A DNA stretch of 64,000 nt. Origin: Rhodothermales bacterium (GTDB lineage Bacteria > Bacteroidota > Rhodothermia > Rhodothermales > Bin80). The translations under genes were made by a program, and so were the position numbers. This document shows, one piece after another, positions 1-64,000 of the stretch. The stretch covers positions 170,320-234,319 of the forward strand of contig OZ241742.1 of assembly GCA_965200955.1 (NCBI GenBank). The letters are read 5' to 3'. The notes beneath the pieces were generated by a model. The model did no database searches. It had not been told where the DNA came from and saw nothing but the letters and a program-made list of their open reading frames with translations. Position 1 is the stretch's first letter, and each line of letters starts with the position of its first letter.

Positions 1-943
1 GGTTTTTGGAATAGGCAAATAATATTGAGTAATTACGCTGGCAAAGTTTGTCAAGTACATGAACATACATATCAGTCCATGTTCCATCAATTTTTTCATT
101 TTCAAATCGAAAATAATCCAATTTCGAGTGAGTGACTTTCTTAATCTCAAAGAGATTGAGCTCTTCATTAGTGTTAATTACTACAATTGTCTCATCTTCT
201 AACTCTATCCGTTTAGATGGACATGGGGGATCATGCTTAACGGATTGTATCAACCTCAAAAAAGCATCAGGAAGTGCTTTTATCACATCCTTTTTGATAT
301 CACTTTTGGCCGCACCAAAGATGGTTTTTGACAAGAAAGAAATGAACTCAGGGGTGGGAGATGTACTTTGTTCTTTCAGAAAATCATAAATTTTATCTCT
401 TCGCGCATTCCGAAGAGCTAATTCCTTGAGTTTCGATGAGTCAAAGTCATGGTAAGAGAAGCGTAATAAGAATTCTATTGATTCCTGATCCGCATCATTA
501 ATTTTAAATACAAAGAATGGCTCATTGTCGAGAATATTCGTGTTCTCTAAATCTGTATAAAAACGGTATTCATTCCCATTGGTCAGAATCACAAATTTTA
601 CCTCCAGTACACCAGTAAAATAATGTTTGATTTGATTAACATAGTTATTATTATCCAAAGATTCACCCAGTTTCTTACCCTCAATAAAAATAATTAGATG
701 ACCTTGTTTCTTGAGTGCAATATCAACCCATCCTGATTTGGTGTCACGAGGATTTGCATGATATTGAGAACTGAACGTCTCTGGATTGGAAGAATAATAA
801 CCCAAAGCCTCAAACAAGGGGCGAATAAAAAAATTCTCCGTATTTGCCTCACTGAGGCTCTTGTTGTCATGCTCCTTGAGTCGATTACTCAACTCTTGAA
901 TTTTTTTGAGCACACCTGCCAAGGTTGGCACACGATCTATCAT
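1..943 (-). CDS. HsdR-N-terminal-like (PD-(D/E)XK fold) domain protein; 3' end lies beyond the window
   Basis: Absent from the ORF track because no stop lies inside the window. Hand translation from the ATG (complement of 941-943) stays open to base 1: MIDRVPTLAGVLKKIQELSNRLKEHDNKSLSEANTENFFIRPLFEALGYYSS...SGWVDIALKKQGHLIIFIEGKKLGE...KFVILTNGNEYRFY... The E-N-FFI-x-P-LF-x-LGY segment followed by a D...E-G-K core matches my memory of the type I restriction R-subunit N-terminal domain family. Confidence 0.55.
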   Translation of the reverse strand, partial: MIDRVPTLAGVLKKIQELSNRLKEHDNKSLSEANTENFFIRPLFEALGYYSSNPETFSSQYHANPRDTKSGWVDIALKKQGHLIIFIEGKKLGESLDNNNYVNQIKHYFTGVLEVKFVILTNGNEYRFYTDLENTNILDNEPFFVFKINDADQESIEFLLRFSYHDFDSSKLKELALRNARRDKIYDFLKEQSTSPTPEFISFLSKTIFGAAKSDIKKDVIKALPDAFLRLIQSVKHDPPCPSKRIELEDETIVVINTNEELNLFEIKKVTHSKLDYFRFENEKIDGTWTDMYVHVLDKLCQRNYSILFAYSKN

Positions 944-1366
944 CAATCTTAAATAAGTGAACTTAAAAGTTAAGCAATTTTACGAAAACAATCGAGCTAC
1001 TACAGTATCATCGGATTATCGTGAATGATTGAACATTTTCCTTTTTCAGTGGGATTGCCTGTATATTCAGATCATTACGTCTCGTTTGACACTCTATAAA
1101 ATCATCAATCCAAGTGCCAACTCTAAATCACCTGATGTATGCATTTAAATTTGGGAGTGATCTATGTGATTGCCCGAACTGATTTTGGGGCCGGGGGTAT
1201 CCTAAAATTTGTTGATCTTGGGAATTATACTACAGAAAATTTATTGTTTTCCCTGTATCTTTCCATATTGATGTATGTATGTTTACCGATATATTCATGT
1301 CTCAGAAAGGAACTCATATTGAATCTGTCAGTTGCTGTGCATGGAAAGACTCAAATCAGGATGACC

Positions 1367-1415
1367 TGAAAATTACGAATCTACCGATGTAAGAACTGCC
1401 AATCTACGGGGTAAG
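1367..1415 (+). repeat. Solitary diverged copy of the 46-bp (A+B) unit of the 49.8-50.6 kb tandem array
   Basis: tgaaaat TACGAATCTACCGATGTAAGAAC TGCCAATCTACGGGGTAAG. The two cores start at 1374 and 1397, exactly 23 nt apart, in A-then-B order. They are 12/14 and 13/14 identical to TGCAAATCTACCGA and TGCAAATCTACGGG, and are preceded by gaaaa as in the array. Confidence 0.45.
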
Positions 1416-1516
1416 ATGCGAAATCATTGGACACAATCCATTCTGAACGAAAATGGAACCGTAGAGTTCATCAAGTAATGGTTAATCGTTCTATTTTGGA
1501 GTTCATGAGCTCTGAT

Positions 1517-2119
1517 TTCATTTTTGATCGTGCACTCGCCGAATATTTTCATTAGAGGGAAGAGATCATGGATACGTTCAACTGTGCACTTGAATTCTTT
1601 CGATTAAAGAGCAAGGAGACAACCTTTTTGATCCAAGGAGCATCTGGTGCGGGGAAAAACTACACTGATCGACAAACTCTGTATTGAAGCAAAGGGGTGG
1701 ACGGTCGCCACCATTTCAATACAAGACTTGTACACTCCTGCATCTATGACGCAGTCGTTAGGGAAGTCTTACGTACTTGACCGTGAAATCGCAGCTAAGG
1801 TCGGCATTAAGATCCTTGAGGGTGGGTATGTTGAGCATGTGGCCGGGCATGCAAGTTCAAAAGAAATGCTCAGACATCTAGCACCCGACAAGGACTGATT
1901 CTAGTTCTTGACGAAGCGCAGTACCTCCGAAATCTATAAAAAACTCCTAAGGATCAAAATTTAGCACGGGATACCTTAGATGTGATTCACAATGGTAAAC
2001 TGGGAAGCACTGTCATGTTACTCGCGGCGGGGTTGGGTACGACTGAATCGGCTTTGAGCTTACTGGGCATTTCCCGATCTGATATTGATTGTACCATTCT
2101 GCTGGGGGTAGGAGAGTGA
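1517..2119 (+). pseudogene. Decayed paralog of the AAA ATPase encoded at 15749-16873
   Basis: Hand translation: ...AEYFH*REEIMDTFNCALEFFRLKSKETTFLIQGASGAGK (in-frame TAG at 1553-1555). A 1-nt insertion in the A5 run 1655-1659 then shifts the frame to TTLIDKLCIEAKGWTVATISIQDL... (ORF 1647-1898). A further frame change gives LILVLDEAQYLRNL*KTPKDQNLARDTLDVIHNGKLGSTVMLLAAGLGTTESAL...GVGE*. This is collinear with PYFHGRSKIMHKF..LIQGAPGAGKTALVDQ..GW..LLLILDEAQML..AIHNGKMRAPIMLIAAGLRTT of the intact gene. Confidence 0.65.
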
Positions 2120-3552
2120 CTATGGACTACGTCACTTCCTACATCGGAAATCAAACCAAAGAACATAAAGAAACTGATCACAGACATTCTCCAAGAAATT
2201 ATATGAAAGGCACAAACAAAGGATAGAAACGCATGATTGAAGTGCACTGGTGTAGAATCTTTGTCCAACACATTTTGACCGCCCTATCAAGGATTTTACA
2301 GTAATGATAAAAATACATAATTCCAAAATTACTAATTCTCTTTTACTCAGGCAGGTGAAAATTATTCCCTCAATTCTAAAACAGATGACGAGAATCTTTT
2401 CTTGAACCTATCCACATTTGATCCTTACCGATTATCTCATCAACACCTTAGTCGCTAAATCATCTACGTTCTCATTCGGATCTCGCAAGTAGAATGATGA
2501 TCTCAATCTCGGAATATTTCTAATTTTCAGATATAACGATGATGATCACCATCCTTGAGATTCTGATAAATCTGTGGGGCTTCCGTTTTTTAAGGATTTA
2601 TACGTGATGCGGTTTTCAACTTTTCGTTATGCTATTGAATTAAGATTGTCTTTCACAAACTTCTTGTGCCCACCGTGATCCATCTAACAGGAAGGTTTTA
2701 CCATTATTTCACAAGATTCTTCAAAGATTTACTCTTACTTTTTTACCCATTGCAAAATCACATTGTACTAAAAACTGGAACCAGTTGATAGTTTGCATGG
2801 AGGCGATCTATAATCTCTATGGCTTTTTTATCCATTTCGTTTGAGTTTCCCATTACAAATACATCCCAAGTTAGCACCAATATTGAACTAAATGTATCTT
2901 TGAGATCTTCAAAACATTTTTCTGAAAGCGATGTGTCAAGGTCTTCGGAGTCAATGGTCAAGTATTGACCGCATTCGGATTTTCTTACATCAAGTCTGAT
3001 TGGTTCATTCCGTACGAGTTAATGCTTCTCCTTATAAGGAATTTCATGAACCGGAATTTGTGGTCAATCGGTCAAGTTATTGATGCCAAATGATTTAGTG
3101 GATCCCATTAAATGCCACAGGTTTCAAGATTCAGAGAGAATGTGTAGTATAGGTACTATTTCCTTGTTGATTGCTCAAGAAGTGTCCACTTGAAGAAATG
3201 CTCTTTCCCAAGTACACAGCACACATTCAACCATATCAAAATTTATTATGCGTAGAAAGGTCAAGGACTAAGAGTGGATCAGTTGCATGATGTATCATAG
3301 TTCACCAAGACGGTTGGCGAACAATCTGAAAGTATTCACCTTGATTCGTAATATGGTATCCATCAACTTGGGACAATCTTATTTTCCTCGCTTGGATCAA
3401 TCGAAGGTTTTATTCTCATAGAGTTGGGGTGGTCGTATTTTGTAGAAGCGGAAGATGAATCCTTGGATCGGTGCACAATATCTTTGAGCCCAGTGAGCAC
3501 AAATATATCTTCAAAGTTTTTAACTTTATCTCAATCCTAATTTTCAACAATC

Positions 3553-5259
3553 ATGCTGACTTCTCTGAAACGCCAGTTTGTGCTCATAAGTGTACTACTG
3601 CTTTTGGGTTGCTCCAATGAGCAATCTGCTACGCTTGCAATCATCAATGGTAAGATTGTGACGATGAATCCATCACAGCCCGAAGCAGAAGCATTAGCCG
3701 TCAGTGATAATACGATTCTTGCAGTTGGTTCTATGCAAGAGATTGAAACCTATATTGGTACCCAAACAAAAATCATTGATTTGGATGGAAAACTGGCGAT
3801 CCCTGGTTTAATTGAAGGGCATGGACATTTCCTTTCCATTGGAGAAGCGAAAATGATCCTGGATCTTTCACAGACCCAAAGTTGGGAGTCCATTGTTGCG
3901 ATGGTTGACTCCGCAGTGACCGTATCAGATCCGGGGGAGTGGATCACTGGGCGTGGCTGGCATCAGGAGAAATGGGATTCCATCCCACCCAATACTGTTG
4001 AGGGCGTTCCCACGCACCATTCACTCAGCGCGGTATCTCCAGATAATCCAGTGTTTCTTCGTCATGCCAGTGGCCATGCCGCATTTGCAAATCAATCTGC
4101 CATGAATGCCGCTGGAATTAGCCCCGAAACTCCAAACCCTCCCGGTGGAGAACTCATCCGTGATCTTCGTGGAGAACTGACTGGATTGCTAAGAGAAACT
4201 GCAGAGAGCTATGTGGAAGCTGCATTGGAAAAATCACGCGAGAGCATGAGTGAGGAGGAATTAGATCAAGAGCGTCGTATGATGGCTCATCTGGCAGCTC
4301 AGGAGGCCCTGTCACATGGAATCACTTCTTTCCATGATGCAGGTGTAGGATTTTCAACCGTAGACTTCTATAAACAACTTGCCGTTGAGGGCAATCTCCC
4401 CGTTCGGTTATATGTGATGGTTCGTGAAAATAGCACTTCCCTATCTGAAAAATTGGCATCCTATCGATTCATAGGTTTTGGAGATCATCACCTTACCGTT
4501 CGTAGCATCAAACGTTCTATTGATGGTGCCTTGGGTTCGCATGGTGCATGGCTTCTTGAACCATATACAGACATGCCCTCATCCAGAGGATTAGAAACCG
4601 TATCGGTAGAGGAAATCAAAGCCACCGCAGAAATTGCTAAATCGCTTGATTTTCAATTCAACATACATGCCATCGGAGATCAAGCCAACCGTGCTGTTCT
4701 TGATATCTACGAATCCTTTTATAGCCAAACCGATCAGGATTTACGTTGGAGGATTGAGCACGCACAGCATCTCCACCCCGATGATCTTCCAAGATTCGGC
4801 AGTCTGGGCGTTATCGCGTCCATACAGGGAATCCATGCCACTAGTGATGCACCGTGGGTCTACCGTCGATTAGGTCAGGAACGAGCCCAGTCAGGTGCCT
4901 ACAGGTGGCAAACACTTTGGCAAACGGGTGCATTGGTCAACAACGGCACAGATGCACCAGTGGAATCCATTGACCCGATTGCTAATTTTCATGCGACGGT
5001 CACACGAATGTTGGCCGACAGTTCCCTTTTTTATCCTGAAGAACGTTTGTCACGACTGCAGGCACTGCAGTCCTATACGATCAATAATGCCTATGCAGCC
5101 TTTGAGGAAGACATCAAAGGTTCACTTGAAACTGGAAAACTGGCAGATATTACCGTCCTCTCCAAAGATATTTTTACCATTGATGAAGACGAAATTACCA
5201 GTACAGAGATCCTCTATACCATCGTCGGAGGCAATGTCCTGTATCAGAAAGAACACTAA
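3553..5259 (+). CDS. Amidohydrolase-family metallohydrolase (Amidohydro_3/YtcJ-like), predicted lipoprotein
   Basis: 568-aa ORF. N-terminal lipobox VLLLLGCS. Metal-binding GLIEGHGHF motif, later NIHAIGD and NGTDAPVE motifs typical of TIM-barrel amidohydrolases. Confidence 0.85.
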   Translation: MLTSLKRQFVLISVLLLLGCSNEQSATLAIINGKIVTMNPSQPEAEALAVSDNTILAVGSMQEIETYIGTQTKIIDLDGKLAIPGLIEGHGHFLSIGEAKMILDLSQTQSWESIVAMVDSAVTVSDPGEWITGRGWHQEKWDSIPPNTVEGVPTHHSLSAVSPDNPVFLRHASGHAAFANQSAMNAAGISPETPNPPGGELIRDLRGELTGLLRETAESYVEAALEKSRESMSEEELDQERRMMAHLAAQEALSHGITSFHDAGVGFSTVDFYKQLAVEGNLPVRLYVMVRENSTSLSEKLASYRFIGFGDHHLTVRSIKRSIDGALGSHGAWLLEPYTDMPSSRGLETVSVEEIKATAEIAKSLDFQFNIHAIGDQANRAVLDIYESFYSQTDQDLRWRIEHAQHLHPDDLPRFGSLGVIASIQGIHATSDAPWVYRRLGQERAQSGAYRWQTLWQTGALVNNGTDAPVESIDPIANFHATVTRMLADSSLFYPEERLSRLQALQSYTINNAYAAFEEDIKGSLETGKLADITVLSKDIFTIDEDEITSTEILYTIVGGNVLYQKEH

Positions 5260-5594
5260 ATCCTTATGATTCTGGATGCGATGGTCAGGTATCCCAAATA
5301 GACAGCTACCATGAGAGATCCCATCATTTCGCGGCCCGCTTCATCCTCAAAATAATGGAGTCCCTGGCTGATCACAATCCACACATAATAGAAGCTGAAC
5401 ACAAATGCTACGCTTGAAAGGATCGCAATGATATACCACGGCAACCTGTAAAATAGTGATGCAAAGCCCAAGATGGAAGTCAGTCCATAGACCACAACCC
5501 AAAGAAAAGCATCTGGATCATTGAACTGCCAATATGCAAATACCAAGAACAGGAATGCACTCAAAAAAGTGATGCCTTTCAGTAGGATATTCAT
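5256..5594 (-). CDS. Small integral membrane protein (about 4 TM helices)
   Basis: 112-aa ORF made almost entirely of hydrophobic stretches (ITFLSAFLFLVFAYW, FLWVVVYGLTSILGFASLF, WYIIAILSSVAFVFSFYYVWIVI, MMGSLMVAVYLGYLTIA). Its stop overlaps the convergent amidohydrolase stop. Confidence 0.6.
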   Translation of the reverse strand: MNILLKGITFLSAFLFLVFAYWQFNDPDAFLWVVVYGLTSILGFASLFYRLPWYIIAILSSVAFVFSFYYVWIVISQGLHYFEDEAGREMMGSLMVAVYLGYLTIASRIIRI

Positions 5595-5609
5595 GAGACT
5601 TGGCTCCGA

Positions 5610-7691
5610 TTACCAGTTCATCCGAAGTCCAGCGAGTAAGGATCGCCCTGCTGCTGGATAAAGGAAAAGCGTGTCTGACCCGCCGGGATCAAAAAATCCC
5701 GTTGTACTGAAGAGATTATTCATCAAGTTAAGCGTCTCAAGTTCTACCGTTACCCATCCCAACGAATAGGTCAACTTGAAGTCTACTGAAGAAAAATTAT
5801 CCAATCTTTCAGTATTTGCATCATCAAGCCAGATTCTGCGTGTACTCCGAACCGTTGTCATCGCACGAACTCGGTCAAGAAGTGGTACACTGATCGCAGC
5901 TGATACATAATCCTGCGGAATCGTTCTGATGAACTTTCCTTTGTGCTCACCTGCACGGTAGGTCACATGCTGAAGCGTATAATTGAATCTTAAGGACGCA
6001 AGACCTATCCGTTCAAGTTGTACTCCCAATTCAACTCCACGGTGGCGACTGCTGGCAATATTTTCGTATTGGAAGGTTTCAAATTGAAAATCAAGCTCAT
6101 CCTCCATATCCATGTGATAGAGACTGAGCGTAAGGTCACCCGTAAGTTTTTCGGGAATGAGTACAGCTCGGTGATACACTCCAGTTTCAATACTGATGCC
6201 CCGCTGAGGTTTTAGATTTGAATTTGAAATCGATATCCCAGGCATTGCAATTGGGATTAGCCTTTGTCCAAAGAGTTGATCCATGGTTGCCGTCTTAAAC
6301 GATTGAGCAACATTCGCATACCAATTTCCTATATGGTCTGCACTTGAAATGTACCGCACATTCAACCCGAATTTAGGGCTGAGTGCAGTGTGCACTGGAT
6401 CCAATTTGGAACCCCCTTCGGGAGTATAGGAATCTGCAATCCGGTCATAACGAAGGCCTGCCGAGAGTTTAAGCTGAGACAATAGCTCTACGTCATACTG
6501 CAAAAATGCAGCGTACGATTGTCGGGAACCTGATCCACGAGTAGAAAGATCACCTATCGAACCATCAAAACCGTTAAATACCTCGGCAGGACCTGTCACC
6601 ATATCATACCATGCTACATCTAATTCCCCATTCTGAAGATCTCCTCCCACAGTAAGATGATCATTCGCTATAAGATCTTGAGAAACCCATTGCACGCTGA
6701 CAAATGAGCGGGAAGCATCAAACTGTCTCCATTTCACATCTGCAAATTCAGCACTCAGCGGCAGTGTGCGTGCCCCTTTCAATCCACGCTCATTCAGGAT
6801 CACCGATGCGAGTAATTCAGAACTTTGACTCAGGTTGAATATCCCTCGCAATGCCAGTCTTCGTGTATCTTCATCATTGTTGTCGTATTGAAAAAAAGGA
6901 GACTCCTGTACTCGGTCCTGTGCAATCTGCTGACTGGTGAGAGGCCCGGGTACATCATACTTTCGGGAATGTAAAGATGCTGAGAACCTCAGATTGAGTC
7001 GCTCAGAGTTCAGTAGATCAATTTCCATACCCAAGCCAGCGAGTGTTCGGTTGGCATGTTCACGGTAGCCATCAGTTGACTCATAGTTTCCATAGGATGA
7101 AATTCTTCTACTTCCCAACGAAAAATAGGAAGATCCACTTGCTTTCAATGTTCCATGGGAACCTCCAGCAATAGACAATTGATAGCTTGAAGGAGCGTCG
7201 GATGCAGTGATGATGTTGATGACTCCGCCAATGGCAGCATCTCCATAGAGCGACGATGCCCCACCACGAAGTACCTCAACCGACTCAATAGCGGCGAGTG
7301 GAATTTGATCCCAGTTGACCAGTCCAGTTTCAAGTGCATTCACTGGCTGATTGTCCACCATAAGTAATACATATTCAGCCTCTCCACCGCCATAAAATCC
7401 GCGGATGATTGGCTGCACATCATATCCAATACCATCTAATTGAAGCAGGGTAAAACCTGGCACTTGCCGAAGGATTCCTCCGAGCGTTTGAACTCCGGCC
7501 AATTGCTGGATATCATTTCGTTTTAGAACACTGATTGCACCCGTAGATTGTGATCGTATAGATTTATATCGATCGGCGGTCACGATGACATCGTCCATTT
7601 CAACGAGTCTTAGCGTATCTACATCCTGAGCGGATGTAGATGTAGACACTGAGTAAGTCAACAAGAATAGCAACAACACTCGTAATAACAT
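5610..7691 (-). CDS. TonB-dependent outer-membrane receptor
   Basis: Signal peptide MLLRVLLLFLLTYSVSTSTSAQ, plug motifs (DDVIVTADRYKS, VEVLRGGASSLYGDAAIGGVINI), long beta-barrel ending ...GLRMNW. The ORF track begins at 7766, but the Met at 7691 directly precedes the signal peptide. Confidence 0.85.
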   Translation of the reverse strand: MLLRVLLLFLLTYSVSTSTSAQDVDTLRLVEMDDVIVTADRYKSIRSQSTGAISVLKRNDIQQLAGVQTLGGILRQVPGFTLLQLDGIGYDVQPIIRGFYGGGEAEYVLLMVDNQPVNALETGLVNWDQIPLAAIESVEVLRGGASSLYGDAAIGGVINIITASDAPSSYQLSIAGGSHGTLKASGSSYFSLGSRRISSYGNYESTDGYREHANRTLAGLGMEIDLLNSERLNLRFSASLHSRKYDVPGPLTSQQIAQDRVQESPFFQYDNNDEDTRRLALRGIFNLSQSSELLASVILNERGLKGARTLPLSAEFADVKWRQFDASRSFVSVQWVSQDLIANDHLTVGGDLQNGELDVAWYDMVTGPAEVFNGFDGSIGDLSTRGSGSRQSYAAFLQYDVELLSQLKLSAGLRYDRIADSYTPEGGSKLDPVHTALSPKFGLNVRYISSADHIGNWYANVAQSFKTATMDQLFGQRLIPIAMPGISISNSNLKPQRGISIETGVYHRAVLIPEKLTGDLTLSLYHMDMEDELDFQFETFQYENIASSRHRGVELGVQLERIGLASLRFNYTLQHVTYRAGEHKGKFIRTIPQDYVSAAISVPLLDRVRAMTTVRSTRRIWLDDANTERLDNFSSVDFKLTYSLGWVTVELETLNLMNNLFSTTGFFDPGGSDTLFLYPAAGRSLLAGLRMNW

Positions 7692-8175
7692 CTTTTTAAT
7701 ATAATGGATAGGTATTGGTTGAATGATGAAAAAGTAGTTGACACTAAACATCAAAACTTCCTCCACATCTATGAATAAAGGACTCAGCTACCTTCAAGCC
7801 ATTAAAGCGAACATCCTTGAAGGTTTTGAAAAATTTCAATCGTAGACTTGTACTGTTTAACACCGCCAATTATCCAGACCCTGAATGAACCATGACAGTG
7901 GTACTTAATCGTTTTTTCTGATATTCTATTAAGGATCAATAGAGACAGATGCCTCCATCATAGCTGGATGAATGAGGAAATGGTCCTAAATTAATCCATG
8001 GATTACTTGAGATCTTCACTGACTAACTTGATTGATAACTCTTAAGAGAATCATTTTTTAAGAATATTTGCACATCTCATTTATGATGAATGTACGTCTA
8101 CAAAACGATTTTGGTAAGTAAAGCGGGTGTAAAAAGGTACCATATGACTTCCGCAGTATAGCAAATAATCGATTC

Positions 8176-9780
8176 CTACAACATTGAAAAATGTTCAGCA
8201 ATCTGATCCAATTTTTCAATGACTTCTGGATGAATTTCCTGTTTCTCCATCTCAGCCGCGATTTGATAAAAGTCTCGTTCATCGATATTCAAAAATGCAG
8301 AATTGAAGAATTGAGATAGTAGGCTTTTTGCTTTGATTTGCTGATAATAATTAGATGTATCAAGCATGTTATCGTATACTACTGGGGGTAACTGATCACG
8401 AATGAATAATGTTACTTTCTGGGCAGACTGTACTCCATGGTTCTTTTCTACAAATCGAGTGATTGCATCAGGATGGATCAGATAACTCTCTATCTCATAC
8501 CTTTCCCAGTACATGCGTATCATCCCCTTAGGGAGTTTAGGCATCGTACTGCGATCTTTTCCATTGCTATCACACAACTCCACTCCTCTAAAATCAGGCA
8601 CAAGTCCTTTAAGAGCAACAAAATGTCGAGTAGCGGACCATTCATTCCGAGCAGTTTCCCATGTAAATGGACACTCAAGAAATGGTAATAGAGGGTGCTC
8701 CAAAATACGTGCCCATTCCTTCAAAATGAGAATATCTGTGGATCCTTCAATATATAATATTTTTGCTTCTGTCTGTGCATTACAGATATCTACATTTTCG
8801 AGGTATAATGTATCTGATACTTTTCGTTTATCCGTGATCGTATACATTTCACTTCCCAATACACGGAGATCATCTCTTTGAACCGTGTTGATGAGCCGTT
8901 CAGAATGCGTAGCAATAATAAGTTGAGTTTGATTTTGACGAACACGCTTTAATAAATGCTGATAAATCTTATTCTGCAATAGAACATGCAGATGTGCATC
9001 TGGCTCGTCAATGAGTACAACTGAATTCTGTTCGTAAAGTAAAGTTGCATAAACCATTAAAATTTGTAAAAAGCCAGCTGCCGCACTACTCAATTCATAA
9101 AAAGTATCACTCATTGAATGACGATAACGTACATATACCTCAGCAGCTCCACTGGGAGGGTCCAACTCAAATCCAAAAAATGACCGAACGATAGATCTCA
9201 ACTCATTCCATTTATCCGAATCCTGGCTGATATGTAATAGCATATTCCGAAGGATGCTACCTCCTTGTCGGCGTGCCAACCGGGCTGTAATCACTATTCT
9301 ATCATAAAGTGGCTCCCTTAAATCCAACCCCGTAAATGGAGGAATATATGTGGAATGGATCGGTTGTTTGACGTATTTGTCTATATCACTTTCTTTCACC
9401 TCTTGGACTGGACGAATATCGGCTAACTCCCGCTCATGATAGATTATTTCAAAGCCGATTTTCCATGACTTTGTGTGTAACCATATGGATGAAGGATAAC
9501 GAACATTTTTACTGTGCCACAGATGATCAAAATCTATCAATGGCACCGATTGAAACTCTAAGACATTCAAACGAATACTCGGATAATTGCCATCTTCTTC
9601 CCGAGCGAGATCTGGAAAATTTTTTGACCAATGAGATGCAAATTCTATCCAACATGCGATAGCTTGAAGAAGTGTTGTTTTACCAGAGTTATTCTGACCA
9701 ACAATGACAACGTGATCAGGAAGATCAAACTCCAAATGCTCAAACTTCTTGAAGTGGTTGATAATCACTTTTTTGATCAT
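8176..9780 (-). CDS. ABC-type ATPase fused to a Toprim/DUF4435-like C-terminal domain (OLD-family or fused AriA-AriB/PARIS-like candidate)
   Basis: Walker A VGQNNSGKTTLLQAI, signature-like ELSSAAAGFLQIL, Walker B VVLIDEPDAHLH, H-loop IIATHSERL. The C-terminal ~200 aa start with KILYIEGSTDILILKEW (E-G-x-x-D as in Toprim-like DUF4435/RloB domains) and carry a later acidic patch VELCDSNGKD. The likely start is the Met at 9780 (MIKKVIINHFKKFEHLEF), not 9825. Confidence 0.6.
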   Translation of the reverse strand: MIKKVIINHFKKFEHLEFDLPDHVVIVGQNNSGKTTLLQAIACWIEFASHWSKNFPDLAREEDGNYPSIRLNVLEFQSVPLIDFDHLWHSKNVRYPSSIWLHTKSWKIGFEIIYHERELADIRPVQEVKESDIDKYVKQPIHSTYIPPFTGLDLREPLYDRIVITARLARRQGGSILRNMLLHISQDSDKWNELRSIVRSFFGFELDPPSGAAEVYVRYRHSMSDTFYELSSAAAGFLQILMVYATLLYEQNSVVLIDEPDAHLHVLLQNKIYQHLLKRVRQNQTQLIIATHSERLINTVQRDDLRVLGSEMYTITDKRKVSDTLYLENVDICNAQTEAKILYIEGSTDILILKEWARILEHPLLPFLECPFTWETARNEWSATRHFVALKGLVPDFRGVELCDSNGKDRSTMPKLPKGMIRMYWERYEIESYLIHPDAITRFVEKNHGVQSAQKVTLFIRDQLPPVVYDNMLDTSNYYQQIKAKSLLSQFFNSAFLNIDERDFYQIAAEMEKQEIHPEVIEKLDQIAEHFSML

Positions 9781-10074
9781 CCTGTAACGATAGTCATTTA
9801 TTATTGATGTACTACAGCATCGCACCTCAACTGTGCGATTAATTCATGCAGGCAAATGTTGTAGAGACAACAGAATATTTACCCTGAAACCGTAACTGCT
9901 CATGCCAGCCTCTATATACCAGCTATCTGCAGTTGTTCTACATGAATCAACGCTGTCATTTGAAAATTGTTCAATACAATAACCATACACGTTTGAAGAA
10001 AATGAGCACTTCATAATGAGGTTTGATTGATAGTATCCTTCTTATTCCGCATAGATCATTAGGGATGCTCCCCC

Positions 10075-11469
10075 TTAATTGCCATAGCGAGTATTATTAT
10101 TAACAAGTAAACTTTTATCTCCTGATCCCATGTAACGTTCAAGTAATGGGTGAGGGCCTTGTTCATCCATTGTATTTTCGTAGCATCCATGCACCAACCG
10201 AAATCTCTGCGTAGAAAATTGACCATTAGAATCTATTCTGAAATGGTGAACTCGGGCCATAAAATCATTAAATGTCATGCATGCAGCTTGCATATTCAAG
10301 GAGATCACAGCTGGCTGTTGCTCTCCCACACTGGTCAAGTATCCATTCTCAAGTTGTTGATCATAATACTCAGGATCTAATCGCTTCCAGTTTTCGGCGG
10401 TAACTTGAGACATAGTATATGCTCCACGAGATAATAAGCTTCCACCTTCAGGATAAGTATAGTGTGTAACTGCATCAGCGACTGTAATGCACCCATTGCC
10501 ATCAGCCTCTAAATGCACTCCTGTATCAAAATAAGGAATCAGGTATGCACTCGCTATACAATCTAAATGATAACGACCAAATGCCGTGTCCACACATCCA
10601 AAAATCACATCGCAGTCAATTAAGGCATCTTTAACATCTGGGCAGTCGGTCAATCCACAATAGGTATCAACCTTTGTCCCCGTGCCAATATTTTTAATAG
10701 CCCGTGCAATTGAAGAAACCTTAGATCGTTGACTTTTGGCATCATCTACGGTGCTGTTGATAATTCGATTTAAATTTTTCTCCTCTATGAGATCGTCATC
10801 AACGATCACTAATTCGCCGACACAATTACGAACGAGGAGTTCAATCAGGATACTACCAGTGCCTGAACAACCAATCACCCCCACCCGTAGTGACTGCAAT
10901 AGATTCAATGTCCCCTGACCAAAAATCTGGGAGAGATGATCTCTGTACTCCGCCTGTTGATGATCTTGGTTTAGTTTCCAGATGCAAATATTTTCTCCAA
11001 CCACAGATACAGCTGGCATTTGATTAAATGTTCCTTGCACATCTACTGTACGTGCTGTAATACGGCCATCTGGTAAAGCAATTGCTGACCCATTCAAGCG
11101 TCCATCATCAAACCAATTACATATTGATGAAAATAACCTTTGATCATTATGATCGTCAACCTCTGAAAACTCAGTACAACCACTTGGATGGGAGTGAATG
11201 ATGATAATGGACTGACCATTTTGATCTATCTCGCTGATCCTTTGAGGAGTGAAGAAGTCTTCCACTGGCCACGAGATGAAATCTTGTTTTCTGTCTGAGA
11301 GAGATCCTGATGGGTAAATGATGTCAGAGACGATCAGACGTTGGTATAGCTTGCCTGAGCCCTGATTGCATAACAAAATTGCTACCGCTTCCAGATTATC
11401 CCCTGGAAAAAGATGAGATATGATAGCGGTGTACTTGCTATCATTCATACTTAGTATAGCCCTCTTCAT
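10075..11469 (-). CDS. JAB/JAMM metallopeptidase fused to ThiF/E1-like adenylyltransferase
   Basis: N-terminal domain has an upstream Glu (NLEAVAIL) and HSHPSGCTEFSEVD, which is exactly H-x-H-x7-S-x2-D. C-terminal domain has the Rossmann motif VGVIGCSGTGSILIELLVRNCVGELVIVDDDLIEEKNLNRI typical of E1/ThiF/MoeB enzymes. The start overlaps the upstream stop as ATGA. Confidence 0.8.
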   Translation of the reverse strand: MKRAILSMNDSKYTAIISHLFPGDNLEAVAILLCNQGSGKLYQRLIVSDIIYPSGSLSDRKQDFISWPVEDFFTPQRISEIDQNGQSIIIIHSHPSGCTEFSEVDDHNDQRLFSSICNWFDDGRLNGSAIALPDGRITARTVDVQGTFNQMPAVSVVGENICIWKLNQDHQQAEYRDHLSQIFGQGTLNLLQSLRVGVIGCSGTGSILIELLVRNCVGELVIVDDDLIEEKNLNRIINSTVDDAKSQRSKVSSIARAIKNIGTGTKVDTYCGLTDCPDVKDALIDCDVIFGCVDTAFGRYHLDCIASAYLIPYFDTGVHLEADGNGCITVADAVTHYTYPEGGSLLSRGAYTMSQVTAENWKRLDPEYYDQQLENGYLTSVGEQQPAVISLNMQAACMTFNDFMARVHHFRIDSNGQFSTQRFRLVHGCYENTMDEQGPHPLLERYMGSGDKSLLVNNNTRYGN

Positions 11470-12572
11470 TTGAGGACTTCACGGTGGAGCATATTCACAA
11501 CAAATTCAATATGCCGTGCTATAGAATCATGTCCAGATTTCCAGTCATAATGGCGAGACCAACGTTGCCACTCCTTGCCGAAATGAGTTTCTGAACTTAA
11601 ACTTGATATGGGTGAGCCATCCATTTTTTCAAGTGGATGCCAGAAGTAAAACATGTCTAGTGCTGATCCTGGGTAACCTATCGGAACGAGAATCATCAAA
11701 GTAGATTTTCTATAAATGTAACCTTTGGGAAGCGGAAATTCCTTAATGATCAGACCATACTTTGCGTTACCCTCCATCTTTTTTGACCACCTTGATGGAT
11801 AATGTTGATCTAAGTATTGGATATCTTCAGGTAAGAATCCAAATGTGTATGGTCTGCCGTACTGTGCCTGTTTAGGAACCGTTTCAAATCGTTCTATACC
11901 ACAGTGAGATAGATTGATTTGATCATCTGTTGCAACCCTTTCCCGTTTACCACCATGCCATTTCTTATTTAGAGACCATTCATCGGTACGCTTTTCCGCC
12001 AATGCCAGAATTTCAGCACCCGAAAGCGTATCAGAGTCTACGACATGTTGAGTGGTGTCAATACGGATACAGTATGAATAGCCCCGCGGAGGTTTACGAT
12101 TGTGCTTTCCGCATTCTTCATGATCGATCACATCTTCCAAGCTGGGAGGGATGACAAAGTAGGAGTCCTGTTCCTGGATGATGATTGTCATATCATCTGA
12201 GATCTCAACATCTACCTCACCATGAGACTCTATAAACAAACGCCCTTCAGGAAAAGTGGAGTCAAATTTCTTGAGTTCTTTTCCTGTAATTTTGACCGAA
12301 TCAATCACTATGTTACGAGCACTATTGAATACTGGCCTCACCTCATTGCATTGAGATGATACTTCCTCATTGATATCCTTTTTTGTCTTTAACACCTCCC
12401 CCCCATGAACACAGAGATATTCGCCAATCATCAAGGGAATCTCCAAATCGTTGTATCTGACTAAAAAGAGTTGCATATTCCCACAATCTGCAAGTTCATA
12501 GAGATCTGTAATCTCAATTAAGCCACTGGGGAGTGAGTGATCTTTCCCATCAATTTGGATCAGAGTTTGCAT
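11466..12572 (-). CDS. Multi-ubiquitin-like (tandem beta-grasp) protein fused to a cysteine-less E2/UBC-like domain (Prok-E2_E-like)
   Basis: 368 aa. Three beta-grasp-like modules at approximately res 1-65, 78-145 and 165-239. The third reads YCIRIDTTQHVVDSDTLSGAEILALA...INLSHCGIERFETVPKQAQYG. The C-terminal ~130 aa (LPKGYIYRKSTLMILVPIGYPGSALDMFYFWHP) resemble an E2 fold. Assignment is from memory of the Aravind-group families, not from an HMM. Confidence 0.6.
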   Translation of the reverse strand: MQTLIQIDGKDHSLPSGLIEITDLYELADCGNMQLFLVRYNDLEIPLMIGEYLCVHGGEVLKTKKDINEEVSSQCNEVRPVFNSARNIVIDSVKITGKELKKFDSTFPEGRLFIESHGEVDVEISDDMTIIIQEQDSYFVIPPSLEDVIDHEECGKHNRKPPRGYSYCIRIDTTQHVVDSDTLSGAEILALAEKRTDEWSLNKKWHGGKRERVATDDQINLSHCGIERFETVPKQAQYGRPYTFGFLPEDIQYLDQHYPSRWSKKMEGNAKYGLIIKEFPLPKGYIYRKSTLMILVPIGYPGSALDMFYFWHPLEKMDGSPISSLSSETHFGKEWQRWSRHYDWKSGHDSIARHIEFVVNMLHREVLK

Positions 12573-12722
12573 ATCCTTATTCGGATCGTACGCGGAGGGT
12601 TGTCAAATATACGTAACGAACTCAATTGTTTTGTCTCAACTCATTCCGGCTATGATGCACCAATATAGTGAGTCAAGTTTTGAACATATTTTCATGAATA
12701 CCATCAACGCTAAATGTGATCC

Positions 12723-13676
12723 CTAATGATGAATGTTCAAGGTGTTGACGGCTTCAACAACCTGATCGTGGACGATACCATTGGTTGCAATGATTCCTAT
12801 GTTATGTTCTAACCGTTTACCACGACTGAAATCAAGTTGATTTCCTTTGCAGTCGGTCACCTTTCCACCCGCTTCTGAGAGTAACAGTGCTCCTGCTGCA
12901 TGATCCCAGATTCGTTCTACATAGCCATTACCAAGGGGGAGGCGCATATAGATGTCTGCATCACCGCTCGCTACTACTGCGTACTTTGCCTGACTGTCTA
13001 ATTGAACGCGGTCGGATGTGATCCCTAAATCTCGTGCAACCTTTTGGATGTCTCCAAGAGCGGTATGTCCAGATTCTACACTTTGACAAATTCTTGCCTT
13101 AGAAACATCGGAAATTTCAGTTACTTGAATACGATGTTGTCCGTGAGTTGCCCCAAGTCCTTTGGCTACCAAAAAAACATCATCACTCATATTGGGACAA
13201 GCAAGTCCTCCAACCACTACCTTCCCACCTTCTATCAATGCCAAGGCCACTGCATACTGCCCTCCTCGTAAAAAGCCTTTGGTCCCATCAATAGGATCCA
13301 ATGTCCAAAAACGATCAGAATAATGCTCAGCATTACCATAGTCAATCCATTTCAGGGCCGCCTCTAACAGGGTTCCAGGGCGAACTGCATCAAGATGCAT
13401 TCCTAATGTATTGCGAAGATCTGTCTGTTCTTCAGCACGCAACAGAGTGCTGTCTTCTTCGGCAATAATGGGATCATCAGGAAAGGCTTCGCGAAGTGTT
13501 CGACATACCAGTGCCTGACTTCCAAAATCTGCAATGGTGACGGGGCTCTTGTCTCCTTTAATCATTGCCTGTCGATCTTGCACAGAATGACATAACCGAG
13601 CTGCCTCGTGAAGAGCTTGCTTCACGGCATCCAATTCTTTTTCGTACATATTACTACTCATTCTCAATTGATACAA
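12723..13676 (-). CDS. 3'(2'),5'-bisphosphate nucleotidase / inositol monophosphatase family
   Basis: Motifs IIAEEDS, WTLDPIDGTKGFL and WDHAAGALL. An alternative start at the Met at 13649 would remove the 23-nt overlap with the upstream gene. Confidence 0.85.
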   Translation of the reverse strand: MYQLRMSSNMYEKELDAVKQALHEAARLCHSVQDRQAMIKGDKSPVTIADFGSQALVCRTLREAFPDDPIIAEEDSTLLRAEEQTDLRNTLGMHLDAVRPGTLLEAALKWIDYGNAEHYSDRFWTLDPIDGTKGFLRGGQYAVALALIEGGKVVVGGLACPNMSDDVFLVAKGLGATHGQHRIQVTEISDVSKARICQSVESGHTALGDIQKVARDLGITSDRVQLDSQAKYAVVASGDADIYMRLPLGNGYVERIWDHAAGALLLSEAGGKVTDCKGNQLDFSRGKRLEHNIGIIATNGIVHDQVVEAVNTLNIHH

Positions 13677-14124
13677 TCATGGTTTCAAATGATGGAATCT
13701 GATCTAAAAAATGGTAGCTTTGTAGAGACTGATCCACCTGACAACAGTAGTGTTGCATACCATTAGTAACCACGAGATATGGAACTTTCAATCCTAAATT
13801 ATAATACCCTACTTGATTGAAAACGCCCTGTCCTAATTGAACGGATGATCTTTTACACTCTACCACCAATATTGGTACAACTTGACGATTATAGACAACA
13901 ATGTCAGCCCTATACTGGCGTTCACGAATTGGAATGCTAACCTCAATATCAATGAGTCCACGCGGGACATTTAAATGGCTCATCATGTATTGTACAAAAT
14001 GCTGACGTACCCATTCTTCGGGCGTTAGAGTAACAAAACGTTTCCGTATAGGATCCAGAATCACAACGCGTCCATTGTGGTTACGGAGTTCGTAGTCATA
14101 AGCTGGCAGGTTCAACTGCTCCAT
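13654..14124 (-). CDS. Small HsdR-N-terminal-like (PD-(D/E)XK) domain protein
   Basis: 156 aa. TPEEWVRQHFVQYM..., RADIVVYNRQ..PILVVECKR (D...E-x-K core), then VVTNG. This is the pattern of the ~150-aa HsdR_N-domain proteins common in Bacteroidota. Confidence 0.7.
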   Translation of the reverse strand: MEQLNLPAYDYELRNHNGRVVILDPIRKRFVTLTPEEWVRQHFVQYMMSHLNVPRGLIDIEVSIPIRERQYRADIVVYNRQVVPILVVECKRSSVQLGQGVFNQVGYYNLGLKVPYLVVTNGMQHYCCQVDQSLQSYHFLDQIPSFETMIVSIENE

Positions 14125-14177
14125 ATCTTCAAACGAATTGGTGGATCAAATTCTCCATCTAATGGTTAGCACTGTCA

Positions 14178-14251
<74 letters not shown>

Positions 14252-14797
14252 CAGTTAGCATGTCAGTTTCTATATTTTCCAGATCCCGTCTGGTCTCCCC
14301 TCTAATGATTACTGTCTTCAAAGGACCCATTATACTCACCCATCCTTATACTGTTAATATAACTCTACTGTACAACCTTGTAACGAGCTCAGAATTCAAA
14401 TCAATTACCCGAAACCATCATTTTTCTTGAATTCCACGATTCTATGGATGCATTTAGACGGTTGAAACCTCATCAATTCCTTTATCTACTGGTCATCAAC
14501 CTTCAACAAGGTTCTACTCAGAGTCCAATAAAAACGTGACAAAAATGACAATTTCCCGAGGTGAATGTCTGTAAAAATCAATTTGATGATTTCGTATTTT
14601 AGAATAGTGTGGTATTTTGTTGATTCCCCTAAAAAGCGTATTTTATCAATAGTGATGCTTTCATAGATCTCTCAGGATAACATCAGTCATGTAGTTATCT
14701 CCAAGATTTACAACAGATGATCCAAATCCATTGATCAATCATCCCGGTTGGAATGAATCGCATACGACTTTTTTGAACTTTCATTAACTACATTTAA

Positions 14798-15082
14798 ATG
14801 AGTGAAGAAAAAACCGATGTTGACCAGATGGAATTCTGGGAAGAAGTCGCCATCAAGATTGACGAAAAGTATACACTTCACGCCTATATGGAATCGTGGA
14901 AGGGATTAACCTTAGATAACATGATTCAACGCACATACAAAGGTATGGAGACCAAGCCCATACTGGATTCTTGGGGCCGCCATTATCTTGTTCAATGCAT
15001 GAGGCGGTGGGGATGGGAGCCAATAAAAGGCACCCAAGGTTTATGGCGCAAGAAAAAGAAAGGATTTCGCCCTGATGATTGA
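14798..15082 (+). CDS. Hypothetical small protein (94 aa, Trp/Lys-rich)
   Basis: Only an isolated ORF of non-repetitive composition in an otherwise ORF-free stretch. No recognisable motif. Confidence 0.3.
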   Translation: MSEEKTDVDQMEFWEEVAIKIDEKYTLHAYMESWKGLTLDNMIQRTYKGMETKPILDSWGRHYLVQCMRRWGWEPIKGTQGLWRKKKKGFRPDD

Positions 15083-15748
15083 TCGCTGAGTTTTAAGCTA
15101 CTACGCCGACGCTCTTAGCCTTTCACAGCATCCTTCCCATACAGTGGATATATTCCTTCTAACATGGATCTCATAAAAAGAGGCACATAAGCTGATCTGT
15201 AATTCACTTCTGGAGGGGAAAGCGAATTGAGGGTGGTATTTCCCCTCCGGATCATTGTGTCAGGTATTTCGGTAGGTGGCTTAGACTGAAAAGTCAATCT
15301 TTGTAGCGTCTTTACAATCTTGATCGTGTTCATGCTTCCCTTTATCATGTTTTGAGTAATCTGACTGGATGAGACCGGACATCCACGGTTTCGGTGGCGA
15401 AAAGATTCACAAATTGACCATCTCAGAGGCACGCCAATCAGGAGCGGTGTCTTTGACGCTTGTCTTTCCATGACCCAGGCATAGGCGAACTTGCGGTTGA
15501 TCATATAGTCGTAGGCCTCAGCTTAATGCCTTTAGCATGATGTGGTCGTTGATGATAATGGTTGACTTGTCTATCGCCCCCATTTTGGGGTGTACCATCT
15601 TCGCTATCTTGACTCAACCCGAATGAGAAACGACACAATCTTGATGATAGCCCGATGATAGCCCCCTTGACACGGGTGCAACACCGCAGGTAGAACCAAA
15701 TACATACTATTTGGTTGACTAACCCATTCATGCTCCCATTGTGCACTC

Positions 15749-16873
15749 ATGTTTCGCAACAAAAAATCCAAATTTGAGACGCCCACAGGCGATCGAGGCA
15801 GAACGCCGTATTTTCATGGACGATCTAAAATCATGCATAAATTCGATCGCATCCTGACCTCGGCGGTCGCTACACGCGAGGGGACAATTCAACTCATCCA
15901 GGGTGCACCTGGTGCGGGGAAGACAGCACTGGTTGATCAGATGGAAAAGCTGGCTAAGAGTCGAGGCTGGAAATCCGTAGAGATTGACCCACAGGCACTT
16001 TGGGATGTTAAGGCACTGCGAGAATTCTTCCCAGATAAGAATATATTTCGTAAAATTACTGCTAAGTTTACGGATGAATCAAGTTCAATCTCCGTTGGCA
16101 TAGATATTGAATGGTCTACACAAAACATTCGTAAAATACTGCGTTCGGGGAGTCGCCGCCCACTTCTACTCATCCTGGACGAGGCACAAATGCTTGGTTC
16201 ATCAGGCAAGCCCGTAGGGGCACAGGCGATGGTTGCATCCAGCGTGTTAAAAGCAATTCATAATGGGAAGATGCGTGCTCCCATTATGCTGATTGCTGCG
16301 GGCCTGAGAACAACTCTAACATCTTTACAGGCGTTGGATGTATCGCGATTTGGGGAGAGGAACAAGGCGAGTCTGGGAGAGCTGAGTGAAGAGTCAGCCC
16401 GAGCAGTGATTCAAGACTGGATCGTCAAAGGTGGATCAGCCAAGGGCGATCCTACCGAATGGATAGATGCACTCTACAAGGAAACAGATAGATGGCCTCG
16501 GCATGTCCATTCATATGCAAGGATCGCTTCAATCTATCTGGAAAAACATAGCGGTATGATGACCCGTGAGGGGCTGGAGAAGGTGATAGAAAAGGGACGA
16601 CGTAGGCGCATAGGGTACTATGAGCAACGCGTAGAGGGCTTCTTTGTTGATGAGATTAGACATGTGGCACGAATCTTATCTGACCTTCCTGCAGGCAAAC
16701 CATTTGACCGACTTAACATGATTAACAGGCTATCCGAGATCTATGGCGAAGAGGCATCCCAAGAACTTTTTGATCGGTTACTTGAGAAAGGCATTGTTGA
16801 ATCCCATCAATTGGAAGGATACCATATACCAATACCCTCACTACACACATGGATTGTTGAGTCGATCGTCTAG
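15749..16873 (+). CDS. AAA ATPase (AAA_16/AAA_22-like, ORC/STAND-type N-terminus)
   Basis: PYFHGRSKIMHKFDRIL (the F-x-GR-x-x-x lead-in common in AAA_16 proteins), Walker A QGAPGAGKTALV, Walker B LLLILDEAQML. 374 aa. A decayed paralog lies at 1517-2119. Confidence 0.75.
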   Translation: MFRNKKSKFETPTGDRGRTPYFHGRSKIMHKFDRILTSAVATREGTIQLIQGAPGAGKTALVDQMEKLAKSRGWKSVEIDPQALWDVKALREFFPDKNIFRKITAKFTDESSSISVGIDIEWSTQNIRKILRSGSRRPLLLILDEAQMLGSSGKPVGAQAMVASSVLKAIHNGKMRAPIMLIAAGLRTTLTSLQALDVSRFGERNKASLGELSEESARAVIQDWIVKGGSAKGDPTEWIDALYKETDRWPRHVHSYARIASIYLEKHSGMMTREGLEKVIEKGRRRRIGYYEQRVEGFFVDEIRHVARILSDLPAGKPFDRLNMINRLSEIYGEEASQELFDRLLEKGIVESHQLEGYHIPIPSLHTWIVESIV

Positions 16874-17650
16874 GACAAGGAGGCGAGAAAGGGGTAAGAC
16901 AAATCCAACAGAACGCTTCCCAGTGGGCAATCACTCGACCATCTTAAAAGTCCACCCCCAGAAAAGCATAGATCTCCCGAAAAAAAGAAAAAGAAGTACA
17001 GGCGACGAGGCGGCTCAGATCAAGAGCGATAGTAGCGCTCCCTCCCTACCCCGTTCCTACTACTCCATTCATGCGACCCAATCTGCTACATAGTACAGTT
17101 TGTCATATCATTCCCAATGAAAATCGAGTGCAGGTCATTATCTATCTTTCCACTTGTTTGATCTGAACAAAGCATTGATTTGTAATCAGCACCCCTGCTG
17201 ATTTGCTGTATCATTTGCACGGAGGGAGCATTTCTCCACATCCTATCTCGTTTTCTGTCCATTCATCACCGTCAGAATCCATGCGACATGAATGGAGTGT
17301 TATCTATAAAAAATGCCTAAACTTCCTTCTATTTTAGAATAAATATTGATCGGACTTCCTAAAATCGGGCCACTCCCAAATAAGTATTCATCTTGTAGAA
17401 GAAATGATTGTTCGTGAAATACTCGTTCTTGACTCAGTCCAGCTACAACTAGTCTCAGGCGAACTGCCGGATCAACTTCAGAAATCAATGACTACACAAA
17501 GATCCCAAACTCACGAACATCATCCCTAACAACAGATATTGAATCGATCGGGTGTATATTAATCAAGCTAACTCGGAGGAAGATCAGGGAGAGTGTGAGA
17601 TGGATCATGATGAGATTCGGTCAATGTGTGACATAGATTCATGCACATAA

Positions 17651-17684
17651 TCAGCGTTACCATGCAAACTGGGCTCACTTATGG
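17651..17684. repeat. IR-a, cassette copy: 34-bp perfect inverted repeat of 18918-18951
   Basis: tcagcgttaccatgcaaactgggctcacttatgg equals the reverse complement of 18918-18951, checked base by base. Confidence 0.95.
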
Positions 17685-17827
17685 CTGATAGATTCTCACA
17701 ATGGATTTGGCTCCATCCCACCCGTTGATGTTAAACAATTTAGTGCAGTAAAACAACATTTAGATCAGTATTGGGATAAACTATCAAATCGGCTTGATAA
17801 GGGAAATACTCCATATAATCTACGTAA

Positions 17828-17902
17828 TTGTGCTTATCACGATATTTTTTCTCAGGAAAAGTTGTTTTGGATTACTCTCAGTACTCAGGGAAGATTTGCC
17901 TA
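17828..17902. repeat. IR-b, cassette copy: 75-bp perfect inverted repeat of 18673-18747
   Basis: ttgtgcttatcacgatattttttctcaggaaaagttgttttggattactctcagtactcagggaagatttgccta equals the reverse complement of 18673-18747, checked base by base. It extends 9 more nt with one mismatch. Confidence 0.95.
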
Positions 17903-18311
17903 CTGCAACCAACCAGAATTTTTCTGCGTGGATAGTGCGTTTATTCTAACGGGTGAACATTCTAAGATACTTAGTGCTCTATTAAATTCAAGTCTGATTC
18001 AGTGGTTTATCACATACAGTGCACCAACTTCAGGAATGGGTGTCTTGCAGTGGAAGAAAACGTACCTACAAGAAATTCCAGTACCATTAAATATTGGGGA
18101 AAGACAGCCGCTCATAGCATTGATTGACCAAATTCTTAGACTGAAAGATGAAAATCCAAATTCGGACATATCTTCAATTGAATCAGAAATAGACAATGAG
18201 ATATTTAATTTATTTGAACTTACATCACCGGAGAGAAACCTCATAACTCAAATACATTGAGTAGTCCGCCGATAGAAATTATGTATTTCAACTAACCTGA
18301 AAATCGTGGTA

Positions 18312-21300
18312 CTAAACGTTAGTTTCAATAACACAAATTTCATGATCTGTTAAATCATAAAGATTATATACAAAGTGATCAAGTCTTTTTTTCAAGACTA
18401 AATACTCAGATTTATTATTGTGCAAGTTGGCTTGCGTAATCATGTCGACTAAACTACCATAAGTATAACTGTCTCCGTCGCATGGTTTAGGAATTGGGAT
18501 TTCAATTACACATGATTTGAGCCATTGAGTCTCACCCATTCCAGAAGTTGGTGCAGTATTTCTCACGAACCATGAAATAAGCTTTGAATTCAGAATTACA
18601 CATAGAAACTTAGTTGCTCTACCAGATAAGACATATGCACTGTTGGAAACAAAAAATTCCGACTGGTTGCAATAGGCAAATCTTCCCTGAGTACTGAGAG
18701 TAATCCAAAACAACTTTTCCTGAGAAAAAATATCGTGATAAGCACAAGTATCCTGTAATTCAAACCATTGATGAGGTGTTTTTTTTCTCGACTTAACCCC
18801 ATTAGGCAATTGCTCTCCAGTCTGCTCTAAGCGAGATTTTCCATGAGTGAGTAAATATCTCTTGATTGCAGGATACCTATTTATGTTTAAGTTTCTTGAT
18901 GGAAAAGTAGTGATAATCCATAAGTGAGCCCAGTTTGCATGGTAACGCTGAATATCTCGCCCCCTGAGTACAGGCTTCAAAATTTCTGCTGAATTACTGT
19001 CTTCAGCAATAAGTCTATCTTTAGTAGCTTGATCAACAATAAAGGCTTCATTTAAGCCAGTAGTGATCCCACGGTAAATTGAAACTGATTTCCATTCTTT
19101 TAATGGGGTGCCTTTATTGAACATCTTTTCTAAAATACACCATTCACAGTCACTCAATACTCGCCAGATATCATTTCCGTTTGGCCGAATCTTACCCCAT
19201 TGATTTTGGGGAGGTGGAAGAGCATGAGTACCGATGCGATCCAAATCAATTCCTTTGAATTCATTCTGATGATCATTGGGGGAATTTTGAAGAAACAAAA
19301 TACAGGTATCAACATCTGCTTCAAAAACATCTTTACCCACATCTAAAAGAGATAGAGGAGTAGAATGACGCGATAGGTAATTCCGCAATTTCTTGCCGTA
19401 ATTAGCTCGAAGCCAACTATTGGATGTAATGAAAGCCAAAATTCCTTGATCCTTCAGTAACTCGCATGATCTCTCATAAAATAATTGATAAATATCACCC
19501 GTCCTTGCAAAAGTACGATAACCAGCATCTTTGTATAATTTACCAAGTTTCCCGCCATCCTTCTGAAGAGACCGATAAGGTGGATTACCAATCACAATAT
19601 TGAATCCATCCTCAATCCCAAACATATATTGTGGATCAAACCAGTTGGCAATATTATTCTGGTCATATGGATTCCAAGATACTAACTGGTCTGAAGAATT
19701 TGGAGGAAAACCGAGTACCTTGAGTTCTTCCACTAATTCAGACCGCAATTTGGAGTCAATCAATTCACACTTCTGTTTTTTTTCCGTGCTATTGGCGTGA
19801 AAATATCTCTCACGATTAGTCAATAGTTCTTTCTGTAGAACGATAATTTTTTCGCTATTGAGAGTTCCTTCACTAATCAACTTCATCAGAGAATCCGCCG
19901 CGACAAAACGTGTCTCTAAATTTGGAAGAGGTTTGATTCCATAATTGTCTCTACCTTGATCTGATTCTTGCTCAATAATAAGTGAAATAAAGAAGCGTAA
20001 CTTAGTAATCTGACATGCAATCGCTTGAATATCTATTCCATAAATACTATTCTGAATCAAGTATATCTTACGCCCATAATCACCAGAATAGTTCTCAAAT
20101 ATATTGCTAATCTCAATTAATTCCTCATCTCGATCCGCTTTATCAATCGTTTCAAAGGCCTTATCCGATCTAAGTTTAGCTCTATCTTGTTGAAGACTTC
20201 TCCATAGTGAATTATCCTGATCAAGTTGGCGTAATGCGTAAGTCAATTTATGAAGGATAGTCATTGGAAATGCACCTGATCCAACAGCAGGGTCAAGAAT
20301 CTTTAATTCACTGATAAAACGAACAATTTCCTTCTTGTTTAGATCACTGAATTCTTCAGTTTTTATCTCATAATCAAAAAGTGAACGTAAACGATTTTCC
20401 CAAGACTTTATATTCCCATCTACTGGCTTAATCATTTTGCTCAACAGTGTAATTATCACCTCATCCACCATGTAATTAACAATATTTCTTGGAGTGTAGA
20501 ATGAACCAGTTTCATTTCTGGCAGTGTTTCTTGTTTCAGGGTTGTATGAAGCAAGTAGGTTTTCAAACACTAGTCCAAGCAGTTCTGGATCAAGGGCTAC
20601 ATCAATCTCTGTTGGAGTATTTTCTTCAACAGTAAATTTGTATTGATTAAGGATGGTAAATAAGCCGCTGGCACCAAAAAATAAATCATCTGGTACATTT
20701 AGACTTTCCCTGAATACTTTTTCACTTTCGGAAGCTCCATCCATTAAATAATCATCGTTAAACATGTCCAACTTCTTCGCATTCTGATCTTCATTTTTAT
20801 GATCATCAAGACAATCAAACAGTCCACCATTAATGAATGGAGTTTGTGCCATGAGTTCCTCAAAATGCTCAACTTGATCAATCAGAATCTGATATCTCCA
20901 ATGACTTGTTGTATACATTGGATCACCGTCATTGGTAGGTGTCCACGATCGCTTTTCCATGGGGACATTAAGCGTTGCGAAAAAAAGATTCTGAAGAACC
21001 GCTTGGTAGTAGTCTGATCCACCAAAATGATGAAGTAGATTTCTCATCTTTGACTTAGAGAACCACTCTTCTGAAACAAGTCCTTTTTCCTTCATAAACC
21101 ATACAAAGAGTATGCGTGTCACGCAACGAATTACTTGTTGCTCTGGTGAGACACCAGTGGGCCAAGTTGCAGTTGAAACGGCACGTTCAAACCATTCAAA
21201 CAGTTGTTGATAGAATTGACGATTAAGCGGTTTCGTATCAAGAACAGATTCCCATTTGTCATGGAGTTGATCAAAATTCTTAACACTCTTGTGCTTCTTT

Positions 21301-21890
21301 AGTGAAAGATTTTGTAAGATATCTAAATGTGCACGATGGGGATCTTTGACGCGAATATCCTTGATAAGCGTAACTTTTTCAAGAACATCTTTTGAGTGAT
21401 CTCTTAGGTGAGGTCGACGATGAATCAATGCAGTTGTTAGGTCTCGCTTATCAGATGTTTTACCATATCGATAAAACATGATCACTGGCATTTTGAAAAT
21501 CTTATTCACAATCCGAGTCATCTCTGCTAATTTGCCCCTCGTATATTTTTCTTCGCTTAAATCAACCGCGACAAAGAGAAAAGACTGGATGCGACCTTGG
21601 TCAAATTCAGTGGATGAAAAAATAGTGGATTCTTGAATCTCATCATCCGTTATTTGAAATACAATTTCTGCCTGATCCCAATGCTGTCTCAGCAAATCAA
21701 TCTGTTTATCTTTCACATTCTCCTCCGCTTTACCCCACTCTATGAAAGTGGTTAGATTATTATTTTCGGGTGGTAATACCTTATTACTGGTGTAACCAAG
21801 TTCAGAAAGTAATCGAACTGTGCTGTCTCGCAGAGATCCATCCGCAAAATCACGAATGGTATTAGAAATAGTTTGTTCAGATTGATGCAT
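18312..21890 (-). CDS. Large gamma-class N6-adenine DNA methyltransferase with C-terminal target-recognition region (Eco57I/PglX/DrmMI-like)
   Basis: 1192 aa. SAM-binding motif I ILDPAVGSGAFPM lies upstream of catalytic motif IV VIGNPPYRSL. A TaqI_C-like specificity region follows (ILAFITSNSWLRANYGKKLRNYL ...). The start overlaps the upstream helicase gene by 14 nt. Confidence 0.85.
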   Translation of the reverse strand: MHQSEQTISNTIRDFADGSLRDSTVRLLSELGYTSNKVLPPENNNLTTFIEWGKAEENVKDKQIDLLRQHWDQAEIVFQITDDEIQESTIFSSTEFDQGRIQSFLFVAVDLSEEKYTRGKLAEMTRIVNKIFKMPVIMFYRYGKTSDKRDLTTALIHRRPHLRDHSKDVLEKVTLIKDIRVKDPHRAHLDILQNLSLKKHKSVKNFDQLHDKWESVLDTKPLNRQFYQQLFEWFERAVSTATWPTGVSPEQQVIRCVTRILFVWFMKEKGLVSEEWFSKSKMRNLLHHFGGSDYYQAVLQNLFFATLNVPMEKRSWTPTNDGDPMYTTSHWRYQILIDQVEHFEELMAQTPFINGGLFDCLDDHKNEDQNAKKLDMFNDDYLMDGASESEKVFRESLNVPDDLFFGASGLFTILNQYKFTVEENTPTEIDVALDPELLGLVFENLLASYNPETRNTARNETGSFYTPRNIVNYMVDEVIITLLSKMIKPVDGNIKSWENRLRSLFDYEIKTEEFSDLNKKEIVRFISELKILDPAVGSGAFPMTILHKLTYALRQLDQDNSLWRSLQQDRAKLRSDKAFETIDKADRDEELIEISNIFENYSGDYGRKIYLIQNSIYGIDIQAIACQITKLRFFISLIIEQESDQGRDNYGIKPLPNLETRFVAADSLMKLISEGTLNSEKIIVLQKELLTNRERYFHANSTEKKQKCELIDSKLRSELVEELKVLGFPPNSSDQLVSWNPYDQNNIANWFDPQYMFGIEDGFNIVIGNPPYRSLQKDGGKLGKLYKDAGYRTFARTGDIYQLFYERSCELLKDQGILAFITSNSWLRANYGKKLRNYLSRHSTPLSLLDVGKDVFEADVDTCILFLQNSPNDHQNEFKGIDLDRIGTHALPPPQNQWGKIRPNGNDIWRVLSDCEWCILEKMFNKGTPLKEWKSVSIYRGITTGLNEAFIVDQATKDRLIAEDSNSAEILKPVLRGRDIQRYHANWAHLWIITTFPSRNLNINRYPAIKRYLLTHGKSRLEQTGEQLPNGVKSRKKTPHQWFELQDTCAYHDIFSQEKLFWITLSTQGRFAYCNQSEFFVSNSAYVLSGRATKFLCVILNSKLISWFVRNTAPTSGMGETQWLKSCVIEIPIPKPCDGDSYTYGSLVDMITQANLHNNKSEYLVLKKRLDHFVYNLYDLTDHEICVIETNV
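18673..18747. repeat. IR-b, copy inside the active methyltransferase gene
   Basis: Reverse complement is identical to 17828-17902 (75/75). Confidence 0.95.
18918..18951. repeat. IR-a, copy inside the active methyltransferase gene
   Basis: Reverse complement is identical to 17651-17684 (34/34). Confidence 0.95.
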
Positions 21891-24800
21891 CGGTAGAGTC
21901 TAAAATTGCAACCCAAGTGACTAGTTCAAATGAGTGTGCCCCGTAAGGAACATCTGGTAGATTAAGCAGTTTGGCAGATCGATTATTGAATAAATCTTCC
22001 AGCTGAGTTCTGGAAAATTTCCCGCGAATTTGCCGGATTGCTGAATCCAACATTTTCTCATAGTGAGACATATCACTGCCATTATGTGTCTTTTGATCAA
22101 ACGCTCCTACAAGTGCACGAATGGGTTCAGTTCGATTGGTTGCCAAATTACGAAATAGCGTGAGTATTTTCTTCGGCTGGTTGAACAGATACCTAACGGT
22201 TCCATCATCACGAACATAGGATAAAAAATAGGGATGTAATCGATTAGGTGTACGGACAGATCCAGAGTTTTTTTGTTTGAGACAAAATATAACTCCTGGG
22301 GCAATCTTTTCAGATGTAGGGACTGTTGGTTCAACTGGAACAACCGTACTGATTCCAAACGGGGCTTTTTCCAGTTCTTCACGTTTAGACTGGAGATACA
22401 TTTTCAGATCTGCTAAAAAGTCATCAATCGTGAAATCACTCAGAGAGACTCCATCATCTATTTCTTCAAGATCAAGACTCTCTTCTCGGATTCGCATCAG
22501 CTGTGCATCTCGAAAGTTCAACTCAGACTGCAGACTATCATGAACTTCTTCCTTTGAATTCGTAGTAAGAAGATCATTGCGACCAGTTGCGGCGGCATCT
22601 ACCAAAGCCATTCGAGAAATCACACGGTCCTTCAAGTTCAGATACCGTTCAAGGTCTTTGGTTGGCCAAAAATTTACCATCTGCACTTTCTGGTTACGAC
22701 TACCAATTCTATCAATACGCCCAAAACGTTGCATCAGACGTACAGGATTCCAGTGAATGTCATAATTCACGACCATGTCACAGTCTTGGAGATTTTGACC
22801 CTCAGATAAACAGTCGGTAGTAATCAGTATATCAATCTGATCTGACTTAGGGTCCGAGTGTTGTGCCATTGGTGCAAAACGTGAAAGTATTCCTCCAAAT
22901 TCGCGAATCCCTAAACTACTGTTGTTATCCCTTTGACCACCAGTGACGATTGCGATATGAACATAAAGTTCAGTGATTGCCCAATCCTTGAGGTTATTGT
23001 ACAAATAAACGGCAGTGTCTGAGAATGTGGTAAAGATCAACACTTTTCGATTAGACTCAGATTTGTTAACCAATGGCAGTTCGTATACTTTTTCTTTCAG
23101 GAGTTTTTTTAATTCAGCAAGTTTGGCATCCCTTGTGACACCTACTGCACTCGCTTCTACATAAACATCTCTTAAAACACTACGATCTTTTCGTATATCT
23201 TCCCTCCACTCCTTGAGTTTTAGCTCGATAAATCTATACGTCCTCCCTTTTCCGACGACAAACTCATCATCATCTTCAACTAATTCGTCATCTATGATGA
23301 GAGACTCCGTGTCCTCTGACCGGTCTTCATACCACCTCTCAATCATTGAATCCAGTGCATCCATTTTGCTTAAAATCCTTCCAATCGTAAGTGTGAATGA
23401 CTGAATGGAACTCTCCAATCTCTTTAACAGATTAACCCGCATCATTCCCACAAGCCAAGTTTCTCGATCTTTTTGGTTGAAGTTTAACCGATCCTTTTCA
23501 CCATCCAACTCAGATGTGTCTTTGACATACCATGATGGTTGATAGATTGCCAAGCTGAAACTGCTAATTTGTTCATGTAGATCATCGTAGGATAGTTCTT
23601 GATGCGTATCGGTATGCGGATGTAAGTTTCTTGGACTCTCTCGTTCGGGAAAACCTCCGATTTCCTTCTCAACCTCTGGATAAGCTTTTTGAATGTGCTT
23701 GCGAGAGCGTGCAATAGTGATAGCATCAAGGATCGCAAAGAAATCAGCTCCCAGCTTTTCAATTAATGCGTTCTTGTTACGGCTTGGATTTTCGTCTTGT
23801 GCCCATTTTTGAAATTCTCTTTGAGCTAATTTGAACACATTCTGAATGTCATCAATTCCAAGGGAATCACGGAATGCATCCTGACGCTTTTCAGTGATCA
23901 AATAAATTTGATTCCGAAGATCTCGGAGGCTTGTATTGACGGGGGTAGCTGAAAGCATCAGCACCTTGGTTTCACTTCCGGACTTCAATACATCTTCTAA
24001 CAATCGAGTGTATCTACTCCTTGAAATCAATTCGCCAGATTCATCCTTCTTGTCACGCCCCTCATTACGAAAATTATGAGATTCGTCAATAACAATTAGA
24101 TTGTAGGCACCCCAGTTGAAATCGGCGAGATCAATGATCCCTGACATTCCTTTTGAACGACTCAAATCAGTATGTGCAAGAACCGAATAATTGAGTCTGT
24201 CTTCTATCAAGGGGTTATTCGTGGACCCAGCAGAGGATAGATACCTCAGCCAATTTTGCTCAAGTTTTTTGGGGCAGAGAACTAAAACTCTTTGATTTTG
24301 AAGTTGAAAATACTTGATCACAGCCAATGCTGTCCATGTCTTCCCCAAACCAACACTATCTGCAATGATACACCCATTATGGCGAGACAACCGATTGATT
24401 GCACTCACAGCTCCGTCTTTCTGAAATGAATACAATGATTTCCATACCTTTGTATCGTACAGATGACTTGGACCAATGATATCCTCATGATCTTGAATCT
24501 CATCTAGTTTTTCTTCAAGCACATGAAACAAGGTCTTGTAATAAATGAATTCTGGCGAATAATTTTGTCCCAACCTTTGCAGAATCTCAAGGACCTCCTG
24601 TTTTGCATCACGCGTGAGATCATGATTATTCCAAAGCTGATTAAACCAATCCAAGAGAGGCTCACGATCAGGTTCATGTCCTACCTCAAGATTTAATTCA
24701 ATATTCGGGTTCCCTCCTAACCCCAAACCCCTCCTCGTAAAATTCGAACTACCGAGTACGACCTTGGAATTATCTTCCCCCTGATTCAAATGATAGAGTT

Positions 24801-25170
24801 TACCGTGGAGAAAATTGCTTTTTTGAATTGTTCTGATTTCCACTTTATCACGAATCCATTTTTCACATGCTATAGCAATCGGCTTTTGAGAAAGGATCTG
24901 CTTCAGCTCAATTCCACCATCGTCAGTCAAGCGATAATCTTTATGGTCACTTTTTGAAGGATCAATGACTTGTAATCCTCCTGGATCTCCATATAAAAAG
25001 CGTAATTCTTCAATCAGATCTAACTGATCTTTTAAATCGTGATAGGCATAAATGGTAAAATATGCCGATACGATCGATAGCTTAGTTGAAGAATCAAGTT
25101 CTTGGCTGAGGAAATCACCCAGCTTTCGATCTTGATTATCTATGATTGAATTCTTGAAAAGTGTGGTCAT
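21877..25170 (-). CDS. PLD-family (single HKD-like) nuclease domain fused to SNF2-type SF2 ATPase
   Basis: N-terminus: LHGKLYHLN...VVLGSSNFTRRG (H-x-K ... G-S-x-N PLD/Nuc-type motif). ATPase: IIADSVGLGKTWTA (motif I), LIVIDESHNFRN (II), LMLSATPVNTSLRDL (III), TDCLSEGQNLQDCDMVVNYDIHWNPVRLMQRFGRIDRIGS (V-VI). Confidence 0.85.
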   Translation of the reverse strand: MTTLFKNSIIDNQDRKLGDFLSQELDSSTKLSIVSAYFTIYAYHDLKDQLDLIEELRFLYGDPGGLQVIDPSKSDHKDYRLTDDGGIELKQILSQKPIAIACEKWIRDKVEIRTIQKSNFLHGKLYHLNQGEDNSKVVLGSSNFTRRGLGLGGNPNIELNLEVGHEPDREPLLDWFNQLWNNHDLTRDAKQEVLEILQRLGQNYSPEFIYYKTLFHVLEEKLDEIQDHEDIIGPSHLYDTKVWKSLYSFQKDGAVSAINRLSRHNGCIIADSVGLGKTWTALAVIKYFQLQNQRVLVLCPKKLEQNWLRYLSSAGSTNNPLIEDRLNYSVLAHTDLSRSKGMSGIIDLADFNWGAYNLIVIDESHNFRNEGRDKKDESGELISRSRYTRLLEDVLKSGSETKVLMLSATPVNTSLRDLRNQIYLITEKRQDAFRDSLGIDDIQNVFKLAQREFQKWAQDENPSRNKNALIEKLGADFFAILDAITIARSRKHIQKAYPEVEKEIGGFPERESPRNLHPHTDTHQELSYDDLHEQISSFSLAIYQPSWYVKDTSELDGEKDRLNFNQKDRETWLVGMMRVNLLKRLESSIQSFTLTIGRILSKMDALDSMIERWYEDRSEDTESLIIDDELVEDDDEFVVGKGRTYRFIELKLKEWREDIRKDRSVLRDVYVEASAVGVTRDAKLAELKKLLKEKVYELPLVNKSESNRKVLIFTTFSDTAVYLYNNLKDWAITELYVHIAIVTGGQRDNNSSLGIREFGGILSRFAPMAQHSDPKSDQIDILITTDCLSEGQNLQDCDMVVNYDIHWNPVRLMQRFGRIDRIGSRNQKVQMVNFWPTKDLERYLNLKDRVISRMALVDAAATGRNDLLTTNSKEEVHDSLQSELNFRDAQLMRIREESLDLEEIDDGVSLSDFTIDDFLADLKMYLQSKREELEKAPFGISTVVPVEPTVPTSEKIAPGVIFCLKQKNSGSVRTPNRLHPYFLSYVRDDGTVRYLFNQPKKILTLFRNLATNRTEPIRALVGAFDQKTHNGSDMSHYEKMLDSAIRQIRGKFSRTQLEDLFNNRSAKLLNLPDVPYGAHSFELVTWVAILDSTDASI

Positions 25171-25387
25171 AATTTGAAATTCAACGCTACATATTGACGA
25201 ATAATACCCATATCAAATTGATTTGGGATGTGGTTCCAAGTTTCCCTCATTCAATTCGTATCATATGAATGTTGTAACGAAGACTTACGATCAGCATACA
25301 GTAAACTCATCATCTCGGAAGACGGATACAGGTAAAAATAATGGGTATATACTTGATTAGTCAAATACATATGATTATTTCGTGGCA

Positions 25388-26346
25388 TTACAAAAATTTT
25401 GCTCCTGCATGATCTTCAAAAACAGAAGCATCTCGAATATATTGGAGTACAGTTGCAGGATTTCTGTGTCTTGTCACCTCCATAATCTTGTCCAATCGTG
25501 CATGATGAACTGCAGCACTTGTCACAAAGCCAGCCCTGAGAGAGTGTCCTGAGTAATCGACTGGTGAGAGTCCGATCTTCTCGGCGTATTTCTTAACAAT
25601 TCTTGGTATCTCACTATGGTTCAAAGGCTTTCCAGATAAATGCCCACCCTTCCTAAATGTCTGAAATAAATAGCCATGCAGAAGGTTTGTTTTTTCTATC
25701 CATGTATGTAATCGAGTGACAGGACGAATAGATTTACCCTCTAAGACTGCGATCATTTGCCCGTTTCCTTGTTGATCGGTTTTTGATTGGCGAATCGTTA
25801 ATATTATTCGGTCAGAAGATATAAAATTCACATCTTCCATCTTGAGACTACATAATTCCGAACGTCGGAGAGCCGCGGCAAACCCAAGTGAAATAATTGC
25901 AGAGTCCCGGAGTCCAAAAAGTGTATCTGAACAACTCTCCAACATAGCACTGATATCATATTCACGCAATGCCTTCACTCTTCTTGGAGAATCATTACGA
26001 ATCCGTGATAAGCCTCCAAGTACATCGGTAACACGAACCGCTGAAGCTGGTGACTCTATATCTTTCTCTGTGAAGCACCAATTCAATGCACTTCGGTATA
26101 GTCTAAGGGTTCCTGAAGATAGCTTTTGATCCGAGTTTCTTTTCCTCAGAGAGGAAAGCCAAATAAAAAATTCACAATATCGTCAGAAGAAGCTGCTTCT
26201 GGCTCAATCTCTTGATTATCACAAAATTGTTGAAATCGCTTCCAAGCCTTGTTGTATGCCAGACGAGTATTATCAGAATAGGCTGCTCTTCGCAATTGTT
26301 CTGCCGTACAGGTCATAGCATCTTGTAGATGTGATGATACCATCAA
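25388..26346 (-). pseudogene. Tyrosine recombinase/integrase split by a frameshift at a homopolymer tract
   Basis: ORF 26146-26346 is the SAM-like N-terminal domain (SDNTRLAYNKAWKRFQQFC). ORF 25388-26086 is the catalytic domain (AAALRRSEL..., HSLRAGFVT, LQYIRD with the catalytic Tyr). The downstream frame is already open from about 26185 and reads EFFIWLSSLRKRNSDQKLSSGTLRLYRSALNWCF. The two frames meet in the A6 run 26165-26170, and one extra A would give a continuous ~319-aa protein. Confidence 0.75.
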
Positions 26347-27035
26347 AGAAGTTAGAGATAAAACGGGTTAATACTCGCTCATAAAAATCTCCTTGACAAT
26401 TACGAAATACAATACTATAATTGCATTAACCTCAAAATCAAGAAATATACGTTGAGTTTTTGTTTGCCAATTATACATCTTAATCTATCCCATGTTACAC
26501 TGGAATGAAAATTCGTGACATCAATTAGTTTGAATCGGTGATAACAGATGTATTGTCGGTGTACTAAGTAGACATCTTCTTGAATAAAGGCACGTATCGT
26601 ATCATTTGAACATCCATATACCATTTTGCAGAGTGTGCCTGTGCAGTTAGCATTCATGCAGACAGAATCCTAATAGCATGGGGAATTCTCAGGGGGCAGT
26701 CCTATTGATACCCGAATCGGAGACATAATTGGGTTCAGAAGTATAGAGTTTGATCTTAGAACATAATCATCAACTAATATCAAAGAAAGTTCAACTGATT
26801 CAAGAGTTTTCAATAAAACCAACTTGTCAGAAAAATCGTAGCCTTACATACTGCTGGTTTGCCCAGAAAGACTACAGGATGATGGCTATGGAGGGGTGGG
26901 TAATGTAACGTTACGAAAAAAATTCTCGTCAGTAATGATATCCGTTTAAAATCATAGTCGACTAATTCTGTACCAGAGTATATAGAGAAAGTGGCAAGTA
27001 TTTCGTAATTTTCGACTCTAATTTGTTTTTATTAA

Positions 27036-27812
27036 TTGATGAACCCATTTACAACTCACGGTGCCTTCAGTTGGCAAGAGCTTCTTACATCCGATACCTC
27101 AGCGATCCAAGATTACTATACACGACTATTGGGATATACCACTAGTGAAGTACCTATGCCCAATGGTACTTACACGATGCTTTTTAGTAATTCAAAGCGC
27201 ATTTGTGGACTCATGGAATGCCCTCCTGATTCTCCACCATGTTGGTCCTACTACGTCACCGTTGATAACATCCAACAACTTCTTGAAGAGAATGAATTAA
27301 ACATTATTGTTCCCACACAAGAAGTCTCCATGGTGGGATCATTTACGGGATTTCTTGATCCATTTGGAGCTTATCTGTCTATGATTCAATACAATGAATC
27401 TGTTGAACTTGATCAACACGCTATTGTGAGCCATCAAGAAGCTGCTACTATACATGGTGCTTTTTCGTGGTTTGAACTCCATACTAATGATCCAGAAGCA
27501 TCAGCGGATTGGTATAGTAAACTGTTTGGTTGGTCCATCAAGAAAATAGAAGTACCCGCAACATACTACATAATTTCTGTGGGTGATACAGAAATTGGTG
27601 GAATCATGGAACTCATGGATCCTAATGTTCCTCCATACTGGAGTTGTATCGTTACCGTTGATAATGTTGATGCTGTGCAGGAAAAGGTAGCCGAACTGAG
27701 GGGAACCAATCTCTCACCAGCGTTTGATTTGCCTGATGTTGGACGATTGCTGTATACGCTTGATCCTGCTGGTTCACCACTTGCATTTGGCACATGGGCA
27801 TTCCTATCCTAA
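27036..27812 (+). CDS. VOC (glyoxalase/bleomycin-resistance fold) family protein, two tandem domains
   Basis: Internal duplication: HGAFSWQELLTSD...YYTRLLGY and HGAFSWFELHTNDPEASADWYSKLFGW. Each copy is followed by PP-x-W-S-x-Y/I-VTVDN. Confidence 0.75.
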   Translation: MMNPFTTHGAFSWQELLTSDTSAIQDYYTRLLGYTTSEVPMPNGTYTMLFSNSKRICGLMECPPDSPPCWSYYVTVDNIQQLLEENELNIIVPTQEVSMVGSFTGFLDPFGAYLSMIQYNESVELDQHAIVSHQEAATIHGAFSWFELHTNDPEASADWYSKLFGWSIKKIEVPATYYIISVGDTEIGGIMELMDPNVPPYWSCIVTVDNVDAVQEKVAELRGTNLSPAFDLPDVGRLLYTLDPAGSPLAFGTWAFLS

Positions 27813-28556
27813 AATGATGGTAATTTGAATCCATCCGAAAAGATCTTTGCAACCACCAAACATTGGTTAAAGTTATATTTTGAGTAGCCTGCAAATTGCG
27901 ATCATTGTTTCTTGTTAGACTCTCAAGAATATTGAACATTACCAAAGTAAATCGTTGACTCATCCACCCTCTCAACATCTTGAACAAGCTTGCCTGATAA
28001 CTTATTCAAAGGATACTCAAGATCCTTCGTGTAACGCCCTTTGGAAAAAATATCCTTCAATGAAGGAGCTTCTAAGGTATTCTTTGTTATTCCAGTTGAC
28101 TTGACTCAATAACAAAATCTGTATCCGATTGTGAAACGTTTTTCACCGCTTCAAACCACAGTCAGAATAAAATTGAAAGTGATTATTGAAGTATATATCG
28201 GTACGAAAGTTCTCTTCTTTAACAACATTCGTGAGAGGATAATCCTCAAGATCTGATGGCGCTACTGAAAACCATGTCGTTATCCCAACATCAACCAAAG
28301 ACATTCTCTCGGGAATGCGGTGAAAAATGTGCAGTGCGTACTGATTTGGGTTTCTGTAGGAGTTAGGGTATTCAATGGGCGCGATGGCAAGGGGCAGGCG
28401 TAAATATTACAGAACTTGTAACCGCCCAGAATTTGCCCCGCCAAACGGTGTCCAACACATCAAGTCGTTATTGGATCAGAAGCTGTTAACAGAGCCTCCT
28501 TCCTAATTTAGCGGCACCAGAACGATTCAGTAGGTCCATAATGCACCAAGAATGTG

Positions 28557-28961
28557 TTATTCCTTGAACGATATGCGCTTAAAGAATGACCCTTCTTTTC
28601 GGGGTTTATCGCTATAGTGAAACAATTGATGTGCAGTCGCTATGGAAATGGCAGAATATATCGCGAAATTGCCCCATGCTCTAAAAGGGAGATGTAAGCC
28701 AGACAATAGGAATCCAATTACCAAAATGAACAAGATTTGAAATAACATGAAGAACCATGCCGGACTAAAGAGTTCAGTCTTTTTGGCTAACGGTTCATAT
28801 AGGAAAATGCCCACACCTAAAGCAACTGTAATCACTACGCCCCATAACAAGTCCATCTCGGTGTGAGCCCCATCAAATTCCCTCCAATAAAAATAAAGAG
28901 CACTTAGAGGAAATATTATTGGAAGAATAAGTCTCCCGACAAATTTATTCTTTTTTATCAT
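28557..28961 (-). CDS. Hypothetical integral membrane protein (about 4 TM helices)
   Basis: Hydrophobic segments LILPIIFPLSALYFYW, LLWGVVITVALGVGIFLY, AWFFMLFQILFILVIGFLLSGL, FAIYSAISIATA. No other motif. Confidence 0.55.
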   Translation of the reverse strand: MIKKNKFVGRLILPIIFPLSALYFYWREFDGAHTEMDLLWGVVITVALGVGIFLYEPLAKKTELFSPAWFFMLFQILFILVIGFLLSGLHLPFRAWGNFAIYSAISIATAHQLFHYSDKPRKEGSFFKRISFKE

Positions 28962-29852
28962 CTGGTTCTGGTTGAACTTAGGAAGATATTACCAAGTGTG
29001 CACGGTTGAACAACTGGAGCCTGTACGGTGTATCCTGCTGGACACATTTGGCCATCAGCCCTATTCTTGCATTGCCTTGACATCTGAACGCGTTATATAC
29101 CGCGTTGATTAGTCTCAGCTGTGACTAATGAGCCAAAAGTACACCCCCACAACTGCTGATTGTACTCAACAACATTAACGCAGGATAGATCAAATTTCAT
29201 TTGAATAAAGATCTTGGTTCGCACACTAGTATATGAAACTGGAATTGATTTTACAAATGGACTTGCGGTAAATACCCTACCAGACCTCGCAATCCCGAGA
29301 TTCCTCAGGCATCTTTTTCTAGGCCATCGTAATTGTCTCTATCGTATCCAGTACGGGTATCAACAGGCACAATCCCAAATAGTGCCTGTCAGATCATAAC
29401 CGGATTTCTTTAATAAGTTCATTCCAAACCCTCTTGGTGTGCCTTTTGTCCATTTTAGTCTCTATACTGTCCGCGAAGTTTTTCTGGCTTTGGTGAATCG
29501 GTTGAAGAATGTACGGTGATCTCCATAATCAGCATTTGGGATTTGATACCTATATTGAATGGACAGTATGAATGAGCATGACCTTCTTGCCCCGTGAAAT
29601 ACCCAGTATGCTCTTTCATTGCAGTGCAGAACCACTTATCCACGAACTCCATTTCATCAATTGTTTTTCTATTACCCATGCAACCGTTGTGAACTCCCCA
29701 TCTCAGGAGAGATTGGATTTCTGTGCAAGAATTTTCAGGATGCACAGCGGTTAGCCACAGAATTGATCCTAGTGCTTGATGGGGATGCCATTGATGATCC
29801 AAGACAAGTAGGTACTGGGGTTCAACCAGAACGCGTTCTATCACATGCCATC

Positions 29853-30299
29853 ATGAATCTGGATCCCTATGCTCCGCCTCGCGAAGTGATTGCCGCCGGA
29901 GGCATCGTCCGCCATCGCGTTAGTGGCCAGATCCTCTGCATCCAACGCCATGGAGTCACTGACCTGCCCAAAGGGAAACTGGATCCTGGAGAGTCAATCG
30001 CTACCTGTGCTATGCGAGAGTTGCAGGAAGAAACGGGGGCAACCGATCTGATTCAGGGAAAACTACTGGGAACAACCGTCCACGGATACCTACGGTCTGG
30101 TTTCTTTGAAATCAAAACTACCTATTGGTATGCATTCACCTCCGAAGCGACGGAGTTCTTGCCAGCCACCAATGAGGGCATTGACGATGTTTTCTGGCTT
30201 CCATTCCACCAAGCGGAAAAAATGCTTGGTTATGCTCCACTACAAAATTTTCTAAGGGATATAAGATCCGTGTTTGGAGAGGGATTTGACGGTCACTGA
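29853..30299 (+). CDS. NUDIX hydrolase
   Basis: Nudix box GKLDPGESIATCAMRELQEETG. The track ORF starts at 29619. The Met at 29853 (MNLDPYAPPREVIAAGGIV) gives a typical ~148-aa Nudix protein and avoids the low-quality N-terminal extension. Confidence 0.8.
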   Translation: MNLDPYAPPREVIAAGGIVRHRVSGQILCIQRHGVTDLPKGKLDPGESIATCAMRELQEETGATDLIQGKLLGTTVHGYLRSGFFEIKTTYWYAFTSEATEFLPATNEGIDDVFWLPFHQAEKMLGYAPLQNFLRDIRSVFGEGFDGH

Positions 30300-30507
30300 C
30301 CATTCAAAGGAGCGAAGTTTATCAAAAGATTCATTGATCCATAAGGATCGATCAAGTTGATCGTCTCATCATTCACAGAACCAGAAAGGACACGTGCAAT
30401 CTCACATGGTCGTCAACCGATCAAAACGACTACAGACGACCCATCGGTGAATTCATCCTATGCAGGAGTGAGATACGCATCCACACTCAGAATGTCAGAA
30501 CGATCTT

Positions 30508-31668
30508 TTATGTGGGGCGGACAACGGTGGGAACCCCATCCTGAATTTCAATGCTGCAACGGCCCTGAATCATATCCATCAGATCAACTCCAATGATTTC
30601 CCGCCGCCATCCGTCAAGGAAGACTTTTGGGGGGTGCTCAGGATCCAGCACGAAATCTCTCATCTTGGATGAGGATCCAATAAGGTCCGGCTCTATCGCA
30701 TGTTCATGCGCACGAAGAGCAACGAGGGACTGCATGAGGTGAACCTTCGCATGGTCAAGACTCGTAAGCGGACGCTTTGCAAGAGAAGGCGGGCATTGAT
30801 GATCTGGCGTTTTCAGTGCTTTTTCAACCCGTTGAGCGATTGTAGGATGGTACTGGCGAGGGAGCCCGGGGCATGCCTTGCGAACAGATTCAATATCCAC
30901 ACATTCGCGATGAGCCACGCGCAAAATGTCGACGTCCTTGAGTAACTTTTTGGGATGGATGGACCGTGTTTCTGATACATGCGTACGCCAATTCACAACG
31001 GACGCGACTCCTGCACGCTGGGCAGGACGCAGACCATAGGCGGCTGACAGGCGTAGGACTTTCTCTGCACTTGTAAGAGGAGTATAGAAAGCTGGATCAT
31101 TGTAGAGTAGCATTTCAGATTGAATCCAGCTCTGCCGACCCATCTTGTGGGCCCTTGAAAGCAGTCCATCACGAATCTGATGGAGATATTGTACATCCAG
31201 TTTTGCATACCTAATTTGAGCTTTTGACAGCGGACGCTGTAACCAGTCTGACCACTGATGCTTTTTTGAAAGTCGGATGCCAAGAAAGGTGTTGACAATT
31301 TCCTGCAACGAGTAATACATGCCAGCACCAAGTAACTGAGCTGCACGCTTTACATCAAAGATGTTTTGAGGAACGGCTCCCGATCTGTTGGCAATCAAGC
31401 ATAAATCCTGACCTGCATCATGCATGATCTTGACAATATCATGACTTTCAAGGACTGGACTTAGAGCACTTAAATCATCAAAAGCCAGTGCATCTATCAG
31501 AAAGGTGTCGCTGTTGTCAAACCCAACCTGAACCACGCATAAAACAGGGTCGGGATATCGCCCCGATATAAATTCGGTATCCAGAGCAATCTCCGATGAG
31601 GATTCCATCCTCGCACACAGATCCTGTAATTCTTGGAGAGAACTAATCATAAAGGAACCTTGTTGCAC
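30508..31668 (-). CDS. rnd: Ribonuclease D (DEDDy 3'-5' exonuclease + HRDC)
   Basis: Exo motifs IALDTEF, KIMHDAGQDL and YAKLDVQYL, with a C-terminal HRDC-sized region. 386 aa. Confidence 0.8.
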   Translation of the reverse strand: MQQGSFMISSLQELQDLCARMESSSEIALDTEFISGRYPDPVLCVVQVGFDNSDTFLIDALAFDDLSALSPVLESHDIVKIMHDAGQDLCLIANRSGAVPQNIFDVKRAAQLLGAGMYYSLQEIVNTFLGIRLSKKHQWSDWLQRPLSKAQIRYAKLDVQYLHQIRDGLLSRAHKMGRQSWIQSEMLLYNDPAFYTPLTSAEKVLRLSAAYGLRPAQRAGVASVVNWRTHVSETRSIHPKKLLKDVDILRVAHRECVDIESVRKACPGLPRQYHPTIAQRVEKALKTPDHQCPPSLAKRPLTSLDHAKVHLMQSLVALRAHEHAIEPDLIGSSSKMRDFVLDPEHPPKVFLDGWRREIIGVDLMDMIQGRCSIEIQDGVPTVVRPT

Positions 31669-31753
31669 TCTATCAAGTAAAAGGTGGGCTGTATAGGGAT
31701 TGTGAAATCCTTTTCGTCCAATTCTTACTTAATTTAAGTTTACTCTTTCTGAC

Positions 31754-32098
31754 ATGCCGTACATTGTTACTGAGCCATGTATTAACTGTAAGCATACCGA
31801 CTGTGTGGAAGTGTGCCCAGTGGACTGCTTCTATGAAGGACCTAATTTTCTGGTCATTCATCCAGACGAGTGCATTGACTGTAATGCATGCGTGCCCGTA
31901 TGCCCAGTTGAAGCGATCTACCCCGACGACGAAGTTCCAGAGAAGTGGGAGCATTTCATTGAATGGAATTCGTATCTCGCAGAAAAATGGCAAGAGCAGG
32001 ATCACAACATCATTGAACGTCAGGATCCCATGCCTGACGCAGAAGAGTGGAAAACTCGCGAAAAATCCGAAGAGAATATTCTGGAGTGGGACGCTTAG
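31754..32098 (+). CDS. fdxA: 7Fe (3Fe-4S/4Fe-4S) ferredoxin
   Basis: [29 protein letters not shown]...[21 protein letters not shown], the classic FdxA cysteine pattern. Confidence 0.85.
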
Positions 32099-33372
32099 GT
32101 TCCCGCAGAATAGTCCGTTGCATAAGCCTTCTGCTCAGGGGTTAGCGTGTCAATACTGAGCCCCATCGTTTCCAACTTGAGTCGTGCGATCTCTTCATCC
32201 ACGGAGGCAGGCAGATCAATGACCTGCTTCGGCAGTGTCGTTCCCTGCTGTTTTGACTGAATCAGATGAAGGTGTGCCATAAATTGATTGGCAAAACTCA
32301 TGTCCATGACTTCCGAAGGATGACCCTCCGCCGCTGCAAGGTTCACTAAACGACCGTCCGCAAGAACATACACTTTCGTTCCGTCCTCTCGGGTATACTC
32401 ACGATTATCGGGGCGGATCTCTCGCTGGCCCGTGGTAAGATCAGCAAGTTCAAGGAGGTTTAATTCCACATCATAGTGCCCAGTATTGCACACAATCGCT
32501 CCGTCCTTCATGGATTCAAAATGATGCCCACGAATGACATCTTTCATTCCCGTGGCCGTCACAAATACATCTCCAATACGGGCCGCCTCCTGCATTGGCA
32601 TCACGCGCATGCCATCAAGAGTCGCCTTGAGGGCAGCTGCAGGTCGCACCTCGGTGACGATGACATTCGCTCCCATTCCGCGCCCCCGTATGGCAACGCC
32701 GCGGCCGCAGTGACCATAGCCAGCTACAACAAGGTTTTTTCCTGCTAGGAGCACACTACTGGCTCGAAGAATCCCATCCAGAGTAGACTGGCCCGTACCA
32801 TAGACGTTATCAAAATCCCATTTCGTTTCCGTATCATTGACGGCATACACGGGATACAGTAATTTACCATCCTCGGCCATGGCCCGTAACCTTTGAACTC
32901 CTGTCGTCGTCTCCTCACTTCCTCCAATGATATGATCAGAAAGATGGGGGAATCGCTTGTGAATGGTAAAAATCAAATCTGCCCCATCGTCAAGTGTCGT
33001 ATCAGGGGCTTTATCAATGGTACGGTCAATGCTCCAGTAAAATTCTTCTACATTCTGCCCGTACCATGCGTAGATCTCAATGCCTCCAAGTGCAAGGGCG
33101 GCAGCGACTTCATCATTAGTGGAAAGAGGATTACAGCCACTCCATGACACCTCAGCACCACAGGCCGCCAGAGTTTCAATGAGGACAGCCGTCTCTTTGG
33201 TGACATGAAGACAGCCAGTAATTTTATAGCCTTTGAATGGTTTTGATGCAGAGAATTGTTCTCTCAGACGCATCAGTACGGGCATTCGACTTTCCGCCCA
33301 CTCAATTCTCATCCGCCCTTTGTCTGCAAGACTCAAATCACGAACTTTGTATGTACCTTCACGGTGGTCCAT
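32095..33372 (-). CDS. ahcY: Adenosylhomocysteinase
   Basis: [43 protein letters not shown] and the NAD-binding [12 protein letters not shown]. 425 aa. Confidence 0.92.
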
Positions 33373-33435
33373 TAATGATTGATAGTTGTTTAGATAAAAG
33401 AAGCCGTTGAACGAGGATGAGTCAGCTGTGTTCGC

Positions 33436-36400
33436 CTATCGCAGGAGCATAATCGGCTGTTGATACAGTGAATTTCCTGCATTCATCCGAACCCAGTAAA
33501 TCCCGGGTGCAAGCCCGTTAAGGTTCAAATGAAAAGCATACCCCCCTGCCTCAACTCTCTGATTGGTGATGGTTTGTATGCTCTGCCCCAGTGCATTGAA
33601 AAGGGAAATATGAACATTCATCTGTTCAGGAATGACATAGCTGATGGTGGTTTCTCCTAGGAATGGATTCGGGAAATTCGGATAAAGAACCACCTCAGTA
33701 GAGATCGGTTCGGGTCGCTGATCGTTCGTCAAACGGTAGTACTGTGCCTCAAGGACCTCCCAGTAATCCCCATCCACCTTTTGAGCTCCATGAATTAAAT
33801 CCAGACGGATCTGGTAAGGCTGTCTCTTGGATGAAAGATCAAACCAAGAATCAACGGGTTCACGCATTTCACCAGAAAAACTTGACCTCTGTGCCTGAGT
33901 TGTATGAGCAGGGTCACGATCAGTGGTGAGCACTCCCCAGGAATCCCCTCCATCGGTAGAGATACTGACACGCCCTCTACTTCCATTACCAAGGTTGTAG
34001 GCATGGCGGAGTCGTAGCATCGTTTGATCCGAACTGCCTGAAAAGAATGCTGGTGGCAAAACGATGGACGATAGCCCAGAGTGTACATCCGTCTGTGCAG
34101 AGAACGTTTCGTTCACATTGGACCAGGCTCCACTTAGGCGTGCATTGGTCAAGGCGGGAAGCGGAGTTTCGGAGGAAATATGGAAAAAGTAGGGAGTATC
34201 CTGAGAAGGCTCTCCTAAAGTGAGCTGATTCGCATCAAAATCGCGTATGGTAATGTAGTACTCTACTGTTTGACTGGAAGGGATTGCATCAACGGGAAGA
34301 TGGACTCGATACCAGTCGGAATTGAATCCCATCGGCCGGAGTCGGTAGGTTTGAATGCCATCCGATGGGCTGTCGGTTGAATTCAGCAGATGAAGACGGA
34401 CGGATTCAATTCCAGGATCATCACTGGCTGAAACTCGAACAGGGAATGCATTCTGGTTAGGTGAAATAAATTGATTGACATAGGGGCTATACAGAACTTC
34501 AGGAGGGCTTGTATCCACTGGAGGTTGGATGAGCACCCGTGCATCGCGCACCGCCCACCCCGCATAACCATTGGTGGTTTCATGGCTGTTGCCTGATCCG
34601 GTTCCAAATGCCAAGCGGGTACTTATGTCCAGTCTGTATGCACCAGCGGGGGCATCGGGTAACGGAACGCGAACCCGCCTCCAGCCAAAGCTAGATCCCC
34701 CATAGGCAGGAGTTCCTTCTATTGGATTTGACTGGCTCATGATCACATTGCCATTGTATCCCCACTGGGGAGTAGCAATGAACCATGACTGTCCACCATT
34801 GACGGACATTTGAATTTGTCCTCCATCATGGATTACCCCACCCGATTCCCCAGGACCAGGTACATCAATATTCTCAAAATCATACCAATGCCAGAATTCA
34901 AGTTGAGCATCAGAATAACCCACCACATTTACATCAGCAAATGTGAGAAAACTAAGGCTGGACTGATCGGTGTAGGCAATCCCTGAGGTTGTCGACCAAA
35001 ATGGACCTGAATGGCCAAGATCATCCCGTGAAATACCCCATTCTCCCTGTACCAATGGATCTTCCTCTCTGGGGTGCCAGATCCCAAGTTCATTGGTGCC
35101 CGGTAGAACATCAAGACGAAGAAGGGGGGCATCTTCGGAGGGGAAGGATGCAACATTGGGGGGATCTCCTGAATCCGAGGCGATAATCCGATATTCCATC
35201 TTCGTTCCCGGCAACGCACCCTCGGAAATATCCAGTTGAGAGAGGGTAAATGTGAAGGAATCATTACCACTTCGCACGAGAGAGAAGGTGCCAGAGGATG
35301 TATTCAAGTCCTCAGAAGATGTAACGACATACTCAATAGACGCTTGCGTGACCCCCACATTATCGGTAATCAGAATCGAGATTGGTTGCGTGGCATCCTG
35401 AATGGAGAGATGAGTGACAGGAGAGTAGCTGATGGTTGGAGCGACTTGATCTGGACCGATCCCAACACTCCAGAAATTGTCTGGGGCAGAGGGAGGGAGT
35501 GTATTGGTAGAGACCGATGTGGAAGCCTGAATATAGTATTCCAGAAGAGAGCTTGATGGAGGCAAATCAATCTCTGCACTCCAGAGCATATTTCCAAGAT
35601 TCGTTAGGGAGAGGGATTGAAACTCTCCTTTATCAAACCGATACAGTACCTCAGCATTGGAGATTTCAATGCCGGGAGCTTGAATGGTTGCCTGAATTTG
35701 AATGAATTCGGTGTTATCCTGAAGATGTCGTGGTGGAGTATGAGAGATCTGTGGAATCCCATATTGGGCATCTACGAATCCATTGGGAGAAAACACTTCC
35801 ATAATGTCATTTGCAAATTCGCCATTATACATGGCTTTGTCAGCCTTGAGAAGTGCAATCACCATATCGCGAGCCGTAAAGTTGGACCCGAGATAACTAA
35901 AACCAGCTAGGTGCAGACGGTCAGCATTGGTACGATTAATGCGTTCCTGTAAACGCATCATGAGTGCTGCCCAAGTGGTTCCGTAGGTATAAAAATTGCA
36001 ACGTCCCCGACATTCTCGCTGGATCTCGCTATAGTGATGATCACCATCAGCACGGCGCCCTCCCCAGGCAACCCCGTCCCATGGAAATACCTGCCTCCAA
36101 TCTCGTTGAGGAACCATCCCGGTGTCCATGAGATGTTTGCGATAAGAAACGGCCCAATAATCAGCGAATCCTTCGGCAAGAACAAGTTGTTCTCGTGCAC
36201 GCCAAACCCTTCTAACCCGATAATACATGATGGCGTGTCCATACTCATGGAGAATAACTCCCACATCTTCCGCATCATCAACACCACCGTCACCAAAACT
36301 CAATGAATTCCGCAGTGGAGTAAACCATGAATTATCATCAGTACTGGCATGAGGATTTGCCGTGATTGGTCGCCTCGGTGGAGAATCTCCAGTATTAAGA

Positions 36401-37479
36401 CTTTGAATATAACGCTGGCTCTCGTCAATAAAGTAATAGACCATGACGGCTTCAAATCGATCATCACTTCGGGTATATTTAAAAGCAGATGGATCACTTT
36501 CCACCGGAGGAGTGGAACCAGTGATTCGAATCCATGGCCCATTGAGACGATACGATCCATCAGACCTCTGTTCAATGTCTTGAAGTGTCACATTAGTGAG
36601 CAGGTTGTTGAGCGTTGGATTATCCAAGTCATTATTGTCCGTTAGATCTCCACCATAAGGTTGCCCAGATGCGGTGAGAGGATCATACAGCCAGATGCTA
36701 CCCTCTCCGTCTACTTTTGAAGAAGAATCATCATGTGAAAAAATACGCTGATCCATCAACTGAATGAGGGTTCCACTCTGTGCGTCAAGGAGGACTTCCC
36801 ATTCGCTAGGATCAGCGTCAGGCCAAACGATGACACGCCATATCAACCTTGGTGGATGATCAGGAAGGACCAGTAGTTCGGCGGGTGTAGAGGTTGCACC
36901 TTCAGGGGAAATGGCATCTTGGGCTATAGATTCTGCCTGAGAAGCAGTGATAGATGGGTTGGAGTCAAATAGACCAACATCCTCAAGATGGGGTTCATAA
37001 CTACTTGTCGCCATAACTGGAAGACCAGAGCTGTCAAGGTTGACATGCAGATACCGTTCGTAGACTTTGACCCCTCCCAGCGTCTGTTGAAAGGTCAGAT
37101 GGTGTGCACCTACGGTTTCCGTTTGGTGGATCAATTCCAAGTGTTCGGGAAAATGAATCCCAAACTCTGGTCCATCATGTTCCAGCCATGCTCGGACGGT
37201 TGCCTCAGGGGTTGAATGAGCCGTGATCGTTGGATAGAGTTGATAGGCTGCACGCAGAATTTCCAGCTCTTTATCCATCCGACCATTCGCAATGTCAACA
37301 GTTGGAATGTCCACCCAGGCATTTTCTGTAACGACAGCGGATCTGGAGGACAGTGGGAGAGCCATCAATGCATCAGAGCGATCCTGTGCAAGGGCAGTCA
37401 TGGTTCCACAATAGAAGAGGAAGACAACGAGTCCAAGACTTCGCATTAGAATGTGTAATGGTTGGTGATGATCACGCAA
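33436..37479 (-). CDS. Very large secreted zinc metalloprotease with T9SS C-terminal sorting domain
   Basis: Signal peptide, FTP/PepSY-like propeptide (HHLTFQQTLGGVKVYERYLHVNLD), HExxH site ILHEYGHAIMYY. The C-terminus VLYPNFPNPFLGETTISYVIPE...GIYWVRMNAGNSLYQQPIMLLR is typical of T9SS type-A CTDs. Confidence 0.8.
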   Translation of the reverse strand: MRDHHQPLHILMRSLGLVVFLFYCGTMTALAQDRSDALMALPLSSRSAVVTENAWVDIPTVDIANGRMDKELEILRAAYQLYPTITAHSTPEATVRAWLEHDGPEFGIHFPEHLELIHQTETVGAHHLTFQQTLGGVKVYERYLHVNLDSSGLPVMATSSYEPHLEDVGLFDSNPSITASQAESIAQDAISPEGATSTPAELLVLPDHPPRLIWRVIVWPDADPSEWEVLLDAQSGTLIQLMDQRIFSHDDSSSKVDGEGSIWLYDPLTASGQPYGGDLTDNNDLDNPTLNNLLTNVTLQDIEQRSDGSYRLNGPWIRITGSTPPVESDPSAFKYTRSDDRFEAVMVYYFIDESQRYIQSLNTGDSPPRRPITANPHASTDDNSWFTPLRNSLSFGDGGVDDAEDVGVILHEYGHAIMYYRVRRVWRAREQLVLAEGFADYWAVSYRKHLMDTGMVPQRDWRQVFPWDGVAWGGRRADGDHHYSEIQRECRGRCNFYTYGTTWAALMMRLQERINRTNADRLHLAGFSYLGSNFTARDMVIALLKADKAMYNGEFANDIMEVFSPNGFVDAQYGIPQISHTPPRHLQDNTEFIQIQATIQAPGIEISNAEVLYRFDKGEFQSLSLTNLGNMLWSAEIDLPPSSSLLEYYIQASTSVSTNTLPPSAPDNFWSVGIGPDQVAPTISYSPVTHLSIQDATQPISILITDNVGVTQASIEYVVTSSEDLNTSSGTFSLVRSGNDSFTFTLSQLDISEGALPGTKMEYRIIASDSGDPPNVASFPSEDAPLLRLDVLPGTNELGIWHPREEDPLVQGEWGISRDDLGHSGPFWSTTSGIAYTDQSSLSFLTFADVNVVGYSDAQLEFWHWYDFENIDVPGPGESGGVIHDGGQIQMSVNGGQSWFIATPQWGYNGNVIMSQSNPIEGTPAYGGSSFGWRRVRVPLPDAPAGAYRLDISTRLAFGTGSGNSHETTNGYAGWAVRDARVLIQPPVDTSPPEVLYSPYVNQFISPNQNAFPVRVSASDDPGIESVRLHLLNSTDSPSDGIQTYRLRPMGFNSDWYRVHLPVDAIPSSQTVEYYITIRDFDANQLTLGEPSQDTPYFFHISSETPLPALTNARLSGAWSNVNETFSAQTDVHSGLSSIVLPPAFFSGSSDQTMLRLRHAYNLGNGSRGRVSISTDGGDSWGVLTTDRDPAHTTQAQRSSFSGEMREPVDSWFDLSSKRQPYQIRLDLIHGAQKVDGDYWEVLEAQYYRLTNDQRPEPISTEVVLYPNFPNPFLGETTISYVIPEQMNVHISLFNALGQSIQTITNQRVEAGGYAFHLNLNGLAPGIYWVRMNAGNSLYQQPIMLLR

Positions 37480-37498
37480 CGATACTATCAGAAAGAGC

Positions 37499-38692
37499 TC
37501 AGGATGAACGCATCAGATCTGATACTGCATCCAGTGATTCCCAAGGAAAACCTTTCCGTCCAAAATGCCCGTATGCGGCCGTTTTTTGATAGATGGGTTG
37601 TTTGAGATTCAGGCGTTCAATGATGCCTGCGGGTCGTAGATCAAAGGTACGCTTGATGATCTCAACCAGATCGGAATCGGAGAGTCCATGGCGGACGGTC
37701 CCGAACGAGTTTGCAAAAATGGAGACAGGTTTGGGATCTCCTATGGCGTATGCAATCTGGATTTCCACCATTTCGGCGAGGTCTGCTGCGACTAGGTTTT
37801 TGGCTACATAGCGTGCTGCATAAGCTGCGGATCGGTCCACCTTCGTAGGATCTTTTCCACTGAAGGCACCACCACCATGTGCACCCCGCCCACCGTAGGT
37901 ATCCACAATGATCTTCCGACCTGTAAGCCCCGCATCGGCATGGGGTCCCCCAAGTACAAATTCACCAGCACTATTGACAATGACCCTGGTGGAATCATCC
38001 ATGAGCTGGGGGTCAATCACATGTCCGATCAAGTGCGTTTTAATATCTCTTTCGATCTGCTGCTGACTGATGCCACGGTCATGCTGCGTGGCAATGACAA
38101 TCGTGTCCACTCGTTTGGGAATCTGTCCCGTTTCATCATACTCAACGGAGACCTGACTTTTGGAGTCAGGACGCAGATACGGCATCACCGTTGTTGTCTT
38201 GCGAATCTTGGCCAGTTTCTCAACGAGGCGGTGTGCATAGATCAGCGGCATGGGCATCAAGGTCTCGTGGCCGTCCTGGGATTCGCTGAATTCGCGGCAT
38301 GCATAGCCAAACATCATGCCTTGATCTCCTGCACCCTGTTCACGGTCTACTCCTTTGGCAATGTTATCGCTTTGCTCATGGATAAGATCGGTGATTTCAA
38401 CGGAATCCCAGCAGAAATCCAGTTCCTTGTAGGTGTAGCCAATCTCACGTATGACATCACGAACAACCGATGCACGCTCTTGCGGATTGATGGGAGATGA
38501 AGACTGCGTTTCTCCAGGAATACGAGTTTCGCCCGCAAGAACTACTTGATTGGTGGTGACCATCGTTTCCACGGCTACTCGACTTTCAGGGTCGTGTCGC
38601 AAGTATGTATCCAGAATTGCGTCTGATATCTGATCGCAAACCTTGTCAGGGTGGCCTTCGGAAACAGACTCAGATGTGAATAAATACGCCAT
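37499..38692 (-). CDS. metK: S-adenosylmethionine synthetase
   Basis: MAYLFTSESVSEGHPDKVCDQISDAILD, GAGDQGMMFGYA and GGGAFSGKDPTKVDRSAAY. Confidence 0.95.
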   Translation of the reverse strand: MAYLFTSESVSEGHPDKVCDQISDAILDTYLRHDPESRVAVETMVTTNQVVLAGETRIPGETQSSSPINPQERASVVRDVIREIGYTYKELDFCWDSVEITDLIHEQSDNIAKGVDREQGAGDQGMMFGYACREFSESQDGHETLMPMPLIYAHRLVEKLAKIRKTTTVMPYLRPDSKSQVSVEYDETGQIPKRVDTIVIATQHDRGISQQQIERDIKTHLIGHVIDPQLMDDSTRVIVNSAGEFVLGGPHADAGLTGRKIIVDTYGGRGAHGGGAFSGKDPTKVDRSAAYAARYVAKNLVAADLAEMVEIQIAYAIGDPKPVSIFANSFGTVRHGLSDSDLVEIIKRTFDLRPAGIIERLNLKQPIYQKTAAYGHFGRKGFPWESLDAVSDLMRSS

Positions 38693-38868
38693 TTATTTAT
38701 GGGAAAATGAATAAAATAGAACCAATACCAGTCCATATAGGTTAAACACAGCTTTTACAGCGTATCTCCTATTTTGTGCGAAAAGATAGGGTTTACTGTA
38801 ACATGTTTTTCTTGCCGCACAAAGCTTGTGGCGGTTTCTCTTGAACATTAAGATTTCACAATTTTCTC

Positions 38869-39105
38869 ATGTCAGAACTTGCTGATAAGATTAAGGCAAT
38901 CGTTGTAGATAAATTAGGGGTTGCGGAGGAGTCCATTTCTCCAGAAGCCTCATTCACCGATGATTTGGGAGCAGACTCTCTTGACACGGTGGAGCTCATC
39001 ATGGAGTTTGAAAAAGAATTTGATGTCAGTATTCCCGATGAGGATGCTGAAAAGATTGCGACCGTTGGGGATGCTATTGAGTATTTGACCGAAAAGAGCG
39101 GCTAG
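38869..39105 (+). CDS. acpP: Acyl carrier protein
   Basis: 78 aa with the phosphopantetheine site [16 protein letters not shown]. Confidence 0.95.
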
Positions 39106-39130
39106 TTTTTCCGTTCCGAATCGCTAGCCA

Positions 39131-40399
39131 ATGGTGTCTCACAGCAAGCCGCGCCGCGTAGTCATTACGGGCATGGGGGCATTAACCCCCATTGGTAATT
39201 CACCAGATCAATTCTGGGAGAGCTTGATGCAAGGGCGAAGTGGTGCTGCACCAATTACTCATTTTGATGCAGAACACTTTGCAACCAAGTTTGCATGTGA
39301 GCTCAAGGATTTTGATCCTCTGGATCATTTGGATCGTCGTGAGATCCGAAAAATGGACCCGTTCGCTCAGTATGGAGTGGTTGCAGCGGATCAAGCCATT
39401 CAAGATTCCGGTCTCAAGCCAGATCAGATGTCCCAAAGTCAGCGGGATCGGGTAGCAGTGATCATTGGCAGTGGAATTGGGGGAATTCAGGTGTTCTATG
39501 ATCAGACGGCAGATTATATTGCACATGGTCCTCGTCGCATCTCTCCTTTCTTTATCCCCAAATTAATTCCTGATATCATTAGCGGTCATATCTCGATCCG
39601 CTATCAATTCCGTGGTCCAAATTTTTGTGTTGTCAGTGCTTGTGCCACGGGTAACAACAATATTGGTGATGGATTTATGATGATGCAACGGGGCATGATT
39701 GACATTGCATTATGTGGTGGATCTGAGGCAGCCGTCAGTATCTTGGGAATCGGTGGTTTTTGTGCTTTACGGGCCCTTTCCACTCGGAACGATGAACCAG
39801 AAACAGCCAGTCGCCCCTTTGACAAGACACGGGATGGATTTGTATTGGGCGAGGGTGCGGGTGTTCTGGTTTTGGAAACGCTGGAGCATGCATTGGATCG
39901 AGGGGCACATATCTATGCCGAACTGGTTGGTATAGGAATGAGTGGAGATGCCAATCATATTACCGCTCCAGATCCAGAGGGTTATGGGGCAACGCTTGCC
40001 ATGCAGAACATGCTGTCGGATGCACATCTCAAGCCGGAAGACATTGACTACTTGAATATGCATGGAACCTCCACTCCGTTGGGAGACACAGCTGAAACCA
40101 AGTCCGTAAAAAATGTCTTTGGTTCGCATGCATACAACATGAATCTCTCCTCAACAAAAAGCATGACTGGCCATTTATTGGGAGCAGCTGGTGCGGTTGA
40201 GGCGATTGCAACGATTCAGGCCCTGAACAACGATATCGTTCCACCGACGATTAATTTTTCTCATCCCGATCCTGAGTGTGACTTGAATTACACATTCAAT
40301 CAGCCTCAGAGGCGTTCCATCCATGTAGCCATCTCCAATGCATTTGGTTTTGGAGGTCACAACACCTCGGTTGCATTCCGGGAGTATACCGATTCATAG
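39131..40399 (+). CDS. fabF: 3-oxoacyl-ACP synthase II
   Basis: RRVVITGMGALTPIG, active-site SACATG, His motifs NMHGTSTP and SMTGHLLGAAG, C-terminal NAFGFGGHN. Confidence 0.93.
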   Translation: MVSHSKPRRVVITGMGALTPIGNSPDQFWESLMQGRSGAAPITHFDAEHFATKFACELKDFDPLDHLDRREIRKMDPFAQYGVVAADQAIQDSGLKPDQMSQSQRDRVAVIIGSGIGGIQVFYDQTADYIAHGPRRISPFFIPKLIPDIISGHISIRYQFRGPNFCVVSACATGNNNIGDGFMMMQRGMIDIALCGGSEAAVSILGIGGFCALRALSTRNDEPETASRPFDKTRDGFVLGEGAGVLVLETLEHALDRGAHIYAELVGIGMSGDANHITAPDPEGYGATLAMQNMLSDAHLKPEDIDYLNMHGTSTPLGDTAETKSVKNVFGSHAYNMNLSSTKSMTGHLLGAAGAVEAIATIQALNNDIVPPTINFSHPDPECDLNYTFNQPQRRSIHVAISNAFGFGGHNTSVAFREYTDS

Positions 40400-40634
40400 A
40401 TCGGAGCGTTGATTTGGTATATGGTAAGGCTTGATGGCATCCGAGATTTGATGATCGGATACGATGTTCTTCCGTTGGCCTACATTAGAGGCCTACTCAA
40501 CATTCCGTATATTCCGATCACATCTTCTCTGGAGGCAAATAGAGTTTCATACCGTATTTCAAGAACAATGCTCCTAGAATCAAACTCACCTCCTGATCAT
40601 AGGTCAGATAGCCTGAATCCATTAACACTGTGTG

Positions 40635-40853
40635 CTATTGGTGTGGTAATGTCTCTATCATCCCTAAGGCATCTAAGATTTTGATCGCACTTGAAAGCTG
40701 AATATCCTTTTGCTGTCGCTCAAAGCGTGAGACTGTCGGTTGACTAATCTCCACAATCGCAGCCAGACGGCACTGGGAAATGTTTCGTTCCTTGCGTCTT
40801 CTTATCGCTTCTTGGACAAGTAGCCCCCAATTGAGTTGAATGTTCCGTTCCAT
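40635..40853 (-). CDS. XRE-family helix-turn-helix protein (HipB-like antitoxin candidate)
   Basis: IRRRKERNISQCRLAAIVEISQPTVSRFERQQKD is a canonical XRE HTH. The only ATG start overlaps the hipA-like gene by 52 nt. Confidence 0.7.
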   Translation of the reverse strand: MERNIQLNWGLLVQEAIRRRKERNISQCRLAAIVEISQPTVSRFERQQKDIQLSSAIKILDALGMIETLPHQ

Positions 40854-42013
40854 CGTTTTTTAATTTGAAGGTGTAGTTTGTCTTTCACAGATTGGTTCAC
40901 ATTTATTGATGTGTCAATCGTACTGTGAACCTTGTCAAGGCGGTGAGCAAAATCATTCACCGCCAGCATGATTGCTCCATCGGGGAGTCCAAACAGATTG
41001 CCCAATCGGACGATATGCTTTGGTTTGAGATTGCCAATGAGCATCCGCTCTCTGCCTCCGATTCCCAGTGCGAGTGTCTGATATTGTGGATAACAGGCCG
41101 TTGCCACCAGATCGTAACAGGGTGCCAGTCGCAATCCACTATCTATATGTTGCATGGCGAAATTTTTTAGATGTGCGTCGGTATTCCCCACCAGAATACA
41201 GGCCATGATTCGACGAAACAGGGTATCGCATTCTGCTGGCATGCAGATATTTCTATGATCACAGATAAACGTTGCCATGTCGTCGTAGCATGCATCATAT
41301 TTATAGTCGGATTGATAACCAAGTAGCTGGTTAAACTCTTCAAAATGAATCCAGTGACCGTCTTCGATCCGATCAAATCGTTGAATGAGCAAAGCCGTTT
41401 CTGACACATCCTCTAGTGGTGCCAGCACCGTTTTGGAAACGATATCATGGGGTAATAGAGTTGCACATGCCCGCATGGTGATGTACTCAAGCTCAAGAAT
41501 GTCGGGCAGTACATTAGACGGAAGCTTAGCGATGTAGTGAGCACTCTCCCCTTGCTCTGCGGCACGGTATCGTTGCCCTTCTTTGATTGCACTCAGTTTT
41601 GGCTGAACCCCAGATAGAGATGCTCTTGCCGCAAGAGCTGCAATGTTTTGGGAATCCAGGTGATCAAGGGTCATCGCCCCTGTGGGTTTTGGGTCCAGTA
41701 TGCTAACTGCACCCGCAAGGTCTGAGCCAAAAGCAAGCAGTAAGGCAAAACGATCTTCTCTTCGCAGGCCGAGTGCACGCATCTGTGCGTTTTTGAGCCA
41801 ACCCTCTGCACACAGATTATCAAAGAAGGGATGCAGTCCGTAATCACTTACATGAGATTCTTCTTGAAGCGGTAGCGTGAAAGAGATCGCTGGCAGGGTA
41901 CTTTGCAGAAAGGACTCATCATAGGTGAATCCACACCGCCCATCTGCCTCTTGTCGCAGAACACCAGCGAATACACCTTTGTAGTATACCTTTCCCCAGA
42001 GATGGATAGCCAT
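40802..42013 (-). CDS. hipA: HipA-family serine/threonine kinase toxin
   Basis: N-terminal coupling domain (VFAGVLRQEADGRCGFTYDESF), SLSGVQPKL, catalytic loop VGNTDAHLKNFAM. 403 aa. Confidence 0.85.
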   Translation of the reverse strand: MAIHLWGKVYYKGVFAGVLRQEADGRCGFTYDESFLQSTLPAISFTLPLQEESHVSDYGLHPFFDNLCAEGWLKNAQMRALGLRREDRFALLLAFGSDLAGAVSILDPKPTGAMTLDHLDSQNIAALAARASLSGVQPKLSAIKEGQRYRAAEQGESAHYIAKLPSNVLPDILELEYITMRACATLLPHDIVSKTVLAPLEDVSETALLIQRFDRIEDGHWIHFEEFNQLLGYQSDYKYDACYDDMATFICDHRNICMPAECDTLFRRIMACILVGNTDAHLKNFAMQHIDSGLRLAPCYDLVATACYPQYQTLALGIGGRERMLIGNLKPKHIVRLGNLFGLPDGAIMLAVNDFAHRLDKVHSTIDTSINVNQSVKDKLHLQIKKRWNGTFNSIGGYLSKKR

Positions 42014-42625
42014 GACTCAATCCGTATGGATGCAATTGAAGCGTTAAACACTATAAAATATATTTGGTCAAATAGAGATATGTCTACTTAATATAAAACA
42101 AATTTAATCAGATAATTTACATCATAACCAATGATCAAATATATTTTATCAACCCAATAGGTATGATTTTGATGTTTTGTCTTTCAAAATTTGTTTTTTT
42201 CCATTGACCATCAAACTGGATTCACCACATGCTCCGTTCATGGAATGTTCATAAAGCCCATGATGACGATCTACATCTTGAATTACAAGATCTCATTGAT
42301 TGGGATGGACCATCAAAGTGCCTAGATTACAGAAATTAGCAGTATCAAAACATATCACGATATGCGGTGATCATTACATTATTTTGAATCATGATTTAGA
42401 CACAGAAGGGGTCAAATGTTAAAAAATTGTTAAGTTTTTATTATATTTCGGTTAAGATCATGGGTGCAAGTGCAATAAACTACGCGAAATAACCCTGTTT
42501 TTAGCGGGTGGAAGCGCTTACATTCATGTCAGAATTTTCTTAACTCGTGATTCAATCATAGATCTGTTGAGATCCATGATTCCCAGATCACACACATCAT
42601 ATTTTTCTTATTTGGAGGACACATT

Positions 42626-45600
42626 ATGATACGAAAACCTACCCTAAAGCCGCATTTCAAAATGGCGGAGAGGCAGAATTTTTTTAAGCAGTTGCTCTGT
42701 GTAGCAGTGCTGATGACCTGCTTCGTCCCTTCAGTACTTGCTCAACAGGGCAAGATTGACGGGGTGGTGACCGATGCTGGCACTGGAGAAACCATTCCTG
42801 GTGCGAGTGTTGTCATTGAAGGGACAACCCAAGGAGCTGCCACGCAAGTGGATGGATACTTCTTTATCAATAATGTACGCCCTGCCACCTACACATTAGT
42901 TGTTTCCTTTGTAGGATATGTCACCCAACGTGTGGAAGGTGTACGTGTATCGACTGGATTGACCACTACAAAAGACATTCAGTTGAGCGAGGATGCAGTT
43001 GGCATGGACGAGATTGTAGTGACCAGTGAACGCCCAATTGTTCAGTTGGATGTATCTGCAAACGTTGCAAGCCTCAACGCAGAGGCATTTGAAGATCTGC
43101 CCGTTGCTGGAGTAACGGAGGTTCTTGATCTTCAAGCCGGAATTGAACCTGGCCTGCGAGTGCGCGGTGGTGGACTCAACGAAGTGGCGTTTGTTGTAGA
43201 TGGTATGAATCTTCGTACTGGGCGTTCCAACGAACCATTTACCAATATCAGCTATACCTCCTTAGAGGAAGTGCAGGTTCAAACCGGCGGATTTAATGCA
43301 GAGTATGGAAATGTTCGCAGTGGGATCGTGAATCTGACCACCAAAGACCCATCTAGAACAAGGTATACGGTTGATGCCATCTATCGCTATGAACCTGCTC
43401 AGGCTAAGACACTTGAAGCACTTGGTGGTATGTCTCTTGATAATTGCACATATCCTACCACGCAGGGCGATTGTGATAGTTGGTTTATTCGACCATTTTT
43501 GGACGAAGACGTTGCATGGGAGGGTACCGGTGCCAAAGATGACCAAGGAAATCCTGTCTGGGATTCATACACACAGAACCAGTATAATTCATTTGAGGGA
43601 TGGAATGCTATTGCGGAGCGACTCAGGAACGATGAAGGGTTTGATGTGACTGCCCAAGATATGCAGGATTATTTTAAGCATACCCACCGAAAAGATAATG
43701 AGATCACTAAACCTGACTATGAAGTAGATGTTACGGTTGCTGGCCCCCTTGTACCAACCATGAGCGACAAATTGGGCGACTTACGTTTTTCCGCCTCCTA
43801 TCGAGGAACTCAAACGGCCTATCTCTATCCTCAAACTCGTGATGCATTTACGTCTCAAACCATTCAAGGTAAGATTATCTCGAATATTTCGCGTGGAATG
43901 AAACTCAGTGTTCAGGGGATGAGAGGGACTGAGCGTGGAATCAATCGGAATCAGGGAACTGCAGATGTTCGGATGTATAACGGTAACATGCCTTCCTATC
44001 CATGGTGGGGAACTGGTGCAGAAACCGTTGATGGCATCAACCGCCGTGGTCGAGTCATCCTCTCTGACGGGGCATTTCCTCTTGCGAATATTGATCACAC
44101 GATGTTAGGGGCCACCTTCACCCATACTCTTAGCCCGAGTACATTTTATGAGGTGAACCTGCAGAATATTTCTTCAAAATATCGCAGTCATTTCCCCAAT
44201 TTACGTGATGGCTCTTTCATTGAAAATAACACATTTACCCCTGTTCCCTATACCAATAACTTTGGTCGATTAACTCCTGCAGGTGAGCAGAATAGAGACC
44301 AAGTCACCTGTTTTGGAGGTGCATCGGATCTCAATGGAGACGGTAAAACTCTACCCTACTGCGTTGGTGATGAGCCTTTCGGATTCTTAGGACAGGGTGG
44401 AAACCTCCTTGGTGGTGCAGAAACGACTGGAGGACACTGGGTCAAAACACGGGATACATCCGATGTAAGCGTTTTCACGGGAAGATTTGATCTGACCAGC
44501 CAAGTCACTCGCGTCTTACAGATTAAGACGGGAGCAGAGCTCATCATCAGTGATTTTGACCTCAATTATAAGAGAGTCAATCTCGCACTGATTGGGCCTG
44601 AACCTGAGGAAGATTTTCCTTTCCAACGTCAGCCGATTCAAGGTGCAGCGTATGCACAGGGAAAACTAGAATTTCAGGGCATGATTGCTAATCTGGGGGT
44701 CCGCGTTGATTTCTATGATGCTAATACGGAATGGTGGGTAACTGACAATCCTTACGATCAGGCTTACCGACAGCGTGCAAATGAACTTGATGAACTTCTT
44801 GATAAGGAAGACCCTGATGCTCAAATCTATATTAGTCCTCGTATTGGTGTTTCTTTCCCTATCTCTAACAATAGCAAACTCTACTTTAATTATGGACACT
44901 TCCGCCAATTACTTCAACCTTTTGACGTTTTTGGTGTGAGACAGTCACGTAATGGAGGTATAGATATTCTGGGCAATCCAGATCACCCAATGCCTCAAAC
45001 GGTTGCTTATGAATTAGGGTTTGACCAAAATCTGTTTGATCAGTACCTGCTTCGAATCAGTGGATTTTATAGAGATATTCGCAATCAGCCACGTCAAGTA
45101 ACCTACAATGGGTTGGGAGGAGTTGTGAATTATCGAATCACTGAGCCATGGAATTATAGAGATGTACGTGGAGCAGAGATCACTCTCACCAAATTGAGAG
45201 GAAATTGGATCCGAGGATTTATCAACTACACCTATCTCCAATCCAAAGGCGGGAATTTCGGATATGGCGTGTTTCACGAAAATACATTTCAGCAACGGAC
45301 GTATTTACGGACATCTACCGACTATCGTCAGGGTTCCTCACTTGCAGAGCCATTTATTCGTGGAAATTTACTGCTCTTGACACCAAGCAGTTTCGTACCA
45401 GAGGTTTTTGACGGTGCTCTGCTCGGCGATTGGCGCGTGAGTCTTTTGGGTGAATGGCGAAAGGGACGACAGTGGAGATGGGCTGGTGGTGGTAGTGCGC
45501 CCCCTGAATTACAGGAGAATGTGAGCTGGCGAAGCTATGTTAACTTTGATTTACGGTTCACTAAGCATATTAACACCCGTTTTGGAGGAGCTCAGTTATT

Positions 45601-46075
45601 TATAGATGTGGCAAATGTATTCAATCGTCGTCATTTATACAATGACACAGGATTCCATCCTGATGGCCGCGATTTTGACCGCTACATGTGGTCGTTGCAT
45701 CTGCCCGAGGATATATTTGATCAACTCAATGCAGTAGACGAAACACTTCCATATGCTGAAAAGACAGGACTTCCTTATACTTGGGTTCCTGGAAATGACC
45801 GCCCTGGAGTCTTTCGTGATCCGGATGTCGTGTACCAACCAATTGAAGCAGTGAAGTCATTAACTGGAGTTTCAGATGCGAATATGACAGCATGGTATTG
45901 GGCGGCGGATACTCAGACGTATTCTCGTTGGAATGGATCCAGTTTTGAAGAAGTTCCTGCCGGTGACGTAGATAAGGTGCTTGAAGACAAAGCATATATT
46001 GATATGCCAAATCTGCGCTTCAATACATTTCTCAACAATCGTCGGATCACACTTGGTATTCGTGTGACCCTATAG
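42626..46075 (+). CDS. TonB-dependent receptor with N-terminal CarboxypepD_reg domain
   Basis: Signal peptide, GKIDGVVTDAGTGETIPGASVVIEGTTQGAATQVDGYFFINNVRPATYTLVVSFVGY, plug (DEIVVTSERP, EEVQVQTGGFNAEYGNVRSGIVNL), then a ~900-aa barrel. The start may be the Met at 42662. Confidence 0.85.
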   Translation: MIRKPTLKPHFKMAERQNFFKQLLCVAVLMTCFVPSVLAQQGKIDGVVTDAGTGETIPGASVVIEGTTQGAATQVDGYFFINNVRPATYTLVVSFVGYVTQRVEGVRVSTGLTTTKDIQLSEDAVGMDEIVVTSERPIVQLDVSANVASLNAEAFEDLPVAGVTEVLDLQAGIEPGLRVRGGGLNEVAFVVDGMNLRTGRSNEPFTNISYTSLEEVQVQTGGFNAEYGNVRSGIVNLTTKDPSRTRYTVDAIYRYEPAQAKTLEALGGMSLDNCTYPTTQGDCDSWFIRPFLDEDVAWEGTGAKDDQGNPVWDSYTQNQYNSFEGWNAIAERLRNDEGFDVTAQDMQDYFKHTHRKDNEITKPDYEVDVTVAGPLVPTMSDKLGDLRFSASYRGTQTAYLYPQTRDAFTSQTIQGKIISNISRGMKLSVQGMRGTERGINRNQGTADVRMYNGNMPSYPWWGTGAETVDGINRRGRVILSDGAFPLANIDHTMLGATFTHTLSPSTFYEVNLQNISSKYRSHFPNLRDGSFIENNTFTPVPYTNNFGRLTPAGEQNRDQVTCFGGASDLNGDGKTLPYCVGDEPFGFLGQGGNLLGGAETTGGHWVKTRDTSDVSVFTGRFDLTSQVTRVLQIKTGAELIISDFDLNYKRVNLALIGPEPEEDFPFQRQPIQGAAYAQGKLEFQGMIANLGVRVDFYDANTEWWVTDNPYDQAYRQRANELDELLDKEDPDAQIYISPRIGVSFPISNNSKLYFNYGHFRQLLQPFDVFGVRQSRNGGIDILGNPDHPMPQTVAYELGFDQNLFDQYLLRISGFYRDIRNQPRQVTYNGLGGVVNYRITEPWNYRDVRGAEITLTKLRGNWIRGFINYTYLQSKGGNFGYGVFHENTFQQRTYLRTSTDYRQGSSLAEPFIRGNLLLLTPSSFVPEVFDGALLGDWRVSLLGEWRKGRQWRWAGGGSAPPELQENVSWRSYVNFDLRFTKHINTRFGGAQLFIDVANVFNRRHLYNDTGFHPDGRDFDRYMWSLHLPEDIFDQLNAVDETLPYAEKTGLPYTWVPGNDRPGVFRDPDVVYQPIEAVKSLTGVSDANMTAWYWAADTQTYSRWNGSSFEEVPAGDVDKVLEDKAYIDMPNLRFNTFLNNRRITLGIRVTL

Positions 46076-46089
46076 TATTTAGTTTTACT

Positions 46090-46124
46090 ACAACCTGCCA
46101 CGCTTCAGCGGAGTGGCAGGTTGT
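46090..46124 (+). other. Intergenic 12-bp perfect stem-loop between the receptor gene and the next gene
   Basis: ACAACCTGCCAC-gcttcagcgga-GTGGCAGGTTGT. No T-tract follows, so it is not a classical intrinsic terminator. Confidence 0.4.
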
Positions 46125-46143
46125 GAACTTAAATTGAAATCTT

Positions 46144-48486
46144 ATGAAAATTATTTACTCTATGAAAGCGTTTTCTTTGATAGGCATGTTTCTGCTAGTT
46201 TTAGTGCCTTCGGCTAACGCTCAGTTTACTGCTCAATGGCTTGATATCGGTACATTTCACAGCACCTACACCGAATCAGGTGCACAGGACGAAGTTAATG
46301 GTTCTGCACCAGATGGAATGGAGTGGCCCGCCATCTTGCGCAATAGCAGTCATTACAGAGCAAGAGCATTGTGGTTGGGGACAAAGGATTGGACGGATTC
46401 CAATGGGCGTGCCTACCCGTATTTTGTGGCAAGGATTGGTCCTAGAACCTCTGGTGCGGATGTAACCTTTCCCGTACAGAATCGATTGATCAGCAAAACA
46501 GAGGACACTGTAGTTCAGGTAGATGGGTCCACTTCCTTTGACAATGTAGCAATCATTGACGAGGTTGATCCCTCAATTCCTGCGGATCGCATGATTCACA
46601 ACATTCACAATACCTATATCGGGATTACGGTTGATCGTAAGGCTTATGCATATGTGAATCAAGTTCATGATGACTCTAATGTGATAGAGTACGTCTATAC
46701 GAATACAGGAAATACTGACGAGGATGAAGATATTGAGTTACCCGATCAGAATTTGAAGGAAACCTATTTTTTTCGTATCCATAGACTCCGTGGAAATTTA
46801 CAAGGAGCTTGGGCTGTGAGTGGCGGGCAGGTATGGGGTAAGTTCAGTATGATTGATGTGGTTGGAGATGGGCATGCAGACTATCCAATCTCGTTTACAT
46901 CACAATATCTCTGGATTGGAATTGACCCTGAAACGCAGGGGGACTATGATCGTTTTGGTGGTTCGCTCTTTAATCAGCGGTCAGATTGGCCTCCAGGAGA
47001 TACTCTCGGCCGTCTGTCAGGTGCTACCTTTATCGGTCGTGCTACGATTCATGCCGATAACTCTCCAACGGACCAAACCTACATTCGCTGTACAACCGCT
47101 ACTCTCAATACTTGTCAGCCGTCTACCATGGGATTTATGGATCAGGATGAGGCACTTACTTCTGACGGAAGTTCTCATGAGGACTATTACGAGTTAGGAA
47201 TTCGTACCAGAGAAAACCCTGATCGAATATCTGGTGGATCTGCTCAAATGTTTCCACATTATGCGGATCGAATTGAACCTGATGGCACTTTTTGGGAACC
47301 AACAAATGATTCTTCTACTGGAAAGCAGGGTGGGCATGCATTCACAACGGCTTATGGCCCTTATGATTTTGCCCCAGGAGAAAGTGTACGTATTGTTGTC
47401 GTTGAGGGGGTTGGTGGGCTGTCTATTGATGCCAGTACCCGAATCGGTAGAGCATTTAAGCTGGGGGGGGATGATAGAGATACTGACCTGATTAGGTATG
47501 ATGCCAATGGAGATGGGATGATTCAGACTGGAGCATTTGATTATAGCATCAAACAGATGGATACTGATGGTGATGGAATGTTTGATACATTCGGTCATGG
47601 GCTAGAAGAGATGACCAAAAATCAATGGGTTGTAACAGCGAGAGATTCACTGTTTGAGGTCTTACAGCGTACGATTAATCTGTATGCAGCCAGTAATAAT
47701 ATGAGTACATACCCTATCCCTGAGGCACCGCACTCCCCCCTGACGTTTTCTATTACTGGACGCCCAGATAAAGTTGAAATCACATGGACGAATCCATCTG
47801 GAGGGCCTGCCCGAACGGCATGGCAGTTGTATCGGACCTCACGATTTGAAGACAATATTTACGAAAATTGTCTTAGCCTTGATACTCGACAGTTCGTAGA
47901 TGGATCTAATCCGTCAGATCCAGCTGATCCATCTTCCTCTCAGCAACAACACTGTGACTATGAACTCATTGCAACGCTTGATGCAGGTGCACAGTCATAT
48001 GATGACACAGATCTAAACCGAGGAACGGACTATTACTACTATTTACAGGCGATTGGAGGACCACAGCCCAGTGATCCAGATGGTATCACTGGCACTCCTA
48101 ATGGGGTCCCCCTCCGTAGTTCTCGCTACCTCACTCAAACCTATCTGCCCGTGAATCTGAAACGTCCACCTTATGGATCAACTTCATCTGTTTCAGATGC
48201 ACGCATTGTTCCGAATCCTGTCAACCTTGGCTCTGATCCAACGATACGGTTTGATCAGGAGGACAGAATTGCTTTCTTCAATATCCCTGGCGACTGTACG
48301 ATTAAGATCTATACGGAGATCGGAGAATTGATTCATACAATTGAGCATAACGATGGAAGTGGAGATGAGCTATGGAATCTCACCACTACATCTAGACAGT
48401 TGCTTGTCAGTGGAATTTATATTGCCGTGATCACTGATAATAGTAACGGTGAAGAAGCCATTCAGAAATTCACGGTCATCCGATAG
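46144..48486 (+). CDS. Secreted hypothetical protein with T9SS-like C-terminal sorting domain
   Basis: Signal peptide LIGMFLLVLVPSANAQ. The C-terminal ~90 aa ARIVPNPVNLGSDPTIRF...CTIKIYTEIGELIHTIEH...LVSGIYIAVITDN...KFTVIR resemble a por-secretion tail. Confidence 0.65.
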   Translation: MKIIYSMKAFSLIGMFLLVLVPSANAQFTAQWLDIGTFHSTYTESGAQDEVNGSAPDGMEWPAILRNSSHYRARALWLGTKDWTDSNGRAYPYFVARIGPRTSGADVTFPVQNRLISKTEDTVVQVDGSTSFDNVAIIDEVDPSIPADRMIHNIHNTYIGITVDRKAYAYVNQVHDDSNVIEYVYTNTGNTDEDEDIELPDQNLKETYFFRIHRLRGNLQGAWAVSGGQVWGKFSMIDVVGDGHADYPISFTSQYLWIGIDPETQGDYDRFGGSLFNQRSDWPPGDTLGRLSGATFIGRATIHADNSPTDQTYIRCTTATLNTCQPSTMGFMDQDEALTSDGSSHEDYYELGIRTRENPDRISGGSAQMFPHYADRIEPDGTFWEPTNDSSTGKQGGHAFTTAYGPYDFAPGESVRIVVVEGVGGLSIDASTRIGRAFKLGGDDRDTDLIRYDANGDGMIQTGAFDYSIKQMDTDGDGMFDTFGHGLEEMTKNQWVVTARDSLFEVLQRTINLYAASNNMSTYPIPEAPHSPLTFSITGRPDKVEITWTNPSGGPARTAWQLYRTSRFEDNIYENCLSLDTRQFVDGSNPSDPADPSSSQQQHCDYELIATLDAGAQSYDDTDLNRGTDYYYYLQAIGGPQPSDPDGITGTPNGVPLRSSRYLTQTYLPVNLKRPPYGSTSSVSDARIVPNPVNLGSDPTIRFDQEDRIAFFNIPGDCTIKIYTEIGELIHTIEHNDGSGDELWNLTTTSRQLLVSGIYIAVITDNSNGEEAIQKFTVIR

Positions 48487-48543
48487 ATGAGTTTGCATCT
48501 GTTCAACGGATTTAACACTCGTCTCATTAACACATACAACGAA

Positions 48544-49605
48544 ATGAAAACGTATACATTCTTTTCTACACTGGTTGCACTCATGTTCGTGGGTGTATCC
48601 ATGTCTTACGGGCAGGCAGGCCTGACTCCCGATACAGAAGTGACCACCGACAAGCGCGGTCAGACGGGCATGAAATTTTTAAGTGTTTCCGTCGATGCCC
48701 GCTCTGCGGCCATTGGATCTGCGATGACGGCAGAGATGTCGGGTTCCTCGGTGTCAATGTTCTACAATCCTGCCAGTATGGGATTTATGGAAGGTAGAAT
48801 GCATGGTGCTGCCACCACCATGTCCTATATTGCAGACATCAATTACACACAGGCCAGTATTGCATTCCGCCCCAGTCAGGTCGTCAACTATGGGGTCGTG
48901 GGCGTATCAATCGTATCGGTTGACTATGGTGATTTTATTGGCACGATCCGTGCCAATAATGACGATGGTTTCGTGGAAACGGGTAATTACAGCCCCACGG
49001 CTATGGCTCTTGGGATTGGATATGCACGCTCATTCGGCGATCGTTTTTCGGCCGGAGCCAATATCAAGGTGGTCTATCAGGATTTTGGAAGTGGGTTTGC
49101 GACCTCTCAGAACTTTGACTCCGGGGAAGTACTCACCACAGATGAGTATAACCTCCAGTCGGTTGCCTTTGACTTTGGCATTGTCTACGCCACTGGTTTT
49201 GAAAGCTTGGTTATTGGCATGAGTGCACGTAACTTTTCTGGCGAACAAACCTATGTTCGAGAGCGGTTTGAACTGCCGTTGACCTTCCAGATTGGCGTGT
49301 CCATGAACTTGGTGGACCTCACCTCCATGAACCCAGACATGCACAATATCCAGCTGCATGTGGATGCTCAGCGTCCGCGTGACTTTGCAGAGCATATTCG
49401 GTTTGGACTGGAATACACTCTGATGGATATTGTCTTCCTGCGAGGAGGCTTTCAGCAGTTGGGAGTCAGTGAGGAACAGGGATTCAGTGCAGGTGCAGGT
49501 CTCAAGTATGGGTTTGGGAACCTACGCTTTGGGGCGGACTATGCCTACACCCAATTTGGAGTCTTTGGTGCCGTCAATCGCATTTCAGTTCAGATAGGGT
49601 TATAA
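48544..49605 (+). CDS. PorV/PorQ-family outer-membrane beta-barrel protein
   Basis: Signal peptide MKTYTFFSTLVALMFVGVSMSYGQ, then GQTGMKFLSVSVDARSAAIGSAMTA (the FL-x-x-x-x-x-AR-x-x-A-x-G-x-A lead motif of PorV-like proteins). Aromatic-rich barrel ending ISVQIGL. The track ORF begins at 48487. Confidence 0.6.
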   Translation: MKTYTFFSTLVALMFVGVSMSYGQAGLTPDTEVTTDKRGQTGMKFLSVSVDARSAAIGSAMTAEMSGSSVSMFYNPASMGFMEGRMHGAATTMSYIADINYTQASIAFRPSQVVNYGVVGVSIVSVDYGDFIGTIRANNDDGFVETGNYSPTAMALGIGYARSFGDRFSAGANIKVVYQDFGSGFATSQNFDSGEVLTTDEYNLQSVAFDFGIVYATGFESLVIGMSARNFSGEQTYVRERFELPLTFQIGVSMNLVDLTSMNPDMHNIQLHVDAQRPRDFAEHIRFGLEYTLMDIVFLRGGFQQLGVSEEQGFSAGAGLKYGFGNLRFGADYAYTQFGVFGAVNRISVQIGL

Positions 49606-49648
49606 GACAATAACTCCATTCCTTTTGAGTCATTCCGTAATAGGAAAC

Positions 49649-49686
49649 GGCGGAGAATTGGAGTAATCCAGTTCTCCGCCTTTTTT
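49649..49686 (+). terminator. Rho-independent terminator of the receptor/PorV-like operon
   Basis: GGCGGAGAATTGGA-gtaa-TCCAGTTCTCCGCC (14-bp stem with one G-U pair, GNRA tetraloop) followed by TTTTTT. Confidence 0.85.
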
Positions 49687-49805
49687 ATGGTAAAAGATTA
49701 CCAGTGACATTGGTGATCTCAGTTGTTTGCGGACCATAATACCAGACAGATCATCATCGCATGTATTCGGTTATAGACAATACTGTAACCTATCACTATC
49801 AAAAA

Positions 49806-50562
49806 TATCAATCTACGGGTATGGAAATTGCAAATCTACCGACATCTATCTTGCAAATCTACCAACATCTATTTTGCAAATCTACGGGTATGAAAACTGC
49901 AAATCTACCGACATCTATCTTGCAAATCTACGGGTATGGAAATTGCAAATCTACCGACATCTATCTTGCAAATCTACCAACATCTATTTTGCAAATCTAC
50001 GGGTATGAAAACTGCAAATCTACCGACATCTATTTTGCAAATCTACGGGTATGAAAACTGCAAATCTACCGACATCTATCTTGCAAATCTACGGGTATGG
50101 AAACTGCAAATCTACCGACATCTATTTTGCAAATCTACGGGTATGAAAACTGCAAATTTACCGACATCTATTTTGCAAATCTACGGGTATGAAAACTGCA
50201 AATTTACCGACATCTATTTTGCAAATCTACGGGTATGAAAACTGCAAATCTACCGACATCTATTTTGCAAATCTACGGGTATGAAAACTGCAAATCTACC
50301 GAGACCTATCTGCAAATCTACGGGTATGGAAACTGCAAATCTACCGACATCTATTTTGCAAATCTACGGGTATGAAAACTGCAAATTTACCGACATCTAT
50401 TTTGCAAATCTACGGGTATGAAAACTGCAAATCTACCGACATCTATTTTGCAAATCTACGGGTATGAAAACTGCAAATCTACCGAGACCTATCTGCAAAT
50501 CTACGGGTATGGAAACTGCAAATCTACCGAAGCGTATAATGCAAATCTACCGAAAACATAAT
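49806..50562. repeat. Tandem array of 33 phased 23-bp units (46-bp A+B super-unit), non-coding
   Basis: Parsed unit by unit. A is TGCAAATCTACCGACATCTATTT and B is TGCAAATCTACGGGTATGAAAAC, sharing the 11-nt core TGCAAATCTAC. There are 31 units of 23 nt plus 2 of 22 nt (TGCAAATCTACCGAGACCTATC), totalling 757 nt. Higher-order repeats are present: 50197-50333 is identical to 50380-50516 (183-bp offset), and a 115-bp offset occurs at 49829/49944. Confidence 0.95.
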
Positions 50563-50614
50563 CTCTTGATTGAGACTCTGAGATTAGACTACACCTATTA
50601 TTTCTCAAAAACTA

Positions 50615-51880
50615 ATGAAAGTTTCGGATTCTAATATGATTCCACGTGCATCTGAGTTATTGCTTGCCGAGGCGCTTGAAGATACACCAATTGTTCTCAT
50701 CCAAGGGCCACGGCAATGTGGAAAAACGACGCTCGCCAAAAAGGTTGGACAGCTACGAGATTATTCTTACTTCACATTTGATGACGAAGATACCCGACAG
50801 TATGCAGAAGATGACCCAAGAGGGTTTGTAGACAATCTACCGAGTCATACCATTCTTGATGAGGTACAATATGTGCCAAAATTGTACAGAGCAATCAAAG
50901 TATCAGTGGATGAAAACAGACTACCAGGAAGATTTATCCTGACGGGGTCAACCAATCTGCTACATGTTCAGGGATTTGCTGACGCGTTTGTGGGTCGTAT
51001 GCAGATCGTGCACCTGCATCCATTGTCCCAACAGGAGATTGAACAAAATGGCTCCGCCAATTTCGTAGAAAATCTATTTAGTGAGACGTTTAAGACCGGA
51101 AGGTACGAGCGCTTAAAGAGTAACCTTTCAGAGAGAATTGTATCTGGAGGCTATCCAGAGGTACTTACCCGTATCTCTGATCGTACCCATCTTCCTTGGT
51201 ACCAAAGTTATGTTGAATCTCTTGTTCAGAAAGATGTCGTCAAGTTGGCCAAGATTCAATCATCTGAAACATTTCCTCAAATACTGGCTGCCGCGGCCAG
51301 CCTATCAAGTCAACTTTTGAATGTTTCTTTCATCGCAAAGAAACTGAAGATGAATCATCATACCGTGAGAAATTATTTGACTCTACTGGAACGCCAGTTT
51401 CTGATTGAACGGCTACCTGTTTGGTATAACAATCAATTGAAACGCCTCATAAAAACACCTAAGATTCACATTGGCGATACTGGGATTGCAAGTAGTTTGC
51501 TTAGAACCAATGCACAATCTCTGCGGAAAAATCGTTCATTGTATGGGCAGCTTGTTGAATCTTTTGTCTTACAGGAATTAAAACGACAGGCAAGTTGTTC
51601 GTATGAACCATATAAATTCTATCATCTTCGGGATCAAGATGGCTTTGAAGTAGATATCATCATAGAACTCGGTGCATTTGAATTAGTGGGTATCGAAGTG
51701 AAGTCAGGTGCATCTATCGATAGATCTGATTTTAAGGGATTGAGAAAATTGAGGGATTCTCAAGAAGATCGATTTAAATGTGGTGTGTTGTTCTATGATG
51801 GAGAGTTCTGCAGAAAGTATGGTGACAGAATATACTCTGCACCTATTCGCATGCTCTGGGAAAGTGAATCAATCAGATAG
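50615..51880 (+). CDS. AAA ATPase with wHTH and DUF4143-type PD-(D/E)XK-like C-terminal domain (COG1373-like)
   Basis: Walker A IQGPRQCGKTTLAK, Walker B HTILDEVQYVP, wHTH-like HHTVRNYLTLLERQFLIERL. C-terminus GFEVDIIIE...LVGIEVKSG has a D...E-x-K pattern. Confidence 0.8.
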   Translation: MKVSDSNMIPRASELLLAEALEDTPIVLIQGPRQCGKTTLAKKVGQLRDYSYFTFDDEDTRQYAEDDPRGFVDNLPSHTILDEVQYVPKLYRAIKVSVDENRLPGRFILTGSTNLLHVQGFADAFVGRMQIVHLHPLSQQEIEQNGSANFVENLFSETFKTGRYERLKSNLSERIVSGGYPEVLTRISDRTHLPWYQSYVESLVQKDVVKLAKIQSSETFPQILAAAASLSSQLLNVSFIAKKLKMNHHTVRNYLTLLERQFLIERLPVWYNNQLKRLIKTPKIHIGDTGIASSLLRTNAQSLRKNRSLYGQLVESFVLQELKRQASCSYEPYKFYHLRDQDGFEVDIIIELGAFELVGIEVKSGASIDRSDFKGLRKLRDSQEDRFKCGVLFYDGEFCRKYGDRIYSAPIRMLWESESIR

Positions 51881-52108
51881 TATCTTCTGAAATCAATCAC
51901 TGATAAATTGACTCGTTATCTCATAGTAGATAATAGTCATAAAAAGAATGTATGTGGGCTTTACAAAAGCGGGTGGGTTCATTTTTCAGGTGGTTCATGA
52001 AAAAGGCGGAATCTTCAATCTTTGAGCGATTATTAACGATTTGTGTTTGCATCTTCATCATGCATTGGTATGATAGAATCCATAGTCCTGAGTCTACGTC
52101 TTTGAAAG

Positions 52109-53833
52109 ATGATATCACTAGCACATTGTATCCATAGATACGGGATTATTCCTATTTTTTCTGTCCTTTGGTGGGGGCTCGGTTGCCAGAGTCCACAGGA
52201 GCCTCAAAAAGAGTACATTCAACTGACTGAAGTAACCTCCGAGTCTGGTCTTGGTATGTTTCGGCATGATAATGGTGCAGATGGTAAGAAATACTATGCC
52301 GAGCAGATGGGCTCGGGAGCTGCCTTTGTGGACTATGACGGAGATGGCTGGCTGGATATTCTTCTTGCAGGGGGTGGATTCTGGGATCGCATGCCACATC
52401 CCTGGTATAAACCCCTATGGATGTATCGGAATGTAGGTGATGGCACATTTGAAGATGTAACAGATGATGTCGGACTCCGAGATCTTCATGCCTACACGCT
52501 TGGACTTGCTACCGCCGATTATGATAATGATGGAGATCAGGATATATTGGTCACCAACTTGAATGAAAACATGCTTCTTGAAAATATGGATGGAGTGTTT
52601 AGACAGGTAGGTGAATCTGCAGGCCTTGCTTCTGAGGATGAGTGGAGCAGCTCTGCCCTCTGGGTAGATGCCAACCTTGATGGGTGGCTTGATGTATATG
52701 TTGGAAATTATGCGGACTGGACTCCAGAAACCGATAAATTCTGCCCCGAAGGTGGACTTGAGAAACTGTACTGTATCCCTGCGGATTACGAAGGGATGCC
52801 AAGTCGTTATTATCAGGCCGTGGGAGATGGATCCTTTATAGAACGCACACATGAATCTGGATTATATCATTCACTTGGGAAAGCCCTCGGCATCGCCGAA
52901 TGGGATTTTAATCAAGACATATGGTCGGATTTGGTGGTGGCCAATGACGGAGAGGGCGATCTCTTTTTTCTCAATAATGGGGATGGTGGGTTTTCAGAAC
53001 GAGGCGTTGAGAGTGGCATGGCTTTCAGTGAACATGGGGAAGCTCGTGCAGGAATGGGGATCGACATCGGAGTCGTAGATACAACCGGTACTCCCACGAT
53101 CTTTGTAGGAAACTTTTCCTCAGAAATGATCGGCGTCTATCACTATTTAGGCAATGGCTTGTTTAAAGATCGTGCGGCCATTTCTAAGATTGGTCAACCC
53201 AGTTTAAATACACTCACCTTTGGTCTCATGCTCTTGGACATTGATTTGGATATGGATCTGGATCTGTTTGTAGCCAATGGGCATGTCTATCCCGATCGGC
53301 TGGTGGGACAGGATAAGATCACCTATGAGCAGAAAGCACAGTTATTTGAAAATAATGGGCATGGATTTTTTCAGGAAGTGTCACCGTCAAGGACTCTGCC
53401 ACTAACCATCGAGATGGTCGCCCGCGGGGCTGCTTATGGTGACTATGACCGCGATGGAGATCTTGATCTACTCATCGTCGAAAATAACGGGCCCGTCCAC
53501 CTGTGGCGCAATGATGCTCAAGGCCGTAACTGGCTTCGTGTCACCTTGACGGGCACCGTTGGCAATCGAGATGCATTTGGTTCTCGAATTCGTATCTATG
53601 CCGGAGGACAAGTTCAAGAGCGTCGTATTCGTTCAGGATCCAGTTATTTGTCTCAGAACGAAATCGTCGCCTCATTTGGATTAATGAATATTGAAGTCAT
53701 TGATAGCATCAGAGTAGACTGGCCCATGAATCATTCACAAGTGTTGTATGATCTGCCCGTGAATACGGAAATTCATATTACAGAGGGGCAACAGGGATGG
53801 ACGCAACGCCCGATGTCTGGAATCATTCATTAA
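52109..53833 (+). CDS. CRTAC1-family protein (FG-GAP/VCBS repeats + ASPIC/UnbV domain), paralog 1
   Basis: Lipobox WWGLGCQS. Repeated DYDGDGWLDI/DYDNDGDQDI/DYDRDGDLDL calcium-binding loops. C-terminus GTVGNRDAFGSRIRIYAGGQVQERRIRSGSSYLSQNE...VDWP. Confidence 0.85.
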   Translation: MISLAHCIHRYGIIPIFSVLWWGLGCQSPQEPQKEYIQLTEVTSESGLGMFRHDNGADGKKYYAEQMGSGAAFVDYDGDGWLDILLAGGGFWDRMPHPWYKPLWMYRNVGDGTFEDVTDDVGLRDLHAYTLGLATADYDNDGDQDILVTNLNENMLLENMDGVFRQVGESAGLASEDEWSSSALWVDANLDGWLDVYVGNYADWTPETDKFCPEGGLEKLYCIPADYEGMPSRYYQAVGDGSFIERTHESGLYHSLGKALGIAEWDFNQDIWSDLVVANDGEGDLFFLNNGDGGFSERGVESGMAFSEHGEARAGMGIDIGVVDTTGTPTIFVGNFSSEMIGVYHYLGNGLFKDRAAISKIGQPSLNTLTFGLMLLDIDLDMDLDLFVANGHVYPDRLVGQDKITYEQKAQLFENNGHGFFQEVSPSRTLPLTIEMVARGAAYGDYDRDGDLDLLIVENNGPVHLWRNDAQGRNWLRVTLTGTVGNRDAFGSRIRIYAGGQVQERRIRSGSSYLSQNEIVASFGLMNIEVIDSIRVDWPMNHSQVLYDLPVNTEIHITEGQQGWTQRPMSGIIH

Positions 53834-53835
53834 TC

Positions 53836-55503
53836 ATGCGTCACATTTGTGTTTTGCTGATCGGAGTGATCCTCGTGGCGGGATGTGGTCAAGTGACTAC
53901 TCAAGAACTCAATGCCCCTTTGATTCAGTTAACAGATGTCACTGAAGAAGCTGGATTGGCAGGGGTTGTACATGTCAATGGTGGGTTTGGAGAATCCTGG
54001 GCTCCCGAAATTGTCGGTGGGGGAGGTGCTTTTTTTGACTATGATCAAGACGGATGGCAGGATATCCTCGTCGTGACTGGCGGTGCATTTGAGGGAGAGA
54101 GACTCCTCGGCGCACATCCTGCATTGAGGCTCTTTCGCAACCTCGGCAACGGAGGCTTTGAAGAAGTAACCCAGCCTGCCGGACTGTCTATCCTGAGGGT
54201 ATACAGTCTCGGCGTGACGATCGGCGATTATGATAATGACGGTGATCAGGATATTTTTGTGACTACTGTGGGTAATGATCTGCTACTCCGTAATCAAGGG
54301 GGAATTTTTGAGGAAGTGGGGGAAATAGCTGGAGTTGGGCAGGTCAGTGAATGGAGCACCAGTGCAATGTTTTTTGATGGCAATCGAGATGGCTATTTAG
54401 ATCTTTATGTCGGGACCTATGTTCATTGGACTCCCAAAGATGATATCTATTGCAGTTTTGGAGGAAATAAAGTGTACTGTACTCCCGAAGTCTATGAGGG
54501 CATTGCAAGTCGGTATTATGAGAATCAAGGAGATGGTTCCTTCAAGGATGTGACTGAACAGGCAGGATTTTTGGGGGGGGTGGATGCGATTCGTGATAAA
54601 ACGCTGGGAGTTGCCGAGCTGGATGTCAATCAAGACGGATGGCCTGATGTAGTGGTTGCCAATGATACAGAACGGGATATGCTCTTTATGAACCAAGGAG
54701 ATGGCACGTTTCTGGAAAACGGAATCTACAGTGGAATTGCCTATGATCAGCATGGGAAACCACGGGCTGGAATGGGGATTGATGTTGGGGTAGTTGATGA
54801 TTCAGGAGAACCCTCCATTTTTATCGGAAATTTTTCACACGAAACGGTCGGAGTCTACAAACATAGAGGCAATGGAAGTTTTACTGACCGTGCCGCTACA
54901 TCACGAATTGGACTGCCGAGTTTTAAGACCTTGACCTTTGGGTTAGTCCTTTTTGATGTTGATCTGGATGCAGATCTAGATTTGCTCATTGCAAACGGCC
55001 ATGTTCAAACCCATATCGCACAGATTGTGGATGGAATCACGTTTCGTCAACGTCCTCAACTCTTTCTGAATGATGGAACAGGCATCTTCTCAGAGATGCC
55101 CGCAGACGGTGCGCTGAAAGAAACGTTTGTGGGGCGTGGACTGGCAACGGGGGATTATGATCAGGACGGCGATTTGGATGTACTCCTGATCGAGAATAAT
55201 GGACCCGCCCATCTGTGGCGCAATGATCTCCAGGAAAAGAAATGGCTTCGCGTTCAACTGACTGGAACGATCAGCAATCGCAATGCGTATGGTGCACAAA
55301 TTCATCTCTGGAGTCAAGGAAACATGCAGGTTCGGCGCATCCGAAGTGGATCAAGTTATCTGTCACATTCTGAGTCTGCAGCATTTTTTGGATTGCAGCA
55401 TGTTCCAGACAGCTTATTGGTACGATGGCCCAGCGGGCTGGAAACACGTCTGTATGAAATACCCGTCAATACGACGATACATCTTGAAGAAAATGGGATC
55501 TAA
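53836..55503 (+). CDS. CRTAC1-family protein, paralog 2
   Basis: Same architecture as paralog 1. Lipoprotein signal MRHICVLLIGVILVAGCGQ (ATG at 53836, 3 nt after the paralog 1 stop). GTISNRNAYGAQIHLW...RRIRSGSSYLSHSE. Confidence 0.85.
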   Translation: MRHICVLLIGVILVAGCGQVTTQELNAPLIQLTDVTEEAGLAGVVHVNGGFGESWAPEIVGGGGAFFDYDQDGWQDILVVTGGAFEGERLLGAHPALRLFRNLGNGGFEEVTQPAGLSILRVYSLGVTIGDYDNDGDQDIFVTTVGNDLLLRNQGGIFEEVGEIAGVGQVSEWSTSAMFFDGNRDGYLDLYVGTYVHWTPKDDIYCSFGGNKVYCTPEVYEGIASRYYENQGDGSFKDVTEQAGFLGGVDAIRDKTLGVAELDVNQDGWPDVVVANDTERDMLFMNQGDGTFLENGIYSGIAYDQHGKPRAGMGIDVGVVDDSGEPSIFIGNFSHETVGVYKHRGNGSFTDRAATSRIGLPSFKTLTFGLVLFDVDLDADLDLLIANGHVQTHIAQIVDGITFRQRPQLFLNDGTGIFSEMPADGALKETFVGRGLATGDYDQDGDLDVLLIENNGPAHLWRNDLQEKKWLRVQLTGTISNRNAYGAQIHLWSQGNMQVRRIRSGSSYLSHSESAAFFGLQHVPDSLLVRWPSGLETRLYEIPVNTTIHLEENGI

Positions 55504-57178
55504 GTGGAGAGTCCTTCAGATCAGTGCACTTTTTTTGCTGGCCTGTTTCGTAGGATGTAGTCAATCAGAGCCTGAGTCCAATGATTCTGAGCCATCTCTG
55601 CGAGATGTACAGATTGTTTTTACTGATGTGACCGAAGCGTCTGGATTGGGCATGTTCCGGCATGAAACGGGAGCATTTGGGGAAAAATGGTTTCCCGAAA
55701 CAATGGGGGCAGGTGGCGGTTTTTTTGACTATAATGGAGATCAGATCCTCGACATTGTGCTCGTAGCCGGAAGTGAATTTCCATCGGACTCTACCGTAGA
55801 GCAGCCTGCACTTCGCTTGTTTCAAGGAAGCTCAGAGGGAACATTTATAGATGTGACTACAGAATCTGGATTAGAATCAATTCGTAGTTATGCTTTTGGT
55901 GTGAATGCCGCTGACTACGATAATGACGGAGATGCTGATCTCTTTGTCACAGCATTATTTAAAAATTTTCTCCTTCGTAACGATCAAGGATTTTTTCAAG
56001 AAATCACCGAAGAAGCCGGTCTTGGACAGTATCGTGAATGGAGTACGGCAAGCGTATTTTTTGATGCAAATGTGGACGGATGGCTGGATTTATATATTGG
56101 CAATTACGTCCAATGGACTCCAGAAATAGATATCTTCTGCACGAGAGTAGGTGATAAAAAATCCTATTGCACACCAGAACAGTACGAAGGAATTTCTGGA
56201 CGATTTTATGTGAATCAGGGTGACGGTACGTTTGAAGAACGCTCCGAGGATTTTAGTGGGCTTCCTGGGAAGACACTTGGTGCTTCAAGTTTAGATTACA
56301 ATAAGGACCGTTGGCCCGACTTGATTGTCGCCAATGACACCCAGAATGATCTTTTGTTTGAAAATAAAGGCGATGGCACATTCATTGAAAAAGGAGTTAC
56401 CAGTGGGATAGCCTTTGATGAAAATGGACGGGCACGGGCAGGGATGGGCCTTGAAATGGGAGTCGTAGATGAGACGGGAGAAGAAACCGTGTTTATTGGA
56501 CATTTTTCTGGCGAAATGGTGGGAGTCTATCGCCATGCTGGTAGCGGAATTTTCATTGAACGAGCAGCTGTTTCCCAGATTGGACGGACAAGTCTTCCAA
56601 CGCTCACCTTCGGAATGATCCTTGCAGATTTTGACCTTGATAGCGACCTTGACTTGATCACGGCGAATGGTCACATCACCGATGATATTGCAGAAGTCGA
56701 AGAAGGAATCACCTTTAAACAACTCACCCAGATGTATATTAATGTTGGCAATGGACGATTTTCAGTCGCAGAGCCAATTGGTGTACTTTCAGATTCACTG
56801 TTAGGACGCGGTGCTGCATGGGCAGATTATGATGGTGATGGGGATCCAGATGTATTGATTACCGAAAATGGAGGCCCTGCCCACTTATGGCGTAACGATA
56901 CTGAACCTGGGCACTCTTTGACGGTGCAGTTGATTGGAACCCAGAGTAACAAAGACGCGATTGGCACCCGTGTTCGCCTTAAAGCCAATGGATCATGGCA
57001 AGAACGCTATGTCCGTAACGGGACCAGTTATCTATCCCAAAGTCAGCAGTGGCCGGTATTTGGACTTGGGATGGTAGAAACCGTAGATTCCTTAGAGATT
57101 CTCTGGCCCAGTGGAATCTTGAACCAAATGTCAACGATACCGGCTGGGATGCTCACATTGATAGAAGGTGAACTGTGA
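55493..57178 (+). CDS. CRTAC1-family protein, paralog 3
   Basis: Lipoprotein signal MGSKWRVLQISALFLLACFVGCSQ (ATG at 55493, 11-nt overlap with paralog 2). GTQSNKDAIGTRVRLKANGSWQERYVRNGTSYLSQSQ. The track ORF start at 55283 lies inside paralog 2. Confidence 0.8.
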   Translation: MGSKWRVLQISALFLLACFVGCSQSEPESNDSEPSLRDVQIVFTDVTEASGLGMFRHETGAFGEKWFPETMGAGGGFFDYNGDQILDIVLVAGSEFPSDSTVEQPALRLFQGSSEGTFIDVTTESGLESIRSYAFGVNAADYDNDGDADLFVTALFKNFLLRNDQGFFQEITEEAGLGQYREWSTASVFFDANVDGWLDLYIGNYVQWTPEIDIFCTRVGDKKSYCTPEQYEGISGRFYVNQGDGTFEERSEDFSGLPGKTLGASSLDYNKDRWPDLIVANDTQNDLLFENKGDGTFIEKGVTSGIAFDENGRARAGMGLEMGVVDETGEETVFIGHFSGEMVGVYRHAGSGIFIERAAVSQIGRTSLPTLTFGMILADFDLDSDLDLITANGHITDDIAEVEEGITFKQLTQMYINVGNGRFSVAEPIGVLSDSLLGRGAAWADYDGDGDPDVLITENGGPAHLWRNDTEPGHSLTVQLIGTQSNKDAIGTRVRLKANGSWQERYVRNGTSYLSQSQQWPVFGLGMVETVDSLEILWPSGILNQMSTIPAGMLTLIEGEL

Positions 57179-57283
57179 ACGATACCTGGAAACTTCCATA
57201 CCACTCTTTTTACCACATTGTACGATTGAATGCTGCACTATTGTTCTGATGTTGAAACCTGTTGGTCTCAACATCAATACTGG

Positions 57284-58573
57284 ATGAAGATACCGAATCC
57301 AGATGCCCTATGGGTAACTCTTTTCTGTTTGATCATTTTGATATCTGGCTGTCAGCAGCCCGAGAGAATTGCCGAAAAGCAGAGGCAGCTTCTTTCTCCA
57401 ACCGTTGCTAGGTACATGGTTGAAGCCGAAAAGGCATTTAGCCGCGGAGTGTATGAAGTGGCTCTGGCGTACACCGACAGTGCAGAGGTTCATTTTGCCG
57501 ACTTAGCAGATCTTCATTTTTTGCGTGGAAAAATCTATACCCAACTCAATCGAATTGATGTCGCCCAGGCTGCCTATCAGGTCGTCTTGGAAATCGATCC
57601 ATACTATCCAGGGGCAAGATTTGATATGGGGCTCAACAGTTTTCGGCGGGGCAAACTACGTGATGCCGTTAATTATTATCTGGCAGAAGAATCCGAGGTT
57701 GGACCATCCACTGCTCTCTACCATGAACTTGGACGGGCTTATGCAAAGTTAGGAGTACCAGATAGTGCTATAGCTGCGTATGAACAGGCTCTTTCCATTG
57801 ACCCTGAACATACGACGACCTATATGTGGCTTGGTCAATTACTGGAGGAGACGGGAGATCTGCATGATGCTCTGGAGATGTCTCTGGCCGGTTTGAACTT
57901 ACGACCAGATGATTTAGACTATCAGTATATCGTTGGCACCCAGTATTTTCGTCTGGATTCTGCCGAGGCAGCTCGTCCATACCTTGAAACCGTTGCACAA
58001 CATTGGTCTTGGCATCATGGTGCACAGTTCAACCTTGGACAGGTATATATGAGGCTTGGTCTAGAGGATGATGCACAGGTTTATTTTGAGCGTGCTGAAA
58101 AGGCACAGCAGTTGCAACAACGCGTCAACGAAGCTCAGAATGCCATCAATAACGACCCAGGATCACCAGCGAATTGGATTGAACTTGGCAACCGCCTGCG
58201 AGAATCAAAAAAGTACGGCCGTGCCATTGAAGCCTTCAAGAATGGGTTGACGATTGAAGTTCCATCAGGACTTGCATTGTTTATGCAAACCAATATTGCG
58301 ACCTTATATATTGAATGTGGAGACTATGACGAAGCCATCAAGCGGTTGGAAGCCATTTTACGTGCTGATCCAGATTTGAGTGCTGCCCGATTGAATCTTG
58401 GTGTAGCATATGTACAAAGTAGAATGCCAGATGCAGCTCGTAACGTATGGCTTGAACTCTTGGATCGAGAACCAGACCATTTGATTGCTCAGAATTATTT
58501 GCAACAATTAGACGATTGGAATCAGAACAACAATGTGGAAAAAAGTACTACTGATTGTAGTGATCATGGCTAA
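57284..58573 (+). CDS. TPR-repeat lipoprotein
   Basis: MKIPNPDALWVTLFCLIILISGCQQ, then ~34-aa TPR-like repeats (AYQVVLEIDPYYPGARFDMGL, AYEQALSIDPEHTTTYMWLGQ, etc.). Confidence 0.75.
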   Translation: MKIPNPDALWVTLFCLIILISGCQQPERIAEKQRQLLSPTVARYMVEAEKAFSRGVYEVALAYTDSAEVHFADLADLHFLRGKIYTQLNRIDVAQAAYQVVLEIDPYYPGARFDMGLNSFRRGKLRDAVNYYLAEESEVGPSTALYHELGRAYAKLGVPDSAIAAYEQALSIDPEHTTTYMWLGQLLEETGDLHDALEMSLAGLNLRPDDLDYQYIVGTQYFRLDSAEAARPYLETVAQHWSWHHGAQFNLGQVYMRLGLEDDAQVYFERAEKAQQLQQRVNEAQNAINNDPGSPANWIELGNRLRESKKYGRAIEAFKNGLTIEVPSGLALFMQTNIATLYIECGDYDEAIKRLEAILRADPDLSAARLNLGVAYVQSRMPDAARNVWLELLDREPDHLIAQNYLQQLDDWNQNNNVEKSTTDCSDHG

Positions 58574-59759
58574 CCCAATGACTGAGATCTATGCTCAAGT
58601 CATTGAGGATGGAGACTGGGTTGGGCGGATCATTCATAGGACTGGCCGATACATGGATTCGGTCTATAAAGTTCGCAACTCGGAGGATGGACTCAAGATC
58701 ACTCTGGAAGTAGAAAATTATGGACCTTTTGAGTTTAGAGATATCCGCGTGACTTCGGATAGCTTATCCTTCGTATGGACTCCTTCATTTGATCTTCCCT
58801 GCACACTGGTTCGCCTTCCTGACGGTATTTACCATGGAGTATGCAACGATCCGTGGGGAGGCTTTGGTGGGGTAATTATGGCCCCTCCTGGATCAGATGC
58901 CGATCATATCATTATTGATGAAGCGACTGTCACGAATATGACAGGAGTGGATCTTGATGCATCCGAGCCTGCCCCATGGCTTCTTGGAGATTCTTACCCA
59001 CTTGGACAAACAGCCAAGATTGACGGCACAGAGATGAATTATGTGGATGCAGGAAGTGGACCTGTTACGATCGTATTGATCAGTGGAATTGGGGATGATC
59101 TAACCTCATGGGAATTACTTCATCAAAACTTAGCGTCTTCATTTCGAGTGATAGCCTATGACCGACCTGGACTAGGTTTGTCAACGGAATTAACGGAGTC
59201 TCCAAGTCTTGAACAGATGACGAATCAATTATATCAATTGCTTCAATCAGCCGATGCCGCTCCACCCTATCTATTGGTCACGCATGCAGCTGGCTCTTGG
59301 ATTGCCCGCCAGTTCATAGACGTATATGAAGATGATATTGGGGGAGTTGTGTTTATAGATCCACACTATGACGGACAGGCTACTATGTGGCAAGCTTTTG
59401 ATGCCGACGCATGGGAATCCTATTGGAATCGTTTGAAGCGTTTTCAGTCAACACTCCCTGGTGGTACTGGTTTGGAGTTTAACATGTATGCGTCGATCAT
59501 AGATGAACAAACAAAGTCTGAGATTACGGCAGTGCCTTCGGTTCCGACAGTCGTATTGACGGCAGAGCGTGCATCAGATAGCCCCATTTGGATTGGTGAT
59601 TCACCTGAGGGACGTAAAATGTGGGGTGAGTTTCATACTTCTTGGGTGAACCAGATGCCCATGGGAACCCATCAGGTTCTTGAATATGGCTCCTATATTC
59701 ATCAAGAAAGCCCTGAATCCATAGAACAAGCAATCATTGATTTACTTAGTAGCCAGTGA
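58533..59759 (+). CDS. Secreted alpha/beta-hydrolase-fold protein with extra N-terminal domain
   Basis: Signal peptide MWKKVLLIVVIMANPMTEIYAQ. The C-terminal half has VTIVLISGIGDDLTSWELL...FRVIAYDRPGLGLS, typical of alpha/beta hydrolases. It overlaps the TPR gene end by 41 nt. Confidence 0.7.
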   Translation: MWKKVLLIVVIMANPMTEIYAQVIEDGDWVGRIIHRTGRYMDSVYKVRNSEDGLKITLEVENYGPFEFRDIRVTSDSLSFVWTPSFDLPCTLVRLPDGIYHGVCNDPWGGFGGVIMAPPGSDADHIIIDEATVTNMTGVDLDASEPAPWLLGDSYPLGQTAKIDGTEMNYVDAGSGPVTIVLISGIGDDLTSWELLHQNLASSFRVIAYDRPGLGLSTELTESPSLEQMTNQLYQLLQSADAAPPYLLVTHAAGSWIARQFIDVYEDDIGGVVFIDPHYDGQATMWQAFDADAWESYWNRLKRFQSTLPGGTGLEFNMYASIIDEQTKSEITAVPSVPTVVLTAERASDSPIWIGDSPEGRKMWGEFHTSWVNQMPMGTHQVLEYGSYIHQESPESIEQAIIDLLSSQ

Positions 59760-59760
59760 T

Positions 59761-61731
59761 TTACTCAACCCGCATAACCCTCTGAGAGGAGATCATACGA
59801 CCATCCAGTGAACTCCGAATAAAATAGACTCCATTAGATAAGTCTCTACCTGAAAGGGTTATGTCTATGGGTTGATGCATGGGTGGAGTACCGCTAAATA
59901 ATGTGCGGACTTCTCTCCCGAGTAGATCGTACAGTTCAATCGTTACAGAGCCCGATAGTCCAGTAGTAATTTCAAACTTGGTCTCTGCTGAAAACGGATT
60001 CGGATAGGCCAGTCCAGTCATTAAAGCTTCTGGATAAAGTTCCACCGTGATGGGTTCACTCACTTGTTCTGTGCCATTTGAATTCACCTGCCTTATCTGA
60101 AACGAATACATTCCCGGTTGGAGATCATGCACGGTATAACTGAATGTCATTGATGATTCTGGACTTCCAAAGACTTGGGCAATGGTTTGGGGTGGTTGAA
60201 CACGTTCAATGAAAAATGTAATGGAGGTTGAAGGTTGAGTAGTAGACCAAGTTAACTCAATGGACTGGCGATGGATGATAGCATTGAGATCCATGATCTG
60301 AACGAAGCCGTAGCCGCTACAGTCACTTCGCTTGGGTAATTCACAGATTGGGTTTACATTGATAGTTGCATATTCATCCGTATCTGGCAGGCAAATTCCA
60401 GCATTCATGGATAGGTCACACTGGTCTATCTTGGTTCCAAGGGTTGCGATTTCAAGGGGTAAAATTCCGGTGAGTTGATTATCGCTAAGATCTAAACGGG
60501 TCAATTGGGTCAATTCACCATAGGTGACTGGAATTTCTCCCTGAAGGTCGTTGGATGACAGGTCAAGGTCTTGAAGATTTTGGAGAGACGAGAGAGTATT
60601 TGGTAGGTTTCCAGACAGGTTATTGTTTGGCAACGCGAGATGGGTGATGTCTTGATTGCTACATTGAACTCCATGCCACTGACAGGGATCTGAGCTTGCA
60701 AGCCATCCATCACTTTGTCCCCAGGATGGCCCATCGGTTTGAGTATAGATGGTTTCCAGAGTTGAACAGTGTGAACCTTCACATATTTTGCAACTATTCT
60801 GCGGCGTGAGAGAGCATACTTCTCCCAGATATGCATAGGGAGGTGAATCAGGGATGCATAACTGTGTTTCTCCAAGTTCACAATGTATGATGTTAGAGGC
60901 AAAGGATGCCAATGAAAGAGGAAGTGCCCCCGTAAACTGGTTATTGGTCAAAGAAAGCCATAAGAGTTGATCCAGCTGATGCAGTTCAGGGGGAATATTT
61001 CCTGAGAGTTGATTATGACTGACATCTAAAAAATCCAACAAATTCATCTGTCCAATCCAATCGGGGATTTCTCTGGTTATGGAGTTGTGGCTGATGTTGA
61101 GGTGTTCCAGTCGAGTCAGGTTCTGAAGAGTATCAGGAATGGCTCCTCCCAATTGGTTTACACTTAGATCTAAGTGCTTTAAATTGGTTAATTGTCCGAG
61201 TCGTTCTGGAATACCTCCAGTGAGTTTATTATTGCCGAGATCAAGTTCACGAAGATTGGTCAGATTACCGAGTTCAGCGGGGATAGCACCAGTGAAAGCA
61301 TTGCTATTAAAGGAGAGGACTTCCAAGTGTTTTAGGTCTCCCAGCGTAGCTGGAATTACGCTCGTCAATTTTTTAAGACGGATACCAGGCCCCGAATTAT
61401 CAATGCGGAGTGATTGCAATTCTGAAAGAAAGGCGAGATCGCCGGGAAGCGTGCCAGTGAGGTTATTTCCTGAAAGATCAATATGTGTAATTTCTCTAGG
61501 CCACCCAGAAGTTCGACATGTGATGCCATACCAGTCACAGGGTTGATTGGTTTGTAGCCATCCCCGTGCATTAAGCCAACGGAACCCATCTGTATCGTAG
61601 AAGAGTTTTTCCAGGGCTCGGCAGTCTTCAAGGCTAAGTTGATCAATCCGAGTACATCCTAAAAATTGTGCCTTAGCCGAAGCATGGAAACATGCACCGA
61701 AGATCAAAGCGACAACAATAGATCTAACCAT
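59761..61731 (-). CDS. Plant-type (24-residue) leucine-rich-repeat protein with T9SS C-terminal sorting domain
   Basis: Signal peptide MVRSIVVALIFGACFHASAKAQ (Met at 61731). Two LRR blocks are each preceded by a cap ending PCDWYGITC / PCQWHGVQC. Repeats such as LTNLRELDLGNNKLTGGIPERLGQ and LTNLKHLDLSVNQLGGAIPDTLQN. C-terminus GLAYPNPFSAETKFEI...GVYFIRSSLDGRMISSQRVMRVE. Confidence 0.8.
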   Translation of the reverse strand: MVRSIVVALIFGACFHASAKAQFLGCTRIDQLSLEDCRALEKLFYDTDGFRWLNARGWLQTNQPCDWYGITCRTSGWPREITHIDLSGNNLTGTLPGDLAFLSELQSLRIDNSGPGIRLKKLTSVIPATLGDLKHLEVLSFNSNAFTGAIPAELGNLTNLRELDLGNNKLTGGIPERLGQLTNLKHLDLSVNQLGGAIPDTLQNLTRLEHLNISHNSITREIPDWIGQMNLLDFLDVSHNQLSGNIPPELHQLDQLLWLSLTNNQFTGALPLSLASFASNIIHCELGETQLCIPDSPPYAYLGEVCSLTPQNSCKICEGSHCSTLETIYTQTDGPSWGQSDGWLASSDPCQWHGVQCSNQDITHLALPNNNLSGNLPNTLSSLQNLQDLDLSSNDLQGEIPVTYGELTQLTRLDLSDNQLTGILPLEIATLGTKIDQCDLSMNAGICLPDTDEYATINVNPICELPKRSDCSGYGFVQIMDLNAIIHRQSIELTWSTTQPSTSITFFIERVQPPQTIAQVFGSPESSMTFSYTVHDLQPGMYSFQIRQVNSNGTEQVSEPITVELYPEALMTGLAYPNPFSAETKFEITTGLSGSVTIELYDLLGREVRTLFSGTPPMHQPIDITLSGRDLSNGVYFIRSSLDGRMISSQRVMRVE

Positions 61732-62385
61732 GATTCTTATAGTCTCAGTTGCTGTACTTGCTGTTTCTTTAAATGTTTGCATCCCACAAGCCAGAGATAT
61801 GACGTTCATGAAATATGACATTGTGCAGATATAAAGACTGACAATGAAAGCCATGTAGATGTTTTCAGAATCATTTTATGGGTACGTTACGATAAAGACA
61901 GGAGCTTTTCGGATACTATGACATTGTGCTTCTCCAAATCATACACTAAGATTTGAGAAGTCAAGTTATCGCTTCAATGGAACCAAGTACATCAGAATTT
62001 GTATCTGATTGTGTTTCTAGATATGCTTTGTCTCAAAACTGATTCAATAATTTTTGGCAGAATTTCTCCTCAGAGGTATCTTCTATCATTTGGGCAGTTT
62101 GTATTTGAAGCATCAGCATTGATCACTCTCCTTGGAGGTATTTACAAAACCTAACATCAACAAGTGCGTCTCATGATGTGCAGTCAATATTTACGCAGAA
62201 CATCAACTTTCAAAAACCTCGGTGTACTAGATTTGTTACCACAAATCGTTGTTGTCTCTCACTTCTTGAGTCATATCTCAAAATCGTAAAATTAGCCAGA
62301 AGCAATGGTATGTGATCAAATTTCACCAACCGATTGAAATCGTATTCATGCTATATTATATTATTGAGGTCCATCACTCAAGACA

Positions 62386-62928
62386 ATGAAAGAGATTACC
62401 CTGCGAAACTACCGATGCTTTCATGAAAAGCAGGTCGCTCGGCTTGCCCCCTTGACATTGCTTGTGGGTGATAATAGTACTGGAAAGACATCATTCTTAG
62501 CTATCATACGAGCATTATGGGATTGTATCTATGGACATCGCATTCCGAATTTTAAAGAAGCACCCTTTGACATTGGCACCTTTGAAGAGATCGTATATCG
62601 CCAGAATGGTCGTATACCCCAATCTTCTACTTTTCAAGTGTATATTCATCTGGGTCATGGCTTAGAGGCTGGATTTGAATTTGGTAAACAAAATACAGCC
62701 CCCGTACCAGTAAAAATAGATCTAGGGGATAATGGCGTATGGCTCAAAGAATTCCATGATGGCGAAGGCAAATCATGGATTCATGTTATCACTCCTCAAG
62801 GAAGTTGGGAAGCACCTCAGATGACGGATACTCGGGGTACAGTGATGTCATTGTTGACATCAAGGCGATTATTATCCACTGCCATCCCAGAGTTATTTTT
62901 TCCCGATTATGGGCATGTTCGAAAATAA
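62386..62928 (+). CDS. N-terminal fragment of an AAA_15/21-type (ABC-like) ATPase, probably truncated
   Basis: MKEITLRNYRCFHEKQVARLAPLTLLVGDNSTGKTSFLAII carries the Walker A motif. The ORF stops after 180 aa with no Walker B or signature motif, about 250 bp before an IS transposase gene. Confidence 0.45.
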   Translation: MKEITLRNYRCFHEKQVARLAPLTLLVGDNSTGKTSFLAIIRALWDCIYGHRIPNFKEAPFDIGTFEEIVYRQNGRIPQSSTFQVYIHLGHGLEAGFEFGKQNTAPVPVKIDLGDNGVWLKEFHDGEGKSWIHVITPQGSWEAPQMTDTRGTVMSLLTSRRLLSTAIPELFFPDYGHVRK

Positions 62929-63180
62929 CTTTCTCATCTAAGTCAATTACAATCCTATTTTAAATTTTTATATCTCTACATTCTTGCTTCATTCAGTTGA
63001 ATTCATTCATTTAAGTTGAAGAGTAGATCTTTCTCTACTTCGCCGTTTATCGCTCCATAACTTATTCAACACACTTTAGATTCTTGCCTGCTGGCAGGTC
63101 TGGCCCCCTATACGATCATTTTTGGACCGTAATGAATCTTATATTTGATTTGATAGTTATATTATTTTTTAATCATAACT

Positions 63181-64000
63181 TTGACTTTTATCATGAATGC
63201 TCCCCGATTTACCTCCGACTCGTTGGCTCAGGTCTTGCAACGCAAAGGCATCTCCACCCTATCCGAATTATCCTCTGAATTTGGCGATTGTTCCTCCCGT
63301 ACACTGTATCGAAAACTCAACGAGTTAGATTACCTGTCCAGCTATTCTCACCGTGGAATGTATTATACACTGCGGACCATTCCAGATTTTGATGCCCACG
63401 GACTTTGGTTTTACAATGACATTGGATTCTCCCATCATGGCACCCTGTCCAATACCTTGAAAGAGTTGGTTGCGTCTTCTCCATTAGGCTATCGCAGCAC
63501 TGAGCTTGATATGCTCCTGAAGGTTCGTACGGCAAACGCATTGGGCAAACTGGTCCATGACCAACAACTCCATCGGATCTGCTTTCAGGGAAAACAGATC
63601 TACTGCTCACCAGATGCTGTTCATTACAAACGACAGCTGAATACGCGTAGAATGCAATTTCAAGACAAGAGTCTGCCTGCATCCATGGAAGCAGATCTGA
63701 CCAAATCAAGGATCATCGCATTATTTTACAGCTTGCTCCATGAAAAACATCGTCGCCTGTTTGCAGGAATGCTCTCTGAATTATGGGGGTATGGAGGTGA
63801 TCTGCGTGTTGAGCGATTGCTGGGAATCAGTCGCAAGACCGTACACAGGGGGCGCAAAGAACTGCATTCAGGTCATCTTGACCCCGATCGCATTCGAAAA
63901 ATGGGTGGAGGGAGGCCTACGATTGAAAAAAAAACGACGGGTATATCCAGCGGTTAGAAGAACTGATGGAATTTGAAACCGCCGGTAGCCCGATGGGTGA
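63181..64000 (+). mobile_element. ISAzo13-family-like insertion sequence (5' part); transposase ORF interrupted at an A9 run and continuing off the window
   Basis: ...HEKHRRLFAGMLSELWGYGGDLRVERLLGISRKTVHRGRKELHSGHLDPDRIRKMGGGRPTIEKK matches the conserved N-terminal region I recall for ISAzo13-type transposases (..RRLFAA.EA...GYGG....A...G.S..T...G..EL.....R.R..GGGRK). After the A9 run 63926-63934 the homologous reading (NDGYIQRLEELMEFETAGSPMG, compare L..LVEP.T.GDPMS) continues in the -1 frame to the window end. Confidence 0.65.

Follow-up and report, generated by a model that had tools for sequence, protein, structure and literature searches.

We find that a locus in a Rhodothermales bacterium is, very probably, a Type I Bub cassette (formerly 6E.1) that lacks bubE and is joined to a gene for an OLD-family nuclease. 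Bub stands for bacterial ubiquitination-like, a family defined in two reports (10.1101/2024.11.21.623953 and 10.1101/2024.11.21.623966). For Type I Bub, the processing of the BubAB pre-protein, crystal structures and the conjugation chemistry have been published (Ye et al. 2024, 10.1101/2024.11.21.623953; PDB 9EA4, 9EAE and 9EAV). The chemistry runs through tyrosine and serine oxyester intermediates, with no catalytic cysteines. According to the same work, bubE is present in all Bub operons, and phage protection was seen for none of the Bub operons tested (10.1101/2024.11.21.623953).

What do Bub systems do? Published work on them ends without a known target, trigger or phage-protection phenotype. 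Where Bub genes are translationally coupled to an OLD-type nuclease gene, as in this subfamily, there is an output that can be assayed directly, either cleavage of nucleic acid or toxicity. If Bub and the nuclease form one system, the nuclease would be the first effector known for Bub pathways, and hence their first biological read-out. The pairing may help to show what these systems do. There is also a consequence for annotation: two genes called 'hypothetical' or 'ThiF family' should become bubAB and bubCD.

Assignment to Type I Bub

The locus lies on the minus strand of a 64-kb window, by which we mean the whole stretch of DNA that was analyzed. Two open reading frames recognized in the original prediction, bubAB (11466..12572) and bubCD (10075..11469), are real and share this strand. 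The stop codon of the first and the start codon of the second overlap as ATGA at 11466..11469, as had been noticed; the same 4-nt overlap occurs in 12 related loci. Below bubCD comes a non-coding gap of 294 nt (9781..10074), in the position that bubE (DUF6527) holds in relatives, and then the OLD-family gene (8176..9780). The original prediction took bubAB and bubCD to be a stand-alone two-gene module. Relatives, however, have a four-gene unit of bubA(B), bubCD, bubE and an OLD-like nuclease gene, and three of the four are found here.

The assignment to Type I Bub follows from Pfam domains, from matches to the Citrobacter structures 9EA4 and 9EAV_D and from Foldseek matches of an AlphaFold2 model to Ubl3 and BubB. 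The locus has an Ubl-E2 fusion with a glycine at the junction, a cysteine-free E2 with Ser, His and Asp, and a JAB domain fused N-terminally to an E1 that has the adenylation residues and a crossover-loop tyrosine replacing cysteine. What it lacks, within the 64-kb window, is bubE. All the Bub catalytic residues are present: G239, D306, S339 and H341 in BubAB, and E27, H92, H94, S102, D105, R235 and Y377 in BubCD. Thus the predicted packing of Ubl, E2-like, JAB and E1 domains into two polypeptides is borne out. The accompanying statement that no experimental work existed on this architecture is not, because Ubl-E2 plus JAB-E1 is the published defining pair of Type I Bub (10.1101/2024.11.21.623953; PDB 9EA4, 9EAE, 9EAV).

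The bubAB gene encodes a 368-aa pre-protein in which BubA, with three beta-grasp modules, is fused to the E2-like BubB. The Pfam models named in advance match as expected: Multi_ubiq (PF14452) covers residues 169-233 (E = 1e-10) and Prok-E2_E (PF14462) residues 247-364 (E = 3e-25). The AlphaFold2 model (pLDDT 89.7) contains three beta-grasp modules and an E2-like domain, and the Foldseek comparison proposed for it matches Ubl3 and BubB structures of Citrobacter, E. coli and Methylobacterium (9D5A, 9EAE_C, 9CD2, 8U38 and 9EA8_B), among them Citrobacter Ubl3 9D5A at E = 5e-10 and BubB 9EAE_C at a TM-score of 0.88 and an rmsd of 1.4 A. We count 123 homologous clusters of bubAB.

BubA corresponds to residues 1-239 (11856..12572), with beta-grasps at approximately 1-65, 78-145 and 150-239 in the secondary structure of the model. 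Its last codon, at 11856..11858, encodes Gly239, where KQAQYG is followed by RPY. This glycine at the Ubl/E2 junction is the predicted site of JAB cleavage and the predicted C-terminal glycine to be adenylated. Several observations point to it. The G239 column is invariant in an alignment of 30 sequences. In relatives in which the two parts are split, BubA is a separate protein of 236-275 aa (239-255 aa in 12 of 13) that ends in AQQG plus 0-4 residues, that is, 0-4 residues past the glycine equivalent to G239. The model drops below pLDDT 50 in one place only, residues 238-243, and Gly239 is at the start of it. Finally, Gly239 equals Citrobacter G229, at which cleavage was demonstrated by Edman sequencing (10.1101/2024.11.21.623953). 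An attempt to place the Ca2+ sites known from Ubl3 filaments on BubA gave no sequence alignment of its beta-grasps 1-2 with solved Ubl3 proteins.

BubB comprises residues 240-368 (11469..11855) and is E2/UBC-like. It matches Citrobacter BubB 9EAV_D (phmmer E = 1e-18; profile E = 3e-37). By Foldseek, identity to Citrobacter BubB is only about 35%. Ser339 (11556-11558), His341 (11550-11552) and Asp306 (11655-11657) equal Citrobacter S333, H335 and D299; the serine and histidine are invariant in 61/61 orthologues and the aspartate is present in 59 of the 61. We looked for cysteine in residues 240-368 and found none, a feature of the E2-like domain that had been missed earlier.

BubCD has 464 residues and matches Prok-JAB (PF14464, E = 9e-7) and ThiF (PF00899, E = 1e-22), again the models named beforehand. 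Residues 9-448 align with Citrobacter BubCD (PDB 9EA4; phmmer E = 2.4e-72). The JAB/JAMM domain occupies residues ~1-165 (10975..11469). Glu27 lies at 11389-11391, and the motif H92-x-H94-x7-S102-x2-D105 at 11155-11196 is the stretch HSHPSGCTEFSEVD already singled out in the original prediction. E27, H92, H94, S102 and D105 are invariant in 59/59 orthologues, leaving the Zn site intact by sequence; E27, H92, H94 and D105 equal Citrobacter E28, H91, H93 and D104. The E1 adenylation domain follows at residues ~175-464 (10078..10947). It contains the other motifs reported earlier, GCSGTGS, DDD and NLNRI with R235, as well as GxGxxG (residues 198-203) and Asp224. Arg235 (10765-10767) and the crossover-loop Tyr377 (10339-10341) are likewise invariant in 59/59 orthologues and align in 9EA4 with R227 and Y370. 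A search of the crossover-loop region, residues 340-385, revealed no cysteine.

The OLD-family nuclease gene

The neighboring gene was described in the original prediction as an OLD/PARIS-like ATPase-nuclease, and PADLOC, Foldseek and motifs all support this description. The start proposed for it, ATG at 9780, is the best reading and gives a protein of 534 aa. Pfam assigns it to AAA_15/AAA_21, and PADLOC to NsnB, AriA, AriAB, GajA and PtuA. As in other OLD-family proteins, an ABC-type ATPase forms the N-terminal head (residues ~1-330, nt 8791-9780), with Walker A (GQNNSGKT), Walker B (LIDEPDAHLH) and an H-loop (ATHSE). A Pfam search of the C-terminal 234 aa returned no domain, neither Toprim nor DUF4435, and this part was assigned through motifs and structure instead. 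It is Toprim-like (residues ~335-534, nt 8179-8778) and contains LYIEGSTD, with an invariant E345, D404-S-N406 and WERYEIESY. The AlphaFold2 model (pLDDT 86) has the OLD nuclease 6P74 as its top Foldseek match, followed by full-length GajA; these matches are full-length, with TM-scores that are low (0.27-0.30) owing to domain arrangement.

The family consensus at the second Toprim motif is D[GS]D, and the window's clade has D404-S-N406. Asparagine in place of the second acidic residue might weaken or alter nuclease activity. Does this variant track the loss of bubE? We rejected this idea: DxN also occurs in bubE-positive loci.

Linkage of the Bub and OLD genes

An OLD orthologue lies directly downstream of bubCD/bubE in 37 of 61 species-level loci. 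The OLD-linked loci come from Rhodothermales, Latescibacterota, Nitrospirales, Binatia, Thermodesulfobacteriota and Alpha- and Gammaproteobacteria. When ATPase orthologues were picked independently, Bub was found directly upstream in two of three. The Bub papers and Iyer 2006 make no mention of an OLD gene, though Table S1 of Ye et al. or a later journal version may note an ATPase neighbor.

Are the two parts of the locus one system, or do they simply travel together? They could be independent defense or accessory modules, brought side by side by the clustering of defense genes with no mechanistic link. Twenty related bubA(B)-bubCD-bubE loci lack the OLD gene, as do both of the plasmid-borne Type I Bub loci that we inspected, so Bub can work without OLD. 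Conversely, one OLD orthologue has transposases around it and no Bub, and OLD-family nucleases act alone or with other partners (P2 Old, Gabija, PARIS), the very systems to which the structural matches here belong. Against this stands the detail of the linkage. In 28/28 loci the ATPase gene begins before bubE has ended, with an overlap of 4-26 nt, and the gene order is constant over at least eight phyla-level groups. The two proteins also diverge together: identity to the window for BubCD and for the ATPase is correlated with r = 0.91 (n = 36). In many phyla the nuclease is passed on together with Bub. Where bubE has been lost (loci L005, L034 and L067), the OLD gene stays beside bubCD. Moreover, another seven loci encode, immediately upstream of bubA, a different AAA_15 ATPase paired with a small protein, a hint that Bub repeatedly needs an ATPase partner. 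Taken with these observations, we consider independent modules rather unlikely. The synteny suggests instead that the OLD nuclease belongs with Bub and that the coupling is functional.

The missing bubE gene

The Ser-His protease gene bubE (DUF6527/PF20137) is present in most relatives of the locus and absent from its closest relatives. A BubE HMM made from 15 seed sequences and confirmed to represent DUF6527 (the ORF that it finds in locus L006 is Pfam DUF6527, E = 1.6e-15) gave no match in a six-frame translation of the 64-kb window, and tblastn likewise found no bubE there. The gap at 9781..10074 has no coding potential and no recognizable bubE remnant: with stops masked it scores -0.4 bits against the BubE HMM, versus 149.6 bits for the L006 positive control. 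The absence of bubE may change how the pathway behaves; alternatively, the gene may be encoded outside the window.

Loss of bubE and the empty gap could mean that the cassette is a decaying remnant, its conjugation genes non-functional and on their way to becoming pseudogenes. The absence from the window of a CapH/CapP or CapW regulator, which we sought, and the reading of the Toprim DxD motif as DSN would fit such decay. But all three open reading frames are intact with every catalytic residue in place, and DxN is also seen where bubE is retained. The bubE-less arrangement is, furthermore, conserved in a sister lineage whose proteins are 71-79% identical to those of the window; dN/dS between the two is 0.13-0.16 for all three genes. 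These ratios, and the retention of OLD in the bubE-less loci L034 and L067, indicate that function has been retained despite the loss. We regard decay as very improbable. Natural versions that lack bubE, such as the Rhodothermales locus, are ready-made 'deconjugase knock-outs'.

Genomic surroundings

The original prediction placed the cassette in accessory or defense-type surroundings, which agrees with what lies nearby: restriction-modification-like genes, including an Eco57I-type methylase, together with a PLD-SNF2 helicase, an integrase fragment and a tRNA-Pro gene, the only hit of an Rfam scan. An identical copy of the locus is present in assembly GCA_026708685.1. The flanks of the sister locus differ from those of the window. 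Repeats that might mark an insertion were limited to flanking matches of 14-19 nt, which is chance level. A promoter and terminator scan of 7900-12900 gave counts at chance level, with a tool that does not include Bacteroidota-type promoters. CapH/CapP-like regulators lie upstream in at least seven relatives. BubCD homologues occur on 103 plasmids; none was found in phage genomes.

A compositional anomaly had also been suggested, from a G+C content of 35% in a single 60-nt line. The figure is numerically right, but the line is unrepresentative. The two genes have 41.5% (bubAB) and 41.4% (bubCD) G+C against a window value of 43.6 +/- 3.9%, which puts them near the 34th percentile and within 0.6 SD of the mean, and we rejected the anomaly.

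A ThiS/MoaD-type context had been named as the finding that would overturn the prediction. We can give almost no credence to a sulfur-carrier system of the ThiS/MoaD-ThiF/MoeB kind, serving cofactor or thionucleoside synthesis instead of protein conjugation: the E1 core does match ThiF/MoeB models (Pfam ThiF, as above, and NCBIfam), but the NCBIfam scores all fall far under their cut-offs (62.5 versus 275 bits, for example), a JAMM peptidase is attached to the E1, which shows a full-length match to BubCD, three beta-grasps make up the Ubl, itself joined to an E2-like domain, and thi or moa genes are adjacent in neither the window nor the 66 related loci inspected.

A proposed model for the pathway

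How might the locus work? For the Citrobacter homologue, the route from pre-protein cleavage to lysine attachment has been demonstrated (10.1101/2024.11.21.623953). Because every residue involved is conserved, we infer the same five steps at the Rhodothermales locus. The JAMM domain of BubCD would cleave BubAB after Gly239, releasing BubA (1-239), the three-beta-grasp Ubl, and the cysteine-free E2 BubB (240-368). Gly239 would then be adenylated by the E1 domain of BubCD by way of Arg235 and Asp224, and the Ubl transferred as an oxyester onto the crossover-loop Tyr377. From there it would pass to Ser339 of BubB, with help from His341 and Asp306, and end up on lysines of target proteins. The conserved residues thus point to ATP-dependent Ubl conjugation through oxyester intermediates. 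Without BubE, the deconjugating Ser-His protease, conjugates would be expected to persist longer or to be removed by another activity.

The OLD-type nuclease would belong to the same pathway. Its likeliest role would be to cut nucleic acids on behalf of an anti-phage or stress system, with Ubl conjugation, or Ubl filaments, sensing or gating activity. We tentatively propose a more specific model, one that we hold to be possible rather than probable: conjugation of BubA, or the assembly and disassembly of filaments, switches the OLD nuclease on or off or marks its substrates. Bub and the nuclease would then be one system in a marine, mostly uncultured subfamily, and the bubE-less form would be a variant unable to reverse the mark. 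A role in defense is a hypothesis even for the Bub family as a whole, since Ye et al. saw no phage protection for any operon that they tested.

Comparison with known systems

The closest known system is Citrobacter Type I Bub. In both, a JAB-E1 fusion comes after an Ubl3-E2 fusion, and both have the cleavage glycine, a cysteine-free Ser/His/Asp E2 and an E1 with a crossover-loop tyrosine and no cysteine. The Rhodothermales locus differs in that bubE is missing, an OLD-family nuclease gene is attached, beta-grasps 1-2 of BubA cannot be aligned by sequence and no CapW or CapH/CapP regulator adjoins.

Type II CBASS (Cap2/Cap3) and Type I/II Bil (BilABCD) also resemble the locus: they too are bacterial E1/E2/JAB conjugation machineries in mobile or defense contexts, and CapH/CapP-type regulators occur in Bub relatives. 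However, Cap2 joins E2 to E1 in one protein, has catalytic cysteines and conjugates a CD-NTase. In Bil the E1 is a protein of its own with an IAD-AAD-CYS architecture, and the E2 is of the cysteine type. Type II CBASS was considered as an identity for the locus and rejected: the neighborhood has no CD-NTase, the domain order is JAB-E1 and the E2 has no cysteine. PADLOC models of the CBASS E1-E2 match only the ThiF core of bubCD, at 35 bits or less.

The nuclease in turn resembles the OLD family, including Thermus scotoductus OLD (6P74), Gabija GajA, PARIS AriA/AriB and the retron Eco8 effector. They share an ABC ATPase head followed by a Toprim-like domain, the LYxEGxTD glutamate and ExE(N/S)Y. 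Unlike these proteins, the one described here has a C-terminal part covered by no Pfam model and, in the window's clade, DSN for DxD. Its partner also sets it apart: not a UvrD helicase as in Gabija, a separate AriB as in PARIS or a retron, but a ubiquitin-like conjugation set.

The cassette belongs to the Type I Bub family

Two genes on the minus strand, bubAB (12572..11466, 368 aa) and bubCD (11469..10075, 464 aa), match the open reading frames of the original prediction, and as it described, the stop codon of the first and the start codon of the second share the sequence ATGA. The motifs that it quoted are all present. Its domain reading (Ubl, E2-like, JAB and E1) is confirmed by Pfam: the bubAB protein matches Multi_ubiq (E=1e-10) and Prok-E2_E (E=3e-25), and the bubCD protein matches Prok-JAB (E=9e-7) and ThiF (E=1e-22). 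An AlphaFold2 model of the bubAB protein (pLDDT 89.7) contains the expected folds, an E2-like domain and three beta-grasp modules. Its best structural neighbours include Citrobacter Ubl3 (9D5A); E. coli Ubl3, Methylobacterium Ubl3 and BubA 155-229 are further ones, and it superposes on Citrobacter BubB (9EAE_C) with a TM of 0.88 and an rmsd of 1.4 Å. Citrobacter BubB (9EAV_D) matches the C-terminal part of the bubAB protein with E=1e-18 (3e-37 with the family profile), and Citrobacter BubCD (PDB 9EA4) matches residues 9-448 of the window protein with E=2.4e-72.

Because of these direct matches to solved structures, we assign the genes to the Type I Bub (bacterial ubiquitination-like) operons, formerly 6E.1, an architecture that has been named and characterised (10.1101/2024.11.21.623953). 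It was first described computationally by Iyer et al. 2006, whose row 6e comprises PolyUbl, an E2/RWD-like domain labelled 'inactive', JAB-E1 and a metal-binding protein. What had been taken for an unstudied architecture adds one more member to a known, biochemically characterised family. The argument from low G+C content also falls: one 60-nt line is indeed 35% G+C, but the genes are at 41.5% and 41.4%, and 1.1-kb windows across the entire sequence average 43.6 ± 3.9%.

Public gene calls for bubCD in two of the closest relatives (L001 6641-8014, L002 6610-7983) begin at the internal Met8 and give 457 aa. The ATGA-overlapping start (464 aa) is used in a sister genome and agrees with the Citrobacter BubCD alignment.

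Catalytic residues and predicted mechanism

We mapped the window residues through alignments to the Citrobacter proteins. The cleavage and adenylation glycine is Gly239 (KQAQYG↓RPY; Citrobacter G229). The E2 set is Asp306, Ser339 and His341 (D299, S333, H335); the JAMM site is Glu27, His92, His94, Ser102 and Asp105 (E28, H91, H93, none given for Ser102, and D104). Arg235 (R227) is the adenylation arginine and Tyr377 (Y370) the crossover-loop tyrosine. BubAB residues 240-368 contain no cysteine. Across 59-61 orthologues every mapped residue is invariant apart from D306, replaced by N in two. The prediction that processing occurs at Gly239 has three independent lines of support: its alignment column is invariant, relatives with a separate Ubl gene encode a protein ending in ...AQQG plus 0-4 residues, and residues 238-243 are the only low-confidence stretch of the bubAB model.

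Given this conservation, on which every step here depends, the mechanism is most likely the one shown for Citrobacter. The JAB domain would cut after the glycine, which the E1 domain would then adenylate. The Ubl would be moved as an oxyester onto the crossover-loop tyrosine, then, again as an oxyester, onto the E2 serine, and finally handed to lysines.

A predicted OLD-family nuclease gene is linked to Bub

Downstream of bubCD on the same strand lies a predicted OLD-family nuclease gene (9780..8176, 534 aa). Its product has the ABC-ATPase motifs GQNNSGKT, LIDEPDAHLH and ATHSE and a conserved C-terminal part with LYIEGSTD, D-S-N and WERYEIESY. It matches the PADLOC models NsnB, AriA, AriAB, GajA and PtuA. 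The Thermus OLD nuclease 6P74 is the structure nearest to its AlphaFold2 model (pLDDT 86), and Gabija GajA matches along the full length. The proposal of a conjugation module beside an OLD-like nuclease holds. The Toprim DxD motif, D[GS]D in the family consensus, is D-S-N in the window (8563-8571, ATPase residues 404-406) and in the closest relatives, L001-L005. DxN is also found in three loci that possess bubE, the DUF6527 protease gene usual in Bub operons, and so does not simply track bubE loss.

How tightly is this gene tied to Bub? Of 61 species-level bubCD loci, 37 have a full-length ATPase orthologue (36-79% identity) immediately 3' of bubCD/bubE, and two have one elsewhere in the locus. 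Wherever both starts could be assigned (28 loci, without exception), the ATPase start codon and the bubE stop overlap, by 4-26 nt, and BubCD and ATPase identities to the window proteins are correlated (r=0.91, n=36). In the reverse test, Bub stood directly upstream of two of three ATPase orthologues picked from a protein search; the third lay among transposases. Bub does exist without the OLD gene, as it would if the two were independent neighbours, but the likelihood of that reading is lowered by the overlapping genes, their fixed order and their co-divergence. Functional coupling of Bub and the nuclease is possible, and we put it forward tentatively.

In seven loci without the OLD gene (L023 5940-8002; also L050, L051, L052, L053, L058 and L059), bubA is directly preceded by a conserved pair of genes, one for a different ATPase (AAA_15/AAA_21, ~430 aa) and one for a protein of 170-235 aa. 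The smaller protein (N-terminus ...DTNVFEHL...) has no Pfam match. Long ORFs flank the pair on one or both sides in L023, L050 and L059, ResIII-like in the one scanned. The OLD gene is absent from both plasmid Bub examples examined.

The window lacks bubE

bubE is claimed to be present in all Bub operons (Ye et al., 10.1101/2024.11.21.623953). Our HMM for it was made from 15 small ORFs located 3' of bubCD in related loci, one of which is Pfam DUF6527 (E=1.6e-15). It matches in nearly all of 62 related genome loci and nowhere within the 64-kb window or in L001-L005; a positive control gives 149.6 bits, and the 294-nt gap that separates bubCD from the gene after it gives -0.4 bits. Two other loci, L034 and L067, also lack bubE and keep the downstream gene.

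Is the cassette then a decaying remnant? A sister lineage keeps the same three genes intact (71-79% amino-acid identity) in other genomic flanks. This, purifying selection (dN/dS 0.13-0.16 between window and sister lineage for the three genes) and the intact catalytic sites argue against decay.

In that bubE-less lineage, a 626-629-aa gene (L003 8107-9996, L004 8116-9996) stops 4 nt short of the start of bubAB. It has no significant Pfam match and no counterpart in the window, and may be an extra operon component. One relative, L018 (region 12317-16695), has neither bubE nor the OLD gene; 3' of its bubCD, past ~1.8 kb without a listed ORF, is a Cas9-like gene (972 aa, N-terminus ...GLDVGTNSIGWSV), followed by two small ORFs that may be cas1/cas2-like candidates.

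Distribution and genomic context

Relatives come almost all from marine metagenome-assembled genomes of many phyla; a contig of GCA_026708685.1 is identical to the window. As many as 103 plasmids, of which 55 are conjugative, carry BubCD homologues (≤43% identity); phage genomes carry none. At least seven relatives have a CapH/CapP-like regulator pair upstream of bubAB; the window has none. Across loci L005-L066, the OLD-linked subfamily comes almost exclusively from marine MAGs of uncultured organisms in widely separated phyla. Several bin names (SB0677, RHO3, CAR1) hint, as names only, at sponge microbiomes, and such an origin would point to horizontal spread within one habitat.

In the window, a TonB-dependent receptor gene and a cysQ-like gene flank the three genes. 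A tRNA-Pro(CGG) (14178-14252, plus strand) lies 1.6 kb from the unit, and between it and the cysQ-like gene a short minus-strand gene (13654-14124) encodes HSDR_N_2, the N-terminal domain of the type I restriction R subunit, as a protein on its own (E=2e-35). Past the tRNA, a block of lower GC (14300-26100) encodes an AAA_16 ATPase (15749-16873), a fragment of a TaqI_C specificity domain (17862-18260), a 1192-aa Eco57I/TaqI_C methylase (21890..18312), a 1097-aa PLD + SNF2/ResIII helicase (25170..21877) and a tyrosine-integrase fragment of 232 aa (26086..25388). The block resembles a tRNA-associated restriction/defence island.

Relation to known systems

A sulfur-carrier system is excluded for practical purposes. 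As a candidate CBASS or Bil system, the cassette fails on the defining features of each. An ATPase or nuclease partner goes unmentioned in both Bub preprints (10.1101/2024.11.21.623953, 10.1101/2024.11.21.623966) and in Iyer 2006, and a literature search, whose reach stopped short of the supplementary operon table and Burroughs et al. 2011, returned no other paper on the pairing. As far as we have checked, an OLD-type nuclease hard-wired to a Bub subfamily, here in a bubE-less form, is a new variant, important mainly because it points to an output through which the function of Bub could be tested.

Follow-up and report, generated by a model that had tools for sequence, protein, structure and literature searches.

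A probable Bub conjugation operon with a cysteine-free E2 domain, no bubE and an OLD-like ATPase gene in a Rhodothermales bacterium

The Rhodothermales bacterium studied here encodes, in the 64,000-nucleotide window that was analysed, a 368-aa protein in which three ubiquitin-like (Ubl) domains run into an E2-like domain without any cysteine. The question raised by this locus is how such a domain could serve in conjugation, and what the glycine at the junction of the two parts is for. In the present study, the locus was assigned, with a probability of roughly 85%, to the Bub (bacterial ubiquitination-like, formerly "6E") conjugation operons, with a BubAB protein that would be cut by a JAB peptidase and would act through a serine; the activity is suggested by analogy with Citrobacter. 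The assignment is carried by homology, domain order, the retention of all catalytic residues, a flexible junction, natural gene fission at that junction and purifying selection, all of which were observed here.

Layout of the operon

The bubAB gene (11466..12572, minus strand) encodes the three Ubl domains and a Prok-E2_E domain. Pfam placed Multi_ubiq (PF14452) at residues 169-233 (E=1e-10) and Prok-E2_E (PF14462) at residues 247-364 (E=3.4e-25). The BubB (E2) domain comprises residues 240-368 (11469..11855, minus strand), the interval 11466-11855 being codons 240-368 plus the stop, with the R240 codon at 11853-11855. The AF2 model of BubAB had a mean pLDDT of 88.5, and Foldseek matched it to Citrobacter Ubl3 (9d5a), BubB (9eae_C) and BubA (9ea8_B), with a TM-score of 0.79 against BubA(155-229).

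The stop of bubAB overlaps by 4 nt (ATGA) with the start of bubCD (10075..11469, minus strand), whose 464-aa product fuses a JAB/JAMM peptidase (about residues 1-165) to an E1 adenylation domain, recognized by Pfam as Prok-JAB and ThiF. BubCD aligned with Citrobacter BubCD (9ea4_A) at E=2.4e-72, such that E27, H92, H94 and D105 correspond to E28, H91, H93 and D104, R235 to R227 and Y377 to Y370. The six positions of the present protein, together with S102, are conserved among relatives; moreover, the crossover-loop Y377 was invariant (59/59), and neither a cysteine in this loop nor a cysteine column in residues 340-392 was found. In Citrobacter, the Y370F exchange in BubCD led to loss of conjugation (PMC11601596). 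Judged by sequence, the cassette matches the Type I Bub system, also called "6E" (Iyer 2006; Ye et al. 2024). PADLOC holds no model for BubAB and left it unmatched, and its E1-E2 models gave weak matches confined to the ThiF core of BubCD. A promoter and terminator scan of positions 7700-12800 gave no signal above shuffles, and no CapH/CapP or CapW regulator adjoins this Bub copy.

The cysteine-free E2 domain and the junction glycine

Translation confirmed that the last cysteine of BubAB is C224 (LSHC224GIE); the cysteines lie at positions 30, 54, 75, 154, 168 and 224 only, and residues 240-368 contain none. The absence of cysteine from 129 residues is statistically unremarkable alone (a chance of about 0.12-0.27 at 1-1.6% Cys), and it matters because a canonical E2 requires one. 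Across 68 full-length homologues, cysteine occurred in at most 9 sequences in any E2 column, and 32 of the 68 lacked it altogether; in a set of 142 sequences that takes in 50%-identity cluster representatives, the maximum was 16 per column, again without a conserved cysteine. The cysteine is thus missing throughout the family and is not a conserved catalytic residue mutated in this copy only.

The BubAB family keeps an invariant D...WQRWS-R-H motif. The putative catalytic residues of the BubB domain are Ser339 (11556-11558), His341 (11550-11552) and Asp306 (11655-11657), all on the minus strand. S339 and H341 were each conserved in 67/68 full-length homologues, and in the larger set the counts were 141/142 for S339 and 140/142 for both H341 and D306. 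A phmmer search matched the domain to Citrobacter BubB (9eav_D/9eae_C; E=1e-18). The alignment pairs the LDMFY and QRWSRH stretches, and counting positions in it equated S339, H341 and D306 with S333, H335 and D299. The two domains are ~35-40% identical, and their structures superimposed in Foldseek with a TM-score of 0.89 and an rmsd of 1.4 Å. In the experimentally tested Citrobacter BubB, S333 occupies the position of the E2 catalytic cysteine and is needed for conjugation via an oxyester, H335 and D299 are likewise needed, and S333A/H335A abolished conjugation both in vitro and in cells (PMC11601596). By this analogy, the missing cysteine is best read as the normal chemistry of the family and not as inactivation, with an oxyester route that would follow the one found in Citrobacter.

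The Gly239 codon (11856..11858, minus strand) specifies the predicted JAB cleavage site and C-terminus of the mature Ubl. Translation and the Pfam limits bore out its position exactly at the Ubl/E2 junction, between Multi_ubiq and Prok-E2_E and directly before R240-PYTFGFL. This glycine was invariant in the 68 full-length homologues (68/68), and in all fused representatives in which the GIERF strand could be located as an anchor (66/66), a glycine stood at offset +12 from it. Residues 238-243 are the sole segment of the BubAB model with a pLDDT <50, and the linker behind the glycine varies in both length and sequence across the 68 homologues. Moreover, separate genes for BubA and BubB occur in most of the related loci (51 of 80 according to the ORF table); in these split relatives the BubA HSP stops at query residue 239/240, and the stand-alone BubA proteins terminate at ...QQG plus 0-9 residues. 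The penultimate Ubl residue is Gln in 65/68 sequences; the present protein (Tyr238) and two close relatives carry Tyr instead. A tie between Tyr238 and the loss of BubE was considered and dropped, since P0003 is without bubE yet retains QQG. The Citrobacter homologue undergoes a JAB-dependent cut directly after G229 (PMC11601596). Taken together, the invariant glycine, the flexible linker, the gene splits and the Citrobacter cut make JAB cleavage after Gly239, exposing a C-terminal glycine for E1 adenylation as had been proposed from the sequence, a well-supported prediction.

In the proposed mechanism, BubAB would be synthesized as a pre-protein and cut by the JAMM domain of BubCD after Gly239, which would free a three-beta-grasp Ubl ending in ...AQYG and a 129-aa E2 (BubB). 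The E1 domain of BubCD would then adenylate Gly239, and the Ubl would be handed to the crossover-loop Tyr377 of BubCD and from there to Ser339 of BubB, with His341 and Asp306 assisting, by way of oxyester intermediates. Finally, the Ubl would be transferred from Ser339 to target lysines. For cleavage, the oxyester route and conjugation alike, we infer from the Citrobacter experiments; the biochemistry covers homologues from Citrobacter and E. coli (PMC11601596).

Two other readings of BubAB were weighed against this mechanism. The sequence-only reading had suggested a UEV-like adaptor or substrate-recognition module, and a catalytically dead UEV/RWD-like module that binds only Ubl or substrates would agree both with the lack of a conserved cysteine and with Iyer et al. 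2006, who called such domains inactive RWD-like E2 folds (PMC1779556). A pure adaptor, however, would not need an invariant polar triad, and the near-invariant Ser339, His341 and Asp306 align with residues on which conjugation depends in Citrobacter. We therefore regard a dead module as improbable, and the E2 domain is, on sequence grounds, probably not a UEV-like adaptor. E1 adenylation requires a free C-terminal carboxylate, which speaks against BubAB working uncleaved as a single polypeptide with the junction glycine as a mere linker residue. The retention of the fusion in 68 homologues would suit an uncleaved protein, but the linker downstream of the glycine drifts while the glycine itself does not, split genes finish at or within 9 residues of it, and the Citrobacter protein is cut at exactly the equivalent residue (PMC11601596), so that this reading is very unlikely, more so than that of the dead module.

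Missing bubE and the OLD-like ATPase gene

Between bubCD and the ATPase gene lies a gap of 294 bp (9781..10074, minus strand), which is the position of bubE in relatives; bubE occupies it in 74/80 related loci. BubE is a deconjugating Ser-His peptidase of the DUF6527 family and has been described as present in all Bub operons (PMC11601596). In the present genome, no match to DUF6527 (PF20137) above the cut-off was found over the whole 4.19 Mb, the best hit (E=0.24) lying elsewhere. Furthermore, tblastn with 62 BubE relatives and three-frame translation revealed no bubE remnant in the gap, nor did tblastn and three-frame translation reveal one in the gap of the closest relative; the four BubE-less gaps aligned poorly, and a conserved element was not seen among them. 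BubE is missing here, and therefore regulation or recycling must differ.

It could be argued from these losses, and from the published definition that includes bubE, that the cassette is a decaying remnant that has not worked in conjugation since bubE was deleted. Against this, every ORF is intact and each catalytic residue is kept. The BubE-less layout is common to four lineages of 71-79% identity with dS ~1, and dN/dS within this clade was 0.13-0.16 for all three genes. BubE was also lost independently in loci L041 and L060, where the rest of the operon was retained; in L022 both bubE and the ATPase gene are absent. A remnant is thus unlikely, and a maintained Bub operon is preferred.

The gene beyond the gap (8176..9780, minus strand) encodes an OLD-like ABC ATPase of 534 aa with a putative C-terminal Toprim-like domain; it starts with the ATG at 9780 rather than with the upstream GTG at 9825. 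Its head matched AAA_15/AAA_21/SMC_N in Pfam and carries Walker A/B and H-loop motifs, with invariant G33-K34, D258-E259 and H292. PADLOC matched the protein to NsnB/AriA/AriAB/GajA, and in Foldseek it aligned over its full length with OLD nuclease 6p74 and GajA 8sm3_A. The C-terminal part gave a weak AriAB match (E=3.9e-4), and no credible Pfam family and no Toprim or DUF4435 match was obtained for this half; E345, D349, D404, E429 and E431 are invariant. The ATPase gene follows downstream in 58/80 related loci, an overlap of 4-23 nt between its start and the end of bubE was seen in 29/30 loci, and its identity co-varies with that of BubCD (r=0.89). It is a conserved, operon-coupled third or fourth gene across this Bub clade, which spans many phyla and occurs largely in sponge-associated MAGs. 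The gene is not mentioned in the main text of either Bub paper.

The cysteine-free E2 domain and the junction glycine are already explained in the literature and are nothing new; the value of the present locus lies in its context, namely the absence of BubE and the ATPase partner. The Bub paper also describes a BubA-BubB fusion as common to every Type I operon (PMC11601596). The present copy and its relatives contradict this and the universal presence of bubE, as stated in the main text of that paper, because bubE is missing here and BubA and BubB are separately encoded in many relatives. Phage protection by Bub operons was not shown (PMC11601596). A conserved partner of putative nuclease type offers a concrete experimental handle on Bub operons. 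Tentatively, the Bub machinery of this clade might be functionally coupled to the OLD-like ATPase-nuclease as effector or target, with the Rhodothermales-like sub-clade running without the BubE deconjugase. If so, Bub operons would have in the ATPase a first candidate for an output module, and the sub-clade would show that BubE is dispensable.

Comparison with known systems

The closest reference comes from Citrobacter sp. RHBSTW-00271, whose Type I Bub operon was described by Ye, Gong, Chambers and Corbett (2024; PMC11601596; PDB 9ea4, 9ea8, 9eae, 9eav). With that operon, the present locus shares the Ubl3-E2 and JAB-E1 fusions, the junction glycine, the Ser/His/Asp E2 site, the E1 crossover tyrosine and the lack of catalytic cysteines. 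It differs in that bubE is missing from the present copy, that the operon of this clade includes a gene for an OLD-like ATPase, and that the Ubl tail reads ...QYG instead of the usual QQG. Iyer, Burroughs and Aravind (2006) described operon type "6e", which comprises a polyUbl, an inactive E2/RWD-like domain, a JAB-E1 and a metal-binding protein Y; the E2-like domain, without cysteine and either fused to polyUbl or stand-alone, was inferred to be an inactive, Ub-binding RWD-like E2 fold (PMC1779556). The gene set and the cysteine-free domain are identical in kind, whereas later biochemistry shows activity where inactivity had been inferred. Protein "Y" is probably BubE, judging from how it was described, and is missing from the present locus.

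The antiphage Bil system (BilABCD) and Cap2/Cap3 of CBASS resemble Bub in having bacterial E1, E2 and JAB components, in the exposure of a Ubl or substrate C-terminus by the JAB, and in their defence-island contexts; unlike Bub, they rely on thioesters formed by cysteines, and their proteins are separate or fused in other ways. Neither 6E nor DUF6527 is mentioned in PMC10557695. As in the eukaryotic polyubiquitin and fusion precursors (UBB/UBC, UBA52/RPS27A), a Ubl fusion would be cut after its C-terminal glycine before activation. In the present locus, however, the three beta-grasp domains are proposed to be kept as one modifier by a single cut, the fusion partner is the E2 of the pathway itself, and protease and E1 share one polypeptide. 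Finally, BubB lacks the catalytic cysteine of canonical E2 (UBC) thioester enzymes and in this respect resembles UEV proteins (Mms2/Uev1a, TSG101) and RWD domains, which have a UBC-like fold without that residue; UEVs have no replacement nucleophile, whereas the BubAB family carries an invariant Ser-x-His and Asp at the active-site position.

The E2-like domain and its active site

The bubAB gene (11466-12572, minus strand) encodes a 368-aa protein with Pfam matches to Multi_ubiq (residues 169-233) and Prok-E2_E (residues 247-364), and interval 11466-11855 corresponds to residues 240-368 plus the stop codon. Translation placed cysteines at residues 30, 54, 75, 154, 168 and 224 and nowhere else, so the sequence-only reading was correct that C224 is the last cysteine and that residues 240-368 contain none. 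The chance of 129 residues free of cysteine is approximately 12-27%; the absence is meaningful because of the identity of the domain rather than on statistical grounds. The AF2 model of the whole protein (mean pLDDT 88.5) comprised three beta-grasp units and a UBC-like domain. Foldseek matched it to the Citrobacter multi-ubiquitin protein 9d5a, to BubA(155-229) 9ea8_B (TM 0.79) and to BubB 9eae_C (TM 0.89, 1.4 A, 35% identity), and Citrobacter BubB (9eav_D/9eae_C) was the solved homologue of the E2 domain (E=1e-18; 1e-28 with a profile). The downstream bubCD gene (10075-11469, minus strand; 464 aa, Prok-JAB and ThiF) overlaps bubAB in an ATGA, and its solved homologue is Citrobacter BubCD 9ea4_A (E=2.4e-72). 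The cassette is what Iyer et al. 2006 described as the '6e' operon (PMC1779556), since renamed Type I Bub (PMC11601596).

Iyer et al. noted that '6e' E2-like domains lack the cysteine and termed them inactive and RWD-like (PMC1779556), and the sequence-only reading drew the identical inference from the same absence, proposing a UEV-like adaptor. Homologue comparison agreed that the cysteine is missing family-wide, as no E2 column held more than 9 cysteines in 68 full-length homologues, or more than 16 in 142 sequences including cluster representatives (50% identity) drawn from a 1.8-billion-protein library. Ye et al. 2024 then reported that the invariant S333 of Citrobacter BubB takes the place that the catalytic cysteine has in E2 structures, with H335 and D299 flanking it, and that with S333A/H335A BubA was no longer conjugated, either in vitro or in cells (PMC11601596). 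Position counting in HMMER alignments paired these residues with S339, H341 and D306 of the window protein, which were conserved in 141, 140 and 140 of the 142 sequences, respectively; moreover, the surrounding WQRWS-R-H-Y block was essentially invariant in the 68 homologues. The adaptor reading thus found no support; conservation and the Citrobacter data make an active oxyester E2 the most likely identity of the domain. In the Citrobacter E1, a crossover-loop tyrosine, Y370, likewise replaces the cysteine (PMC11601596). Its counterpart here, Y377, was invariant among 59 BubCD sequences, whose crossover loop had no cysteine column, and E1 residue R235 corresponds to Citrobacter R227.

The junction glycine and split genes

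The Gly239 codon (11856-11858, minus strand) lies between Multi_ubiq and Prok-E2_E and directly precedes RPYTFGFL (from R240), as had been pointed out from the sequence. This glycine was invariant (68/68) within a conserved ERFETV..QAQQG motif, whereas the residues immediately C-terminal of it varied in both length and composition. In the broader fused family, the junction tripeptide was TEG, TDG, QQG, NNG or others, with the glycine at equal offset in all 66 anchorable cases. Furthermore, residues 238-243 formed the sole segment of the AF2 model with pLDDT below 50. The window protein and two close relatives carry Tyr238 (11859-11861) in an AQYG tail, 65 of the 68 homologues having AQQG; Tyr238 is not strictly tied to the loss of bubE, because the homologue P0003 lacks bubE and keeps QQG.

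Natural gene fission is the strongest comparative evidence for cleavage at this glycine. Among the 120 nearest database proteins, 46 were no longer than 260 aa; 43 of these were polyUbl proteins standing alone, about 241 aa in length, that end in AQQG plus 0-2 residues, rarely more, and whose next gene encodes a 129-aa Prok-E2_E protein. In the ORF table, bubA and bubB were separate, slightly overlapping genes in 51 of 80 related loci; the tblastn match to BubAB mostly ended at query residue 239 or 240, leaving tails of 0-9 residues after the glycine. Examples that break exactly at the glycine are L005 (6001-7108) and most of the loci L028-L086. Stand-alone E2s were already noted by Iyer et al. 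(PMC1779556). Ye et al. described the BubA-BubB fusion in all Type I operons (PMC11601596), whereas fused and split forms coexist in the clade of the window.

Edman sequencing by Ye et al. showed that Citrobacter BubCD cuts BubAB right after the equivalent G229, and this cleavage depends on JAMM residues E28 and D104 (PMC11601596). The JAMM residues E27, H92, H94 and D105 of the window protein correspond to Citrobacter E28, H91, H93 and D104. Together with the invariant glycine and the gene fission, these data support the earlier proposal of JAB-dependent self-processing after Gly239, which appears to be right, yet was already published (PMC11601596). Translation of BubCD is coupled to that of BubAB, as the 4-nt overlap of their genes shows. 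By homology, the JAMM domain would then cleave after Gly239, and the E1 domain would adenylate this glycine and pass it through Tyr377 to Ser339 of free BubB and on to lysines.

Loss of bubE and linkage to an OLD-like ATPase

According to Ye et al., all Bub operons possess bubE, a Ser-His peptidase gene (DUF6527/PF20137; PMC11601596), and the Pfam table already names PF20137 'BubE'. A six-frame search of the complete 4.19-Mb genome of the window found no above-cut-off match to this family, and the 294 bp that separate bubCD from the gene after it held no bubE remnant. At exactly that position, relatives carry a 120-aa ORF with a CPRxxC...CxCHYW signature that scores as DUF6527 (E about 1e-14; 74 of 80 loci). 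The closest relatives (L003/L004/L008, L088 and L090; 71-79% identity) all lack bubE, and the three remaining genes showed dN/dS of 0.13-0.16 at dS of about 1, so the BubE-less form is maintained rather than decaying. Independent losses have occurred in loci L041, L060 and L022. Deconjugation might be absent without BubE or, speculatively, be performed by the JAMM domain.

The next gene (8176-9780, minus strand) encodes a 534-aa OLD-like ABC ATPase (AAA_15/AAA_21) with a putative Toprim-like C-terminal domain; to judge from the point at which homologue alignments set in, its correct start codon is the ATG at 9780. Its best PADLOC matches were NsnB, AriA, PtuA, AriAB and GajA, and its AF2 model (pLDDT 86) aligned over the full length to the Thermus OLD nuclease 6p74 and Gabija GajA, with E345, D349, D404, E429 and E431 invariant in the C-terminal part. 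Across many phyla, 58 of the 80 related loci (including L009-L074) have such an ATPase downstream of bubCD/bubE; of 30 loci examined, 29 showed an overlap of 4-23 nt between its start and the bubE end, and its divergence is correlated with that of BubCD (r=0.89, n=50). Judged by these comparisons, the OLD-like ATPase, a putative nuclease, belongs to the operon in relatives and is inherited along with it. That it is an effector or target of Bub is a tentative and rather doubtful proposal. Neither Bub preprint mentions an ATPase.

Genomic context and comparison with known Bub operons

The cassette is flanked by genes for a TonB-dependent receptor and a CysQ-like phosphatase. A CapH/CapP pair, reported for 31% of Bub operons (PMC11601596), is absent from the cassette but present upstream in several relatives. 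In the closest relatives, other genes stop merely 5-58 bp ahead of bubAB, where the window has the CysQ-like gene: in L003 (4107-5996) and L004 (4116-5996) a protein of 626-629 aa whose sole match, to PIN_8, is weak, and a TOTE-type pair (TBP-TOTE; DUF7017/S1CSD-TOTE-2) in L090 (1996-4943). About 1.6 kb separate the cassette from a tRNA-Pro(CGG) gene (14178-14252, plus strand), which is adjoined by an HSDR_N_2 protein (13654-14124); an AAA_16-type ATPase (15749-16873) follows farther out. The 80 related loci, mostly MAGs, span at least 10 phylum-level groups, with sources in Rhodothermales, Latescibacterota, Nitrospirales, Thermodesulfobacteriota, Dadabacteria, Binatia, Chloroflexota, Longimicrobiales, Bdellovibrionales, Alpha- and Gammaproteobacteria. 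Several titles (L008-L087 range) name sponge-associated candidates (Poriferihabitans, Spongiihabitans, Porisulfidus), which suggests horizontal spread inside one habitat, as inferred from record titles.

Thirteen further loci carry instead an upstream 427-aa AAA_15 ATPase (NsnB/PDC-M55A-like) and a 180-aa protein, often with a DNA methylase on one side and a ResIII helicase on the other. In the more distant relatives L028, L069, L075, L078, L079, L080 and L083 (about 2300-12700), the co-oriented order is methylase (866 aa), ATPase (427 aa), 180-aa protein, bubA, bubB, bubCD, bubE and ResIII helicase (954 aa). Bub may be embedded here in a larger restriction-like system. PF20137 also occurs in distant Type I operons without any ATPase (L091 7521-7856, L092 3157-3507, L093 4394-4726). 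In conclusion, the locus is of modest interest in itself, yet it provides a useful lead on Bub function. More distant canonical Type I operons carry bubAB-bubCD-bubE without any ATPase, whereas the locus of the window is a BubE-less, OLD-ATPase-linked variant of this known system.

Follow-up and report, generated by a model that had tools for sequence, protein, structure and literature searches.

The closest described system was reported by Milman et al. (2023; PMC9881135), who confirmed with long reads, in Bacteroides ovatus (CP083813.1), inversions of a [quoted passage not shown], and who reported homologues with inverted repeats from three phyla. In BREX type 1 of Lacticaseibacillus rhamnosus/casei (PMC9881135), recombinase-linked nested inversions act on pglX, which encodes a large Eco57I-type N6-adenine methyltransferase. 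Type I hsdS shufflons (Streptococcus pneumoniae SpnD39III/ivr with CreX, Bacteroides fragilis, Mycoplasma pulmonis) keep TRD copies silent and in inverted orientation, have several inverted repeats within coding blocks that are conserved, and are linked to a tyrosine recombinase; they give rise to alternative methylation/restriction specificities. In Class 1 DISARM (DrmD, DrmMI, DrmC, DrmA, DrmB), an adenine methyltransferase occurs with a PLD nuclease and an SNF2 helicase, and inversions are known to affect DISARM-like loci too. The Cj0031-type Type IIG systems are large Eco57I/TaqI_C-type enzymes with phase-variable activity or specificity; Cj0031 of Campylobacter jejuni is switched on and off via a poly-G tract.

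The locus analysed here lies in a 64-kb stretch of DNA, called hereafter the window, and comprises the following features.

18312-21890, reverse strand: expressed N6-adenine DNA methyltransferase with a TaqI_C-type TRD, 1192 aa, carrying an A1 segment and an A2 tail in the window
17637-18260, forward strand: silent inverted cassette, a copy of the methyltransferase TRD C-terminus, with a B1 segment followed by a B2 tail, ending in TGA at 18258-18260
17651-17684: cassette arm of the outer inverted repeat (IR-a), 34 bp, perfect, encoding QRYHANWAHLW, exact reverse complement of 18918-18951
18918-18951: active-gene arm of IR-a, 34 bp, perfect
17828-17902: cassette arm of the inner inverted repeat (IR-b), 75 bp, perfect, encoding CAYHDIFSQEKLFWITLSTQGRFAY, exact reverse complement of 18673-18747
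18673-18747: active-gene arm of IR-b, 75 bp, perfect
18261-18311: spacer between the convergent stop codons, 51 bp, midpoint of both invertible segments
21877-25170, reverse strand: PLD (HKD) nuclease–SNF2 helicase fusion, 1097 aa, overlapping the methyltransferase start
25388-26343, reverse strand: Xer-like tyrosine recombinase gene (Pfam Phage_integrase, 2.5e-19)

The cassette is start-less. Its frame (17637-18257) contains zero stops in 207 codons, or in 203 if counted from the Asn at 17649; the earliest possible start codon is a TTG at 17862. A sequence-only reading of this DNA had described an N-terminally headless and stop-free cassette of 203 codons, placed tail-to-tail with the active gene with 51 bp between the stops, and linked to it by perfect inverted repeats of 34 and 75 bp in conserved coding blocks. 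All of this was borne out, and the codon phase of both repeats proved to be the same in the expressed and silent copies. With mismatches allowed, IR-a extends to 43 nt at 93% identity (17647-17689 on the cassette side) and IR-b to 99 nt at 95% (17825-17923). The protein divergence claimed for the segments off the repeats was likewise found, the two copies being 36% identical there (58/162). Where identical residues had degenerate codons, the same codon was used in 32 of 33 cases inside the repeats versus 27 of 55 outside (Fisher p = 1e-6), so that protein conservation alone does not explain the repeats. By our rough estimate, the chance of a 75-nt perfect inverted repeat in 64 kb is about 1e-36. 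No terminator-like hairpin was found in the spacer, and tblastn detected no further TRD copies in the window.

The methyltransferase matched the Pfam families Eco57I (1e-35), TaqI_C (3.7e-12, residues 972-1133) and N6_Mtase, and the PADLOC profile REase_MTase_IIG (8e-123); its nearest solved structures were CamA, BseCI, TaqI and PglX. As is required of a Type IIG enzyme, a gamma-class N6-adenine methyltransferase domain and a TRD are present in one polypeptide. The N-terminal 460 aa gave no Pfam domain, and a search of this region for a nuclease fold, by Foldseek with an AF2 model (pLDDT 78.7), returned no PDB match at E < 0.1. A nuclease is encoded instead by the adjoining PLD-SNF2 gene, whose product matched Pfam PLDc_2, SNF2-rel_dom, ResIII and Helicase_C as well as the PADLOC profile 'HKD+Snf2' (C3a139, 2.6e-127), and is presumed to be the restriction effector. 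This gene was present in 65 of the 86 loci compared, including all 15 that have a cassette. The sequence-only reading was silent on this partner gene, as it was on the tyrosine recombinase and its frameshift.

The architecture corresponds to class b of Milman et al.: a long target CDS is accompanied by a short inverted partial paralogue, the inverted repeats lie inside the coding sequence, and the PLD + SNF2 CDS adjoins the methyltransferase. The class also includes a recombinase, and the window gene is an ortholog of the cassette-adjacent ones, with its frame broken by one base. The likeness to the B. ovatus system is one of described gene architecture: there, too, the PLD+SNF2 CDS immediately precedes the gene of a large Eco57I-type methyltransferase, and it is this gene that is inverted. 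Both belong to the phylum Bacteroidota. The evidence also differs in kind, coexisting variants in one culture for B. ovatus, and here a difference of arrangement between strains together with a family comparison.

Other known systems fitted less well. Type I restriction-modification was rejected because its defining components are missing: no HsdS or HsdM was found, and the sole related gene is a small HSDR_N_2 ORF (13654-14124) outside the module. Compared with hsdS shufflons, the window locus lacks separate HsdS/HsdM/HsdR, its effector is the PLD-SNF2 fusion, and its TRD forms the C-terminal part of the methyltransferase, so that an inversion changes the 3' end of the enzyme's own gene; alternative specificities, the outcome in hsdS shufflons, may be expected here as well. 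BREX type 1 was discarded, since NCBIfam BREX_1_MTaseX (PglX) scored 78.7 bits against a cut-off of 500 and the neighbouring genes are not those of BREX (brxA/B/C, pglZ, brxL). BREX moreover exchanges the middle of PglX and needs two inversions, whereas the window locus exchanges a C-terminus and one inversion yields a complete protein. Class 1 DISARM gave weak profile matches (DrmD, DrmMI) that stayed under the curated cut-offs, DrmD reaching 173 bits where 610 are required; no DrmA/DrmB (DUF1998) was found among the window neighbours or in the module of two relatives (L002 and L004), and PLD and SNF2 are here fused in one protein. With the Type-2 BREX-related (BR) system (PMC12839542), the HKD-SNF2 architecture is the only shared feature, no DUF499 ATPase or DUF3780 being found in the neighbour genes scanned or in the L002/L004 module. 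Finally, the window locus differs from the Cj0031 type by using DNA inversion and cassette exchange, not a poly-G tract.

The inverted arrangement at IR-b was found in a near-identical strain. A full-length protein of 1191 aa (P0121) matches the chimera predicted for this inversion (A1B2): it is near-perfectly conserved with residues 1-1080 of the window protein, with one mismatch in the 40-residue blocks, and its last ~120 residues are 100% identical to the tail of the silent cassette. It is encoded by contigs of a strain, hereafter strain B (samples ERZ27277384 and GCA_026708685.1), which is 99.5% identical to the window and was assembled independently. In contig L003 of this strain, positions 1-13239 match window 31890-18652 at 99.5%, and positions 13141-13946 match window 17825-18630 at 99.9% in the opposite relative orientation. 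The crossover between window and strain B falls inside the IR-b arm, and the A2 tail is now in the silent position, so the exchange was reciprocal. The same flipped arrangement is present in a separately assembled NCBI MAG contig (L086, 99.99% identical to L003). The existence of an exact flipped version in a near-identical strain argues that the DNA-inversion switch is real, and the claim that IR-b inversion swaps about the last 120 codons stands on this chimera and its reciprocal counterpart. Strain B also carries lesions, its helicase gene being split and its silent copy bearing an IS-like insertion.

These contigs come from short-read metagenome assemblies and end near the locus, so the alternative arrangement could in principle be an assembly artefact at the repeat, the cassette being a static, decayed duplicate that undergoes no biological inversion. 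The evidence already contradicts this explanation, which we consider scarcely credible. At 99 nt, the repeat falls short of the k = 141 that the contig name of L003 implies; the arrangement was one and the same in two independent assemblies, and the exchange is reciprocal and preserves the reading frame. Both arrangements are found again across the family, as are the repeats and the recombinase, and the cassette shows no stop over 207 codons.

The two arrangements belong to two strains 0.5% apart, with one arrangement per strain in the available assemblies. A search of JGI metagenomes for same-species contigs with an exact 36-nt piece of IR-b gave no match. The window recombinase, 57-60% identical to the cassette-adjacent recombinases of L001 and L002, has its frame broken after about codon 59, where a run of six T replaces the seven of strain B (~26164-26170); adding one T restores an intact 318-aa protein. 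Because of this 1-nt frameshift, the window strain may be locked in A1A2, and recombinase activity there is doubtful unless the base was lost by sequencing error. The strain could then be a relic that inverted recently and whose recombinase is now a pseudogene, with A1A2 fixed and the cassette inert. Lesions are common among relatives, several of which are damaged at the junction, suggesting, together with those of strain B, that these systems decay often; cassette-less forms fixed as A or B are also known (e.g. L005). However, the difference is a single base in a homopolymer, where a sequencing error is possible, and the cassette still has 207 stop-free codons and both repeats are still perfect, which argues against a long time without selection or homogenisation. 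We regard such locking of the window strain as possible, but rather unlikely.

The shufflon reading, in which a silent inverted TRD cassette would exchange with the expressed 3' end via two nested repeats, was also set against the family. Fifteen cassette-bearing loci were compared, 11 of them in named MAGs of six other phyla; these six further phyla are represented mostly by sponge-symbiont MAGs. L001, L002 and L004 share the module. As a check proposed by the sequence-only reading, the locus was compared with its relatives, and the repeats of the cassette loci fall at the same two codon blocks. In every locus these blocks are where codon identity between expressed and silent copies reaches its peaks, and the profile drops abruptly where segment 1 begins and ends. 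An orthologous recombinase accompanies all 15 cassette loci and none of the 53 cassette-less loci compared here (Fisher p = 2e-15), and lies directly beside the cassette in most. An inverted-repeat scan of cassette-less loci for hidden cassettes of other TRD types revealed none overlapping the methyltransferase 3' end.

Segment 1 exists as two conserved types, A and B, with 67% identity within a type and ~34% between types. Of the cassette loci, 7 express A and keep B silent (A/B), 6 show the reverse (B/A) and 2 (L009, L019) have A at both sites (A/A); these states are interspersed among the closest pairs. Direct typing placed B1 in the expressed site of ~33 of 118 full-length homologues. This count overturned the idea that type B is always silent, which came from a search with the cassette protein that returned only short TaqI_C-only proteins; since P0121, the expected top scorer, was missing from it, that search seems biased to proteins of similar length. 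Clustering revealed no two-type structure in segment 2.

This comparison is also what bears on IR-a. The sequence-only reading had held that inversion at IR-a swaps about the last 200 codons, and this claim found comparative support: in L004, a 58% identical relative, the two cassette types occupy swapped positions and a perfect 50-bp repeat covers the same codons. No IR-a-inverted variant was found in the window's own species, whose 90% cluster holds A1A2 and A1B2 forms only. Unlike IR-b inversion, which is seen in strain B, the predicted inversion at IR-a is supported only by the family comparison.

The inversions could be real and yet be the work of RecA, through general homologous recombination, or of gene conversion, the integrase having another role such as island mobility. 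The repeats, 34-75 bp here and at most 314-453 bp in relatives, are long enough for RecA; their lengths and extents vary from genome to genome; and no shared recombinase core site was found. One candidate core, 'TTAYCAY', judged by eye from the repeat sequences, fitted IR-b everywhere but misfitted IR-a in several loci and was therefore set aside. The A/A loci resemble products of gene conversion, and the module itself looks mobile, since its GC content is below that of its flanks and in L004 it lies between duplicated ThuA genes. Against this, equally mobile cassette-less modules are without the recombinase, which occurs if and only if there is a cassette (15/15 versus 0/53) and adjoins it in most loci, and the homogenised blocks end sharply at the segment 1 borders in every locus. 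A purely RecA-type or conversion route therefore seems to us improbable.

The explanation that we favour, and hold to be probable as a whole, is that recombinase, PLD-SNF2, methyltransferase and silent cassette make up a mobile, restriction-modification-like defence module of four parts, with inversion-driven TRD exchange. Inversion at the outer pair IR-a would exchange the last ~200 codons and inversion at the inner pair IR-b the last ~116, so that both together would give four in-frame isoforms (A1A2, A1B2, B1B2 and B1A2). When these were built in silico, with lengths of 1192, 1191, 1182 and 1183 aa, 4/4 kept the frame, in agreement with the earlier claim of up to four chimeric specificity regions. 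The linked recombinase would catalyse the inversions, the isoforms may differ in the DNA motifs that they methylate and to which they direct restriction, cleavage of unmethylated DNA would fall to the PLD-SNF2 protein, and switching would presumably take place within populations. The core proposal of the sequence-only reading, a silent inverted TRD cassette exchanged by inversion at two nested repeats, is upheld by the strain B chimera, its reciprocal flip and L004.

The concept of inversion and the gene architecture were already published in 2023, so that the present advance is incremental; the long-read confirmation of the same architecture (PMC9881135) went unmentioned in the sequence-only reading. 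What these comparative data add is a strict linkage between recombinase and cassette, a conserved A/B dimorphism and a wider spread among phyla. For 'orphan' TaqI_C ORFs, the occurrence of recombinase if and only if there is a cassette, the conserved repeat positions and the presence of both types at the expressed site offer a rule for their annotation as silent cassettes.

Whereas hsdS shufflons are hypervariable, segment 1 in this family is conserved and has two types only; an identity of 67% within type over different phyla is not typical of a specificity determinant that is hypervariable, and counts against the favoured explanation. A1 and B1 are kept together with the recombinase across at least seven phyla, and either type can be expressed. 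On this basis we tentatively suggest that the system is not a diversity generator but an ancient, horizontally moving two-state toggle, a fixed pair of recognition modes under long-term selection, in which the tail segment, unlike segment 1, varies freely. The module would seem to be passing between sponge symbionts that live together. If so, A1 and B1 might stand for two motif classes, each fixed, or for strand or half-site modes. The window and strain B form a natural A1A2/A1B2 strain pair for direct comparison of motifs. If the isoforms do differ in motif, one lineage could alternate its restriction specificities and genome-wide m6A patterns, with consequences for phage resistance, for DNA uptake and perhaps for gene regulation.

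The active methyltransferase gene faces a silent cassette, a start-less copy of its target-recognition domain (TRD), and follows genes for a nuclease-helicase fusion and a recombinase:

17637-18260, forward strand: silent cassette, 207 stop-free codons, then TGA at 18258-18260
18312-21890, reverse strand: active methyltransferase, 1192 aa, with the Pfam domains Eco57I (1e-35), N6_Mtase and TaqI_C
21877-25170, reverse strand: PLD/HKD nuclease-SNF2 helicase fusion, upstream of the methyltransferase gene and overlapping its start (PADLOC 'HKD+Snf2', 2.6e-127)
25388-26343, reverse strand: tyrosine recombinase gene, upstream of the PLD-SNF2 gene, catalytic domain intact

GC content is 37-41% over 18-26 kb, versus 43-49% in the surroundings, and the T9SS sorting domains and SusC-like receptors encoded identify the host as a Bacteroidota. 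Defence-island neighbours occupy 8176-14124: a GajA/PtuA/NsnB-like AAA_15/AAA_21 ATPase (8176-9825), a JAB+E1 (ThiF) gene (10075-11469) overlapping a Multiubiquitin+E2 gene (11466-12572), and an HSDR_N_2 ORF (13654-14124). Between two genes, a 46-bp unit is repeated in tandem (49810-50550, 16.2 copies, 90% matches).

By sequence, the solved structures nearest to the methyltransferase are CamA, BseCI, M.TaqI and PglX. Its N-terminal residues 1-460 are conserved, carry no Pfam domain and gave a confident model (pLDDT 78.7), for which no significant fold match was found among PDB structures. The methyltransferase may be a Type IIG enzyme in the strict sense. The TaqI_C specificity domain is C-terminal (residues 972-1133), and both repeats and both variable segments fall within it or just past it.

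The sequence-only reading had proposed a silent inverted cassette linked to the active gene by two nested perfect repeats, and the sequences proved exact and the frame stop-free. IR-a (17651-17684 and 18918-18951, 34 bp) and IR-b (17828-17902 and 18673-18747, 75 bp) are each exact reverse complements, extending to 43 nt at 93% and 99 nt at 95% when mismatches are allowed. They code for QRYHANWAHLW and CAYHDIFSQEKLFWITLSTQGRFAY, respectively, in identical phase in cassette and active gene, which are convergent with 51 bp between their stop codons. The earliest possible start codon of the cassette is TTG at 17862, and no third copy of the TRD was found within the window. Outside the repeats, the strong protein divergence described earlier was borne out, with 36% identity (58/162) between the two copies. 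Among identical residues with degenerate codons, the same codon was used in 32 of 33 cases inside the repeats versus 27 of 55 outside (Fisher p = 1e-6); DNA identity therefore exceeds protein conservation.

Hereafter, the stretch that separates the two repeat blocks is called A1 or B1, and the tail following IR-b A2 or B2, so that the window expresses A1A2. The active methyltransferase has its closest database relative in P0121 (1191 aa), which is encoded by a sister strain, strain B, on a contig of a MEGAHIT metagenome assembly (L003). In 40-residue blocks, identity to the window protein was 1.00 up to residue 1080, save single mismatches in two blocks, and the last ~120 residues were 100% identical to the silent cassette tail. 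At the DNA level, L003 1-13239 matched window 31890-18652 at 99.5% identity, and L003 13141-13946 matched window 17825-18630 at 99.9% in the opposite relative orientation. The A2 tail occupies the silent position in strain B; the exchange was therefore reciprocal, that is, an inversion, which rules out gene conversion as the source of this arrangement. P0121 is thus a chimera, and the predicted inversion at IR-b, swapping about the last 120 codons, has a natural example. The same arrangement was present in an independent assembly, a Bacteroidota MAG contig from NCBI (L086, GCA_026708685.1), 99.99% identical to L003; an assembly artefact is very unlikely.

An IS-like element end lies inside the silent A2 tail of strain B, at the equivalent of window 18630 (L003:13943-14134; L086:12905-13010). 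The same end is found at window 62908-63097, where it truncates an AAA_15 ATPase ORF (62386-62928); the element may reach 64000, and an adjoining 258-aa ORF (63181-63957) had no Pfam match. In both strain B assemblies the PLD-SNF2 gene is split into ORFs of 447 and 653 aa (L003:6722-10014) by a one-nucleotide difference, A3 versus A4, at the equivalent of window 23888. Since the split was seen in two independent assemblies, the restriction arm may be inactivated in strain B.

The recombinase gene is intact in strain B. In the window its frame is lost some 59 codons in, at a T-run (~26164-26170) of six bases versus seven in strain B; restoring one T yields a 318-aa recombinase. This frameshift may be genuine and lock the switch, or it may be a sequencing error in a homopolymer; because of it, one of the two main rival explanations is that the window strain is locked in one state.

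Comparison with related genomes extended these observations. Scanning species-representative genomes yielded 80 loci (L006-L085), most of them in MAGs of sponge symbionts from many phyla, including Poribacteria, Caldilineaceae, Dehalococcoidia, Latescibacterota, Binatia, Longimicrobiales and Arenicellales, which suggests that the methyltransferase family spread horizontally within sponge microbiomes. Database relatives of the cassette are short TaqI_C-only ORFs; the two with context examined (L001, L002) lie tail-to-tail with a homologous methyltransferase gene, beside a PLD-SNF2 gene and recombinases 57-60% identical to that of the window. Across all loci compared, an orthologous recombinase accompanied 15 of 15 cassette loci but none of the 53 that lack a cassette and have adequate flanking sequence (Fisher p = 2e-15). 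The other main rival is that the long repeats recombine through RecA. The best-supported explanation is inversion, linked to the recombinase, at two nested pairs of repeats.

Segment 1 exists as two conserved types, A1 (57 aa) and B1 (48 aa), with a mean identity across loci of 67% within types and ~34% between them. Full-length homologues carry A1 (~85) or B1 (~33) at the expressed site. The expressed/silent state of the 15 cassette loci was A/B in seven, B/A in six and A/A in two, and the states were interspersed among the closest pairs (L010, B/A, versus L043, A/B, at 66% identity). A relative with the window's gene order (L004) shows the mirror state, B/A versus A/B at 61% identity, and its repeat at the IR-a codons is perfect over 50 bp. 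Expressed-versus-silent codon identity, when summed for all 15 loci, peaked in two zones, one stopping exactly at the start of segment 1 and the second beginning exactly at CAYH. Repeat positions were thus conserved, both types were expressed, and cassette and recombinase occurred together throughout.

In L009 (10918-11278/12104-12466) and L019 (10992-11444/11912-12364), type A occupies both sites and the perfect repeats span 314 and 453 bp, which suggests that gene conversion homogenised the two copies. Three relatives carry lesions in the expressed gene where the outer repeat joins it: a G-run frameshift in L001 (11150-11600), a frameshift in L043 (10800-11250) and a ~3.5 kb insertion in L069 (10871-14530). 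These are signs of decay or else errors arising in a heterogeneous region. A Latescibacterota locus (L005/L077, OZ244561.1) shares the chromosomal neighbourhood of L002, has B1 fixed, lacks cassette and recombinase, and has its helicase disrupted by an IS; it looks like a switch lost after flipping.

Inversions at the two nested repeats would generate four isoforms, all in frame: A1A2 (1192 aa, window), A1B2 (1191 aa, observed), B1B2 (1182 aa) and B1A2 (1183 aa), in support of the earlier proposal that the cassette is exchangeable to give up to four chimeras. The linked recombinase would catalyse the inversions, the isoforms would recognise different DNA motifs, and the PLD-SNF2 protein would restrict unmethylated DNA.

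Milman, Yelin and Kishony (NAR 2023, PMC9881135) used long reads to confirm that programmed inversions occur in a 'Type II RM enzyme homologous to Cj0031' of Bacteroides ovatus. Immediately upstream of that gene lies a CDS containing PLD and SNF helicase domains, and repeat-bearing homologues were noted by the authors in three phyla. As that paper describes it, the B. ovatus locus has the same architecture as ours. In the way it works, the window locus resembles a Type I hsdS shufflon and BREX pglX inversions, yet it belongs to neither. Membership of BREX, Type I hsdS, DISARM or Type-2 BR was rejected because scores were below curated cut-offs and the defining genes were absent (no BrxA/B/C, PglZ, DrmA/B, DUF499, DUF3780 or HsdS/M/R at the locus).

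The original observation is thus confirmed and its shufflon interpretation supported. Modestly new are the strict linkage of cassette and recombinase, the existence of two conserved segment 1 types, A and B, either of which occurs in the expressed position, the spread across genomes of sponge symbionts, and two natural strains that represent two states.

Follow-up and report, generated by a model that had tools for sequence, protein, structure and literature searches.

Why should a long head-to-tail array of short repeats stand directly in front of a single ATPase gene, and what would recognize it there? In the window, the whole stretch of 64,000 nucleotides of Rhodothermales bacterium DNA that was analysed, 33 repeat units in register occupy 757 bp (49806-50562, + strand) and are followed by an AAA_14/DUF4143 ATPase-nuclease gene encoding 421 aa (50615..51880, + strand). 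The initial annotation of this locus considered an operator or iteron-like array, a centromere- or partition-like site and a contingency locus, and held that no standard feature class fits.

Structure of the repeat array

The unit count and length first given for the array (49806..50562, + strand; core TGCAAATCTAC(C/G)G, A- and B-type tails) were recovered, 31 of the 33 units being 23 bp long and the two others, at 50289 and 50472, being 22-bp units of the GAGACCTATC form. The statement that TGCAAATCTAC opens every unit holds exactly for 29 of them and fails for three that begin with TGCAAATTTAC and for the first, which has the degenerate start TATCAATCTAC. Similarly, the alternation of A tails (CGACATCTATyT) with B tails (GGGTATGrAAAy) describes most of the array and breaks at its 5' end (A'A''B) and in its last two units. 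TRF analysis returned a period of 46 (16.2 copies, 90% matches) and another of 183 (3.2 copies, 96%), the longer periods present being 46, 69, 115, 183 and 230 bp, and the 115-bp duplication noticed earlier was found again with 112 of 115 positions identical. GC content is 37-38% throughout the array and 43.5% in the window.

When the window was searched for TGCAAATCTAC with at most one mismatch, 34 matches were obtained, 32 of them inside the array and none of the latter on the minus strand, while shuffled sequences gave a mean of 1.36 and 0 of 100 shuffles reached 34. The search for the core beyond the array, as had been advised, found TGCAAATCTAC(C/G)G nowhere else in the window, nor outside arrays in 136 kb from nine loci.

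Both edges of the array are fixed among relatives. On the left, the degenerate distal first unit TATCAATCTACGGGTATGGAAAT (49806..49828, + strand) was compared with three related loci, and the identical unit opens the arrays of L011 and L012 while the opener of L014 is similar. On the right, the array is anchored by two promoter-proximal units (50517..50562, + strand) with tails of their own, CCGAAGCGTATAA and CCGAAAACATAAT, the first of them (the penultimate unit) containing a TATAAT hexamer. In the seven loci compared (window, L011, L012, L013, L014, L001 and L015), these two units lie 120 and 97 nt, within 3 nt, from an internal MIPR codon.

In form the array is a minisatellite, consisting of head-to-tail copies of a 10-100-bp unit. 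A CRISPR array was rejected, the units abutting without spacers and the 12-nt tails recurring as two or three types, and a scan for Cas families among the flanking genes (window 40.8-59.8 kb) gave no match. A coding sequence was also rejected, as each of the six frames contains stops, no open stretch exceeds 114 codons and the array lengths of orthologues differ by non-multiples of 3. The earlier description of the array as non-coding and devoid of unique spacers is thus borne out. A structured RNA was set aside as well, with a fold z-score of -0.12 against shuffles and no stable structure; the only Rfam match in the window at gathering score was a tRNA outside the array.

Flanking sequences and promoter search

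An intrinsic-terminator-like hairpin followed by a T-run (49649..49690, + strand) lies ~120 nt 5' of the array, at the place where a strong terminator had been annotated; its 14-pair stem (49649-49680) has 8 G-C pairs and is followed by a TTTTTTATGG tail. This hairpin is kept in L013, L014 and L015 and closes the upstream set of SusC-like, PorZ-like and PorV-like genes. The locus has T9SS-type and FG-GAP genes as neighbours and occupies a conserved position on the chromosome. On the other side, the 52-nt gap between the end of the array and the start codon agrees with the first description: the leader/promoter region (50563..50614, + strand; …CTATTATTTCTCAAAAACTAATG) is conserved in the alignment of five orthologous loci, and the ATG at 50615 is the conserved start, retained in five orthologues, L001 having CTG for the second ATG.

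A sigma-70 promoter scan gave fewer matches than shuffled sequences and nothing convincing near the ATPase gene. In the window's clade, the TATAAT of the penultimate unit has no acceptable -35 box at 16-18 nt, and no promoter was assignable to the ATPase gene with confidence. The Bacteroidota -7 box, whose consensus is TAnnTTTG, was considered too, as the reverse complement of the core, GGTAGATTTGCA, contains the fitting sequence TAGATTTG; TTTG is lost in the arrays of L015 and L020 and the gap to the next TTTG is 15 nt, not ~19, and this box was set aside. A promoter lying wholly 3' of 50562 would leave the array acting from upstream, with regulation of either sign conceivable.

The adjoining ATPase-nuclease

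The product of 50615..51880 matched AAA_14 (E 2.6e-27) and DUF4143 (E 1e-41) in Pfam and, over its full length (residues 7-417, E 9e-150), the PADLOC model PDC-S01; it is 97% identical to P0001. The AlphaFold2 model (pLDDT 89) places an AAA+ ATPase core with the P-loop GPRQCGKT at model residues 1-135 (50636..51040, + strand), a winged-helix domain, visible also in the family alignment, at residues 208-282 (51257..51481, + strand), and a C-terminal fold of PD-(D/E)XK nuclease type (51533..51877, + strand) with conserved E308, D340 and E354-x-K356 (model numbering). The model and the conserved motif agree with the wHTH and PD-(D/E)XK-like domain that had been proposed from the letters. Within the winged helix, a candidate recognition helix, …MNHHTVRNYLTLLE, and a conserved wing, KRLIKTPKIH, could be delineated. 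As the P-loop and the nuclease residues are all intact, the protein was assigned to the PDC-S01 family.

Foldseek matches of the model were SSO1545, RuvB, clamp loader, Orc1/Cdc6 and DnaA, and the protein is predicted to have the AAA+-lid-winged-helix arrangement found in Orc1/Cdc6 on origin DNA, in RuvB and in DnaA. A PDB sequence search gave no match, the NCBIfam search returned no family for the protein and no Rep or initiator family was matched in Pfam. DUF4143 has been listed among the PD-(D/E)XK families (PMC3424549), and PDC-S01, an ATPase fused to a PD-(D/E)XK domain, has been put forward as a candidate single-gene defence system (PMC12988326; bioRxiv 10.1101/2024.01.29.577857). It is reported to rank fourth in frequency among the defence (candidate) systems of prokaryotes, one survey counting about 39,000 loci (PMC12988326). 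In the papers searched on DUF4143, PDC-S01, COG1373 and AAA_14, neither a functional nor a cis-element description was found, and a repeat or palindrome upstream of PDC-S01 genes appears to be undescribed so far.

Repeats upstream of related genes

The upstream regions of related genes were then compared. Among relatives with 38-97% protein identity, all those inspected but one, at 37.7% identity and with a palindrome, have direct 22-23-bp repeats at the corresponding position and in the same orientation. They belong to Bacteroidota, Rhodothermales, Nitrospira, Planctomycetota, Acidobacteria and Proteobacteria (several bacterial phyla, counted as at least six) and represent about a dozen genomic contexts. 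Their usual copy number is 3-5 units: L024 and L028 have 2+2 units with the core TGACATTCAGCCG, L029 has 2+2 units with the core TGACAATCTGCCG, and L031 (Nitrospira), inside a type I R-M operon, has 5 units with the core TTGCAATTGGMCG; repeats are also present in L033 (Planctomycetota) and L034-36 (Acidobacteria). Relatives of the ATPase occur in 325 plasmid records, where the gene lies away from, or is additional to, the typed replicon, and repeats were seen in 7 of 8 plasmid relatives at 33-42% identity (L037-L042, L045).

In a lag test, 22/23 (or 44-46) was the top lag throughout the 14 distinct proteins with at least 52% identity, and in 0 of 7 relatives at about 30%. As a control, other genes of these loci provided 81 upstream regions, of which 4 had any repeat signal and none a lag of 22/23, while the target genes in this control set had the signal in 8 of 8. 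A DNA scan of the genome collection returned L001 and L002 only. Viral contigs gave no match to a 20-base pattern and one match (L050) to a looser 18-base pattern, for which about 1-2 are expected by chance (rough estimate).

Within the unit, positions 5-13 carry 0.8-2.0 bits of information and the tail positions 16-23 carry 0.1-0.7 bits. The unit thus combines a preserved core of ~10 nt, whose sequence varies from one protein lineage to another, with a drifting 12-nt tail. The part common to all lineages, TTG(A/C)(C/A)A, resembles a -35 box, and the lineage-specific part (CTACCG, CTGCCG, CAGCCG, TGGMCG or TGGTCG) is conserved as well as the TTGCAA part. Residues of the recognition helix differ where cores differ and are common to lineages with the same core, a co-variation that is confounded with phylogeny. 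In the relatives from Nitrospira and Acidobacteria, the last unit's TTGCAA is found 18 nt 5' of a TACGNT hexamer with the ATG 6 nt beyond, which would put TTGCAA at the -35 place of a leaderless transcript.

Comparison by blastn and alignment further delimited a 2.4-kb block shared with L014 (49542..52004, + strand), which runs from the final ~65 nt of the PorV-like gene, through terminator, array and ATPase gene, to ~124 nt beyond the latter. In L014 this block is found at another genomic site, with TamB, HhH-GPD and ApbE as neighbours, to which the array and the gene moved together.

Distant relatives and the L002 locus

Relatives at 25-34% identity mostly have a palindrome adjoining the start codon, some with the half-site TGCAAATTTACAC. 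Those at ~30% came from a metagenome protein scan, are without direct repeats and were used as the palindrome group. Their palindromes lie 0-61 nt 5' of the start; the strongest beat 100 of 100 shuffles and p was at most 0.01 in 9 of 12, while a tenth, L005, has the inverted repeat of L003 and L007 with p 0.37. The half-site of L003, L005 and L007, TGCAAAwTTTACAC, matches the window core. As L003 and the window have rather different recognition helices and a nearly identical half-site, a shared third factor could be indicated. L002, on OZ244061, has three units with the window's core 5' of an unrelated AAA_16 ATPase gene, in an ICE-like, T4SS region; hence, the element can exist without an adjoining DUF4143 gene. 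Homology between the L002 and window leaders was too weak to claim.

Copy-number variation

A comparison of copy number between relatives, proposed with the first description, gave a range of 5 to 46 units in the window's clade. Arrays of close orthologues hold 30 (L011), 21 (L012), 46 (L013), 23 (L015), about 14 (L001), about 15 (L020), 5 (L014) and 4-5 (L017) units. Between the window, L011 and L012 (33, 30 and 21 units), the flanks are 95-97% identical and both the order and the number of units differ, a variation among related genomes that is typical of a minisatellite (VNTR), short-read counts being possibly collapsed. A run of 11 identical units is present in L011. Together with the higher-order periods, these strain differences support the ongoing unequal exchange that had been suggested. 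Four species-level lineages at the syntenic site all have large arrays (21-46 units) in which the unit tails have turned over. The spacing between the gene-proximal units and the start codon is constant, the expansion being distal to these units. Several short-read contigs end in or beside the array; L011 and L012 appear to be short-read assemblies, L012 to judge from its contig name (k141_), and the names of L013 (ctg..._294x_l; 46 units at the syntenic site) and L014 (5 units) look like those of long-read ones.

Comparison with known repeat systems

Plasmid iterons (P1 oriR/incA, F ori2/incC, RK2 oriV, R6K, pPS10, pSC101) are direct repeats of about 17-22 bp with a period of about 22-23 bp. 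They stand directly 5' of the gene that encodes their binding protein and overlap its promoter. That protein has winged-helix domains and autoregulates, and extra iteron clusters titrate it or pair together. The ~22-23-bp period and the direct repeats 5' of the gene of a winged-helix protein are shared by the present locus, where binding is presumed. In contrast, an AAA+ ATPase with a nuclease domain takes the place of a WH1-WH2 Rep, the locus is chromosomal and syntenic and not a replicon, and 33-46 copies are found against 3-14 in plasmid iterons. No gene of a known Rep/initiator family was found beside the array, the protein there being AAA_14 + DUF4143. Moreover, the array lacks DnaA boxes, 22 of which were counted at 1 mismatch (20.8 expected) with none in or beside it, and an AT-rich unwinding element, its GC content being even throughout. 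With archaeal Orc1/Cdc6 and its ORB/mini-ORB boxes, the locus shares the AAA+-lid-winged-helix fold (PDB 2qby is among the Foldseek matches) and repeated boxes directly beside the protein's own gene. The archaeal boxes, however, form inverted pairs around an unwinding element, the archaeal protein has no nuclease domain and the likeness is architectural only (TM about 0.25, 12% identity); nothing at the window locus points to origin function.

Tandem-repeat partition centromeres include F sopC (12 x 43 bp), R1 parC (10 x 11 bp, upstream of parM) and pB171 parC; in the upstream type the array includes the promoter and mediates autoregulation, and copies above one or a few are dispensable. A long head-to-tail array adjoining an ATPase gene is common to these and to the window. 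Partition, however, needs ParB, ParR or ParG together with a Walker-type or actin-like ATPase, neither of which is in the 2.4-kb block; that block holds a single gene and the locus is not on a plasmid. The centromere- or partition-like site of the initial annotation consequently finds no support, with no ParA/ParB/ParR-type partner at a chromosomal locus between T9SS-type and FG-GAP genes and with the L031 relative lying within a type I R-M operon.

Palindromic operators of toxin-antitoxin and abortive-infection modules, as where AbiEi binds inverted repeats in its own promoter, share with this locus a winged-helix protein of a selfish or defence module on repeats overlapping its own promoter (here a presumed arrangement), and distant DUF4143 relatives have such palindromes. 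In the window's subfamily, by contrast, the sites are direct and not inverted, and so can be amplified, and the putative binding protein is the ATPase-nuclease effector itself. The PDC-S01 systems share with the locus the downstream gene, a full-length member of that family, and the embedding of L031 in an R-M operon is typical of them. Bacterial minisatellites (VNTR), finally, have in common with it the head-to-tail units, concerted evolution, higher-order repeats, strain differences in copy number and short-read assembly breaks; in the present case, unlike in these, the sub-motif, period, orientation and position relative to one gene are conserved across phyla.

Alternative explanations

An assembly artefact is hardly credible. 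Tandem repeats exceeding the read length are a classic source of misassembly and several short-read contigs break here, yet the check for an artefact placed the array at an equal position in independent assemblies from different samples and sources (NCBI, ENA, JGI, Logan), including L013 with 46 units at the syntenic site and L014 with 5, whose names look long-read to us; its internal variants are ordered in a higher-order pattern and only the exact copy number could be wrong. That the array is instead a real but neutral or selfish minisatellite, grown from a slippage-prone ancestral sequence and bound, like the ancestral repeats, by nothing, we consider improbable. The highly variable copy number, the higher-order repeats and runs of identical units left by unequal exchange, and the lack of stable RNA structure or an Rfam match at the array are all in keeping with it; a neutral satellite, however, would not hold a 10-nt core at 0.8-2 bits while its tail drifts, would not stay constant from phylum to phylum, at 38-97% protein identity, in its 22-23-bp period, its orientation and its separation from the start codon, and would not give way to a palindrome at the equivalent position in the other members of the family. 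Neutrality may apply to the extent of the expansion alone. Little probability is likewise given to a contingency locus in which expression of the ATPase is switched or tuned as units are gained and lost and variability itself is selected. Unit number and order do vary between flanks of 95-97% identity, and all four lineages at the syntenic site keep 21-46 units despite the turnover of tails. Against this, the proximal units and the leader are unchanged, so that the spacing between promoter and gene would be unaffected by copy number, the counts of L011 and L012, which appear to be short-read (L012 presumably so from its name), may be collapsed, and no contingency locus is known to consist of tens of 23-bp units. 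Such a locus and an operator are compatible readings that do not exclude each other.

An array bound by another factor, such as RNA polymerase sigma or a regulator encoded elsewhere, with the ATPase gene merely regulated, is unlikely, although several observations accord with it. In its sigma version, the TTGCAA/TTGACA-like start of each unit is a -35 box and the array is a series of tandem promoters; accordingly, the unit part common to all lineages resembles such a box, the last unit stands exactly at the -35 place in L031 and L034, the L002 units precede an unrelated ATPase, and the minus strand of the core has the match to the Bacteroidota -7 consensus. Yet the lineage-specific part of the core is as conserved as TTGCAA, at a 23-bp period the -10 of each unit would fall on the TTGCAA of the next, the minus-strand match is lost in L015 and L020, and the motif is absent elsewhere in the window; a host factor spanning Bacteroidota, Nitrospira, Planctomycetota, Acidobacteria and Proteobacteria and acting solely here is hard to envisage. 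Very improbable, in turn, is the reading that a mobile element, integrated or former, has here its replication origin (iterons or ORB-like boxes) or its partition centromere and that the AAA+-winged-helix protein serves it as initiator or as segregation ATPase. In its favour are the likeness of the fold to Orc1/Cdc6 and DnaA, the iteron-like geometry (~20-bp sites at a 22-23-bp period adjoining the gene of a DNA-binding protein), the common occurrence of relatives on plasmids, the T4SS region in which L002 lies and the movement of the block as a unit in L014; on the other hand, besides the missing DnaA-box cluster and unwinding element, genes for integrase, relaxase, Rep and Par are all missing from the 2.4-kb block, four lineages keep the locus in synteny between housekeeping-type genes, one relative (L031) sits in an R-M operon, plasmid copies are away from or additional to the typed replicon, and a conserved nuclease motif is not a feature of initiators.

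A model for the array

The protein encoded just downstream probably has its cognate DNA-binding sites in this array, which would be an iteron-like operator in hyper-expanded form. The repeats are co-inherited with the gene in a fixed place and orientation, their core varies with the protein lineage and the protein has a putative winged helix; the association, orientation, distance and core seen in the comparison thus lend support to the operator or iteron-like array for the adjacent ATPase that had been proposed. To judge from the relatives, the ancestral repeat set has 3-5 copies and the window array is an amplified version of it. Contrary to the opinion that no standard class fits, the array may best be filed as hyper-expanded operator repeats before the gene of their likely binding protein.

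According to this operator model, the winged helix of the ATPase would read the core of the unit, and several protomers would be loaded next to one another, two helical turns apart, in the manner of AAA+ initiators. The proximal units would abut or overlap the promoter, and their occupancy would set transcription of the ATPase's own gene, most likely by repression. Extra units would arise by replication slippage and unequal exchange between identical units, an expansion possible because the operator is head-to-tail, which a palindrome would not permit; they may be neutral, or may serve as a sink or loading platform buffering free protein.

A broader and more doubtful extension is that PDC-S01 ATPase-nucleases each carry a cognate site read by their own winged helix and that the array is a self-DNA 'parking site'. 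Most lineages would have a palindrome as this site, and one large clade a head-to-tail 22-23-bp iteron set, which some uncultured Bacteroidota would have amplified to 20-46 copies, kept as a chromosomal platform or sink. Such a platform might hold the nuclease as an inactive DNA-bound oligomer and thereby set the threshold for its release or activation.

Significance

Taken together, the comparison gives PDC-S01 a candidate DNA partner, a core of ~10-13 nt with lineage-specific variants and in two architectures, direct repeats and palindrome, and this defined core makes binding, structural and reporter experiments on the family straightforward. The arrays also explain the recurrent contig breaks adjoining DUF4143 genes in short-read metagenome assemblies. 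The window's clade represents a natural experiment in which one operator, if such it is, occurs in 5 to 46 copies, a range that can show whether extra sites titrate a DNA-binding ATPase-nuclease. Should the parking-site reading be true, the array would be the self-DNA site of an immune effector.

Results

The array at 49806-50562 of the window (+ strand) is composed of 33 direct repeats, all in register, 31 of 23 bp and two of 22 bp, and was described by TRF with periods of 46 (16.2 copies, 90% matches) and 183 (3.2 copies, 96%). With one mismatch or fewer, the 11-nt core TGCAAATCTAC was found 34 times in the 64-kb window, 32 of them within the array and none on the minus strand there, as compared with a mean of 1.36 matches in shuffled sequence. 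The core is exact in 29 units, reads TGCAAATTTAC in three and is degenerate in unit 1, so the statement of the initial annotation that every unit begins with it is slightly too strong. That description was otherwise right about the phased 23-bp units, the A-type tails (CGACATCTATyT) and B-type tails (GGGTATGrAAAy) taking turns over most of the array, the internal 115-bp duplication (112/115 identical), the strong terminator-like hairpin ~120 nt upstream (49649-49680) and the stops in 6/6 frames, no open frame running through the array. The final two units are distinct in ending with CCGAAGCGTATAA and CCGAAAACATAAT.

The window has a GC content of 43.5% and the genome is of Bacteroidota type. 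The array is preceded by genes for a SusC-like TonB receptor (profile match; 42626-46075), a protein matching PorZ/the T9SS sorting domain only weakly and below threshold (46144-48486) and a PorV/PorQ-family protein (48487-49605), and is followed by a gene with AAA_14 (E 2.6e-27) and DUF4143 (E 1e-41) matches (50615-51880), three FG-GAP/UnbV_ASPIC genes and one TPR gene. A HipA-like kinase toxin gene (Couple_hipA and HipA_C) lies at 40802-42013 (-). The second and third FG-GAP/UnbV_ASPIC ORFs (53797-55503 and 55283-57178) overlap by ~220 nt; the third gene is called ~70 codons shorter in the related loci L011 and L012, so its start in the window (55283) has probably been placed too far upstream. 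The TPR gene contains two copies of a 24-bp unit (CCGACAGAGCAGAGCTTCATTTTG, 78% matches; 57474-57520), kept between strains (L011 7866-7912, L012 7759-7805).

PADLOC assigned the product of 50615-51880 to PDC-S01 (E 9e-150, residues 7-417), an untested candidate fusing an ATPase with a PD-(D/E)XK domain (PMC12988326; 10.1101/2024.01.29.577857; PMC3424549) and ranking as the fourth commonest defence (candidate) system (PMC12988326; 10.1101/2024.01.29.577857). Its conserved start is the first ATG (50615), found in five orthologous loci; in L001, CTG replaces the second ATG. The AlphaFold2 model (pLDDT 89, pTM 0.90) has four parts: the AAA+ core is followed by a lid of helices, then by a winged helix (residues ~208-282) built of three helices and two wing strands, and finally by a C-terminal alpha/beta domain with the conserved E308, D340 and E354-x-K356 of PD-(D/E)XK nucleases. 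Foldseek matched the model to the archaeal AAA+ ATPase SSO1545, RuvB and clamp-loader subunits, as well as to Orc1/Cdc6 bound to origin DNA, DnaA and Apaf-1; a PDB sequence search found no solved structure close in sequence. The predicted architecture is of the AAA+-lid-winged-helix type.

A DNA scan of one genome per species with two adjacent cores as query matched only two loci, L001 and L002. In L001 the ATPase has an orthologue at 82% nucleotide identity (most likely the related protein P0004, 87% protein identity), with ~14 degenerate 23-bp units immediately 5' of the gene. Upstream DNA was also taken from contigs encoding proteins of graded identity to the ATPase. At protein identities of 97% (L011, L012) and 78% (L015), syntenic loci carry 30, 21 and 23 units respectively, and L013 (88%, same synteny, a long-read assembly by contig name only) carries 46 with a 69-bp super-period. 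Arrays also occur among different neighbours, with 5 units in L014 (89%; TamB, HhH-GPD, ApbE), 4-5 in L017 (72%; LRR/SWIM context) and ~15 in L020 (67%; BNR/thymidylate-kinase context). Further away are 2+2 units in the Rhodothermales loci L024 and L028 (57-59%; core TGACATTCAGCCG / TGATATTTAGSCG) and in L029 (55%; core TGACAATCTGCCG), and, all at 52%, 5 units in Nitrospira sp. M1 (L031; core TTGCAATTGGMCG, with the array end 24 nt before the start), 3-4 in Planctomycetota (L033; core CTTGCAATCAGACGG) and 3 in Acidobacteria (L034-36). Relatives on annotated plasmids (33-42% identity) of Agrobacterium, Marinobacter, Mesorhizobium, Tateyamaria, Spartinivicinus, Novosphingobium and Sulfitobacter have 3-4 direct units of 22-23 bp abutting the ribosome-binding site or start codon.

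In a simple lag test, the top lag was 22/23 (or 44-46) in 14/14 distinct proteins at ≥52% identity and in 0/7 relatives at ~30%. Of 81 regions 5' of non-target genes at these loci, 4 gave any repeat signal and none of them at 22/23 bp; 8/8 target genes in this set gave the signal. The core motif was absent outside arrays in 136 kb from nine loci.

In L031 (939-7694; OZ224217) the array of 5 units and its ATPase gene stand between a 73-aa ORF and hsdR, with hsdM and hsdS ahead of the ORF; this type I restriction-modification embedding is the 'embedded' context behind the candidate-defence label of PDC-S01. The ORF 5' of the L001 array (1438-2382) combines a transposase DNA-binding domain with a region like DruA of Druantia, and the L024 gene lies between the gene for a 993-aa protein upstream, whose sole match is a faint one to N6_Mtase, and an IS110 transposase downstream; such neighbours suggest that some copies sit in defence islands or mobile contexts. 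The syntenic locus L013 has an IS with a DDE_Tnp_1_4 transposase between the ATPase and FG-GAP genes (7608-9900), and a 123-bp tandem duplication at 7949-8177.

With equal weight per locus, unit positions 5-13 (AATCTACCG) hold 0.8-2.0 bits and tail positions 16-23 hold 0.1-0.7 bits. In seven loci the two gene-proximal units keep a distance of 120/97 nt, to within 3 nt, to the internal MIPR codon, and the first unit is common to close strains; expansion is therefore internal, between fixed edges. The two unit types also alternate in L013, L015 and the 2+2 layout of L024 and L028, and the alternation predates the expansion. Unit order differs among strains whose flanks are 95-97% identical, and runs of identical units reach 11 in L011 and 5 in L012, unit counts from short-read contigs being possibly collapsed. 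Short-read contigs from several samples start or stop in or beside the array (L016 1-113, L021-L023 1-157, L012 1, L011 end), so that assemblies repeatedly break at these repeats next to DUF4143 genes. The counterpart of the window block 49542-52004 (last ~65 nt of the PorV-like gene, terminator, array, gene and 124 nt downstream) is present in L014 among different neighbours, so array and gene moved together. At the syntenic site, 21-46 units are retained in all four lineages despite tail turnover, which hints weakly that they are maintained.

In relatives at 25-37% identity the direct repeats give way to an inverted repeat, placed 0-61 nt upstream of the start codon. Against 100 shuffles the strongest palindromes beat all, and 9/12 reached p ≤0.01; L005 has the same inverted repeat as L003 and L007, yet p was 0.37. 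In these three it reads (T/C)GTGTAAwTTTGCA-N7-TGCAAwTTTACAC (L003 2950-2985, the others at the same relative place), with a half-site, TGCAAAwTTTACAC, nearly identical to the window core TGCAAATyTAC. Palindromes also precede the genes in L043, L044, L047, L048, L008, L009 and L049 (ACCTTGCAA…TTGCAAGGT). A site 5' of the gene is therefore a trait of the family, and its head-to-tail form is that of one large clade.

Discussion

The ATPase-nuclease gene is the only gene always accompanying the element, and its product carries a predicted winged helix. In the family alignment, the wing KR(L/M)xK(T/S)PK is nearly invariant and the start of the candidate recognition helix varies between lineages with different cores: MNHHTVRN accompanies TGCAAATCTACCG, MNRNT.. 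TGACAATCTrCCG, LSRPTIRD TTGCAATnrGmCG and NHVTT(R/Q)K TTTCAAwnnGTC. In L031 and L034, 18 nt separate TTGCAA in the last unit from TACGNT, with ATG 6 nt further on, which is how a -35/-10 pair would be spaced ahead of a leaderless start. On these grounds the units are read as putative cognate binding sites of the ATPase overlapping or abutting its promoter, and the element as a probable autoregulatory operator with iteron-like geometry. Being direct, the sites are open to amplification through slippage and unequal exchange, and were amplified in the clade of the window, where extra units may be either neutral or a sink or loading platform. Every step of binding and regulation here is an inference.

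The reading put forward by the initial annotation, an operator or iteron-like array for a DNA-binding protein that is possibly the adjacent ATPase, is consistent with an element that travels with the gene and a core that tracks lineage; L002 is an exception. On this Rhodothermales chromosome, three 23-bp units with the window core CTGCAAATCTACC… and a B-like tail TATGAAA (3527-3600 (-)) lie ~70-90 nt upstream of an ATPase gene (2229-3458 (-)) unrelated to DUF4143, with AAA_16 and weak BrxD/Orc1-like matches, next to T4SS genes (VirB8, VirB6/TrbL, TraG) and group II intron RT fragments. This orphan copy reflects either capture of the cassette by another gene, regulation in trans or another binder of the units. 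Nor does L003 fit simply, its half-site being common with the window and its recognition helix different. In L050, a 4152-bp IMG/VR contig with no DUF4143 gene, two to three copies of GTCAAATCTACCGTTTG spaced by 23 bp (3560-3640) follow directly 3' of a 108-aa HTH_36/winged-helix ORF; one or two chance matches to the search pattern were roughly estimated, and these repeats may be iterons of a phage or plasmid with no relation to the array.

The portion common to all lineages resembles a -35, so the units may instead bind some other trans factor or form tandem promoters, but this would leave unexplained the lineage-specific half of the core and the restriction to the ATPase gene. The idea of a purely neutral satellite conflicts with conservation across phyla. 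For a replication origin or centromere every accessory feature is lacking, and neither role sits easily with the syntenic chromosomal site and the copy inside a restriction-modification operon. Agreement between independent assemblies, including contigs judged long-read by name only, excludes an assembly artefact and establishes the array as real. When compared with known classes, the array did not qualify as an iteron origin, a par centromere or a CRISPR array.

The closest likeness of the element's working is with plasmid iterons and operator repeats before the gene of their binding protein, and the ATPase is architecturally similar to AAA+ initiators. In the literature searched, no cis-element was found described for the PDC-S01/DUF4143 family, an absence which is not proof. 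The size of the array is unusual; weightier is that it exposes a probable DNA ligand for the very abundant, uncharacterised PDC-S01 family.
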